DNA of 37,558 nt from Myxococcota bacterium (lineage in GTDB: Bacteria > Myxococcota_A > Polyangia > Nannocystales > Nannocystaceae). The notes below the pieces were generated by a model. That model was not told the DNA's origin. It was given only the letters and a program-made list of their open reading frames with translations, and did not search any database. A program made the position numbers and the translations under genes. Numbering within the stretch: position 1 is the first letter of the stretch; each line of letters starts with the position of its first letter. Location of the stretch: NCBI GenBank assembly GCA_039028615.1, contig JBCCHT010000070.1, positions 1 to 37,558 on the forward strand, in the 5' to 3' direction. This document shows positions 1-37,558 of this stretch, one piece after another.

Positions 1-511
1 CGAGCGACTCGGTCTTGGCGTCGAGCGACTTGCGGGCGACGTAGTGCAGCTGCAGGGCCTGGCCGGCGTCGCTGGTCATGTAGTTGAAGACGCGCTTGTG
101 GAACCCGAGGCCCACGCCCAGCGCGGGGTACTCCTGCTCGGTCCAGGCATTGTTGGCGTGGGTGCTGATGGTGGCGCCCTGGAGGTCGCGGATCAGGTCG
201 CCGAAGCCCCGTAGCGTGCCGGTCCGGGTCCCGCAGAAGTTGATGATGAGGTTCTCGTTACCGTTGTTGGCGTTGACATTCGAATAGACGCGGACCTCGG
301 GGGTGCTCCACACGTCCTCGTAGACGAAGGACTTGCCGTCGACGACCTGGTCGTTGACGGCGTCGTGGCAGTACCCGTTGTTGGCGAGCTGGCCGATGGC
401 CGCGGTACGACGCACGAACGCGGGGCCCGAATACGCCTCGGCCGGGGTGCTCGGAAGCACGCCGAGGGTGAGAGTGCATAGGCCGATGGCGATCTTGGCG
501 AGGAGGTTCAT
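1..511 (-). CDS. Secreted lipase class 3 (Lipase_3)-like protein, partial (runs off the window)
   Basis: Not in the ORF track because it has no stop in the window. Hand translation from ATG 511: MNLLAKIAIGLCTLTLGVLPSTPAEA (signal peptide)...NLIINFCGTRT..FGDLIRDL...GVGLGFHKRVF, matching the Lipase_3 'vvafRGT / DwxxDl / vhxGF' pattern. The nucleophile elbow would lie outside the window. Confidence 0.65.
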   Translation of the reverse strand, partial: MNLLAKIAIGLCTLTLGVLPSTPAEAYSGPAFVRRTAAIGQLANNGYCHDAVNDQVVDGKSFVYEDVWSTPEVRVYSNVNANNGNENLIINFCGTRTGTLRGFGDLIRDLQGATISTHANNAWTEQEYPALGVGLGFHKRVFNYMTSDAGQALQLHYVARKSLDAKTESL

Positions 512-526
512 GACGATGCCCCGAAG

Positions 527-1258
527 TCAGCTGGTTTGAAATGCGGTCAGGGTCTCCACCGACGAGGAGATGTCGTCGTGGGTGCTGCACGACAGGTCGT
601 CGGTGGGCGTGCACGAGCAATCCGCGGCGGTGCAGAAGCCGGTCGTATAGTCGGCGGCGAGGTCCACGGTGCCCGCTCGCCCCTGCTCGGCGATGATGAA
701 GGCGGTCCGGTCGTTGCCGCGGCCGTCTTTGCCCAAGGACGCCATCACCGAGCCGCGCCCTGTCGGGAACCGGATGGTCTCGACGGCCCGGAGCCACCCC
801 CCGGGGACGGCCTTCAGATCGACGGACACGCCCTCCCACAGCGGGAGTCGGCTCGACCCCTTGGTGGCCTCGGCGACGGGCGTCGCGGCTCCTTGCACGC
901 AGGAGCAGGTGTACTCGGCCGCCGTGCCGCTCAGTTGCTCATAGGTCGCGCGGGCTTCATCCCCGCGCAGCAGCACGTCGCCGCCGTGGTCATACAGGGA
1001 GACGGAGCAGCTGGGCGCGAGCGCGACCGAGCCGATGGTGCTCGCCAACGCAGTCCGCGAGCTCGACTGGGACAGCGTCGTGGGCACGCCGCTCAGGTCG
1101 CCGCTTTCATAGGCATAGCCGCAGGGAATGTTCTGTGCGGCGCGAGGGCGGAGGTCTTCGGTCTCCGGTTCCGGCTCGGAGAGCGGATCGCACCCGGCGA
1201 GCAGGAGGATGAGACCGCACCAGGATAGGGCGCGGCCTGAGTCTCTTCGGGTGTTCAT
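527..1258 (-). CDS. Cys-rich lipoprotein, possible beta/gamma-crystallin-like domain
   Basis: Lipobox LLLLAG-C. Segment CGYAYESGDLSG...TIGSVALAPSCSVSLYD resembles a crystallin Greek-key motif. Ends 15 bp before the lipase start. Confidence 0.6.
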   Translation of the reverse strand: MNTRRDSGRALSWCGLILLLAGCDPLSEPEPETEDLRPRAAQNIPCGYAYESGDLSGVPTTLSQSSSRTALASTIGSVALAPSCSVSLYDHGGDVLLRGDEARATYEQLSGTAAEYTCSCVQGAATPVAEATKGSSRLPLWEGVSVDLKAVPGGWLRAVETIRFPTGRGSVMASLGKDGRGNDRTAFIIAEQGRAGTVDLAADYTTGFCTAADCSCTPTDDLSCSTHDDISSSVETLTAFQTS

Positions 1259-1381
1259 CGTCGTCGCCCCACGTGTCCTTCATGGGTAGGTCACGACCGA
1301 CCCGCCGAGTTATTCGTACTCGGAGGGCCGGCGAGCGCGCTGCGTTCCGGCCGACGACGACCGACTCGGGAGTTCGATGCC

Positions 1382-1822
1382 TCAGGGATGCTCGGCGTAG
1401 TCGCCTTCGGTGCGCGTGCCGGGCTGGGCGTTCGGGTACTCGTCGAGCTCGATCACGTTGCGATCGGGATCGCGGATGAACACGGCGTGGAGATCGCCGA
1501 AGTCCATCGTGCCCGTGATCGCGATGTCGTGCTTCTCGAGGAAGGCCCGCGTCTCGGACAGCGAGTCGACGCGGAGCGCCATGTGGGTGTAGCCCGCGTG
1601 CTTGTCGTCGATGTCCATCAGGATGTTCGTGCCTTCGGAGGCGTTGGCGGGGCCCAGCACGTTGATCACGATCCCGCAGGGGTGCTGCATGATGATGGGA
1701 TGCCCCTTGGTGAAGATGCCCTCGGCCTTGGTCTCGAAGCCCAGCCGCTCGTAGAACGCGACGGCGCGGTCACGGTCTTTGACGCGGATTCCTACGTGGT
1801 CGATCTTCTGGATGTTCAGCAT
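1382..1822 (-). CDS. VOC/glyoxalase family protein
   Basis: MLNIQKIDHVGIRV..AVAFYERLGF, YTHMALRV, FIRDPDRNVIEL. Start trimmed to ATG 1822. Confidence 0.9.
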   Translation of the reverse strand: MLNIQKIDHVGIRVKDRDRAVAFYERLGFETKAEGIFTKGHPIIMQHPCGIVINVLGPANASEGTNILMDIDDKHAGYTHMALRVDSLSETRAFLEKHDIAITGTMDFGDLHAVFIRDPDRNVIELDEYPNAQPGTRTEGDYAEHP

Positions 1823-1979
1823 GGGTCGTGTCGCGCCTTCGTCCATCATCATCGTGCCTGCGCATGCGCGTTGAAATAGGAGATTTTGCAATCGGGCGCC
1901 GCAAAAATGCAAAGACCGCGATCGCCGACCAGGAGCTCGTACGGGCCCGCGTGGCCCTTCGCTGCTACGTTGAAGGACG

Positions 1980-2702
1980 ATGGATCGTGCCGAGTTTTGC
2001 GAAGCGTTGCTCTCGGTCATGGAGCGCAAGGTGCATTGGGCGTGGCCGCGCTTCACCGCGGGTCAGGTCGCGGCCGAGCGCCTGCACGTGCACCTCGAGC
2101 AGGAGTATGCCGTCTACATCCGCGATTTCGCCGTCCTGCTCGGGCGCGCGTACGTGCAGTGTCCCGTCGATGCGGTGCGGCGGGAGCTGGCCGAGAACCT
2201 CTACGAGGAAGAGACGGGGCGCCTGACCCGAGGGCGGCCTCACGCCGACCTCTTCCTCGAGTATCCGCGCGGCCTGAACATGGACCTGGCGCGGTTCCAC
2301 GCGGTCGAGCTGCTGCCCGCCGCTCGAACCTATCGCGCCGTCCTCGACCACCTGACCCAGGCCGAGGGCTGGGCGGTGGCGACCGCGGTCACCACGATCT
2401 TCGTCGAAGGCACGCCCTACGAGCGCGGTGAGCTCGACGAGTCCGCGCCGCGTCGCCCCGCGCCGCCGCTCGAAGACCATCCGCTCGTCGAGCACTATGG
2501 GCTCCCCGTCTCCGCGCTGGCGTTGACCAAGGTTCATCGTGAAGTCGAGGGAGACCACCGCGCCTCGGCCTGGCACATGGTGCTCGATCACGTGGGCGAG
2601 GCCGAGCGCAAACGAGTGATCGCGGGCATGGAAGAAGCGCTCGCGGGCTGGCACGCCTATCGCGATGCCGTGGCCGTTGCGTGCGGTCTCGAGCGGGCGT
2701 AG
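1980..2702 (+). CDS. Heme-oxygenase-like diiron enzyme (CADD/PqqC/TenA superfamily)
   Basis: ENLYEEETG, RPHADLF, FVEG and VHREVEGDH give the E/H/E/H/E/H metal-ligand pattern of CADD-type proteins. Confidence 0.8.
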   Translation: MDRAEFCEALLSVMERKVHWAWPRFTAGQVAAERLHVHLEQEYAVYIRDFAVLLGRAYVQCPVDAVRRELAENLYEEETGRLTRGRPHADLFLEYPRGLNMDLARFHAVELLPAARTYRAVLDHLTQAEGWAVATAVTTIFVEGTPYERGELDESAPRRPAPPLEDHPLVEHYGLPVSALALTKVHREVEGDHRASAWHMVLDHVGEAERKRVIAGMEEALAGWHAYRDAVAVACGLERA

Positions 2703-2715
2703 ATCGTCCGCGACG

Positions 2716-3207
2716 ATGGACTCGACACCGCTGACGTTCACGCGCCTGAGCGAAGCTGGCCTCGACGCGTTCCTGCGCCTGGCCACCGACGAGCACATTC
2801 GCCGCTACCTGCTCGACGGCGCCGTCGCCGACGCCGACTGGGCCCGCGCCGAAGTCCAGCGCAGCGATCGTCTCTTCGAGCGCGAGGGCGTCGGCCTGTG
2901 GCTCGTCTCGGTCGACGAGCAGCCGGTCGGCTTCGCCGGCTTTCGCGTCTTCGAGGACCTCGAGCCCGAGCCGCAGCTGCTCTACGCCTTGCTCGAGAGG
3001 GTCACCGGGCGCGGCTACGCCACCCTCGCTGCTCGCTGGCTGGTGAACGAAGCGCGGCAGCAGGGCTGGTCCCGCGTTGGGGCGGGGGTCGACGAGGTCA
3101 ACGCCGCCTCGGTACGGGTGCTCGAGAAGGCCGGCTTCGTCTACCTGCGCTCGGTCGAGGGCAGCCTCGGGCCCACGCGGCTGTATGCGCTCACGCTCGG
3201 CGAGTGA
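2716..3207 (+). CDS. GNAT family N-acetyltransferase (RimJ/RimL-like)
   Basis: GRGYATLA acetyl-CoA motif; NAASVRVLEKAGF. Confidence 0.88.
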   Translation: MDSTPLTFTRLSEAGLDAFLRLATDEHIRRYLLDGAVADADWARAEVQRSDRLFEREGVGLWLVSVDEQPVGFAGFRVFEDLEPEPQLLYALLERVTGRGYATLAARWLVNEARQQGWSRVGAGVDEVNAASVRVLEKAGFVYLRSVEGSLGPTRLYALTLGE

Positions 3208-3208
3208 A

Positions 3209-3237
3209 CCCGGGCCCGCGAGAGCCCGGGGCCCGGG
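3209..3237. terminator. GC-rich hairpin between convergent GNAT and methyltransferase genes
   Basis: CCCGGGCCC (3209-3217) pairs with GGGCCCGGG (3229-3237) in the 33-bp gap between stop codons. No clear U-tract. Confidence 0.4.
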
Positions 3238-3240
3238 CAC

Positions 3241-4041
3241 CTATTTGCGGGCCCGCAGGGCGTAGCACAGCGGGAGCATCCCCTCCTTGCCCTTGAACTG
3301 ATAGCGGTTCTTGCCGACCTCGACCGTGTCCTGGAAGCAGTTCCACGGGGAGTAGTCGTACTCGCGGAAGGCCTCGAGGGTCAGGCCCTTGTCGAGCAGG
3401 GCGGTGATGACCTCGTCGAGGGCGTGGTTCCAGCTGATCTCGGTGCTGGTGAGCTTCTCGGAGCCGTCGGTATAGCTGCCCGTGTTCTGCTCGACGATCG
3501 CGTCGCGCTTGAAGTAGCTGTACTCGAAGAACTCGTGCTTGTCGTCGAGCATCCACACCACGGGGTGGAACTCGGCGAACACGAAGGCACCCCCGGGCGC
3601 GAGGTAGTGGGTGATGACCTCCGCCCAGCGGTCGAGATCGGGCAGCCACCCGATGGCGCCGAAGGAGCTGAACACCACGTCGAAGCTCTCGGGCTCCGCG
3701 AGGGTGTTGGGCGCCTCGTAGACGTCGCTGCACACGAAGCGCCCCGCCAGCTCGGCCCGCTTGGCCAGCTCGGTGGCGCGAGCGATGGCGCGATCGCTGA
3801 GGTCGACCCCGGTGACCTCGGCCCCGCGCCGGGCCAGCGACAGCGTGTCCATGCCGAAGTGACATTGGAGGTGGAGCAGGCGCTTGCCCGTCAGGTCGGC
3901 GGGCAGCATGTGAAGCTCCGGCTCGCGCAGGCTTTGTTCGCCAGCGAGCCATGCATCCACGTCGTAGAAGTCCGACGTGTAGTGAGCCTCGGTCGCCTTG
4001 TTCCAGTGATCGCGGTTATGGGTAAGGTAATCGTCGGACAT
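3241..4041 (-). CDS. Class I SAM-dependent methyltransferase
   Basis: LLHLQCHFGMDTLSLARRGAEVTGVDLS, FDVVFSSFG, LAPGG. Start at ATG 4041 (MSDDYLTHN); the longer track ORF is an antisense extension. Confidence 0.92.
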   Translation of the reverse strand: MSDDYLTHNRDHWNKATEAHYTSDFYDVDAWLAGEQSLREPELHMLPADLTGKRLLHLQCHFGMDTLSLARRGAEVTGVDLSDRAIARATELAKRAELAGRFVCSDVYEAPNTLAEPESFDVVFSSFGAIGWLPDLDRWAEVITHYLAPGGAFVFAEFHPVVWMLDDKHEFFEYSYFKRDAIVEQNTGSYTDGSEKLTSTEISWNHALDEVITALLDKGLTLEAFREYDYSPWNCFQDTVEVGKNRYQFKGKEGMLPLCYALRARK

Positions 4042-4275
4042 GGCGCGGACGGTAGAACACGATTCCGCGGTCGCGTGAAGACGGCCGACCCATGAACAAT
4101 TCGACCTCCCGCTGAATAGAAAACCCCTTCGATTGCGACGCAGACCCGGCCTCGCATGCGATCGCGAGTCGTGAGTTTGCGGGAGAGAAAATTGGCCAGT
4201 GATCCCCAGCGCTTGTCGTTTCGTTCCTACCGCGCGCACGATCGTTCCCCTACATGGACCGACATGAACGCATCT

Positions 4276-5703
4276 ATGAACACATTCGCCGACATGATCG
4301 CGGCATTGGCTCTGAGCGGGCTCGTATGGGGTGCCGTGGCCTGTGATGCGCCGCAGAGCAATGCGCTCGAGGACGCTCCGCTGTCCGACTATGACGCTCT
4401 GTTTGCCGATGCGCCGGGCAACGACGAGCTGCCGTATCAGATCAAGGCGGATGGCCCCGCCCCCCGGACCTTCGACCTGGTGGACCTCCAGTCGCCGGTC
4501 AAGAGCCAGGGAAGCCGGGGGGTCTGCTCGATCTTCTCCACCGTCGCCCTGATGGAGCACCTGTACATCGCGGCGGGTGTCGAGGAGGCCGACTTCTCCG
4601 AGCAGTACCTGCAGTGGTCGGTGAAGGAGCAGCTGGGTCTGTTCACCGACTCGAGCGGCAGCAACTCCACGTCCAACCTGCGGGCGATCCAGCGCCATGG
4701 CATCCCGCACGAGAGCGCGTGGGAGTACGAGACTCGAGAGTGGGGCGAGGAGGACGACCCCGCGTGCACGGGACCCGATCGCCCGACCTTCTGCTTCACC
4801 AATGGCTCGCCGCCCGACGCCGCGGTCGAGGCCGAGAAGTTCTTCCTGCCGCGGGGGCGGTGGCTCAACAGCGGTCGCGAGTCGCTGCTCGACCACATGC
4901 GGGTCTCCGGCACGGGCGTCGTGGTGGGCTTGGACTTCTTCTATCAGGCCTGGAACCACGGCGGCTCGTCGCTCACCCGTAGCCGCGACGCGTGGCGCCA
5001 GGGGATCGTCGGGTATCCCAACGCCGACGACATCGAAGAGAGTCGCCGCAACCGAGCCGGTCACTCCGTGCTGCTGGTGGGCTGGGACCTCGACATGGAG
5101 CGCCCCCGCGTCGCCGCCGATGGCTCACCGGTCCTCGATGCCGAGGGCAACCAGGTCATGGACGAGGGCTTTTACATCTTCAAGAACAGCTGGGGCACGC
5201 ACAACTTCGGTGTCGACAACCCCTACGGGGCCGGGTACGGGTTCCTCTCGATGGACTACGTGGAGGACTTCGGCTCGGCCCGGGTCTCCGATGTCCCGTA
5301 CATCAGCGTGCCCGAGCCGGAGCCGGAGCCGGAGGTCGAGCCCGAAGCGCCGCCCGAGAGCGAGCTGTACGAGTCGCTGGACGTCGTCGACATTCCCGAC
5401 AACGACGCGGTGGGGATCAAGAGCACGCTCAGCGTGCCCACCGAGGGCAACGCCGAGCGCGTGACGGTGAACTTCGAGGTCGAGCACACCTATCGCGGCG
5501 ACCTCACCGTTCGACTCTTGCACGGCTCCACCGTGGTGACGCTGCACGACCGCGCGGGCGGCAGCGCCGACGGGCTCGAGCTGACGCGCGAGCTGACCGA
5601 CTTCGCGGGCGAAGACCGAGGCGGAGACTGGCAGCTGCAGATCGCCGACAACGCGAGTGCGGACACCGGGCGACTGCTGAAGTGGTCGCTCGTGATCGAG
5701 TAG
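4276..5703 (+). CDS. Papain-like C1 cysteine protease lipoprotein with C-terminal proprotein-convertase P-domain
   Basis: Lipobox GAVA-C; PVKSQGSRGVCSIF (oxyanion Gln, catalytic Cys), GHSVLLVGW (His), FKNSWG (Asn); PE-rich linker; P-domain IPDND..HTYRGDL..GDWQLQIAD..DTGRL..W. Start could be 4264, 4276 or 4294. Confidence 0.88.
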   Translation: MNTFADMIAALALSGLVWGAVACDAPQSNALEDAPLSDYDALFADAPGNDELPYQIKADGPAPRTFDLVDLQSPVKSQGSRGVCSIFSTVALMEHLYIAAGVEEADFSEQYLQWSVKEQLGLFTDSSGSNSTSNLRAIQRHGIPHESAWEYETREWGEEDDPACTGPDRPTFCFTNGSPPDAAVEAEKFFLPRGRWLNSGRESLLDHMRVSGTGVVVGLDFFYQAWNHGGSSLTRSRDAWRQGIVGYPNADDIEESRRNRAGHSVLLVGWDLDMERPRVAADGSPVLDAEGNQVMDEGFYIFKNSWGTHNFGVDNPYGAGYGFLSMDYVEDFGSARVSDVPYISVPEPEPEPEVEPEAPPESELYESLDVVDIPDNDAVGIKSTLSVPTEGNAERVTVNFEVEHTYRGDLTVRLLHGSTVVTLHDRAGGSADGLELTRELTDFAGEDRGGDWQLQIADNASADTGRLLKWSLVIE

Positions 5704-5775
5704 CCGCGGCCGGCCCGGCGTGCGCGGCTCAATCGGGCGCGCACGCCGGGTCGCTGGACAAGGGGGCGCTGGCCG

Positions 5776-6192
5776 TCAGCGAACGACCAGCACGCTGCAT
5801 CCGGCCCGATTGACGACCTTCGCCGCCGTGGTGCCCAGCAAGCGGTCGACGCCCCCGTAGCCGTGGCTCCCGATGACCACCATGTCGGCTTCGAGCTCCT
5901 CCGCGAGGGCCACCAGGGTATCGGCCGGTTGACCCATCCGAGTGACGATTCCGCCGCGGAGCGACGAGGGGATGCGCTCCGCCGACTTTTCCAGCTCTCG
6001 GTTGCCGTGCTCCACCAGGAACTTGGTGAGGTCGTCTCCCTGCATCGTCCACAAGGTGGTGGGCACGCTGAGGGGGATGGTCATGGCTCGCGCGAGCGTG
6101 AGCGTGCCCCCGCGGTCCTTGGCGAGGTTGATCGCTTCGTCCAGCACTTTGGGTTCGCGTGACGAGCCGTCGACTCCAACGAGGATCTTCAT
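5776..6192 (-). CDS. Universal stress protein (UspA family)
   Basis: KILVGVDGS...ADMVVIGSHG...LLGTTAAKVVNRAGCSVLVV. Confidence 0.95.
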   Translation of the reverse strand: MKILVGVDGSSREPKVLDEAINLAKDRGGTLTLARAMTIPLSVPTTLWTMQGDDLTKFLVEHGNRELEKSAERIPSSLRGGIVTRMGQPADTLVALAEELEADMVVIGSHGYGGVDRLLGTTAAKVVNRAGCSVLVVR

Positions 6193-6238
6193 GCTCTCTG
6201 CCTAAACACTGGGAGCAGGGCTCGCCACCCATGGACGC

Positions 6239-6253
6239 GCGCAAGGATTGCGC
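6239..6253. promoter_or_regulatory. Palindromic operator copy 1 (GCGCAAGGATTGCGC), upstream of the USP gene
   Basis: Inverted repeat 46 nt upstream of the USP start; the motif recurs at 7440, 7496 and 8925. Confidence 0.65.
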
Positions 6254-6262
6254 CCGGACGGG

Positions 6263-7390
6263 TCACACCTCGCGAGCGTCGTCGCGTCGAGGGAGCTCGA
6301 GCACGAATCGCGTGCCCCGGGTGGGCGCGGGCTCGTAGGTCAGCGTGCCGCCGTGGGCCTGGACGATCTGGAGCGCGACGGGCAGCCCGAGACCGGTGCC
6401 TTCGGTCTTGGAGGTGACGAAGGGCTCGAAGGGCTCGATGCCTTCGGGGATGCCGCTGCCCTCGTCTTGCACCTCGATGCGGACCCGCTGGGGGGAGTCG
6501 ATGACGCGCACGGTGAGCGTGCCGCCTTCGGGCATGGCGTCCGCCGCGTTCTTGATCAAGTTGAGCAGGACCTGCCGCAGCTTCTCGGTATCGATGAAGA
6601 TCGCCCGCAGCTGCGGCGGGACTTCGAGCCGAGCCTGGATCCCGCGGATGTTCAGCGCGGGAGTCTCGGCCGAGACCACGTCCCGCACCACGGTGACCAG
6701 ATCGGTCGGCGTCACGGAAAACTGGGGGCGACGCGCCAGCGATCGAAACTCGTCCAGGAGGTGACGCAGCCGCTGGGTCTGGGCGAGCAGCGAGCTCATC
6801 GAGTCGCCGATCTTCGGATCGACGCCGAGCTCGGACTTGCCGAGCCGCCGCTCCAGCAGCTGAGCGTGCATGTACATGCCGTTGAGCGGGTTTCCGACCT
6901 CGTGGGCGAAGCTGGCCGCCGTGGTTCCGACGGCCGCCAGGCGCTCGCGCTCGAGCAGGCGCTCTTGCAGGCTGACCTTGTCGCTGATGTCGCGAATGAA
7001 CGCGCCGTAGCGGGCCCGCTCGCCCACCGCGACCTCCGTGACGGAAAGCTCGATGGGGAAGATCTCGCCGTTGCTGCGGCGAGCGGCCACGGTGCGGATG
7101 CGGCCGATGGCCTGGGGCTCGCGGGTTTGCTCGTAGCGCTCGACGTAGCCGTCGTGCTCCGCCGCATAGGGCATCGCCATCAGCACCTTGACGTTCTGCC
7201 CCAGGATCTCGGGCGCGTCGTAGCCGAACATGCGCTCGGCGGCCTGATTGAAGAGCACGATGTTGCCCCGCCGATCGATGCAGATCACCGCGTCTCGGGT
7301 GGTCTCGAGCAGCTGCGCGTACCACCGCGCGCGGGTTCGGATCTCCTCGTCCGACGACGGCAGCTGGAAGTTGGAGTGGTCGTCGTCCAT
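6263..7390 (-). CDS. Cytoplasmic FixL-like heme-PAS sensor histidine kinase
   Basis: PAS segment LMAMPYAAEHDGYVERY..IGRIRTVAARRSNGEIFPIELSV matches the FixL heme pocket (proximal His in EHDGY). H-box FAHEVGNPL, N-box QVLLNLIKNA, DEGSGI, GTGLGL. No transmembrane segment seen. Confidence 0.9.
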   Translation of the reverse strand: MDDDHSNFQLPSSDEEIRTRARWYAQLLETTRDAVICIDRRGNIVLFNQAAERMFGYDAPEILGQNVKVLMAMPYAAEHDGYVERYEQTREPQAIGRIRTVAARRSNGEIFPIELSVTEVAVGERARYGAFIRDISDKVSLQERLLERERLAAVGTTAASFAHEVGNPLNGMYMHAQLLERRLGKSELGVDPKIGDSMSSLLAQTQRLRHLLDEFRSLARRPQFSVTPTDLVTVVRDVVSAETPALNIRGIQARLEVPPQLRAIFIDTEKLRQVLLNLIKNAADAMPEGGTLTVRVIDSPQRVRIEVQDEGSGIPEGIEPFEPFVTSKTEGTGLGLPVALQIVQAHGGTLTYEPAPTRGTRFVLELPRRDDAREV

Positions 7391-7439
7391 GGGACGGGGC
7401 TGGGCGCTCCGACCGTACCGCGAGTCGCCGTGGGGGCAC

Positions 7440-7454
7440 GCGCAAAACCTGCGC
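7440..7454. promoter_or_regulatory. Palindromic operator copy 2 (GCGCAAAACCTGCGC), upstream of the kinase gene
   Basis: 49 nt upstream of the kinase ATG (7390). Confidence 0.62.
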
Positions 7455-7495
7455 GACGGGGTCGAGAGCCCCGCTCCCGCCCCCTCGCTGGCGTC

Positions 7496-7510
7496 GCGCA
7501 AGATTTGCGC
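7496..7510. promoter_or_regulatory. Palindromic operator copy 3 (GCGCAAGATTTGCGC), upstream of the response regulator
   Basis: 51 nt upstream of the regulator ATG (7562). Confidence 0.65.
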
Positions 7511-7561
7511 GCAGGCTTCCATGGCCGGAGGCGACCCGCCCCCGCAGACTCACGACACGCC

Positions 7562-8899
7562 ATGTCTACGCCCCCGGCCGAGCCCAAAATCCTCGTCGTC
7601 GACGATGAAGCGACCGCGCGCTCCGCTCTCTCCGAGCTGCTGCGGGACGAGGGCTACGCGGTGCGGACCGCCAGCGATGGGTTCAAGGCCCTGGGTCATC
7701 TCGACGGCTGGACCCCCGATCTCGTGCTCACCGACGTGCAGATGCCGGGCATGAGCGGCGTGGAGCTGATGGCGAAGGTCCACGAGTCGCTCCCCGATGT
7801 GCCCATCGTGGTGATGACTGCCTTCGGCTCCGTGGAGAACGCGGTCACGGCCTTGCACGCGGGCGCCGACGACTACCTCACCAAGCCGGTGCACTTCGAT
7901 CAGATGTTGCTCGTCTTGCGGCGAGCGCTCGCCCGGCGTGAGCTCCACCGCGAAAACGAGCGGCTACGGGAGGCACTCGACGGGTTCACGGGCGAGATCG
8001 GCTGGGTCGGGAGCTCCAAGTCGTCGCGAGACTTCATGGCCTTGGTGCAGCAGGTCGCGGGCAACGACGCCGCCGTGTTGATCCACGGTGAGAGCGGCAC
8101 GGGCAAGGGGCTCGTCGCGCGGGCGCTGCACGAGGCGAGCGCCCGCGCCGAGGGTCCGCGGGTCGTCGTGCCCTGCGCGGCCATTCGCGAGGAGGCCTTG
8201 GAGGAGGAGCTGTTCGGTGAACGGGGGCGCTTGGCCGAGGCGCGCGGCGGCACGGTGGTGCTCGAAGGCGTCGGCGAGCTTCCGTCCACCGCCCAGGCTC
8301 GCCTGCTTCGGTTCATTCAGCAGGCGCGCAGCGAAGCAGGGGATGGCGGCGTGCGGATCGTGGCCACGACCGACCAAGAGCTGCTGCAGCGGGTCAAGGA
8401 CGGCCGTTTTCACGAAGACCTCTACTACCAGCTCAACGTCATCACCTTGCGGGTGCCAACGCTTCGCGAGCGCCGAGACGACATCCCGCTGTTGGCCATG
8501 CACTTCGTGCGTCGCCACGGGACCCGGGTGCGAGGGCTCTCCGATCGGGCGCTGGGTGTGTTGCTCGCCCACGACTGGCCGGGCAACGTTCGGCAGCTCG
8601 AGGCCGCCATCGAGCGCGCCGTGGCCATGTGCCAGGGGTCGGTCATCGAGCCCAAGGATCTACCGCGCGAGCTGCTGCGATCGGGAGGTGGTGACGACAA
8701 GATGCCCACCATTCCCGGGGCGACGATGGCCGAGCTGGAGCGCTACGCCATCCTCACCACGCTGCAGCACGTGGGCGGGAGCACCAGCCGGGCCGCCGAG
8801 ATCCTCGGCATCTCCACGCGCAAGATTCAGTATCGCCTCAACGAGTACCGCGAGCGGGATCCCTCGGGGGTCTCTGCGGTCATTCGAAGCGTGGACTGA
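7562..8899 (+). CDS. NtrC-family response regulator (REC-AAA+-Fis HTH) with degenerate sigma54-interaction domain
   Basis: ILVVDDE / LTDVQMPG receiver; GESGTGK Walker A; WPGNVRQL; AAEILGISTRKIQYRL HTH. GAFTGA is absent. Confidence 0.92.
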   Translation: MSTPPAEPKILVVDDEATARSALSELLRDEGYAVRTASDGFKALGHLDGWTPDLVLTDVQMPGMSGVELMAKVHESLPDVPIVVMTAFGSVENAVTALHAGADDYLTKPVHFDQMLLVLRRALARRELHRENERLREALDGFTGEIGWVGSSKSSRDFMALVQQVAGNDAAVLIHGESGTGKGLVARALHEASARAEGPRVVVPCAAIREEALEEELFGERGRLAEARGGTVVLEGVGELPSTAQARLLRFIQQARSEAGDGGVRIVATTDQELLQRVKDGRFHEDLYYQLNVITLRVPTLRERRDDIPLLAMHFVRRHGTRVRGLSDRALGVLLAHDWPGNVRQLEAAIERAVAMCQGSVIEPKDLPRELLRSGGGDDKMPTIPGATMAELERYAILTTLQHVGGSTSRAAEILGISTRKIQYRLNEYRERDPSGVSAVIRSVD

Positions 8900-8924
8900 G
8901 GCGCCGCAACGCTTTCGTCGCGCG

Positions 8925-8939
8925 GCGCAAATCCTGCGA
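8925..8939. promoter_or_regulatory. Palindromic operator copy 4 (GCGCAAATCCTGCGA), upstream of the small membrane protein
   Basis: 50 nt upstream of ATG 8990. Confidence 0.58.
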
Positions 8940-8989
8940 TCCCCGACCACGAGCGCAGCGGTCATGCTGATGGAGAAGGACACTCCACG

Positions 8990-9328
8990 ATGACCGAAAC
9001 GAGCGCCACCCCCACCCGTCGCAACCTGTCGCCTGCCCTGTCCAGCGCCATCATGGGAGGGCTTTTGGTGGGCTCCGCCGCTGCCGTGTTCGCGTTCGCG
9101 TTCATCGGGCCCCAGACCGGCTATGGCTTTGGTGGTTTCGAGGTACTGCTCGTCGGGTTGCTCGGTTCCGTCTTCGGCACGGTGGCGGGAGCGGTCGCGG
9201 GGGCATCGGAGACCGGCGAGGGCGAAGCGGTCGAGCTGCCTTCACCGCCGCGGGCCGCGAGCGTTGCGTATGAGGCACTGCCCGTCGAGGGCGTCGTGAC
9301 TCGCTCGTCGGCGGCTCAGTACACCTAG
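8990..9328 (+). CDS. Small hypothetical membrane protein (two Gly-rich hydrophobic helices)
   Basis: RBS-like GGAGAAGGA upstream; hydrophobic segments AIMGGLLVGSAAAVFAFAFI and VLLVGLLGSVFGTVAGAVAG. Confidence 0.65.
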   Translation: MTETSATPTRRNLSPALSSAIMGGLLVGSAAAVFAFAFIGPQTGYGFGGFEVLLVGLLGSVFGTVAGAVAGASETGEGEAVELPSPPRAASVAYEALPVEGVVTRSSAAQYT

Positions 9329-9398
9329 CGGTTTCTGCCCGTCTCGTTTTCGTTGGCAGGCACGGACCGACCGTCGTGCTTCGCAACCATCCCCCGTT

Positions 9399-9445
9399 CG
9401 CGGCTCCACCCTGGTCTCTCCCCCCCTGACCTCGGTGGAGCCGCG
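9399..9445. terminator. Stem-loop between convergent genes
   Basis: CGCGGCTCCACC (9399-9410) is the perfect reverse complement of GGTGGAGCCGCG (9434-9445). Confidence 0.5.
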
Positions 9446-9475
9446 TCGCACCCGAGCAGGTTGGGAGTCGGCGGC

Positions 9476-9859
9476 TCAGTGCTCGGGGGTCTCGCCTGCC
9501 GCGAAGGTATGGCCAAAGCACGTGGCGCCCTCGAACCGAGCGCCGCGTAGATCGGCACCTTGAAACGAGGCGCCTTCGAGCGCTGCACCCGAAAAGTCGG
9601 CTTCACGCAGATCGGCACCGTCGAAACAGCACGTCTTCACGTTGGCGCCCACGAAGCGCGCCCGCTTCAGGCTGGCATCCCCGAGGTCGGCCACGATGAA
9701 GCAACCGCTGAAGTCCGCGTCATCGAGACGGGCACCGCGTAGCGGTGCACCGTCTTCAGGATCGTCGATGTCGATCTCGCGAAAGTCTCGACGGCCCGCT
9801 CGGTAAAGCTCGAGCACGCGGCCCGACGCCAACCGTTCCTCCGTGCTCTCGCGCCCCAT
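9476..9859 (-). CDS. Pentapeptide repeat protein
   Basis: Tandem A(D/R)(L/F)xx repeats: ADLREADFSGAALEGASFQGADLRGARF. Confidence 0.9.
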   Translation of the reverse strand: MGRESTEERLASGRVLELYRAGRRDFREIDIDDPEDGAPLRGARLDDADFSGCFIVADLGDASLKRARFVGANVKTCCFDGADLREADFSGAALEGASFQGADLRGARFEGATCFGHTFAAGETPEH

Positions 9860-9874
9860 GCTCGCGACTTTCGC

Positions 9875-11395
9875 TCAGACGTCTTTGAGCGCGATCCGTG
9901 CCGCGTTGTACCCACACATCCCATGCACGCCGGCCCCGGGATGGGCGTAGCTGGAGCAGAGATACAGCCGATCGACGGGCATCCGATAGCGGAAATACGG
10001 AAACGCGGGCCGGAACAACAGCTGGCGGTACCACGCGTTCGAGCCTCCGCCGAGATCACCCCCGACGAGGTTGGCATCCATGGCCTCGAGATCGGGCGGT
10101 GCCACCACGGCGCGATCGATGATCGTGTCCCGAAACCCAGGCGCCAGCCCTTCGATGCGTTCTTCGACCCGATCGGCAAACGACTGGGCATGGGCCGACC
10201 ACCCTCCGTCGGGCAGTTTGGGTGGCACGCGAGAGTAGGTCCACAGGGTGTGTTGCCCGTCGGGCGCCCGGGTGGGATCGGCGAGGGTCTGCTGACCCAG
10301 GACGAGATACGGATTGTCGGGCAGCTCGCCGCGCCGCACCTGAGCGGTGAACTGCGAGAGATCCTCGAGGCTGTCCCCGGCATGCACGACCGCGCTGCGC
10401 CGCGCCTCGTCCACTGCCCAGGGCACGGGCTCACGAAGCGCCCAGTCCATCTTGAAGGCACCCCAGCCTCGCGGATACCGCTGGGCCATCTTCACGAGCC
10501 GACTCGGGATGTACTGCCGGTCGACCAGGTGCAGCCACAGGGCACTGGCGTCGGTGTTGGCGAGCACGGCCTGCCGGGCCTGAATCTCCTGGCCATCGGC
10601 GAGCCGCACCGCACTCGCTCGGCCGTCCCGCACGATGATCTCGTCCACCCGCGCGCCGAGCCGAATCTCGCCGCCGTGCAGCTCGAGCACCTTCACCAGC
10701 GTGTCGGCGATCGACTGCGCTCCGCCTTCGGGTACGACGTAGCCGCCCGTGGTGGCGGTCATGCCCAGCATGAAGCCCAGCGCAGCACCGAACCAATCGT
10801 CGGGACCGACGTCGACGTGCAGGGCGAGTCCGGGCAGCACCCGTCGGGCGGCTTCGCTGTCGAACCATCGCTTGGCCAGGCCCTTGCCGCGCGACAGGAA
10901 CACGGAGGCGACCTTCAGCAGGTTCACGGGCAGAAGCCGCAGCATGGGGCGCACCGCGGGGAAGGTCTCCATGAGCATCGGCAGCAGGTGCGGCTCGATG
11001 CGTCCGTACCAGGAGGCAATCCGCCGCCAGGTGTCGCCATCTTTGGCGCTACCGAAGTGCTTGGCGGAGACGTCGTGGTCGCGGCTGATGCAGGCGAAGG
11101 TGCCGTCGGGCGCGGGGTGACAGCTCTCGAACTCCGAGCCGCACCAGCGCAGACCGTGCTGGGTCAGGTCGAGCTCTCGGAACGCGGGGCTCAAGGTGCC
11201 CCAGGGGAAGAACGCGGCGCCCACGTCGTGCACGAAGCCGGGGCGAGTGCTCTGCACCGAACCCACCGCGCCGCCAGGGCGGTCGGGGTTGGCCTCGAGG
11301 ACGAGCGTCTTCAGTCCCGCCTTGGCGAGCACACAGGCGGCCACCAGCCCGTTGGGGCCCGATCCAATGACAATCGCGTCGGGATCGCCGTTCAT
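9875..11395 (-). CDS. FAD-dependent oxidoreductase, phytoene-dehydrogenase-like family
   Basis: DAIVIGSGPNGL FAD motif; PEGGAQSIAD; C-terminal LYLCSSYAHPGAGVHGMCGYNAA. Confidence 0.92.
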   Translation of the reverse strand: MNGDPDAIVIGSGPNGLVAACVLAKAGLKTLVLEANPDRPGGAVGSVQSTRPGFVHDVGAAFFPWGTLSPAFRELDLTQHGLRWCGSEFESCHPAPDGTFACISRDHDVSAKHFGSAKDGDTWRRIASWYGRIEPHLLPMLMETFPAVRPMLRLLPVNLLKVASVFLSRGKGLAKRWFDSEAARRVLPGLALHVDVGPDDWFGAALGFMLGMTATTGGYVVPEGGAQSIADTLVKVLELHGGEIRLGARVDEIIVRDGRASAVRLADGQEIQARQAVLANTDASALWLHLVDRQYIPSRLVKMAQRYPRGWGAFKMDWALREPVPWAVDEARRSAVVHAGDSLEDLSQFTAQVRRGELPDNPYLVLGQQTLADPTRAPDGQHTLWTYSRVPPKLPDGGWSAHAQSFADRVEERIEGLAPGFRDTIIDRAVVAPPDLEAMDANLVGGDLGGGSNAWYRQLLFRPAFPYFRYRMPVDRLYLCSSYAHPGAGVHGMCGYNAARIALKDV

Positions 11396-11432
11396 TCGCG
11401 GCGACCCTACCACGGCGCCCGCGGGTGCTCGC

Positions 11433-12161
11433 TCAGGTCATCTGATCGAGGTACTTGGGCAGCATCTCGCGCCAGGTCGGCCAGTCGTGGTCGTAGTCGG
11501 TGCCCCAGGGATCGACGCGGTTGGGCACGCCCATTCCGCCGAGCATGTTGGCGACGCGCCAGCTCTCGGCCGGACTCTCCCAGCGTCCCTCGCCGGTCGC
11601 GAGCAGCACGAAGCGCTCACGCAGCAGGGCCAGCTGCGGGCTCTCGCCGAGGCCGGGTAAGAAGTGCAGCGGCGAGCAGTAGTGGAAGTCGAGGGGATGC
11701 TCGCCGTTCATCCACCGCGACAGGTCGTAGGTGCCGCTCATGCAGATCGCCGAGCGGAACACGTCGGGGTGACGGCAGATCGCCGCGAGTGCATTGAACG
11801 CGCCGATCGACGCGCCCGCGGTGACGACCTCGATGTCGGGTGTCTTGCAGTCGGTGCGAATGGCGGGCACGAGCTCGTCGATGACGAAGCGATCGAAGGC
11901 GTTTTGGATCCGCGCCCGAAAAGCACCCGAGCTCGCGCCGTCGGTCCAGATGCGCCCCGCGACGCTGTCGCAGGTGTAGATCTTGACGCGACCCGCTTCG
12001 ATGAGAGGCATGAGCGCGTCGATCATCAAGAAGCGCTCGCACTCTTCGGCGTCACCGCCCGCAGTGGGAAAGAGCAGCACGGGCAGGCCGTAGTGACCCC
12101 AGCGTGCGACGAGCACCTCGGTGTTGAGATGCGGGGAGTACCAGCGGTTGGTGAGCTTCAC
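11433..12161 (-). CDS. Esterase family alpha/beta hydrolase (COG4947-like)
   Basis: WGHYGLPVLLFPTAGG, GASIG nucleophile, MSGTYD, HDWPTW. Confidence 0.88.
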   Translation of the reverse strand: MKLTNRWYSPHLNTEVLVARWGHYGLPVLLFPTAGGDAEECERFLMIDALMPLIEAGRVKIYTCDSVAGRIWTDGASSGAFRARIQNAFDRFVIDELVPAIRTDCKTPDIEVVTAGASIGAFNALAAICRHPDVFRSAICMSGTYDLSRWMNGEHPLDFHYCSPLHFLPGLGESPQLALLRERFVLLATGEGRWESPAESWRVANMLGGMGVPNRVDPWGTDYDHDWPTWREMLPKYLDQMT

Positions 12162-12376
12162 GGTCTTGGGCCGGAGTCTACATTCCCCGTGGCGTCGATC
12201 CGTGCACCCGGTGCGTCTTTTCGCTCAATTCGATGATCACCGGAACCGGCGCTGCCGCGCATCGGGGACCGGTCCGAGAACCGGACTCGGCCTGCCGCCA
12301 CGGTGTCCGATTCTCCGCATGGGCGTGCGTTCATTGGGCGCCATGGGCGTTGGGGCCTCGTGCTAGCCTTCGTGTC

Positions 12377-13723
12377 ATGCGACGGTGTTCGATCTTATTC
12401 TTAGGCTGCGTTCTCCCCGCGGGGTGCTTCAACCCGGGGACGGTCAACGATACGGACACCAACGGCAGCAGCGGGACTTCGGCGGTCGAGCCCTCGAGCG
12501 GTGGCCTCTCCACCACGGGGACGCCACCGGACACGATGACGGACTCGCCGACCGACTCGGGTGAGGAGACCACCACCACGATGGGGGTCGACCCGGACTC
12601 GTCGTCGGGCGACGACGCCACGACGGGGCCACCCCCGATGTGCGGCGACGGCAATGCCGATCCGGGCGAGTTGTGCTTCGGCGATCCTCCCGAGATCTAC
12701 CCCACGGGGGACGAGCCCTACGATCTGGCGATCGCCGACATCGACAGTGACGACGTGCTCGACATCCTGACGCTGAGCTACACCAACGACTTGCTGTCGA
12801 TCCTCGAGAGCGACGGGATCGGCGGGTTCACGCCCCCGTCCAACTACGACGGCGGCGGGAATCCGCATCGGGTGCGCACGGCCGACTTCGACGGCGATGG
12901 CGACAGCGACATCGTGATCGCGGGAGGCCAGCTGGTCACGTACTGGAATCAGTCGGGCTCGTTGGTGCAGCGCATCGAGCCGGGCGGCTTCGGAGGCAGC
13001 TTCGGCATCAACAGCATGGAGGTCATGGAGGGCAACGGCGACGAGGTGCCCGACATCGTCTACACGCAGGCCTACGACTTCCAGTTCGCGGCGGGCACCA
13101 TCGTCAGCAGCCGCTGGGCGCTCATCAACTCGGGCAGCATCATCAATGCGGGCGAAGGGGCGTCGGGGATCTGGGCCACCGAGTTTGCCTGGGACTCGGA
13201 CAGCGACGCGGACGTGATCGGGGTCAACCAGTACTACTCGGACGCGTTCATCACCACGGGCAACGGCGACGGCAGCTTCAACGAGGTGCACGAGCACCAG
13301 GTCTGCCCGGGGCGCTTCGCGGGGGCCCGCCACGTGATCACCGACGACTTCGACGGCGATGGCTCGCAGGACATCGTGGTCACGTGCATGGACGGAGACT
13401 TCACGGTGAGCCTGGGGACGGGCGCGATGGCGTGGAACGACCACACCATCTACTCGCTCGACGGGGCCCATCGTCCCTATGCCTACGACATCGACGACGA
13501 TGGCGACCCCGACTTGCTGGTGGCGACCTCGACCCTCAACCGGGTCGCGCTGTACATCAACGACGGGTCGGGGAGCTTCACGTTCAGCGAGCTCGAGTTC
13601 CTGACCAACGGCTCGCCCTACGGGGTCGAGGTCGCCGATCTCAACGGAGACGGCGGGCCCGACATCATCACCACGTACCAGGACGGCACGGGGCAGGTGA
13701 TGGTCTGGTACTCGAACCCGTAG
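12377..13723 (+). CDS. FG-GAP/VCBS-repeat lipoprotein with Ser/Thr-rich linker and a myxobacterial Cys-rich repeat
   Basis: Lipobox-like LPAG-C; CGDGNADPGELC; repeated DFDGDGxxD / DLNGDGGPD calcium-blade motifs. Confidence 0.88.
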   Translation: MRRCSILFLGCVLPAGCFNPGTVNDTDTNGSSGTSAVEPSSGGLSTTGTPPDTMTDSPTDSGEETTTTMGVDPDSSSGDDATTGPPPMCGDGNADPGELCFGDPPEIYPTGDEPYDLAIADIDSDDVLDILTLSYTNDLLSILESDGIGGFTPPSNYDGGGNPHRVRTADFDGDGDSDIVIAGGQLVTYWNQSGSLVQRIEPGGFGGSFGINSMEVMEGNGDEVPDIVYTQAYDFQFAAGTIVSSRWALINSGSIINAGEGASGIWATEFAWDSDSDADVIGVNQYYSDAFITTGNGDGSFNEVHEHQVCPGRFAGARHVITDDFDGDGSQDIVVTCMDGDFTVSLGTGAMAWNDHTIYSLDGAHRPYAYDIDDDGDPDLLVATSTLNRVALYINDGSGSFTFSELEFLTNGSPYGVEVADLNGDGGPDIITTYQDGTGQVMVWYSNP

Positions 13724-13735
13724 GCGACGCGGGCG

Positions 13736-14935
13736 TCACTCCAGCTTGACGAGGAAGGCGCCCGCCTCGTCGCTGCCGCTGACGTAGGCGTGACACTCGG
13801 CGTCGGTGGCCAGATCGAGGCCCCAGAAGCCGTCCATGCTGGTCTCGGCCAGCACGTCTCCGCCCGCGGTGATCCGCTGGACGAGGATCGGGTCGTCGGG
13901 GAAGGCTCGGCCCAAGACCACGAGGTTGCCGTTGGCGTCGACGTCGACTTGCACCGCGCCGTAGTCGAGCTCGATCGCCTCGAGGAAGGCCCCGTCGGCC
14001 CCGAAGTGGTCGAGGCGACCCGCGCTGCCCTTGCCGGGGAGGATGGAGAGCCAGGCCCCGCCCGCGCCGTCGGCCGCCACGCCGTGTGCCGTCTCGAAGC
14101 CCTCTGCGCTCGACTCCACGATCCACTCGATGGCGCCGTCGGGGCCGATACGAGCCAGCAGGGGGCCCCCGGCGTTGCTATGGCCGGCGACGAAGTAGCC
14201 ATCCGCCCCGTCGTTGGTGGCGTCGAAGACGTGCTCGTCGCCGCCGTGATCGTACGAGTCCGAGGCGGACCCGGCTGCGCCGCTCAGGATCAGGTCGACG
14301 AGGAGGTCGTCGTTGCTGCCACCGAACAGGACGTCGCCGTTGGGGCCGATGGCGGTGCCGCCCGCATCGACGGCGCCCGAGATCCCGGGGCTCTCGAACT
14401 GCAGCTGGCCCGCGTCATCGAAGATCTGCAGGATGGCGGTGCCCGTGGTGCGGTCGGTGCCCACGAACGAAGTGACCGACCCGGTGGCGATGTCGTGCTG
14501 GCGCAGCGCACCCTCGCCTCCAGTGGTCAGAGCGTCGGCGGACCACTGCTCGTTGCCGTCGAGGTCGTGCACCCGAATGCGAGTGGCGGGATCCCAGGTG
14601 GTCGCGACCCAGGCGACGCGGCCCTCGGCGACCGAGACGGACTCGCCGCGATCGCGCTCCGGGTCGTCGATGCGCCACAGCTCGGCGAGGGAGCCCGGCT
14701 CCCCGCAGGGCCCGGTGGGGGGCGGCTCGCCCGTGGAGGTGCCGACGGTCGGAGAACCCGTGTCGGAGTCGGGATCGACGGTGTCCTCGGGGTCGGTGGT
14801 CGAGCCCGAGTCGACGCCGTCGGTCACCGCATCGGTGTCGCTCTCGCCGAGCTCACCCTCGACGGTCGGCCCACATGCGGCGGCACAGGCCGCCAGGGCC
14901 AGGAGCAAGGAGTTCGACTGGATAAGGCAATGCAT
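13736..14935 (-). CDS. Lipoprotein with acidic Thr/Ser linker and beta-propeller-like repeats
   Basis: LAACAAA-C lipobox; repeats like VAADGAGGAWL, VDVDANGNLVVLG, LATDAECHAYVSG. Confidence 0.75.
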   Translation of the reverse strand: MHCLIQSNSLLLALAACAAACGPTVEGELGESDTDAVTDGVDSGSTTDPEDTVDPDSDTGSPTVGTSTGEPPPTGPCGEPGSLAELWRIDDPERDRGESVSVAEGRVAWVATTWDPATRIRVHDLDGNEQWSADALTTGGEGALRQHDIATGSVTSFVGTDRTTGTAILQIFDDAGQLQFESPGISGAVDAGGTAIGPNGDVLFGGSNDDLLVDLILSGAAGSASDSYDHGGDEHVFDATNDGADGYFVAGHSNAGGPLLARIGPDGAIEWIVESSAEGFETAHGVAADGAGGAWLSILPGKGSAGRLDHFGADGAFLEAIELDYGAVQVDVDANGNLVVLGRAFPDDPILVQRITAGGDVLAETSMDGFWGLDLATDAECHAYVSGSDEAGAFLVKLE

Positions 14936-15085
14936 GCCTATACAGTGCTCAACGAGCCCAGATCGACCGCTTCGTCGGCGAAGTTTTTTCGAGATCCCCG
15001 AGATCGTTGACGAATTGCGAAGCCGCGATCTGCCCCGCGGGCGCGTTGTGAGCGCTCGTTGGCACGCCGGGTGTCGCCGCTGCGC

Positions 15086-16396
15086 TCAGGCGGGCGGGAC
15101 CTGGTCGGGCGAACCGTCGGGGCTGCCTTCGCCTTTGCCGAGCCGGTCGGCCTCGGTCTTGCGCCAGAACTGGATGAGCCCCCAAAAGTGCTCGGTGAAG
15201 CGCTCGACCTCGTGCTCGGGGAACAGGGCCTGCACCTTGGCGAGCACGTGGCCCTTGGCCTGCGGCGTGCCGAAGAACTCCCACACGACCTCGTTGAGGT
15301 GGCTCAGGTGCGTGTGGCAGAACTCGGTGAAGCGATCCTGGTCGAGGCGCTTGCGGGCGATGGCCGCGTACTCGGCCAGGCGCTCGCGGTAGGGCAGGTC
15401 CTTTTTGGCGACGGCGTAAAAGGGCTCCCAGTCGAGGTTCTGCGGCATGGTGCGCTGGGTGGCGGCGCAGTAGAGCGACCACCGCACCATGTTCTTCACC
15501 ATCTCGGGGAAGTGGTAGTGCAGCGAGGTGACCTGGAAGTCGGGGCACGCGTTGGCGAAGTCGATGGGATGGAAGGTGCCGTTTTTGCGCAGCGACTCGC
15601 AGGAGTTGAACTCCCAGCCGAAGAACGCGTTGATGGTCAGCGCGGTGTCGGTGAGCAGCGACCACTCGTCGGAATCGACGAAGTGGAAGTCGACCTTGTA
15701 GCGGTCGTGCAGGGGCGCGCCGGGGTCGTAGCGCACGATGTGGACCTGGGGCCCGATGCCGATGGCGCGCACGAACAGGTCGAAGGGGTCGACCGCCTTT
15801 TGCAGGTGCATGACCCGGCTGCCGCTGTTTTCGTAGGCCTCGCGCAGCTTGGCTTCGTCGTCGATCTTCGACACGCCGACCCATGCCCCGCCGTCGTAGG
15901 GCTTCATGAACATGGGGTAGCCGAGCTTCTCTCCCACCGCGCCCAGGTCGAAGAGCCGGGCGTAGCGCTCGAGGGTCGTGCCGACGTCGTCGTGCTCGAC
16001 GTGCTCCTTGGGCGGGATGAGCAGGGTGTCGGGCACGGGCATGCCCAGCTTCATCATCGCGCAGTAGGAGGTGTGCTTCTCCATGGACTGCAGCGACCAC
16101 GGATTGTTGAGCACGTAGAGCCCGTCCATGATGACCGCCTTCTTGATCCACTCGCGGCTGGTGTGGAACCAGTGCGTGAGGCGGTCGAGGACGACGTCGT
16201 AGCGGCAGGGCTGGGTGAGCGTGAAGGGCTCGACGGTGACCCGCTCCACATGGAAGCGCACCAGCTCGTCGCCGATGGGCATCGCGGGCTTGAGCCGGTC
16301 GATGATCTGCTCGTAGCAGGCGGGCCAACAAAGGTCGGCCCCCAGTGAGAGTCCGATGGTGCGGGTGACCTCGGTGCGCGCGGGCATGGGGCTCAT
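15086..16396 (-). CDS. ATP-grasp ligase (RimK/glutathione-synthetase-like)
   Basis: GMPVPDT, GYPMFMKPYDGGAWVGVSKI, LQKAV, EFNSCE..PIDFANACPD. ATG 16396 overlaps the upstream stop (ATGA). Confidence 0.88.
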   Translation of the reverse strand: MSPMPARTEVTRTIGLSLGADLCWPACYEQIIDRLKPAMPIGDELVRFHVERVTVEPFTLTQPCRYDVVLDRLTHWFHTSREWIKKAVIMDGLYVLNNPWSLQSMEKHTSYCAMMKLGMPVPDTLLIPPKEHVEHDDVGTTLERYARLFDLGAVGEKLGYPMFMKPYDGGAWVGVSKIDDEAKLREAYENSGSRVMHLQKAVDPFDLFVRAIGIGPQVHIVRYDPGAPLHDRYKVDFHFVDSDEWSLLTDTALTINAFFGWEFNSCESLRKNGTFHPIDFANACPDFQVTSLHYHFPEMVKNMVRWSLYCAATQRTMPQNLDWEPFYAVAKKDLPYRERLAEYAAIARKRLDQDRFTEFCHTHLSHLNEVVWEFFGTPQAKGHVLAKVQALFPEHEVERFTEHFWGLIQFWRKTEADRLGKGEGSPDGSPDQVPPA

Positions 16397-17529
16397 TCGT
16401 AAACCATCCACAGTGGCCCGGGGAACAGGTAGGACAGCCCGGCCTGCATTCGATCGCGCCAGTTTTCCCAATTGTGACCGTCGCGGACCCACTCGTACCG
16501 GCAGTCCATGCCCGTGGTCTGCAAAAGCGGCACCAGGGACCGGTTTTCGTAGATCAGGGACTCGTACATCCCGCAGCTGAGGTAGACCTGCTCGCTGGGC
16601 CGGCCGGGGGCGTCCCGAAATGCATTGACGAACTCGACCACGCGGTCGAAGGCGGGCCCGCGCTTGTGATTGCCGATGTCGGTGAAGGCGAACGAGCCCG
16701 ATTGCAGCAGCAGGCGGCCGAACTTGCCCGGATGGCGCCAGGCGGTGGACAGCGAGGCGACCGCGCCGAAACTGGCCCCCATCAGGCCGCGGGTGGCGGG
16801 CGCGGGCATCAGCGGGTAGCGCTCCTCCATGGCGGGCAACACGTGCTCGGCCAGGAACGCGGCATGCCGGGGGTCGTCGGGGTACTCGATCATGCGGTCG
16901 CCCGGGTGGGTGAGCGCGGCGATGACGGGCGCGACCTCCAGGCGATGGATGAGGTTGTCGAGGATCTCCTTGAGCGCGGCGTAGCGCAGGTAGTCCCCGC
17001 CGTCGTGCACGATGAGCAGCGGGTAGCGGCGCGTAGGGCGGAATCGCGCGGGGAGATAGACGCTGACCCGACGGGGCTCCCCGAAGGGCGTCTCGGTCAG
17101 CCACAGGTCCTCGATGTGCCCCGGTCGGCTCTCGGGATCGGCGAAGGTCCAGTGGGGGCGCTCGTAGCCCGAGCCCGAGCACACCGAGTTGGCGCCGAAG
17201 GGGTCCTGGGCCAGGTGCGGGTTGAAGGGGTCGCGGATCCACTCGTGGTGGTCGCCGCGAACGATCTCCAGCTTGTACTCCACCCGCGAGCCGGGCGGCA
17301 TCTCGTGCACGTGGTACCAGAGGTCGGTGTCGTGCACGCGGGTGAAGGGCTGCGACGACTCGAGGCCGTAGATCCAGTGCCGCAGGTTCACCGCGTCGGC
17401 GTGGCCCCGAAACACGAAGGTGGCGCGGTCGCCCTCGATGAGGGGGAACGAGCGCTCGCGGATGAAGCCGCTGATCGCCTCGTGGTCGGGCGTGCCGCCG
17501 TCGAGCAGGTCGTGGATCGCGAGTCTCAC
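16393..17529 (-). CDS. Fes-like esterase with N-terminal E-set/CBM48-like domain
   Basis: ATFVFRG..DTDLWY..RVEYKL..DPFNP N-domain; VYLPA..YPLLIVHDG; GASFG nucleophile; GHNWENW. GTG 17529 overlaps the upstream TGA. Confidence 0.88.
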   Translation of the reverse strand: MRLAIHDLLDGGTPDHEAISGFIRERSFPLIEGDRATFVFRGHADAVNLRHWIYGLESSQPFTRVHDTDLWYHVHEMPPGSRVEYKLEIVRGDHHEWIRDPFNPHLAQDPFGANSVCSGSGYERPHWTFADPESRPGHIEDLWLTETPFGEPRRVSVYLPARFRPTRRYPLLIVHDGGDYLRYAALKEILDNLIHRLEVAPVIAALTHPGDRMIEYPDDPRHAAFLAEHVLPAMEERYPLMPAPATRGLMGASFGAVASLSTAWRHPGKFGRLLLQSGSFAFTDIGNHKRGPAFDRVVEFVNAFRDAPGRPSEQVYLSCGMYESLIYENRSLVPLLQTTGMDCRYEWVRDGHNWENWRDRMQAGLSYLFPGPLWMVYE

Positions 17530-18467
17530 GAGGCGGTGTCCTCCATGGGCACGACCTCGCCCGTGTAGGTGAGCTGGCGAGAGCGGGCGGCGTAGTTGCG
17601 GCCGTCCCACGACACTCGCTCGCCGCGATCGAGGGTGACGCAGCGGTCGGGCTTGAAGCGACGGGCGAACAGCGAGACCCGCTCCGCGTCGTCGAGCTGC
17701 AGCCGCTGTTTGGCGTGTGGTAGGACCACCAGCCCCGGCACGATGCCCAGGCCCTCGCCCAGCAGCTCTGCGTTGCCCTTGCCCTGCGGCGGGTTGTCGT
17801 GGAAGAGCACGACCCGCTCCGAGATCGCCATGGCGCCCGCCGACCACGCGAAGATGGGCAGCGGGCGGGGTAAGGAGGTCAGCAGGCGGTCGAACTGAAA
17901 CAGCCGCAGGCGGTTGAGCAGCGACGCGACGTGACCCCCTGCGATCAGCAGGCCGAAGCAGTTGCCCAAGATGGTCCGCAGCTCGCGATAGTGGTGGTCG
18001 ACCGCGGGCCGAGCGGTGGGGCGGTAGTGCAGCTCGAAGTCGCGCTGGATCTGCCGGGTGCGGCCCAGGTGCTGCTTGTCGACCAAGCGCAGCGCCAAGA
18101 TGGCCGCGTCGCGCTCCGTCTCGATGAGCTGCGGCGGCGCCGTGGACTGACGCATCTCACGGGCGGCATCGAGGGCGTGAGCCAGGCGACGGCGGTACAG
18201 CACCTGGCTGTGGCGCAGGTTGTCTTGCTTGGCGCGGTGGGCCGCGAACAGGTCGGGGTCGCGGGAGAAGACGTCGTCGCTCCGCCAATGTAAGCGCAGG
18301 TTCACGATCGGCATGCCGAGGTGATCCCGCAGCTCGCGGTCTTCCGCCTCGCGCTCCTGCCACCCCGCGGTGATCGTGGCCAAGGGCCCGGGGACCCCGA
18401 AGCGGGACAGCTCCTCGCGGATCGATGGTTGGTGCCGCTGAGGGCCGAGCAAGACGCCGAGGGTCAT
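17526..18467 (-). CDS. Peptidase S51 family (peptidase E/cyanophycinase-like, class I GATase fold)
   Basis: LLIAGGH, AWSAGAM (Ser nucleophile), GLGIVPGLVVLPH (His). Confidence 0.8.
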   Translation of the reverse strand: MTLGVLLGPQRHQPSIREELSRFGVPGPLATITAGWQEREAEDRELRDHLGMPIVNLRLHWRSDDVFSRDPDLFAAHRAKQDNLRHSQVLYRRRLAHALDAAREMRQSTAPPQLIETERDAAILALRLVDKQHLGRTRQIQRDFELHYRPTARPAVDHHYRELRTILGNCFGLLIAGGHVASLLNRLRLFQFDRLLTSLPRPLPIFAWSAGAMAISERVVLFHDNPPQGKGNAELLGEGLGIVPGLVVLPHAKQRLQLDDAERVSLFARRFKPDRCVTLDRGERVSWDGRNYAARSRQLTYTGEVVPMEDTAS

Positions 18468-18571
18468 GACGAAAGAGGTCCGGGTGGCTTGTCGGCAAAC
18501 CGCCGCGCGGCTACAAGGGCCTCGCCTTTTAGCCAACCCGCCTTGGCTGGGGCAAGGGAGCTTGGTTCGTC

Positions 18572-19792
18572 ATGCACGTGCTGTTCGTTGCGCCGCACTT
18601 TCCCGCGTACCAGCGGCAATTCGTTCGGGCCCTGACCTCGGTCGGAGCCCGGGTCACGGGGATCGGCGAGGCCGATCCGGCCCATCTTCCCGGCGAAATC
18701 CGCTCCCAGCTCCACGGGTACGAGCAGGTGAGCAACGTTTGCGACGAGCAGGCGTTGCTCGACGCGGTGCGCCGAGTGCAGGGCCGGGAGTGGGTCGATC
18801 GCCTGGAGGCGACCATCGAGGCCCACATCCTGCCGACAGCGCGGGTGCGCGAGCACGCCACCATCCCGGGTCTGTCGACTCACGCCGCCCTGCTGTGCCG
18901 CGACAAGCCCATGATGAAGGAGTTCTTGCGCAAGCACGGGGTGCCCTGCGCTCGCTCCACCGGGGCCGAGTCCGTCGACGAGGTCGAACAATTCGTACGT
19001 GAGGTCGGCTACCCGATCATCCTCAAGCCGCGCGACGGCGCGGGGGCCTCGGGCACCTACCGCGTGAGCAATGACGCCGAGCTGGGGGCGGCTCTGCGTG
19101 AGCTGGGCGTCGGTCCGGGTCGTTCCGTTGCGCTCGAGGAGTTCATCGAGGGCCACGAGGGCTTCTACGACACCCTATGCGTCGGTGGTCAGGTCGTGCA
19201 CGAGTTCGTCTCGCACTACTACCCCAACGTCCTCGAGGCCATGCGCACCCGCTGGATCTCGCCGCAGATCGTCGTGACCAACCGCCTCGACGAGCCTGGC
19301 TACGACGAGGTCAAGCGCCTCGGCCGCGACGTGATCACCGCCATGGGCCTGCCCACCGTGGCCACCCACATGGAGTGGTTTTACGGCCCCAAGGGCCTCA
19401 AGTTCTCCGAGATCGGCGCGCGACCGCCCGGCGTCGGGCAGTGGGATCTGTACTGCGCGGCCAACGAGATCGACCTGTACCGCGAGTGGGCCCACGCGAT
19501 CGTGCACGGCTGTGGCTCGCAGGTCGCGTCGCGCAAGTACTCGGCGGGGATCATCGCGCTGCGGCCCGAGGCCGACGGGCAGATCCGTGGCTACTCGGGG
19601 GTCGACGAGCTGCAGGCGAAGTTTGGGCAGTGGGTCATCGACTCGCACCTGCCCCCGCCCGGCACGCCCACGCAGCCCGTCGAAGCGGGCTACATGGCCA
19701 ATGCCTGGGTACGGCTCAAGCATCCCGACTACGACACGCTCCGCGAGATGCTCGATACGGTGGGGAAGACCATCACCGTGCACGCGGGCTGA
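18572..19792 (+). CDS. ATP-grasp domain protein (carboxylate-amine/L-amino-acid ligase-like)
   Basis: RDKPMMKE, GYPIILKPRDGAGA, EEFIEG, HMEWF, FSEIGARPPG. Confidence 0.92.
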   Translation: MHVLFVAPHFPAYQRQFVRALTSVGARVTGIGEADPAHLPGEIRSQLHGYEQVSNVCDEQALLDAVRRVQGREWVDRLEATIEAHILPTARVREHATIPGLSTHAALLCRDKPMMKEFLRKHGVPCARSTGAESVDEVEQFVREVGYPIILKPRDGAGASGTYRVSNDAELGAALRELGVGPGRSVALEEFIEGHEGFYDTLCVGGQVVHEFVSHYYPNVLEAMRTRWISPQIVVTNRLDEPGYDEVKRLGRDVITAMGLPTVATHMEWFYGPKGLKFSEIGARPPGVGQWDLYCAANEIDLYREWAHAIVHGCGSQVASRKYSAGIIALRPEADGQIRGYSGVDELQAKFGQWVIDSHLPPPGTPTQPVEAGYMANAWVRLKHPDYDTLREMLDTVGKTITVHAG

Positions 19793-19829
19793 CACCCGCC
19801 CGGCCGCCTCGTCGTCGGGCTCGAGCTGG

Positions 19830-20345
19830 TTACTTCGCTCGAGTGAATTTCGCCGTACCGACTACGATGCCGATCTGTAGGTTGAGGCCCGCGCCGACCA
19901 ACGCTCCGAGTACCCCGACGTTCTTCTTGAAGAATGTCATCCGCGTCGCGGCGGGGCTTGTCGCGAGTTCGAACCCCACTTCGCCGAGCATCCGGTCAGG
20001 ATGGACCATCTTTCCGATCGTCCACACGACCCCTCCTCCGAGCGCGGCTCCCCATGCGGTCCCCGTGAAGTTCCTCTTGCCGATGACCTCGCCATCTCGT
20101 TTGAAGATGACCGGCGTATTGGAGTAGACCCGGGTCCAAACGAAAGCGGATGCGATGGCCAGCTGAGCCGTGACCGTGTACATGGTCGCGAGTTTGGCCG
20201 GAGGCTCGGTGAGGAGTGCGGCCAGCTCTGGGCTCTCGTGCCGCCCTCGTTCTTGATGCTCGAACTGGTGCTCGAGCGTCTTTTGGGCGATGAGCGCATA
20301 GGCGTTGGATTCGTCCTGAGTTGGTTCGATGACGTGATCTGACAT
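19830..20345 (-). CDS. Putative VapA/VapB-like (Rhodococcus equi virulence-associated) beta-barrel protein
   Basis: C-terminal ~115 aa YTV..IASAFV..FTGTAWG..GGGVVW..FF..LG..GAG...G...G follows the Vap core pattern as recalled from memory. Alternative TTG start at 20375 overlaps the upstream stop. Confidence 0.6.
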   Translation of the reverse strand: MSDHVIEPTQDESNAYALIAQKTLEHQFEHQERGRHESPELAALLTEPPAKLATMYTVTAQLAIASAFVWTRVYSNTPVIFKRDGEVIGKRNFTGTAWGAALGGGVVWTIGKMVHPDRMLGEVGFELATSPAATRMTFFKKNVGVLGALVGAGLNLQIGIVVGTAKFTRAK

Positions 20346-20371
20346 GTTTTTCTCGTACGTTGGTTCGAGGT

Positions 20372-21154
20372 TCAACGGTTCGTCTGAGACTCTGCTCGCT
20401 GTTCGGTATCTGGCCGGGCGCTCGGCGGGTCGAAGTAACCGATGCTGCTGGGGCCCTTGAAAAGGGTGGGAGTGTTTCCGAGCGCGAAACCCATGCCCAC
20501 GAAGCAGCTAAAGGAAGAGAGCTGCTTGTGTTTGTTGTATGTGACGCTCAGCCCGAAGTGGCCATGCCCCAAGTGGTTGGAGATCGTGTATCCGTATTCT
20601 TGCTCCGGCTCGTCCTCACGGTCTGGGAACCGGACGAAGAAGACTCGCTCGATGACCGCCGCTACTTTCATCGAGCCACCACCGATTATGCGGTCGAAGT
20701 GGTACCAGCCGGGCTTACCACCCCGTTCGAAAAGGCCTACGCCGCGAGAGACTCCGATCCCCGCTTGGAGCTCCGTGGCGATGCCGAACCCGGTAGCTAC
20801 GATGGGGGACTTGCAGTGGACGATGTTCGTGCCGCGCTCTTTGCAGAATCTACGGTGTAGCCTGACCGCCTTCTCGTCGTACTTCTTGTTGAAGAAGCTC
20901 CTTCGGTGGCTCTGGACATCGGCGACGTAGTGGCGCATTCCTCCCGACCGCGCGTAGATGAACTGCTGGAGGAAGCCTGCGTAGTCTCGGTGGAACTCCT
21001 CGTACTGGTCTCTATACTCCGAGCCGTCGATGCACTTTCTGGCGAATTCGGCTGGGTTTTCCATGTCCCAGCCGTCGAATGAAACGTCGCCCGACCGAAT
21101 CTTCTGAATCTGGTCTTCATAGGAGGGGAACTCGGTCAGAGAAGAGTCGGTCAT
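20372..21154 (-). CDS. Hypothetical protein, helical N-half and Gly-rich beta-strand C-half
   Basis: 260-aa ORF with a GAGGA RBS upstream, normal amino-acid composition and lower-GC codons. No family recognised. Confidence 0.7.
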   Translation of the reverse strand: MTDSSLTEFPSYEDQIQKIRSGDVSFDGWDMENPAEFARKCIDGSEYRDQYEEFHRDYAGFLQQFIYARSGGMRHYVADVQSHRRSFFNKKYDEKAVRLHRRFCKERGTNIVHCKSPIVATGFGIATELQAGIGVSRGVGLFERGGKPGWYHFDRIIGGGSMKVAAVIERVFFVRFPDREDEPEQEYGYTISNHLGHGHFGLSVTYNKHKQLSSFSCFVGMGFALGNTPTLFKGPSSIGYFDPPSARPDTEQRAESQTNR

Positions 21155-21252
21155 CGTGTCCTCGGTGTTGGTGGTTGTTCCGCCTCAACCCCGAGGTGAC
21201 CTCGATTTCTCTGAAAATTCCGTTCTCAGGGCCTGATCCCCGATCCCCGCCT

Positions 21253-21879
21253 TCATTGCTCCCAGTAGCCGCGTAGGGACTCGGCCCACTCGTCCATCCG
21301 ATCGACGGTGGAGCTGAGTTCCTCAGGGGTCGACGCGAGCTTCTCGATCGCCTCGAGCAGCTGGGCCTTGGCGCGACGTAGGCGGCCGCGGACGGCGGGC
21401 AGCGTCTCGCCGAGGACCTCGGCGATCTGCGGGGCCTTCATCGGCTCCCAGTAGTACATCTCCAGTACGACCTGGGAGTCGATGGGGATGTGCCGCAGGG
21501 CGGTGAGCAGGAGCTGTTGCTCTCGCCGCGCTCGGACGGCGGAGCTGACTCCCATGCCGCAGTCGACGACGGAGACGCCGTCGGACTCGAAGCTCTCGGT
21601 GTTTCGTCGATCCCGAAGGTGCTTGAGCAGGGTGTTGCGGGCGATTGCGAACAGGAAGGTTCGGAAGCTCGCGTCTCCGCGAAACTTGGCGCGGGCCTCC
21701 ACGGCGGCGGTCATCGTCTGCTGTACGAGATCTTCGACGTCTCCCATGCTCGAGAGCTTGTTGCCGAAGAATCGGTACAAGGACGAGAAGTGGCGCTCCA
21801 GCAGGAGGCTGCCCGCTCGACGGTTGCCTTCACCCCATTGCTCGAGGAGAGTCCGATCGTCCACCACGAGATCATACAA
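21253..21879 (-). CDS. ECF sigma-70 factor (Ser/Thr-kinase-associated type)
   Basis: EDLVQQT, FRTFLFAIARN (region 2); IAEVLG..VRGRLRRAK (region 4). Start may be GTG 21867 or 21864. Confidence 0.92.
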   Translation of the reverse strand: MYDLVVDDRTLLEQWGEGNRRAGSLLLERHFSSLYRFFGNKLSSMGDVEDLVQQTMTAAVEARAKFRGDASFRTFLFAIARNTLLKHLRDRRNTESFESDGVSVVDCGMGVSSAVRARREQQLLLTALRHIPIDSQVVLEMYYWEPMKAPQIAEVLGETLPAVRGRLRRAKAQLLEAIEKLASTPEELSSTVDRMDEWAESLRGYWEQ

Positions 21880-22025
21880 GTGGGTTCGGGTGGGTTTGCG
21901 CGAGAACGAGCGCCGGACAGAAAACGGGCTCTAGACGCCCGTATTCGGCCTCTGGTTGCTATCGTGGGTCGTATTGGCTGAACGGTGGAACTACAGAATC
22001 GTTCACGCGAAGGACACGACCGAAG

Positions 22026-22460
22026 ATGAGCAACGAGAGCCAACAGACGACTTTCAAGGATCCGCCGCACCTGTTCGTACGCCTCAAAGGCGGCAAGGGT
22101 GAGTGGTTCTTTCGTGACGCAGGTGGGGGATCCGTGCACTTGCAGAGTCATGATCTGACGATCGAGCACGGCAAGGTGGAGAAGGACATTCAGGATTTTT
22201 CGCTGACGATCCTCAACGAACTCCACGAGACGATCACCCTGGAGGTCAAAGGGGAGGGGCCGGCGACGGTGGTTGCCCCGGAAAAAAAGGACGTCCCCGC
22301 CGGAACTCGGGTCACCTGGGAGTGCAAGACGGGCGGAGGAGAGCCGCACGGGGAGCAGCAACGTGCAACGTGGACGATCCTCCCCCCAAACGTCGGCGTC
22401 AAAGTGGAGGACCCGACGTTCCGGGTTCGTTGGCAGGCAGGCGTGGGCCCCGATCTATAG
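22026..22460 (+). CDS. Hypothetical beta-rich protein with C-terminal 'DP' motif
   Basis: ATG 22026 after AAGGA; 144 aa with normal composition; ends VEDPTFRVRW. Its stop abuts the kinase stop in CTATAG. Confidence 0.62.
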   Translation: MSNESQQTTFKDPPHLFVRLKGGKGEWFFRDAGGGSVHLQSHDLTIEHGKVEKDIQDFSLTILNELHETITLEVKGEGPATVVAPEKKDVPAGTRVTWECKTGGGEPHGEQQRATWTILPPNVGVKVEDPTFRVRWQAGVGPDL

Positions 22461-25241
22461 GCTCTGTAGCCACTGCTTCACCTCGGTGGCTCGCTCGGGC
22501 AGGCCGAGCCGTTCGAAGTCGTTGCCGGCCTGTCGCGCGAGTTCCTTTGCCCGGGAGGTTTGCGTCTCATCGGACGCCGCCAGGGCCTGCGCGAGAGAGA
22601 AGCGGATGTCCGCAATCTCGTGGGGTTCTCGCCCGACCTCGAGCTGCAGCGCGAGGGCACGTTCCAGGTCGCCCACGGCTTCCGCGGCTCGGCCGGCCTT
22701 CAGCGTGACCTGGGCGCGGCCCTTGAGCGGCAAGGCGAGATCGGGATGGTTTTTGGGGAGGCTCTGCTCGTAGATCTCGAGGGCCTTGGCGAAGCTGGCT
22801 CGGGCCTCCTCGAGCCGATCCAACGCGGCCTGGGACTCGCCGATGTTGCTATGGAGCCGACCCAGGGTCGGGTTGTCCGGTTGGAGCGTATCCCGGGCGA
22901 TCTTCAGCGCCCGCCGATAGGCGTCGATCGAACCCGGCAGGTCGCCCGTGAAGAACAGCAGCACGCCCTGGGCTTCGTGCAGCTCGGCCATGTGCTCGTG
23001 ATCGGACCCGAGTTCGCGTTCGTAGACGTCGAGGGCGTGGGCGATCGAGGTCAAGGCGGGCCCGAAGTCACCGTTGGCCATGTCGACCTTGGCTCGGGCG
23101 TAGCGAACCCGGGCAGCGCGGAAGGAGTCGCTCCCGAACGCAACCTCGTAGATCGACTCGGCGCGGTCGAGCTGCGCTCGTGCTTGCTCGAAGTCTCCGG
23201 TCTCGAGGGCCAGGACGGCCAGGTCGAAGGTGTAGTGCCCGACCAGCGGTGCCTGGGTGCCCCACCGCTGCGCGGCTCGGTCCCGGCCCATTTGCAGGAG
23301 ATCGCGCGCTTCGTCGAAGCGCCCCAGTCGACCCAGCGTGACCGCGACGTGCCAACGCTCTCGTTCGCCCCGGGCTTCGTCGCCTCGCTCGTCGGCGAGG
23401 CGCTGCGCCTCGCGAAACCCATCGAGTGCGGCTTCGAACGAACGATCGTGCAGCAAGAGCGATGCCTGGGCGTGTCGGACCGCGGCCAGCAGCGGCTCGT
23501 TCGGGCGGCCCAGTCGGCGGACCACGGTCTGCGCTTGCTCGACGACGAAACGCTCGAGTCGAGGCGATGACCAGCGGGCGGCCGATGCCGCGGCGGCCTC
23601 GACCCACAGCCGGGCGGCGAGTTCATCGAGTTGTCGGGCTTCGGCGTCGCGGGCCAGTTCGATGAGTCGAGGCACGCCCTCGTCGACGCGTCCTCGCTGG
23701 ATCTCGAGCTGGGCCGGAAAGGCCTTCAGCTCGAGGTTCAGGGGAGCGTAGGGCGTGGGGTCGACCTCGGCGACGACGGATTGCGCTCGCTCCAGGGCTC
23801 CGGTCGTGGCCAGAGCACGAGCTTCGGCGAGACGATCGTAGCCGGCCGAGATCGCCTCACGCTCGGGCCCCGGCTCGGGCAGGGGATCGCCCTCCGAGAG
23901 TCGTTGGCCGTCGGCACACGCGGAGAGATCGGGAAGGCGAGCCAGCAGCTCCGGGCCGTGCGTGGCCAGCTGTGGGGCGAACGTCGGCGTCGAGAGGGTG
24001 TCGAGAGTGATCTGCACGACCCGACGCCGCTGCTCGAGGCACTCGCGACGAAGGTCGAGCGTTCGCTCCGACTCGATCCCGTCGACGCGGGCGGCGACAC
24101 AAGACACCCGCCGAGCCTCGTGCCAACCCGTCGCCCAGTCGTCGAGCCCACGCTCGATGGAGGCCACGGCGACTTGGTCGGCGAGGAGCTCTCGCAGCGA
24201 CTGTCTGCGTTCGTCGTCCCAGGTCCCGGCGAGCGCATCGTCCTCGAAGGCACACGGCGCGATCGCTTCGTCCTCGGTTTGCAGGGCAGGCACAGCCACC
24301 CCCGCGACGACAGCCGCAAACCCGGCCATGCCCAGCAACGAGCGCCACCGAGCCGGCCTGGGGGCGACGGCGGCTTCGAGTTCGGCCAGCAGCTCGCCGA
24401 CGGACGGGAAGCGCTCCTTCGGGTCTTCGGACACCCCTCGCAGCAAGATCCGGCGGACCTCGTCGGGCAGGTTTCGCCCCGGGTCGACCTTCGGTGGCAG
24501 CTGTCCACACAACGATTCCCACAGGCTCACGCACCAGGCGTATTGATCCGCTGCCGCGTCGACCCCTGCGTCGTGGCGTTGCTCGGGCGCGGCGTAGCGA
24601 TGGGTCCCGACGAACCCTTCCGCCTCCTCGTCCGGCTCGGTCGAGTCGCCTTGCACGAGGCCGAAGTCGATCACGCGGGCTCGCCCGTCGTCGCCGATGA
24701 GCACGTTGCTCGGCTTGATGTCTCGGTGCACGAGCCCGGCGTCGTGGGCCGCTTGCAGGCCGCGGCCCGCGGCGATCCAGTGGTGCAGGATCGCCTCGTC
24801 GTGTGGCCGAGGATCCTGGGTCAGCCAGTCCTGCATGGTGGTGCCGGGCACCAGCTCGATGGCGATCCACACCCGCTGCTGCTCGATGCCCGTTTCGAAC
24901 ACGGTCACGACATTCGGATGCGCGAGCTTGGCCAGGCTCCGGGCCTCGGTGGCGGCGCGCTGGCGGAGCGACGAGCCGACGCCGCGGGTCTCCACGAGCT
25001 TGATCGCGACCAGTCGCTCGAGCTGCGGATCCCACGCTCGATAGACCACGCCCATGCCGCCCTGGCCGATGCGCTCTCGGAGTTCGAACCGGCCGAAGCG
25101 CGGCGGCGGCGAGTCGCGTTCGAACATCCGCGCCATCACGCGGCTGCGGATCAGCTGGCCGTCCACGCTATCGGGGCCGATGTCCGCGAGCGCGGCGTCC
25201 ACTCGACCGTGGCCGATGTCCGACTCGTCTCGTTCGGCCAC
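22455..25241 (-). CDS. Hanks-type Ser/Thr protein kinase with TM segment and C-terminal TPR repeats
   Basis: IGQGGMGVVY, VAIK, HRDIKPSN, DFG, GTHRYAAPE; TM LLGMAGFAAVVAGVAV; TPRs such as LHSNIGESQAALDRLEEARASFAKALEIYE. Start estimated at GTG 25241. Confidence 0.92.
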   Translation of the reverse strand: MAERDESDIGHGRVDAALADIGPDSVDGQLIRSRVMARMFERDSPPPRFGRFELRERIGQGGMGVVYRAWDPQLERLVAIKLVETRGVGSSLRQRAATEARSLAKLAHPNVVTVFETGIEQQRVWIAIELVPGTTMQDWLTQDPRPHDEAILHHWIAAGRGLQAAHDAGLVHRDIKPSNVLIGDDGRARVIDFGLVQGDSTEPDEEAEGFVGTHRYAAPEQRHDAGVDAAADQYAWCVSLWESLCGQLPPKVDPGRNLPDEVRRILLRGVSEDPKERFPSVGELLAELEAAVAPRPARWRSLLGMAGFAAVVAGVAVPALQTEDEAIAPCAFEDDALAGTWDDERRQSLRELLADQVAVASIERGLDDWATGWHEARRVSCVAARVDGIESERTLDLRRECLEQRRRVVQITLDTLSTPTFAPQLATHGPELLARLPDLSACADGQRLSEGDPLPEPGPEREAISAGYDRLAEARALATTGALERAQSVVAEVDPTPYAPLNLELKAFPAQLEIQRGRVDEGVPRLIELARDAEARQLDELAARLWVEAAAASAARWSSPRLERFVVEQAQTVVRRLGRPNEPLLAAVRHAQASLLLHDRSFEAALDGFREAQRLADERGDEARGERERWHVAVTLGRLGRFDEARDLLQMGRDRAAQRWGTQAPLVGHYTFDLAVLALETGDFEQARAQLDRAESIYEVAFGSDSFRAARVRYARAKVDMANGDFGPALTSIAHALDVYERELGSDHEHMAELHEAQGVLLFFTGDLPGSIDAYRRALKIARDTLQPDNPTLGRLHSNIGESQAALDRLEEARASFAKALEIYEQSLPKNHPDLALPLKGRAQVTLKAGRAAEAVGDLERALALQLEVGREPHEIADIRFSLAQALAASDETQTSRAKELARQAGNDFERLGLPERATEVKQWLQSL

Positions 25242-25364
25242 ACCCGATTCTAGCGCAGAGCCGCGCCAATCGGAGCGGGGGGGCAGAGGCCGACCACGCC
25301 CGGTTTGCGCGGATTCGAGCGATGCATGGCCACTGGGCGCGAGCGGTGCTACGTCGTCGCGTTC

Positions 25365-26339
25365 ATGACTTACTCCAAGACGAGCGCGGTGATCTGTGCA
25401 TCGGCCGCGTTGTTCCTGCTCGGCTGCCCCAGCGACGACACCACGGACACCGGAGGCCAAGGAAGCTCGACCGGCACCGGGGTCGGCAGCGGTGATACTT
25501 CGAGCACGCCGAGCGCCACGACCACGGGTACGCCTTCGGGCGACACCACGGCGGGCACCCAGGGCGGTACGACCACGGGCGAGGACACGACCGCGGGCGG
25601 AGGCACGACGGGGTCGAGTTCCGGCGACGACGGCACGACGGGCTCATCGACGGACTCGAGCTCGAGCGATGACGGCATGGGCTCGTCGACGGACTCGAGC
25701 TCGAGCGACGACGGCATGGGCTCGTCCAGCGGCGAGAGCTCGGGGTCTTCGGGGAGCACGGGCGATCCCGGTGACCCCTGCGACGGCGCCGAGGTCTTGC
25801 TGTACGAGCAAACCCCGGTGGTCGGGGCCCTCGAGGGCGGCCCGGCGGGGATCGGCGCGGGCGGCTTCATCCGCAGTGCCGACGACTTCGAGGTCGATGC
25901 GGCCGACCAGTGCTGGTGTGTGACCCGAGTCGTGCTCCCGGGCTCCTACGTCGATGCGATGCTCACGGGCGACCTCGAGGTGGGCTTTTACGAGGACGCC
26001 CCGGGCGTCCCCGTCAATCCCGCCATCGCCATCGAGTCCGGCGTGCCCACGGATGTCGCGGGGGTCTTCGACTACACGCTCGCGAACCCGGTGGTGCTGC
26101 CTGCCGACACGTACTGGCTGTCGGCGATGCCGGAGATTGCGAGCATCGACCTGGGCATCTGGTTCTGGGCGCCCGGTACGACCATGGAGGGAAGCTCGTG
26201 GGCAATGGAGACGACCTTCGCTCCCTTCGTACCCGCGTGCTCGAACTGGACCGGAGGCTCGACGTGCTTCCCCGCCGGTTCGGCCGCGGACCTGGCGTTC
26301 GAGATCCACGGGGTGGTCGGGGGCGACTCCTGCATGTGA
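25365..26339 (+). CDS. Lipoprotein with Ser/Thr/Gly-rich linker and C-terminal beta-sandwich (ADDF...TYWLS) domain
   Basis: Lipobox LFLLG-C; low-complexity linker; RSADDF and LPADTYWLS motifs typical of extracellular domains. Confidence 0.78.
   Translation: MTYSKTSAVICASAALFLLGCPSDDTTDTGGQGSSTGTGVGSGDTSSTPSATTTGTPSGDTTAGTQGGTTTGEDTTAGGGTTGSSSGDDGTTGSSTDSSSSDDGMGSSTDSSSSDDGMGSSSGESSGSSGSTGDPGDPCDGAEVLLYEQTPVVGALEGGPAGIGAGGFIRSADDFEVDAADQCWCVTRVVLPGSYVDAMLTGDLEVGFYEDAPGVPVNPAIAIESGVPTDVAGVFDYTLANPVVLPADTYWLSAMPEIASIDLGIWFWAPGTTMEGSSWAMETTFAPFVPACSNWTGGSTCFPAGSAADLAFEIHGVVGGDSCM
25641..25726 (+). repeat. Intragenic 39-bp tandem repeat (2 copies plus a partial), encoding GSSTDSSSSDDGM
   Basis: ggctcatcgacggactcgagctcgagcgatgacggcatg followed by ggctcgtcgacggactcgagctcgagcgacgacggcatg (2 synonymous differences). 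Confidence 0.9.
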
Positions 26340-26351
26340 CCGACGTGTCGC

Positions 26352-26388
26352 CCCCGGAGCGTGGCGTCGACGCCTGCCGACTCCGGGG
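26352..26388. terminator. Hairpin downstream of the lipoprotein gene
   Basis: CCCCGGAG...CTCCGGGG enclosing the palindrome GGCGTCGACGCC, 12 nt after the stop. Confidence 0.4.
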
Positions 26389-26683
26389 TCGATCGCGTCT
26401 CGAAGCGCATGGCGACAATCGACGGTTGATTGTCATTTGCCGCCGCCAGGCACGCCCGAGTTGGGGTCTACGACCTACGCTCGGGTGCGGCCGAGGCACC
26501 GCAAACCGACGCGCGGCGGGAGTTGTCGACCTCGGGCTCGCTCACCGCCGCGGGGCCTGCGAGCGAAAGCCGATTTCATCGGTTGCGGCCCATGGGGGGC
26601 TCGCTCACATCTCGGCCGCGGGCCCCACCAGGTTCATTTGACAGCGCTACGGCCGTGAACAAGACTCCGGCTTCGACGTTGCC

Positions 26684-27262
26684 ATGGCCCGAGTTCGCGT
26701 GACCCCGCTGGTTGTCCTGTTGTCTGCCTCGCTGGCTGCCGCCTGTGATGCGCCGCCTGCCGCCAAGGGAGGCGAAGCCAAGCCCGCCGCTACGGCCAAG
26801 GCCAAGGGCGACGCGGCTACGCCCGAGTCCGGCAAGGCCGAGGCGGCTGCGCCCGAGGGTAAGACCTACGGCGCCCCGCTCGAGGGCGCGGACGCGGTCA
26901 CCATCGCTCAGGTCATGGACGACCCCAAGGCCTACGAGAACAAGATGGTCCGCGTCGAGGGCATGGTCACCGACGTGTGCACCAAGCGAGGCTGCTGGTT
27001 CGAGATGGCCGGCGAAAAGCCCGGCATGAAGATGCGCTTCAAGGTCCGCGACGGCGACATGGTGTTCCCGCCCTCGGCCAAGGGGAAGAAGGCGGTCGCC
27101 GAGGGCACGGTCACCGTGCGCACGCTGAGCCTCGAGGACACCAAGCGCTTCGAGGAGCACATGGCCAAGGACGCGGGCAAGGAGTTCGACCCCGCCTCCA
27201 TCACCGAGCCCATGACCATCGTCCAGCTCACGGGCAAGGGCGCGGTAATCCGCGACTCCTGA
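26684..27262 (+). CDS. DUF4920-like lipoprotein (OB-fold, CxxxGCW motif)
   Basis: LAAA-C lipobox; YGAP..VRVEGMVTDVCTKRGCWFEM..RFKVRDG..AVAEG. Confidence 0.8.
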   Translation: MARVRVTPLVVLLSASLAAACDAPPAAKGGEAKPAATAKAKGDAATPESGKAEAAAPEGKTYGAPLEGADAVTIAQVMDDPKAYENKMVRVEGMVTDVCTKRGCWFEMAGEKPGMKMRFKVRDGDMVFPPSAKGKKAVAEGTVTVRTLSLEDTKRFEEHMAKDAGKEFDPASITEPMTIVQLTGKGAVIRDS

Positions 27263-27337
27263 GCATCGCTCGCCCCGGTCCTTCCCATCGGTCCGGGGCT
27301 ACGCGGTGACGCTGCCTCCACGACGACGCTGGCCGAC

Positions 27338-27901
27338 ATGAAGTGGCGCAAGCTCATTCATGTGCTGCATCGCGACATCGGCTACACCGCCGTCGCGCTG
27401 ACGCTCGCGTATTCGATCTCCGGCCTGGCCGTCAATCACATCGACGACTGGAACCCGAACTTCTCGTTCGTGGAGACGCCCGTCGACGTGGGGCCGCTGC
27501 CCACCGACGACTACGACGTCATGCAGGCGCACGTGGTCGAGCGACTCGAGATCGATCCCAAGCTGGTCAAGGGCCGGTTCATGGAGAGCGAGACCGAGTT
27601 CCGCGTGTTCTTGCCCGAGGGGCAGGAGGTGCACGTCGACATCCGCGACGGCAAGGGGCTGTACAAGGAGATCAACACCCACCCCGTGCTCTACGAGGTC
27701 AACCAGCTGCACCTCAACACGATCAAGGGCTGGTGGACGTGGATCGCCGATCTCTTCGCCCTGAGCCTCATCACCCTGGCGGTGACCGGCCTGTTCATGA
27801 TCAAGGGCAAGCGGGGCCTGGGCGGGCGCGGCAAGTGGTTCGTGGGCGCAGGCCTGCTGGTGCCGCTGGGCTTCATTCTGTACACGATCTACGGGGCTTG
27901 A
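27338..27901 (+). CDS. PepSY-associated TM helix protein
   Basis: LHRDIGY..YSISGLAVNH; NQLHLN..WWTWIADLFALSLITLAVTGL. Confidence 0.85.
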   Translation: MKWRKLIHVLHRDIGYTAVALTLAYSISGLAVNHIDDWNPNFSFVETPVDVGPLPTDDYDVMQAHVVERLEIDPKLVKGRFMESETEFRVFLPEGQEVHVDIRDGKGLYKEINTHPVLYEVNQLHLNTIKGWWTWIADLFALSLITLAVTGLFMIKGKRGLGGRGKWFVGAGLLVPLGFILYTIYGA

Positions 27902-27908
27902 CCGCGAC

Positions 27909-28847
27909 ATGGGCGACCGCAACGACGACACCGAGCTCGACCTCGACGCCAAGATCGAGGCCCTGCAGCAGGCCATGCTGGCCAAGGACGGAGCCGCGAT
28001 CGCGGCCCGGCTCGAGTCGATCGAGGCCGAGCTCGACAAGCTCAATCCGATGATGCGCGGCATGACCTACGCGCATGTGCAATCGGTGCTCGGCAAGCCC
28101 GACAAGGCGGTGGCGGCCGTCCGCGACCTGCTCCAGCTCATGCCGGAGAACGCCATGGCCCAGTATCAGCTCGGGTGCTACTGCCAGCAGGCGGGCGACG
28201 ACGAGGGCGCGCTGGAGGCGTTCACGCTGGCGGTGGAGCACGACGCATCGATCGGCGACGCGTGGATCAACCGCGGGATCCTGCTCGATGCGGGGGGAGA
28301 GCCCGAGCTGGCGATCGAGTCCTATCGGCACGCGGTGCTGCGCTCGCCGGCCGAGGTGGACGCCTGGCGGAACCTCGGCAACAGCCTGGCGGCGATCGGG
28401 CGCTACGACGAGGCGATCGAGTCCTATCTCATCGCGGTGAGGCTGGCCCCGGGCGACGAGACGCTGTCGTTCCTGGTCGCGTCCGCGCACCAAGCCAAGG
28501 GCGATCTGGCGGCGGCGAACGAGAGCCTGCCGCCCGCCATGCGGCAGCAGCTCGGCGAGGTGGTGCAGGTGCAGGTCGAGGCCGACGGGCGGACGCTGCG
28601 GTGTCGGTTCCATGCCACGGCGGACCAGCGCGAGGCTCGGGCCCGCGCCGCACGGGGGCTGTTGCAGGTGGTCGCGCAGGAGATCACGGAGGCCAGCGAG
28701 TTCCCGCTGCGTCGCGAAGGCTCGTTCATCGTGCGAGACGGCGAGGCCTTCGTGCTCTGCGACGTGGATGCGGTCGGTACCGAACGCCCGCACCGATTCC
28801 GCGACGCCACGCGAGCCATCGAGACGGCGGCATCAGGCTCCTGCTGA
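27909..28847 (+). CDS. TPR repeat protein
   Basis: AQYQLG, AWINRGILL, AWRNLGNSLAAIGRYDEAIESYLIAVRLAP. Confidence 0.88.
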   Translation: MGDRNDDTELDLDAKIEALQQAMLAKDGAAIAARLESIEAELDKLNPMMRGMTYAHVQSVLGKPDKAVAAVRDLLQLMPENAMAQYQLGCYCQQAGDDEGALEAFTLAVEHDASIGDAWINRGILLDAGGEPELAIESYRHAVLRSPAEVDAWRNLGNSLAAIGRYDEAIESYLIAVRLAPGDETLSFLVASAHQAKGDLAAANESLPPAMRQQLGEVVQVQVEADGRTLRCRFHATADQREARARAARGLLQVVAQEITEASEFPLRREGSFIVRDGEAFVLCDVDAVGTERPHRFRDATRAIETAASGSC

Positions 28848-28951
28848 ACGCCACCTGCACCTCGGCGAGCGGGTCGAGCCCAAACCAACGCGCGTGTCAC
28901 CCCCCGATCGAGGGGCGGTGATTGTCGTGCCGATCACCCACTGTGGTGATC

Positions 28952-30307
28952 ATGTCGGAAATCTACCAGCGCTTGTGGGATTCCGACGAGGATCGGCTCA
29001 CCGTCAGTCGGCGCAAGGCCGACGACGGCTGGGTGGACCCCTCGGCGGCGATCCTGCTCGATACCCAGACGAAGGCCCACGGCAACCCGGAGGTCGATCT
29101 CGCGGTTCGTCCGCTGTTTCACCACGTGGACGAGTCTCGGCTCGAGGCGCCGCTGTATCGGCACTTCATCGCGCTGCTGGACAACTATGTGGTGTCGGCG
29201 CGGGAGGCCGAGGAGGAGTCCAAGTACGAGCGGCAGGAGATCAACGCGTTCATCGATGCGGTGATGCAGACGCGGGTGGCTGCGCTGGGGCTGGCGTATA
29301 TCAACGAAGAACTCGGTGAGTCGCTGAGCAAAGGGGCGTTTCGGGCGGCGATCAACCGGCTGTGGTTCGAGCTTTACACCAATCACTACGGGGGACGATC
29401 GACCTCGTGGGCCTCGGGCTTCGAGCACGTGTTCGTAGGCGAAGGGAAGTACGACCGCCGTTTTGGTGGCGAGGAGACCATCGGCAAGATCACGGGCTAT
29501 CACAGCTGGATCAAGTTCTACCTGGACGAGAGCCGCCAGCGGGTCGACTTCCTCGGATACAATTTCGAGCTGCGCGGGGGCGAGGTGCCCGTAGTCCCCG
29601 ACGTGATCACGCTGAAGATGCGCTGGAACCATGCGGACATCACCGGGCGGGTGGTGGCGCAGCTGCTCAAGAAAAGGGGCGGGTTCTTCGTGGGGCCCAG
29701 CCCCGCGTGCGAGATCGTGATGGGGGTGGTGCTCTACTACGAGAGCCTGCACGGGCTGTTGGTGAGGGATCGGCGGCGGACGACGATTCACGGGCAGGAC
29801 TACGACCTGGTGCTCTATCGCAACACGACGCCCGAAGGCAGCCGCGGGGCGTTCATTCGATCGTTCTTTCCCATTGCGCTGTCGATGCAGCGGCGAGACG
29901 AGCACCACGAATCGGAGGGCAAGCCGGAGCCCGGGGACGATGATCGGCCGGTCGTGACCCGTATCGCACCCAAGGGGAACAACGACGGACGCGTGCAGAT
30001 CGCGGCGGTACGACCACGGCCAGACGAGGGCGAGTCGGCCTTCGTGCAGCTGCTCAACGCCGACGAAGCGTCGGTCTCACTCGACGGCTGGCAGCTGCGC
30101 GATCGGATGGGTCGCATCCTGCCGCTTCAGGGCCGGATCGCGAGCGAGGACAAGCGGACCTTCGTGGTGCCGGGGAGCAACGCGGGGCGCTTTTCGCTCT
30201 CGGGGCGCGGCGGGTTCATCTCGCTGCATGACGAGTGCGGCCTGGTGGCGGGCATCAATCACGGATCGGCGGGCCCGAACGAGATTCTGTATTTCCTCGA
30301 CGACTAA
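28952..30307 (+). CDS. EndoU/XendoU-family endoribonuclease with C-terminal lamin-tail domain
   Basis: SGFEHVFVGE, GYHSWIKFYLDE, KKRGGFFVGPSPACE. C-terminal FVQLLN..VSLDGWQLRD..LSGRGGFISLHD is an LTD pattern. Confidence 0.88.
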   Translation: MSEIYQRLWDSDEDRLTVSRRKADDGWVDPSAAILLDTQTKAHGNPEVDLAVRPLFHHVDESRLEAPLYRHFIALLDNYVVSAREAEEESKYERQEINAFIDAVMQTRVAALGLAYINEELGESLSKGAFRAAINRLWFELYTNHYGGRSTSWASGFEHVFVGEGKYDRRFGGEETIGKITGYHSWIKFYLDESRQRVDFLGYNFELRGGEVPVVPDVITLKMRWNHADITGRVVAQLLKKRGGFFVGPSPACEIVMGVVLYYESLHGLLVRDRRRTTIHGQDYDLVLYRNTTPEGSRGAFIRSFFPIALSMQRRDEHHESEGKPEPGDDDRPVVTRIAPKGNNDGRVQIAAVRPRPDEGESAFVQLLNADEASVSLDGWQLRDRMGRILPLQGRIASEDKRTFVVPGSNAGRFSLSGRGGFISLHDECGLVAGINHGSAGPNEILYFLDD

Positions 30308-30400
30308 CGAGCTGCCTGTATCGGTGGCCGGCTGGTGGGAATTGCCGCGGCCGACGGTGCCAAACGCGAGCGGACGGGCTACCCTCGTACGCATTGGCTT

Positions 30401-31483
30401 ATGCGTAGAGGGTGGTGTTCAGCGTGTTTCGTCGTGGCCGCGTGTGGCCCGAGTGTCGATCCCGAGGCGCTCGGGGTGTGCGGGCGGGAGCGTGGGCTCG
30501 ACCGGCAAGAGGTCTTCCCGCCCGCGGACCAATGGGCGAGTGCAGACGCGATCGTCGTGAATGACGATCGCGTGTTTGCGACGGTCAACCGGGGAGCCGC
30601 GGTGCTGGGCAAACACCGGGTTCTGCGGGCCTACGACGGTGAAGGCGAGCTGGTGTGGGAGCACGACGGCGCGGACGAAGAACTCGGGCGGGCGTTGACG
30701 ACGACTCCCGACGGGGGCGTGGTGATCTGCGACCGGCGACAGGGAGTCGGTACTCGATTGACTCGGTTCACGGCCAACGGCGATGTGGTGTGGTCGAACA
30801 CGGGCCCCGTCGATTGCAACGGCATTGCCGTGACGCGCTCGGGCCTCATCGCGGTCGGTGGGGAAGGGGAGATCTTCACGTTCGATGCCGACGGCGAACC
30901 TCGCGACTCGTGGATCATCCGCCACGTAAGCTGGATCAAGGACATCGTGGCCGATGGCGACTCCCTGGTCGTGCTGCTGACCTACACGCACAACTTCACG
31001 ATCGAGCGCTACCGGGAGGATGGTGAGTTCGAGTGGGCTCAACCGATCGGTCTGGGGCGGGTGACGACGGGCGCCTCGTCGATCACCGTAGCCGGCGATG
31101 CGGGGGGCATCGTGGTGGCGGGCTGGATCGAACACCCGTTCAGCGGGGTGCGGCGTCAGTCTGCACTGTGGAGACTCTCTGCGGACGGCGAACAGCTGTG
31201 GACCACGGAAGAGGACGCGTTCGATGGCGTCTCGGGGCACTTCAGCCACGTGGTCGCGGACCCGGACGGCCAACTCTTGGTCGTCGGCTCCGCGGGGGAT
31301 CCGGTGAACGGCATGTTCGTCGCGGGGTATTCGGCGCAGGGGGAGCGGCAGTGGTGGGACGGTGGCCCGAGCGCGGAGTTTGGGCACGGCCACGCGCTGG
31401 CGCTCGATTCCTGCGGCTCGGTGTATGTCGCCGGAACGATGGAGCAGGAGGGCCGCATCGCTCGCTATACGCCGCCGGACTGA
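30401..31483 (+). CDS. Beta-propeller lipoprotein
   Basis: VVAA-C lipobox; repeats YDGEGELVW, FTANGDVVW, YREDGEFEW, LSADGEQLW, YSAQGERQW. Confidence 0.78.
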   Translation: MRRGWCSACFVVAACGPSVDPEALGVCGRERGLDRQEVFPPADQWASADAIVVNDDRVFATVNRGAAVLGKHRVLRAYDGEGELVWEHDGADEELGRALTTTPDGGVVICDRRQGVGTRLTRFTANGDVVWSNTGPVDCNGIAVTRSGLIAVGGEGEIFTFDADGEPRDSWIIRHVSWIKDIVADGDSLVVLLTYTHNFTIERYREDGEFEWAQPIGLGRVTTGASSITVAGDAGGIVVAGWIEHPFSGVRRQSALWRLSADGEQLWTTEEDAFDGVSGHFSHVVADPDGQLLVVGSAGDPVNGMFVAGYSAQGERQWWDGGPSAEFGHGHALALDSCGSVYVAGTMEQEGRIARYTPPD

Positions 31484-32530
31484 TCAAGCGCAGGCCTGCA
31501 CCGCTCGCAGATATTCGACCCAGAGCCGGTCGCTCCAGCTGCGTCGTGCCCAGGTGCCGTCGAAGAACCCGCAGTGTCCCCCGCGCTTGGTCAGGGCCAG
31601 GGTCAGTCGCGGCCGCTGCTGCATGCGGTCCATCTCCGCGTAGACGTTGTCGCGGGCGCAGACCGGATCGTCCTCGGCGTTGATGACCAGCAGCGGGACT
31701 TCGATCCCGTCGGCGACCTCCATGGGGTTGGAGTGTCGGTAGTAGTCGGCCTTGTCTTCGTGCCCCGAAAGCACGTACTGGCGGTGGTGGTACTCGCTCA
31801 TCGTTCGCGCGCGCGAGCAGTACTCGACGCCGCGAACGCCCGCCCATACCGACTGGTGCCGTCGGATGAAGTACTCGATGAGCCGGCCGGTCATGATGCG
31901 GTCGTAGACCGGGTGCACGAGGTCGAAGGCGCGGCTGATGTCGTAGCCGGGGCAGTGGGAGATGCCGGCGCGGAGCTTGGAGTCGGCTCCGGCTTCGCCG
32001 AGGTAGCGTACGAGCAAGCCCGAGCCGGCCGAGATGCCGATGCCGTAGAGCGGCACCCCGGGTCGACGGGCTTCGATCGCCTCGAGCTGGCGACCGAGGT
32101 CGGCGGTGGAGCCCATGGTGTTGACCCGCGGTGCGGTCAGGGGGAGGGCGGCGTGACCCCGTCGATTGCAGACGGCCACGATCCACCCCCCGGTATTGCG
32201 TCGGAGCGCGGCGATGGTGCGCCAAAGGTCGTCGCCGCTGCCCATGATGGTGGGCAGCACGACGATGACGGGGGTGTCCGGCGGGGCGTCGAGTCCGAGC
32301 CACTGCACCGACACCGTCCCGCCGTCGTCCATGCGCAGGTGCTGGTCATCATCCCAGCGCAACGCGGGCGCTCGTGATTCCCGGGAGGGAAAGAGCAATG
32401 TCTGCAGGTGTGGGGAGCGAGCCCAACGCGGGGGGGCGAAGCCGCGGCGCAGAGACGGGCACGCTGCGACGATGGCGCGGTTCCAGGCCTGGTCCCGACC
32501 GCCCAAAACTCGTGTTCCGTGGTCGCTCAC
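31484..32530 (-). CDS. YheT/ABHD1-3-like alpha/beta hydrolase
   Basis: SPHLQT, MDDGG, NRRG, GISAG nucleophile, INAEDDPV, GGHCGF. Confidence 0.9.
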   Translation of the reverse strand: MSDHGTRVLGGRDQAWNRAIVAACPSLRRGFAPPRWARSPHLQTLLFPSRESRAPALRWDDDQHLRMDDGGTVSVQWLGLDAPPDTPVIVVLPTIMGSGDDLWRTIAALRRNTGGWIVAVCNRRGHAALPLTAPRVNTMGSTADLGRQLEAIEARRPGVPLYGIGISAGSGLLVRYLGEAGADSKLRAGISHCPGYDISRAFDLVHPVYDRIMTGRLIEYFIRRHQSVWAGVRGVEYCSRARTMSEYHHRQYVLSGHEDKADYYRHSNPMEVADGIEVPLLVINAEDDPVCARDNVYAEMDRMQQRPRLTLALTKRGGHCGFFDGTWARRSWSDRLWVEYLRAVQACA

Positions 32531-32777
32531 CGGGGTTCGCTCTCGATGCTGCGACCCCGGCTCGGGACGCTGGGTGTCGGTGGATGGCGGTGCCCGAAAT
32601 CACGCATCGGGGCGGGAGAGAGGCAATTGTGGGTCATGGCGCGAGCCAGGGCGCTGCGGCGGCGGGCATCGAAACACCGAAGTCGGCGTCGACGCAAGGG
32701 AGGGCACGTCCGTGGCACGGCGGCAACCAGTGCTTTTTTCGCACGGGCGGACCGTGGGAAGATGGGGCTTCATCGTG

Positions 32778-35729
32778 GTGAAGACTCCGAGCCAGGCGTA
32801 CGCGGAGGATCGGTCGCGGCCTCGTGGGGGCGCGGCGACCGAGGACACGATCGCGGCCACGGCATTGACCGGTCACAGCGGCGGGGACGTGTACGCGGAA
32901 GAGACGTGGCTGGCCGAGGGCACGGCGGTGGGGCGCTACATCGTGGTGGGCCAGCTCGGTTCCGGGGGCATGGGCGTGGTGTATGTCGCGTGGGATCCCG
33001 AGCTCGAGCGCAGAGTCGCGCTCAAGCTGCTGCGCCGCAAGACGGAGCCGGGCAGCAAGGCGCGGCGTCGCTTGCTTCGCGAGGCGCAGGCGCTGGCGCG
33101 GCTGTCCCATCCCAACGTGGTCGCGGTGCACGACGTGGGCGAGCACGACGGGCAGATCTTCCTGGCCATGGAGTTCGTGGAGGGGCAGACCCTGCGCAAG
33201 TGGCTGAAGGCGGAGGAGCGCAGCCTCGACGAGATCATCTCGATGCTGGTGCGGGCGGGCCGAGGCCTGGTGGTGGCCCACGACAACGGCATCGTGCATC
33301 GCGATTTCAAGCCCGACAACGTGATGGTGAGCAACGACGGTCGCGTGCGGGTGATGGACTTCGGCCTGGCGCGGGCGGGCGAGTCGGCGCTGTCGCTCAC
33401 GAGCTCGGGGCTGAGCATCTCGTCGCACGACAGCGATGTGCAGCTGCCCGTCGACGACGAGATGCTGACCGGGGAAGGCAAGACGCCGGGAACGCCCGCG
33501 TACATGGCCCCCGAGCAGCACCTGAGCCGGGGGGTCGACGAGCGCACCGATCAATTCAGCTTCTGCGTGACGCTGTACGAGGCGATCTACGGGGTCCGAC
33601 CCTTCACCGGGGACTCGCTGGCGGCGCTGAGCTGGTCGGTGACCGAGGGCAAGCTCGGGCCCACGCCGCGCGGGACCTCGGTGCCCACCCGCGTGCAGCG
33701 AGCGGTGCTGCGGGGGCTGGCCAAGGACCCGCACGATCGGTGGCCGCGGCTGGAGACGCTGCTCGACGAGCTCGAGCACGATCCCGGCCCGGCCCGGCGG
33801 CGCTGGCTGGTGGGCGGGCTGACGGTGGGCGTGCTCGGCTCGGTGGCGGGCTGGCAGACCTGGGAGCGCGATCGCAACGAGCGGGCGTGCGAGACGGAGG
33901 GCACGGAGATCAGCCTGCTGTGGAACGAAGGGCGCAAGCAGACGATCGCCGAGGCGATGGAGTCGACCCGGGTGTCCTATGCCGTCGACAGCTGGCAGCG
34001 CGCGTCGACGCACCTCGATGGCTACGCCGAGCAGTGGTCGCACGATCGGAGCGAGGCGTGCCGCGCCACCATGCTCGACGGCGTTCGCACTCCGGCTGCG
34101 CTCGATCTGTCGCGGACCTGCTTCGACGAGCGGCGGGAGCGAATGGGGGCGCTGCTGGACGAGTTCGAGCGCGCCGACCCGACGATGGTGGTGCGCGTGG
34201 CCACGGTGACGGTGCAGCTGCCCTCGCTCGACGACTGCACGGACGATGTCTGGCTCGCGCGGCGGCCGGCTGCCCCCGAAGATCCCGAGCTCAAGGAGCG
34301 CTTCGACGAGCTGCGGCGGGCGCTGCAGCGGGCCAGCGCGGTGTCGTCGACCGGTCACTACGCGCAGGCGCTGGAAGAAGCGGAGAAGGTCGTGACCGAG
34401 GCCGAGTCGCTCGGGGCGATGCCGTTGCTGGCCGATGCCCAGCTGGCGGTGGCTCGCGCGCTGCAACGCCAGGGCGAGTACGAGCGGGCGATCACGCAGT
34501 TCGAGACCGCGTTCATCACCGCGGGCGGAGCGGGGCACGACATGACGGCCCTGGATGCCGCGTCGAACCTCACCTTCCTCACCGGGTATCAGCAGGCCGA
34601 GCACGAGCAGGGGCTGCACTGGGCCGCGATGGCCGAGATGTTCGTGACCCGGCTGCAGCTCGAAGACGACCCCCACGTGGCGCTGTGGCTGACGAACCTC
34701 GGGTCGGTGCACCAGGCTCGCGGCAAGTACGACGAGGCGCTGGCGGTGCAGCGTCGGGCGCTGCAGATGGGCAACCGGATCTACGTCAAGGGTCACCCGC
34801 GGCTGGCCGTGCTGTGGAGCAACCTGGCCAACGCCCTGCACGGGAACGGGGACTACGAGGAGGCCATCGCCGCTCAAGAGCGGGCCATGGTGATTCGCGA
34901 GGTGGCGATCGGCCCCACCCATCCCGACCTGGCGCAGTCGCTGCTCAACCTCGGGGTCATGCAGCACACGCAGGGCAATACCGAGGATGCCATCGAGACC
35001 TTCGAGCGCAGCTTGATCATCCAAAAGCAGGCGCTGGGCTCCAATCACCCCCTGGTGGCGCGCACGCTCAACAACCTGGGGGCGATGCAGTTCTCCAAGC
35101 ACGCCGACGCGGCGGCGCTGGCCGCCTACGAGCGGGCGCTGGAGATCCAGCGGGAGACCCTGGGCGAGGATCACCACGACCTGGCGGGCTCGTACAACAA
35201 CATCGGTCGGGTGCTGGCGCGGCAGGGGCAGTACGAAGAGGCGCTGAAGTCCTACCAGCGAGCGCTCGAGATCCGCCGCGATGCGCTGGGCCCCGATCAC
35301 CCGCACGTCGGCCGCGTGTACAGCAGCATCGGGCAGGCGCACCGCCTACAAGGACAGTTCGGAGAGTCGGTGGCGGCTTACGAACAGGCGCTGGCGATCT
35401 GGGAGGCGGCCTTCGATCCCGATCACCCCAAGGTGGCGGTGGCCCTGCACGGGCTCGGTCGCGCGTTGGTGGAATCGGGCGAGGCCTCGCGGGCCACCGA
35501 GGTGCTCGAGCGAGGGCTGAAGATCCGCGAGAAGGCCAAGATCAAGCCGGCCGATCTGGCGCAGACCCGGTTCTGGCTCGCGCAGGCGATCCTGGTCGCG
35601 AAGGGCGACCGCGTTCGGGCGATGGAGCTGGCCGAGCAGGCCCGCGAAGTCCTGCGCGTGTCGAGCAACCCGAAGGTCTTGGCCGAGATCGAGGCGTGGT
35701 TCCGAGAGTACGGCCCTACGCCGGGCTGA
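32778..35729 (+). CDS. Hanks-type Ser/Thr protein kinase with TM segment and kinesin-light-chain-type TPR repeats
   Basis: LGSGGMGVVY, VALK, HRDFKPDN, DFG, GTPAYMAPE; ~42-aa TPRs (G.DHP.VA..LNNLG). Start estimated at GTG 32775/32778. Confidence 0.94.
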   Translation: MKTPSQAYAEDRSRPRGGAATEDTIAATALTGHSGGDVYAEETWLAEGTAVGRYIVVGQLGSGGMGVVYVAWDPELERRVALKLLRRKTEPGSKARRRLLREAQALARLSHPNVVAVHDVGEHDGQIFLAMEFVEGQTLRKWLKAEERSLDEIISMLVRAGRGLVVAHDNGIVHRDFKPDNVMVSNDGRVRVMDFGLARAGESALSLTSSGLSISSHDSDVQLPVDDEMLTGEGKTPGTPAYMAPEQHLSRGVDERTDQFSFCVTLYEAIYGVRPFTGDSLAALSWSVTEGKLGPTPRGTSVPTRVQRAVLRGLAKDPHDRWPRLETLLDELEHDPGPARRRWLVGGLTVGVLGSVAGWQTWERDRNERACETEGTEISLLWNEGRKQTIAEAMESTRVSYAVDSWQRASTHLDGYAEQWSHDRSEACRATMLDGVRTPAALDLSRTCFDERRERMGALLDEFERADPTMVVRVATVTVQLPSLDDCTDDVWLARRPAAPEDPELKERFDELRRALQRASAVSSTGHYAQALEEAEKVVTEAESLGAMPLLADAQLAVARALQRQGEYERAITQFETAFITAGGAGHDMTALDAASNLTFLTGYQQAEHEQGLHWAAMAEMFVTRLQLEDDPHVALWLTNLGSVHQARGKYDEALAVQRRALQMGNRIYVKGHPRLAVLWSNLANALHGNGDYEEAIAAQERAMVIREVAIGPTHPDLAQSLLNLGVMQHTQGNTEDAIETFERSLIIQKQALGSNHPLVARTLNNLGAMQFSKHADAAALAAYERALEIQRETLGEDHHDLAGSYNNIGRVLARQGQYEEALKSYQRALEIRRDALGPDHPHVGRVYSSIGQAHRLQGQFGESVAAYEQALAIWEAAFDPDHPKVAVALHGLGRALVESGEASRATEVLERGLKIREKAKIKPADLAQTRFWLAQAILVAKGDRVRAMELAEQAREVLRVSSNPKVLAEIEAWFREYGPTPG

Positions 35730-35735
35730 GCGGGC

Positions 35736-37241
35736 TCAGAGCACGGCGCAGGCGGCTTCGTTGGCGGCACCCGGGCTGCCGAACTCGTCGACGCCCCCCG
35801 GGCTGTCGAACACCATGGTGGAGAAGCACCAGTTGGCCGCGTCGTCGTTGGCGGTGGCGTCGAGCATGGCCGGGTCGAGCTTCCAGCTGATGCCGTTGTC
35901 GGCGATGCCGAAGGTCGGGTAGGTCGCGGTCTGGTCGAGCACCTCGGTGGAGTTGAGGATCGCGGCCAGGTCGCCCGTGTTGTTGAACGCCGGGTTGTTG
36001 CCGTAGTGGGCGTCGGCGGGCGCGGTGTAGGGCCAGATCCCCGCGTCGTTGCTGCCGAGCACCGCATAGCCGCCCGCGGGCAGCAGCACGTCGTTGACGA
36101 TGGTGCCCTGGGCGGAAAAGTTGCTGTCCTGGATGCGCAGCCCCTGCAGGCTCACGTCCACCCCGGAGGCGTTGTAGACCTCGATGAACTCGCAGTCGTC
36201 GTTCAGACAGTTGGGGTCGAACATGACCTCGGTGATCACGAGATCGCCGGGGGAGAGGTCGTCGATGGGCGTGCCGGAGGGCGGCGGCCCGGGCATGTAG
36301 CCCTCGAGGTCGGCCGCCTGTCGCGGGGAGACCTTGTACTCGCCGAACGTGTAGTTCAGCGGCCCCTGGATGGCGGTGAAGCTCGCCCCGAGCACGAAGT
36401 TCGGGTAGGTCGCGGGGAAGTCGAACACGCTGTACAGGAAGTTGTCGATGCGCGCGGAGGGGCCTCCCGTGCCTACGTAGAACTCGTCGAAGCCGGGCAG
36501 ATCCACGACCTCGAGCGGCATGCCCTCGATGCGCACGACCACGCCCTCCCAGGGCTCGCCCACCGCGGGGTCGAGGTCGCCGATGCCGACGACCTCGGGA
36601 GTGATGACGACCCCGGTGACGCCCGTGGGGGTGATGGAGCCCCCGGACAGGTCGATCTCGGTGAGGTCGTTGAACTCCGCCGTGACCCCGACGAGGTCGA
36701 CCTCGTCACCGAGCGCGACGGTGGGGGCGGCGTTGAGGAACACGTAGACCCCGCTGTATTCGCCTCCGGCCGGCTCCTGCACGAAGATCGCGTTGCCGGC
36801 CACCCCGGTGACGACGACGCCCTGCACGTCCACGCTCGTGCCCGTGCCGATGGTGCCGTCCTGGATCTCGTAGATGGTGTCGTCGTCCGCACCCGCGGTG
36901 GAGCCGGACGACTCCTCGCCGGGCTCGTCGGTGGTCGAACCGCCCGATCCGGTGCTGGTGGAGTCGTCGTCGCCGCTGGAGGTGTCGACGGCGTCCGAGG
37001 TCGAGTCGGTCGCGCCCGTATCGTCGCTGGTCGTGGTGCCCCCGTCGGTCGCCTCGCCTGCGGTCGCGTCGGGGGGCGGCGGAGTCTGGCCCGTGGTCGT
37101 GGCCGGGAAGGTCGTGATGCCCGTGGTCTCCGGGGTGCCGGTGGAGGCGTCGTTGCCCGGCAGGGTGGGCAGGTCATCGGTGCACGCCGAGGTCAGCGGA
37201 GCGAGGGTGAACAACAATGCGGCGGAGCGAAGGTCCTTCAT
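35736..37241 (-). CDS. Lipoprotein with Thr/Ser linker, OB-fold nucleic-acid-binding-like domain and lamin-tail domain
   Basis: LTSA-C lipobox; TIYEIQ..VQGVVVT..FVQE..SGVYVF..GDEVDLVG..EF..LTE (YhcR/ExeM-type OB domain); LVITEVMFDP..EFIEVYN..FNNTGD (LTD). Confidence 0.85.
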   Translation of the reverse strand: MKDLRSAALLFTLAPLTSACTDDLPTLPGNDASTGTPETTGITTFPATTTGQTPPPPDATAGEATDGGTTTSDDTGATDSTSDAVDTSSGDDDSTSTGSGGSTTDEPGEESSGSTAGADDDTIYEIQDGTIGTGTSVDVQGVVVTGVAGNAIFVQEPAGGEYSGVYVFLNAAPTVALGDEVDLVGVTAEFNDLTEIDLSGGSITPTGVTGVVITPEVVGIGDLDPAVGEPWEGVVVRIEGMPLEVVDLPGFDEFYVGTGGPSARIDNFLYSVFDFPATYPNFVLGASFTAIQGPLNYTFGEYKVSPRQAADLEGYMPGPPPSGTPIDDLSPGDLVITEVMFDPNCLNDDCEFIEVYNASGVDVSLQGLRIQDSNFSAQGTIVNDVLLPAGGYAVLGSNDAGIWPYTAPADAHYGNNPAFNNTGDLAAILNSTEVLDQTATYPTFGIADNGISWKLDPAMLDATANDDAANWCFSTMVFDSPGGVDEFGSPGAANEAACAVL

Positions 37242-37558
37242 GGCGAGTCGACCGTGGGGCGGAAGCGCGAAGAACCTAGCGTGGCATGAACCGGCGGATC
37301 ATGACGAGCACGTCACAAAGAAAGGCTCTGCGTGAAACGCGAATCGTACTTTCCGCACGGCTGATCGCTCCGATTGCGGCGGGAAACCCGGGTCACGGTG
37401 GCGGAAGCCTCGCCGGGTTTTCCCTGCACTAGGTTCACGTCGAGCAACACGGTGTCGTCGTCCCGTTGATTGCTCGCCGCGATCGGGGCGAGCCATCAAC
37501 GGCCGGAGTCGAGGCCCAAGGATCATCAAAGGTCAGGCGAGGGTCAGTCAAGCAGCCC

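Follow-up and report, generated by a model that had tools for sequence, protein, structure and literature searches.

The window analysed here is the whole 37,558-nucleotide stretch of contig JBCCHT010000070.1 from a Myxococcota bacterium of the Nannocystaceae, and it contains a module of four genes that encode a universal stress protein (USP), a histidine kinase, a response regulator and a small membrane protein (Table 1). Four near-identical 15-bp inverted repeats reported in a first-pass annotation, at positions 6239, 7440, 7496 and 8925, were found again with the same coordinates and sequences, and the distances it gave from site to gene start – 46 nt for usp, 49 nt for the kinase gene, 51 nt for the regulator gene and 50 nt for the small gene – are confirmed against the ATG codons at 6190-6192, 7388-7390, 7562-7564 and 8990-8992. 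The exact pattern has six matches in the window (four places, two of them counted on both strands) against a mean of 0.12 and a maximum of 2 in 100 shuffles; when one mismatch is tolerated the excess becomes weak, at eight matches versus 3.39 expected, a number that 4 of the 100 shuffles reached.

Table 1. Features of the four-gene module. Promoter elements and site centres are predictions; score, weight-matrix score.
Feature	Position	Strand	Remarks
Universal stress protein gene (usp), 138 aa	5776..6192	-	Pfam Usp, E 8.7e-28
Putative usp -10, TAGGCA	6199..6204	-	6 nt before ATG
Putative usp -35, TGGCGA	6222..6227	-	17 nt from -10
NmpR box for usp	6239..6253	.	Score 17.3; predicted centre -54
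FixL-type heme-PAS histidine kinase gene, 375 aa	6263..7390	-	H79, R85, R99 in PAS; phospho-His 163
Putative kinase -10, TACGGT	7412..7417	-	Offset +23
NmpR box for kinase gene	7440..7454	.	Score 19.1; predicted centre -42
NmpR box for regulator gene	7496..7510	.	Score 21.0, top of genome; predicted centre -54
Putative regulator promoter	7522..7550	+	TGGCCG (7522-7527), 17 nt, CAGACT (7545-7550)
NmpR-clade response regulator gene, 445 aa	7562..8899	+	REC D58/K108, AAA+, Fis-type HTH
Possible weak second box	8904..8918	.	21 nt upstream of the 8925 site
NmpR box for small gene	8925..8939	.	One mismatch; score 15.9; predicted centre -43
Putative small-gene -10, CATGCT	8963..8968	+	Offset +24
Glycine-rich membrane protein gene, 112 aa	8990..9328	+	Family not known

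The operator published for Myxococcus xanthus NmpR is GCGCA-N5-TGCGC, with binding proven by EMSA, and the four palindromes correspond to it; NmpR activates its own operon and the usp gene mxan_3966, and is hypoxia-induced (PMC11841059). The palindrome is thus not a new motif, and of the earlier proposal – that it is the operator of the local Fis-HTH regulator and defines an autoregulated, oxygen-responsive module – the assignment very probably stands, whereas both motif and role had already been described for NmpR. The annotation was right that the motif differs from the FNR/FixK box, since TTGAT-N4-ATCAA has no match with fewer than two mismatches in the window, and the sole two-mismatch match within the module sits inside the kinase gene; a reading of the palindrome as an FNR/FixK box was rejected on these grounds. 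The match to the NmpR box is perfect at three of the four sites. Perfect matches number 50 genome-wide, of which four are intergenic and three of these lie within the module; the raw count is not enriched in the genome, with other spacer lengths giving 3-19 intergenic perfect matches. A weight matrix built from 34 sites in other genomes finds sites scoring at least 15 at 30-70 nt upstream of only 6 of 9531 called genes (excluding usp, the start of which was mis-called).

Conservation among relatives points the same way. A box lies within 260 nt upstream of the regulator gene in 47 of 56 held-out relatives, against a background of 1.7% of genes in this genome that score at least 10 within 300 nt; the 60 loci supplied returned 57 rows, 56 of which had the HTH motif, and the loci without rows (L150, L156, L157 and second copies in L159-L164) were inspected separately. 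The usp box is kept upstream of usp in G002-G005. The encoded USP has the G-2X-G-9X-T nucleotide-binding motif at residue 108, and its best match in M. xanthus AM003 (35%) is at the locus with near-exact copies of both probe primers for mxan_3966, a proven NmpR target; by this sequence match, usp would be a target common to the module and to the M. xanthus NmpR regulon. The small membrane protein has no Pfam or NCBIfam match and no usable Atlas feature match, and homologues 51-60% identical to it adjoin the regulator in G002, G005 and G017, with weaker sites (10.5, 10.5 and 13.3) upstream in all three examined. In G002 and G005 a weak element lies at an offset of 21 nt from the small-gene box, equal to that of the possible second box here.

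The regulator has the REC-AAA+-Fis-type HTH architecture of NmpR, including the phosphorylatable Asp, and its HTH is 72% identical to that of M. xanthus NmpR over 50 aa. A search of the genome with the NmpR HTH gave it a bit score of 72, compared with 44 for the runner-up protein, and found no second NmpR-type HTH in this genome (96.7% complete); a phylogenetic tree separates nine further NtrC-type regulators encoded in the genome from the regulator and NmpR, with support of 98/95. Full-length BLAST ranks it only eighth because its AAA+ domain has decayed: the L1/GAFTGA loop is deleted, with 12 residues gone after residue 220, Walker B reads EG in place of DE (235-236) and so has lost its glutamate, and both switch arginines are replaced (H284 and Q290). 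The alignments thus place the regulator in the NmpR clade but without the sigma54-contact loop, and intact GAFTGA is missing from 63 of 87 copies in the family. A sequence search against solved structures gave generic NtrC-family matches only. An AlphaFold model (pLDDT 76.9, pTM 0.58, 6-row alignment) keeps the three domains and lacks the L1 loop, and adds nothing beyond the alignment. The missing loop and ATPase residues, which are the main oddity of the locus, had escaped the first-pass annotation.

The PAS domain of the kinase matches FixL structures (E 1e-26), and its H79, R85 and R99 align with heme-PAS residues H200, R206 and R220 of FixL, such that the proximal His and distal Arg are present. 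H79 is found in 50 of 50 close homologues and R99 in 49 of 50. Deoxy-FixL is the active form. The phospho-His lies in a helix that, in the part following this residue, resembles NmpS, the only kinase of NmpR; identity to NmpS in the kinase core is only 38%, and a kinase-core tree did not resolve sisterhood of the two. Neither a protoglobin NmpU nor an NmpS-like hybrid kinase was found in the 96.7% complete genome.

The near-equal spacing of sites and starts noted earlier is real in distance but appears to hide two promoter geometries. Among 85 non-redundant single-site directions across the family, 26 have AnnnT at an offset of 23/24 (shuffle mean 4.6, maximum 15), with approximately 70% lacking the hexamer there, as opposed to 0 of 19 paired-site directions; an ATG lies at offset 34-37 in 12 of the 85, nine of these with the hexamer. 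In the held-out loci alone YAnnnT is found in 8 of 51 (shuffle mean 1.5, maximum 7), with the side lacking a gene start still giving 4 of 51, and after clustering in 8 of 43, which is below the shuffle maximum (9) when any offset is allowed. The regulator promoters contribute 12 hits among 47, of which six are from one genus and four from another and are thus kin. TAnnnT in this genome peaks 12-16 nt before ATGs, and site, spacer and -10 are conserved together at hemF in three genomes and at usp in five. From this comparative spacing we infer that single sites in the family lie at a fixed distance from a sigmaA-type -10, with centres near -42/-43, and, less firmly, that the sites for usp and the regulator gene are centred near -54.

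The -54 class comprises five related usp promoters and the regulator promoter of this module, and is diffuse family-wide. At usp, the TA of the putative -10 is found at the equal offset (+35) in all five genus genomes examined, with the T at -7 missing, and a -35 of the form T-R-G-C-G-M recurs at +12 in all five; this -10 is so close to the ATG that the usp transcript is likely leaderless. The regulator promoter has the same site spacing as that of usp, although regulator promoters in the same genus use offset +23/24 instead, and at the kinase gene TA at +23 is kept in only one of four relatives. The module contains no consensus promoter, as expected of activator-dependent promoters.

In Myxococcaceae and other families used as positive controls, a partner accompanies 30 of 34 sites, and a sigma54-like box is present for 24 of 34. 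This genome encodes RpoN, yet it shows no paired sites, the four sites of the module have no sigma54 box nearby, and none of the 110 sigma54-like boxes in intergenic DNA has a site upstream; the spacing between sites 7440 and 7496 is 41 nt, compared with 5-24 nt in bound promoters. One genome of the same genus does combine a good site with a sigma54 box, whereas a genus with intact GAFTGA in five of its eight genomes has this combination in only one of the eight. Two further roles were considered for the sites and rejected: a sigma54 promoter would need GG-N10-GC suitably placed between site and start, which is absent, and the TTGCGC within the site is at least 22 nt from the putative -10, too far for a -35 element.

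The module shares with the NmpRSTU system (PMC11841059, PMC6211767) the operator, a near-identical recognition helix, sites at regulator and sensor genes, the usp target and, probably, a low-oxygen output. It departs from M. xanthus in its decayed regulator, in single sites without a sigma54 box where M. xanthus has pairs 14-15 bp apart, in a FixL-type heme-PAS kinase where M. xanthus uses a relay from protoglobin NmpU to NmpS/NmpT, and in that neither cbb3 nor hemN was found in this genome. Its heme-PAS kinase, with proximal His and distal Arg kept, resembles that of rhizobial FixL-FixJ, but the partner is NtrC-type rather than LuxR-type FixJ, the kinase helix is NmpS-like and there is no FixK/FNR box. 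A single dimer site centred near -42 also recalls the class II activators FNR and CRP, whose sites are at -41.5. Fis at proP P2 is named as a class II activator in the title of a work cited in PMC4784862; all of these differ in protein family and sequence, and the likeness is functional only. The regulator itself has a parallel in Vibrio cholerae VpsR, a REC-AAA+-HTH protein that lacks GAFTGA, has an altered Walker B and activates sigma70 promoters from -31 to -53, the position predicted here (PMC6158489). Other atypical enhancer-binding proteins that use sigma70 are the NtrC proteins of Rhodobacter capsulatus and Caulobacter, TyrR, HupR, PhhR, NtrX and M. xanthus HsfA. The module differs from these proteins in its operator and oxygen-type sensor, in that its sigma70 use is a prediction, and in that its own family still has members with an intact loop, the loss having apparently occurred more than once.

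On balance we think it probable that falling oxygen turns on the FixL-type kinase, which would phosphorylate the NmpR-clade regulator, and that the phosphorylated regulator would activate weak sigmaA-type promoters from single sites near -42/-43 or -54, in the manner of VpsR, to give a one-step low-oxygen switch at ordinary housekeeping promoters. Binding of the box, oxygen sensing and its direction are suggested by the NmpR and FixL literature, the sigmaA promoters and site positions by comparative spacing; that the effect is activation is the least certain element. Its main rival is repression, in which the same regulator at the same operator would block sigmaA promoters and the kinase signal would relieve or tune the block. 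Promoter geometry alone cannot separate the two. Brucella abortus NtrX is a repressor without GAFTGA (PMC6158489), and M. xanthus PexR, an activator at sigma54 promoters, acts as a repressor at a sigmaA promoter (PMC12754779). NmpR binds DNA unphosphorylated (PMC11841059), single sites are also present at the regulators' own promoters in relatives whose GAFTGA is intact, and a site ending at -35/-36 could obstruct polymerase. We nonetheless regard repression as unlikely: a repressor needs no fixed spacing, yet the distance from site to -10 peaks sharply at 23/24; promoters without consensus elements seemingly leave little to repress; PexR sites overlap promoter and start, whereas those of the module lie upstream; and M. 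xanthus NmpR activates usp.

Activation might instead use an alternative sigma70-family factor, as suggested by several relatives in which an RpoH-like gene lies within or next to the module – two of them having paired boxes together with a perfect sigma54 promoter – and by the non-standard usp -10 (TAGSCA rather than TAnnnT); this is improbable, as this genome carries its RpoH-like gene on a different contig without a listed site and most of the predicted -10 elements belong to the common TAnnnT class of the genome. The signal could also be NO, CO or redox, or the kinase might serve another partner. The PAS distal loop reads AIGRIR where FixL has IIGIGR, the kinase scores 207 bits against an NCBIfam FixL cut-off of 850, this kinase occurs together with an NmpS-like gene in six genomes of one genus, and no oxidase or hemN target was found. 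Such a reading is equally doubtful given the near-invariance of the proximal His and the oxygen-gripping Arg equivalent, the location of the kinase beside or near the regulator in all four genus relatives, the absence of an NmpS-like match from 9 of 15 genomes with the kinase, and the arrangement in G019, where each sensor adjoins its own regulator copy. Least credible of all is a persisting sigma54 route through another activator, with the local protein a decoy or partner: RpoN is available, and six genomes of genus g17 have a GAFTGA-less copy with a sigma54 promoter beside an intact copy, but this genome shows neither a second NmpR-type HTH, nor paired sites, nor a sigma54 box near the four sites, and a copy missing from the assembly is possible but unlikely.

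Within the activation reading the regulon of this genome is small, as judged from the sites. Its predicted targets are the four module genes, a tandem-USP/CBS operon and hemF; weaker candidates are an LDH-like gene, an 884-aa gene and a globin, with the sites at the first two conserved in 0 of 3 and 0 of 4 orthologues, respectively. The high-affinity oxidase genes looked to in the first-pass annotation did not bear sites: the genome has no ccoN and no site upstream of cydA, a site, and a weak one, was seen at only 1 of 27 cydA loci, the single COX1 operon has weak or intragenic matches only, and hemN gave no match over the cut-off in the genome. A large regulon with oxidases was rejected on the cydA and COX1 evidence. 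A genus-wide scan with a loose pattern was too permissive and was set aside.

The motif and its role in oxygen response being known, what is new is the wiring of a known system, and the literature searched, with subscription journals outside its coverage, contains no report of the GAFTGA-less variant. Very few enhancer-binding proteins are known to use sigma70, and it has been suggested that they connect the two sigma classes (PMC6158489). It is possible, and we suggest it tentatively, that the family preserves, in its living members, intermediate stages by which an oxygen regulator of the sigma54 enhancer type became a sigmaA activator resembling FNR. Intact-loop NmpR would already have been dual-mode, using sigma54 from paired sites and sigmaA from single sites near -42; at least four losses of loop and ATPase would have followed, and a one-step kinase of the FixL type would, in this lineage, have replaced the NmpU-NmpS double-negative relay with polarity unchanged. 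Such a kinase would represent a second way of sensing oxygen in myxobacteria, with a small hypoxia regulon predicted for the group. The ancestral state, M. xanthus NmpR, is experimentally characterised, and a single family contains both intact and decayed forms with no change of operator; the switch is therefore directly testable with chimeras and defined promoters.

The four palindromes that the first-pass annotation placed at 6239, 7440, 7496 and 8925 are present at those positions, and at the distances it gave from the starts of the usp, kinase, regulator and small membrane-protein genes (see table). The exact pattern gives six matches in the window, at four positions of which two are read on both strands, against 0.12 expected, and the excess is marginal when one mismatch is allowed. 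The symmetric form, GCGCA-N5-TGCGC, is found 50 times in the 12.27-Mb genome, with four intergenic matches, three of them in the module; because other spacer lengths yield 3–19 intergenic matches in the same genome, the signal is the clustering of sites and not their genome-wide count. Scored with a matrix built from 34 sites in other genomes, site 7496 comes out best in the whole genome. A GC-rich inverted repeat between the convergent peptidase and usp genes (5714-5751) may act as a terminator in both directions, although no T run accompanies it.

Genes with candidate NmpR-type sites in the window and elsewhere in its genome (G000)
Feature	Coordinates	Strand	Site
usp	5776-6192	minus	46 nt from start
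Kinase gene	6263-7390	minus	49 nt from start
Regulator gene	7562-8899		51 nt from start
112-aa membrane protein gene	8990-9328		50 nt from start
LDH-like gene, then tandem USP and CBS protein	G000:C2:475355-477925 (L043)		before each of first two
884-aa protein	G000:C11:258858-261512 (L044:6859-9510)		strong, 49 nt upstream
Single-domain globin	G000:C36:119392-119897 (L045)		weak (score 11.6), 65 nt upstream

By its sequence the motif is already known, as the published site of NmpR, the low-oxygen regulator of Myxococcus xanthus; the first-pass observation is real and largely explained by a known system. According to McAllister et al. 2025 (PMC11841059; EMSA and lacZ fusions), NmpR binds GCGCA-N5-TGCGC at paired sites mostly 14–15 bp apart and responds to hypoxia. 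It activates its own operon, nmpU, the cbb3 operon and the usp gene mxan_3966, also binds the promoter of hemN-hemerythrin, and depends on a sigma54 site at mxan_4236. Our nmpR reference came from M. xanthus AM003, not the McAllister strain, and was found via a published primer, with D54 and V87 in register. The window regulator is 72% identical to NmpR over 50 residues of the DNA-binding end, the sole strong match in the genome, and ranks eighth there by full-length BLAST. In a 44-protein tree the genome's nine other NtrC-type regulators separate at 98/95, and support for NmpR kinship is moderate because these nine are long branches; on these comparisons the window regulator is a relative of NmpR. 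Relatives are present in 64 of 73 family genomes, and the site precedes 47 of 56 held-out regulator copies, the conservation at orthologues for which the first-pass annotation had proposed to look. Compared with M. xanthus, usp finds its best match at the mxan_3966 locus, where the sites are paired.

The kinase PAS domain best matches FixL structures. Among the 120 homologues listed, the 50 shorter than 420 aa all have H79, and 49 of these 50 have R99; Paraliomyxa miuraensis and a Nannocystaceae bacterium carry homologues of 68% each, which points to Nannocystaceae as the family. Searches of the genome (96.7% complete) turned up neither a protoglobin gene nor one resembling NmpS. The helix following His163 is NmpS-like and the kinase core shares 38% identity with NmpS versus 29% with NmpU, with a tree that leaves the relation to NmpS unsettled. 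This kinase type occurs in 15 of 73 genomes, nine without an NmpS-like match at threshold and six with both. FixL-type kinases are active in the deoxy form. Such a kinase would share the polarity of the M. xanthus relay but act in a single step, whereas there oxygen switches NmpR off via two steps. NmpS alone phosphorylates NmpR (PMC6211767). In three same-genus relatives (L061, L062, L064) the kinase and usp genes diverge from a shared intergenic region with one site, and the regulator comes after usp, while in the window (5776-8899) usp lies behind the kinase with a site of its own.

When promoters were aligned on the site, 13 of the 51 directions in the discovery set had YAnnnT beginning 23 or 24 nt past it. 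This offset, fixed from the discovery set and then applied to held-out loci, recurred in 12 of the 47 regulator promoters, a strongly kin-weighted set, against a shuffle mean of 1.6, and in 8 of the 51 single-site directions against a mean of 1.5 and a maximum of 7, with 0 of 7 for paired sites and 4 of 51 for the side without a gene start. With both sets pooled and near-duplicates removed, AnnnT was present in 26 of the 85 single-site directions, against a mean of 4.6 and a maximum of 15, and in 0 of 19 paired ones. The offset would therefore centre the site at −42/−43, and this class fits the kinase, small-gene and hemF promoters, the last with site, spacer, TATnGT and GTG all conserved in three of six genus genomes. 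An ATG at offset 34–37 is the fullest bin (12 of 85 pooled single-site directions, nine with the hexamer), a predicted leaderless geometry. Across the genome TAnnnT peaks 12–16 nt before ATG starts (129 at −13 versus about 25 background, and 9 at −11); such promoters are therefore common, which suggests many leaderless or short-leader transcripts. The usp promoter reads site, 11 nt, TRGCGM, 17 nt, TAnnnn and ATG 6 nt on (8 in one) in all five genus genomes examined, probably centring its site at −54, one helical turn beyond the −42/−43 class, and the window's regulator promoter has equal spacing. No consensus sigma70 promoter was found in the module, and the majority of the family's single sites match neither class clearly.

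Alignment of the window regulator reveals a 12-residue deletion of the sigma54-contact GAFTGA loop, a Walker B motif with EG in place of DE, and replacement of the two switch arginines by H and Q; Walker A is retained, as are D58 and K108. The loop is intact in 24 of 87 family copies, the window copy being among the most decayed, and appears from the 44-protein tree to have been lost on at least four branches. The genome encodes RpoN, and yet a hidden sigma54 route seems to us very improbable: paired sites are absent from this genome, and none of its 110 intergenic sigma54-like boxes has an upstream site. Of 34 sites from Myxococcaceae and other families, 30 are accompanied by a partner site and 24 by a sigma54-like box. 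Within the window's family the site-plus-sigma54 combination occurs in 24 of 73 genomes versus four for the reversed control, including 8 of 11 in genus g10 (loop kept in 10 of 11), 7 of 11 in genus g17 (six with an extra intact regulator copy), 5 of 31 across genera in which the retrieved copies are loop-less, and just 1 of 8 in genus g15, though 5 of 8 there keep it. The window regulator has apparently left sigma54.

Activation is to us the likeliest reading, if only slightly favoured: at low oxygen the kinase would phosphorylate D58 and the regulator dimer would then activate weak sigmaA promoters through polymerase contact. VpsR of Vibrio cholerae is a precedent for sigma70 activation by a GAFTGA-less regulator, with altered Walker B and a site at −31 to −53 (PMC6158489), as are NtrC of R. 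capsulatus and of Caulobacter (bioRxiv 2023.06.06.543975). Repression of these promoters by the regulator is unlikely; NtrX and PexR (the latter in PMC12754779) are precedents for it. Use of an RpoH-like sigma is more doubtful still, and equally so a different signal or partner; the PAS distal loop is unlike that of FixL. Under the favoured activation reading, the system resembles NmpR in operator and putative output, and because it fails the sigma54 and NmpU/NmpS tests it is a variant and not a plain member. Literature on NmpR and FixL in myxobacteria yielded no description of a GAFTGA-less, FixL-linked NmpR variant, and the predicted change of sigma factor and sensor is apparently unreported.

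Six g17 genomes (L159-L164) carry an extra cassette that pairs an intact NmpR-like gene with a GAFTGA-less paralogue under a sigma54 promoter, with a protoglobin domain fused to an NmpS-type kinase core in five. In two relatives with intact GAFTGA (L070:2909-3842, L087:2664-3607) a module RpoH-like sigma gene combines paired NmpR boxes with a perfect sigma54 promoter, while at the usp, CBS and regulator genes next to it the sites are single and no sigma54 promoter is present, possibly a sigma cascade and a dual-mode regulator.

The regulon in this genome looks small. The weak site of the tandem-USP/CBS operon outside the module is kept in four of five relatives and that of hemF in two of five; the sites of the LDH-like gene and of the 884-aa gene are kept in 0 of 3 and 0 of 4 orthologues. 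The expectation of sites at high-affinity oxidase genes was not borne out, since no ccoN was found in the genome and only one of 27 cydA loci shows a site, a weak one; hemN had no match above the cut-off in the genome. The 884-aa protein matched no Pfam or NCBIfam family and has an Atlas hint at HTTM-domain proteins; homologues (51–55%) adjoin the regulator or kinase in three related genomes (G013, G019, G017).

Elsewhere in the window, two genes without assignment cluster with an esterase and an ATP-grasp protein (15086-19792), and another esterase lies at 11433-12161. The XendoU/EndoU family is known mainly from eukaryotes, and a 454-aa protein with this endoribonuclease domain (PF09412, E 1.4e-51) is encoded at 28943-30307 (+).

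Follow-up and report, generated by a model that had tools for sequence, protein, structure and literature searches.

Several described systems resemble parts of the locus reported here. GabtS (Rv1722) is an ATP-grasp enzyme linking the carboxylate of an amino acid to an α-glucoside hydroxyl and has been proposed to provide a carbon and nitrogen reservoir (bioRxiv 10.64898/2026.04.15.718621); it works as a single enzyme on trehalose, the available part of the main text mentions neither an esterase nor glycogen, and we liken it to our system by its described chemistry, not by sequence. The cyanophycin system (CphA1/CphA2, CphB, and CphZ) pairs ATP-grasp ligation with a protein of the S51 fold, in some cases also with an M14 hydrolase, in a storage context. 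Further points of comparison are the L-amino acid ligases RizA and BacD, the RimK and LysX-ArgX enzymes with the LysW carrier, the CBM48-CE1 esterases and Fes, and the pseudo-CphB 7UQV, an S51-fold protein that its depositors labeled a pseudo-enzyme.

The locus lies in a window of 37,558 nucleotides from a Myxococcota bacterium (GCA_039028615.1, contig JBCCHT010000070.1, positions 1 to 37,558, forward strand), and its genes encode two ATP-grasp ligases (A and B), two serine hydrolases (EstA and EstB), and an S51-like protein. Such neighborhoods were reportedly, and only possibly, predicted by Iyer et al. in 2009 (Mol Biosyst, amidoligases). No description of the module was found in the literature searched, which consisted mainly of non-subscription papers and, for ATP-grasp and COG4947 proteins since 2019, of the 30 listed among 559 matches, nor is the module described in the available part of PMC2922099.

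Organization of the locus

All five open reading frames (ORFs) are present and open, as verified by an ORF and translation check of the window. On the minus strand, the S51-like gene (17526-18467, 313 aa), EstA (16393-17529, 378 aa), and ligase A (15086-16396, 436 aa) follow one another with 4-bp overlaps, GTGA at 17526-17529 between the S51-like gene and EstA and ATGA at 16393-16396 between EstA and ligase A, exactly as a sequence-only reading of the five intact genes had described. The ATG start of the S51-like gene is preferred, and a longer alternative from TTG at 18536 is unlikely. Ligase B (18572-19792, 406 aa) is encoded on the plus strand across a 104-bp divergent intergenic region (18468-18571), in which no match to the sigma-70 consensus was found, a consensus that is uninformative for this organism. 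Pfam assigns PF00756 to EstA and EstB, PF03575 (E = 5e-6) to the S51-like protein, and ATP-grasp families to ligase B, while the names in the ESM Atlas are only "hypothetical" or "putative ATP-grasp."

EstB (11433-12161, minus strand, 242 aa) had been placed downstream on the same strand; the strand and its membership in the core are right, but 2.9 kb and two unrelated genes (a 399-aa ORF and, on the other strand, a gene for an FG-GAP protein) separate it from ligase A. The gap and the two intervening genes indicate that EstB is not cotranscribed with ligase A here. Both intervening genes, as well as a CrtO-like oxidoreductase, were ruled out as module members, being present in 0 of 80 GTDB loci. 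The COG4947 label given to EstB in the sequence-only reading is presumptive.

Conservation of the gene set

By tblastn across the 80 GTDB loci, EstA was found clustered in 66, EstB in 61, the S51-like gene in 59, and ligase B in 45, and this repeated clustering of the same genes indicates that the arrangement is not due to chance. EstB adjoins ligase A in 59 of the 62 loci containing both, and the S51-like gene precedes EstA in 59/59 loci, sometimes being fused to it. The divergent orientation of ligase B is true of the window but not general, because in 24 of 45 loci the gene shares the strand of the core and in 21 it is divergent; divergence is a lineage-specific trait.

Genome-wide counts in a sample of 121 genomes of the phylum gave ligase A in 27 and the S51-like gene, ligase B, and EstB in 28 each. 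All 27 genomes with the RimK-like ligase A also carry the other three genes, and one further genome (G094) carries those three without ligase A; the presence of the module is all-or-none across the sampled phylum genomes. It occurs in about a fifth of these genomes and in an eighth of the sampled Actinomycetota, where a minimal three-gene form lacks the S51-like gene, which was detected in 2 of the 28 Actinomycetota genomes carrying the module. Cultured carriers include Nannocystis and Paraliomyxa (loci L009 and L023-L027). Co-occurrence in other genomes is clear from the 80 loci and the 121-genome sample, and this co-conservation supports the earlier proposal of an NRPS-independent ligase/hydrolase system whose product is not named in the literature searched.

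Accessory genes in the 80 loci encode GCS2-CBS (25 loci), M14 AstE/AspA-type (10 loci), and FGase (6 loci) proteins. The GCS2/YbdK-type ligase once suspected as a missing member proved to be accessory, occurring in 11 of 27 module genomes, and the GCS2-CBS gene of this genome, on contig C13, was rejected for that role, as it groups with a clade unlinked to the module (support 98/96). In one distant variant (L084), a YbdK-type GCS2, a class I amidotransferase-like protein, and a subtilase lie alongside, with no glycogen gene nearby.

The two ATP-grasp ligases

The conserved positions show that ligases A and B both keep the predicted ATP-, metal-, and carboxylate-binding residues. Ligase A, in which K107, K165, R210, R232, E267, D279, and N282 are conserved, has a RimK/ArgX-like fold, to which a helical extension is added at the C terminus (model pLDDT 86), and aligns with RimK over 265 residues at an rmsd of 3.0, although the fold scores are tied (Z 19.0 for RimK, 18.7 for synapsin, 18.5 for ITPK1, and 18.2 for ArgX). 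It differs from RimK and LysX-ArgX, which it resembles at Z 18-19, in its 14-17% identity, an extra 100-residue helical tail, the lack of any visible carrier gene, and an assumed E/D swap in the metal motif IDFANxCP, where we take the Asp to be as in ITPK1 and RimK to have Glu. R210 and R232 are presumably ligase-type Arg residues.

Ligase B has a Lal-type fold, and its best sequence matches in the PDB are RizA (E = 1e-21) and BacD (E = 4e-14), whose catalytic residues it keeps; K112, K152, E196, H266, E268, E280, and R284 are invariant across four paralogue groups, listed exceptions apart. It is one of four paralogues in this genome (the others at C7:6707, C8:163988, and C51:71063), and module genomes generally carry three to five B-type ligases, each with its own conserved loop residues. 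Unlike RizA and BacD, these paralogues sit with esterases and glycogen genes, outside an antibiotic cluster. By similarity, the B ligases come closest to L-amino acid ligases, which form amides, an observation that runs against a glucan ester as the product. For the CphA synthetase (ATP-grasp plus Mur-ligase, ~870 aa), the best TIGR02068 score in this genome was 124 bits against a cutoff of 850, with no hit over both domains, and no control genome passed the cutoff either; ligase B scored 41 bits.

The esterases and the S51-like protein

The catalytic Ser and His of both esterases are invariant across homologues, the predicted triads being S253, E323 or E328, and H352 in EstA and S118, H225, and an acid that is likely E195 in EstB. 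EstA joins an Ig-like N-domain to a Fes/CE1-like PF00756 hydrolase, as in the CBM48-CE1 esterases and Fes, but it scores only 78.8 bits against the Fes NCBIfam equivalog (cutoff, 222), has no xylan or siderophore context, and carries a YE tail and an S51 partner. The N-domain (17164-17454, minus strand) resembles CBM20/CBM48 starch-binding modules; it has no Pfam match as a CBM, and its best PDB match, the starch-binding CBM20 1ac0, is a weak one (E = 5e-4). The CBM20 starch-binding site residues are W543/K578/W590 and W563 (PMC9920598). W71, K86, and W97 of EstA align with W563, K578, and W590 of the Aspergillus niger glucoamylase CBM20 and are conserved in 45, 46, and 41 of 46 homologues, respectively, and the W543 equivalent, which falls outside the HMM alignment, is likely W52 (W in 36, F in 9). 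We predict that this domain binds α-glucans. The site Lys and Trp are not kept in 16 triad-type Actinomycetota EstA-like proteins, nor in L114, and related CBM48 domains on CE1 esterases showed no starch binding, according to the available part of PMC8040265.

EstA terminates in PGPLWMVYE-stop (16396-16422, minus strand). This YE end was seen in 60 of 62 loci and in all 120 homologues, and two of six distant copies have YD in its place. It is lost in L079, a locus without the S51-like gene, and is absent from all 17 EstA-like proteins of genomes without S51, although these retain ligase A (and L079 has three B ligases). An obligatory LysW-type carrier role for the tail was rejected, since the tail is dispensable where ligase A persists.

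The S51-like protein has the class I amidotransferase-like fold of its family (PF03575 above cutoff; Foldseek top matches PepE and CphB, E = 3e-6 to 3e-5, with 7UQV ranked second) and a long helical hairpin insertion at about residues 59-168 (model pLDDT 93). The sequence-only reading had considered its catalytic motifs intact, together with those of the esterases, and had called it cyanophycinase-like. WSAG/PH, GASFG/GHNW, and GASIG/HDW are indeed present, but the S51 triad appears degenerate: placed by sequence against S120/H157/E192 of PepE, the window protein keeps S209 and H251 and has Arg at acid position 281, with D280 adjacent. Among its homologues, the full Ser-His-acid triad is found in 47 of 146, His is lost in 52 of 147 and Ser in 15 of 147, and both Ser and His are kept in 91 of 147, the window protein included. 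The His is essential in MccG (PMC9239234). With reference motifs taken from 7UQV, GGDQ and DQH are missing from 150 of 150 S51-like homologues, and the window protein, 11-12% identical to 7UQV, has GGHV and LPH instead. By these motifs the S51-like protein is not a cyanophycinase. The wider analogy to cyanophycin synthetase and cyanophycinase is not supported either, as no CphA was found, the module has two esterases and several separate ligases, and its S51 member has a decayed triad and a 110-residue helical insertion and is missing from the actinobacterial three-gene form. The protein is likely a noncatalytic or weakly catalytic partner of EstA; its constant position before EstA, the occasional fusion, and the tracking of the YE tail make it a likely docking partner, with the tail (predicted) as the likely docking element.

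Link to glycogen

The glycogen synthase gene glgA scored above cutoff in all 27 genomes of the phylum that carry the module, compared with 45 of the 80 that lack it, and, within families f19 and f29, in 3/3 genomes with the module versus 0/4 without it. In Actinomycetota, CBM48 (branching/debranching-type) genes occur in all 28 genomes with the module, compared with 31 of 80 controls (30/65 among controls of 2.3 Mb or more). The P value for co-occurrence of module and glycogen genes is 3e-6 with relatives counted as independent, and such values overstate the association because kin are not independent. Among the genomes searched, the module is nested inside glycogen makers in two phyla. Within 10 kb of the 80 loci, glgA was found in 21, glgB in 4, and glgP in 3, and glgA adjacency recurs in several phyla; in Actinomycetota, only 2 of 20 loci have glycogen genes beside them, and glgA/glgB of this genome are on another contig. 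The dependence on glycogen could instead reflect a shared lifestyle or regulon.

Proposed function and alternatives

Our tentative proposal is that the module may use ATP to put amino acid esters on and off glycogen-type glucans, its substrate and product being inferred throughout from sequence. Going by family chemistry, ligases A and B would produce aminoacyl-phosphates and assemble a small acyl unit of amino acids or short peptides, which might be passed to a sugar hydroxyl in one step, as GABA-trehalose synthetase does, or by way of a serine acyl-enzyme; a precedent is the ATP-grasp enzyme Rv1722, which joins GABA to a trehalose hydroxyl (available part of bioRxiv 10.64898/2026.04.15.718621). 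EstA, with its predicted α-glucan-binding N-domain, and EstB would load and unload this unit on glycogen or malto-oligosaccharides, and the S51-like protein would dock on the YE tail as a binder or regulator, not as a recycling peptidase. The likely purpose would be storage of nitrogen or overflow acids on the glycogen granule or control of access to it. Of the products suggested by the sequence-only reading, the third, an aminoacylated carbohydrate, has the best support, given the link to glycogen and an N-domain of the starch-binding type. An ester fits better than an amide, because the obligatory hydrolases belong to esterase families with invariant triads and the peptidase-like member is degenerate or absent. 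Against a glucan ester, Fes presumably has a similar N-domain without a glucan role.

Only slightly less likely, and in line with the sequence-only reading, is that the ligases make a free small peptide or polyamide alongside glycogen, as a nitrogen store or compatible solute, and that the hydrolases and the accessory M14 and FGase proteins recycle it. The closeness of the B ligases to RizA and BacD, the suitability of three to five distinct paralogues per genome for stepwise assembly, the amide chemistry of the three accessory enzymes, and the Ser and His kept in most S51-like homologues all fit such a product, and an M14 enzyme serves cyanophycin breakdown (available part of PMC9974463). However, esterases make up the obligatory hydrolases, a complete S51 triad is found in a minority of homologues and the gene is rare in Actinomycetota, no polymerase-type CphA was found in the genome, and the starch-site residues on EstA would be left unexplained.

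An incidental glycogen link, with the module making or salvaging another ester or amide metabolite such as a stress solute or a lipid or cell-envelope adduct, seems unlikely to us; the weak local linkage and lost CBM residues of the actinobacterial triad and the L084 variant agree with it, but nesting within glycogen makers at the genome level in two phyla and the recurrent glgA adjacency do not. We consider it less probable still that the module acts on proteins, such as glycogen enzymes or (at its C-terminal Glu, in a LysW-like manner) EstA itself, which it would tail as RimK does or modify through carrier chemistry, with the hydrolases reversing this. The fold of ligase A, closest to RimK and ArgX/LysX, and the free-standing, almost invariant YE would suit this role, but the tail is missing where ligase A persists and can be YD, and the conserved neighbors included no recognizable family of small acidic carriers (clustered ORFs of at least 80 aa, under imperfect gene calling). 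Finally, we regard it as very improbable that ligase A is an ITPK1-like polyol or glucan kinase phosphorylating glycogen or a sugar whose product the other genes handle, since the near-equal ITPK1 fold score and the Asp presumed to be ITPK1-like are offset by the retained Arg residues assumed to be ligase-type, no phosphatase was found among the conserved neighbors, and the esterases and amino acid ligase paralogues would be unaccounted for.

Extended to its full scope, the glucan-ester reading would hold that many bacteria decorate glycogen, covalently and reversibly, with amino acids or short peptides through four to six ligases of the ATP-grasp type and an esterase docked on glycogen, kept in a complex by a pseudo-peptidase gripping the YE tail of the esterase, to give a joint store of carbon and nitrogen or a code of modifications with no described counterpart; in this form we hold it to be rather doubtful. 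Glycogen in bacteria is usually regarded as an unmodified polymer of glucose. If the docking reading is true, the S51-like protein would be an example of an S51 pseudo-enzyme serving as a docking subunit, and if the glucan reading is true, the module would yield new ligases that form esters or amides and would bring a new kind of chemistry to the carbon store most common in bacteria. Direct tests of the module are possible with the actinobacterial three-gene form and with cultured carriers from Nannocystis and Paraliomyxa. Its constant nesting in the glycogen makers sampled suggests that soil and sediment bacteria have chemistry linked to carbon storage that has yet to be described.

Organization of the core genes in the window

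The five open reading frames, the two 4-bp overlaps and the catalytic motifs claimed in the sequence-only reading were all found in the sequence. They encode the esterase EstB (11433 to 12161, minus strand), the ATP-grasp ligase A (15086 to 16396, minus), the esterase EstA (16393 to 17529, minus), an S51-like protein (17526 to 18467, minus; likeliest start, the ATG at 18467) and the ATP-grasp ligase B (18572 to 19792, plus). Against Pfam and NCBIfam, the five proteins gave superfamily-level matches only, and every equivalog cutoff was missed. Because a crude scan found no strongly hydrophobic stretch in any of them, they are likely cytoplasmic, as far as their sequences indicate.

EstB is split from the remaining core genes by a convergent insert, composed of an FG-GAP repeat protein gene on the opposite strand (12233 to 13723, plus) and a 399-aa ORF without a Pfam match (13736 to 14935, minus); both N termini are lipoprotein-like and of low complexity. 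A CrtO/phytoene-desaturase-like FAD oxidoreductase gene (9875 to 11413, minus) lies 19 bp downstream of EstB. None of these three genes occurred at the best 80 of at least 579 related loci. Elsewhere in the window are two ORFs without Pfam matches (19830 to 21154, minus) with lower G+C (0.59 to 0.62 versus about 0.68), an ECF sigma factor gene behind a Ser/Thr kinase-TPR gene (21253 to 25460, minus), a XendoU-family endoribonuclease with a lamin-tail-like domain (28922 to 30307, plus; E 1e-51) and a second kinase-TPR gene (32166 to 35729, plus). The kinase-TPR/ECF arrangement is common among myxobacteria.

Conservation of the module and its glycogen link

Scanning GTDB with ligase A confirmed at least 579 relatives, and the best 80 were kept for locus counts, labeled as 57 Myxococcota, 7 Planctomycetota, 6 Acidobacteriota, 3 Pseudomonadota, 2 Eiseniibacteriota, 1 Binatota, 1 Actinomycetota and 3 unlabeled. 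Within 10 kb of ligase A, or up to the contig end, these best 80 loci carried EstA (66), EstB (61), the S51-like gene (59) and ligase B (45), with B-paralog types at 43, 19 and 17; accessory neighbors were GCS2-CBS (25), M14 (10) and FGase (6), and glycogen genes were glgA (21), glgB (4) and glgP (3).

Among 121 genomes sampled from the phylum, 27 hold a ligase A ortholog (E below 1e-190) and four more hold distant copies. All 27 also encode the S51-like protein, EstB and ligase B, with B-type matches numbering 2 to 6 per genome, so the co-conservation proposed as a check was borne out; G094 (94% complete) is the only other genome with these three genes. Other contigs of the window's genome hold three further B paralogs, GCS2-CBS, M14 and glgA/glgB. 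GCS2-CBS, in which a GCS2-like ligase carries two fused CBS domains, is present in 32/121 genomes, 11 from the 27 and 21 from the remainder; it frequently adjoins an M14 AstE/AspA-type gene and comprises a module-linked and an unlinked clade. The window genome's copy (L082, G000:C13:218302-220218) groups with the unlinked copies and separately from the 22 that are linked to the module (30-row tree, support 98/96, midpoint root).

glgA exceeded the cutoff in 27/27 module genomes versus 45/80 module-free genomes (80 of 89 tested). In a second phylum, Actinomycetota, ligase A was present in 31/251 genomes, a count that includes the unpublished G126, G173 and G245. With these three left out, CBM48 genes occurred in 28/28 module genomes versus 31/80 controls (80 of 220 tested), a comparison among non-independent kin listed without completeness figures. 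Local glycogen linkage there is weak, with one glgA-like gene and one glgB across 20 loci.

Minimal and expanded forms

In the actinobacterial loci examined (20 of 28), EstB was found in 18 and an EstA-like gene in 17, while S51-like and B ligase genes occurred together in just one; genome-wide, S51 was present in 2/28 and B ligases in 3/28 module genomes. Because both are so rare in these loci and genomes, the minimal unit is ligase A plus two esterases, and the window holds an expanded form.

A distant variant in L084 (G010:C36) and L087 (G077:C1) has short ligase A homologs of about 310 aa, two of them in L084, partnered by EstB, a YbdK-type GCS2, a class I amidotransferase-like protein, an unclassified 420-aa ORF and a subtilase; the L084 EstB homolog is flanked by a distant CrtO/phytoene-desaturase-like relative (24% identity). 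Long distant ligase A homologs (26 to 36% identity; L085, L086, L088 and L089, in G043 and G001) had no module genes detected nearby. Frameshift-like breaks in EstA/EstB of one Nannocystis record (L024; 8782 to 9913 and 11615 to 12324) and in ligase B of L056 are likely sequencing errors.

The S51-like protein and its proposed docking with EstA

The S51-like model (pLDDT 93) has an S51 fold, matching PepE, pseudo-CphB and CphB, plus a long helical hairpin. Ser120, His157 and Glu192 are all required by PepE; in the PepE-related MccG, replacing the His with Ala abolished the protective function (PMC9239234). The window's protein has Ser209 and His251, yet Arg281 at the acid position. Among 150 family representatives (50% clustering), His is lost in 52/147 and Ser in 15/147; the full set of Ser, His and acidic residue 281 is found in 47/146, or 84/147 if an acid at 280 counts too. 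The cyanophycinase motifs GGDQ and DQH were absent from all 150, which, with Arg281, speaks against the proposed cyanophycinase-like activity. A distant, unlinked paralog keeps Ser and His, with Glu in 3/3 copies inspected; such stand-alone copies (L090 to L092) have the helical insertion, and their Ser-His-Glu triad is intact.

Among the best 80 of at least 579 loci, the S51-like gene directly precedes EstA in 59/59, and EstA ends in YE in 60/62; the YE end also occurs in 120/120 top homologs, with YD in 2/6 distant ones. Fusions of the S51-like protein to EstA account for 3/150 proteins, including one that lacks the His. Across Actinomycetota, the YE tail occurs in 2/2 genomes with S51 and is absent from 17/17 EstA-like proteins of genomes without S51. 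Since sixteen of the latter form a more distant subfamily, only L079 counts as an independent loss: a true EstA ortholog ending at FPG, with three B ligases kept. L076 is a counter-case, having S51 and an EstA tail of WETYL. From these sequence patterns, we infer that the S51-like protein may dock with EstA.

Possible function of the module

Both esterase triads are invariant. EstA is structurally closest to Fes and CBM48-CE1 esterases, and the CBM20 of A. niger glucoamylase is the best match to its N-domain profile (E 5e-4), with residues named as starch binding in PMC9920598 retained. Two points count against a starch-binding role: the Lys and Trp of this site are missing from the EstA-like proteins of the three-gene actinobacterial form, and CBM48 domains attached to CE1 showed no starch binding (PMC8040265). 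Ligase B is nearest to L-amino acid ligases, and the B paralogs all keep their catalytic residues, each with its own conserved loops. The ligase A model (pLDDT 86) ties in fold among RimK, synapsin, ITPK1 and ArgX.

Given that the obligatory hydrolases are esterases, that the module is nested in glycogen makers and that EstA has a glucan-site-like domain, we tentatively propose that the ligases would spend ATP to esterify amino acids or short peptides reversibly to alpha-glucan. An analogous reaction, in which an ATP-grasp enzyme makes an amino-acid ester of trehalose, is demonstrated in a 2026 preprint (bioRxiv 10.64898/2026.04.15.718621). Only slightly less likely is a free peptide or polyamide store, against which the esterase nature of the obligatory hydrolases argues. 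The suggested analogy to cyanophycin is not supported: the module falls outside that family, its S51-like protein lacking GGDQ and DQH; it falls outside the Fes family as well. Action on an unrelated metabolite is unlikely, protein modification more so, and a kinase role very improbable.

Literature surveyed through titles and abstract openings contained no described system matching the module. Iyer et al. 2009 reportedly may have predicted it in silico. If the free-peptide reading were true, the module would be less of a departure from known systems than an alpha-glucan ester would make it.
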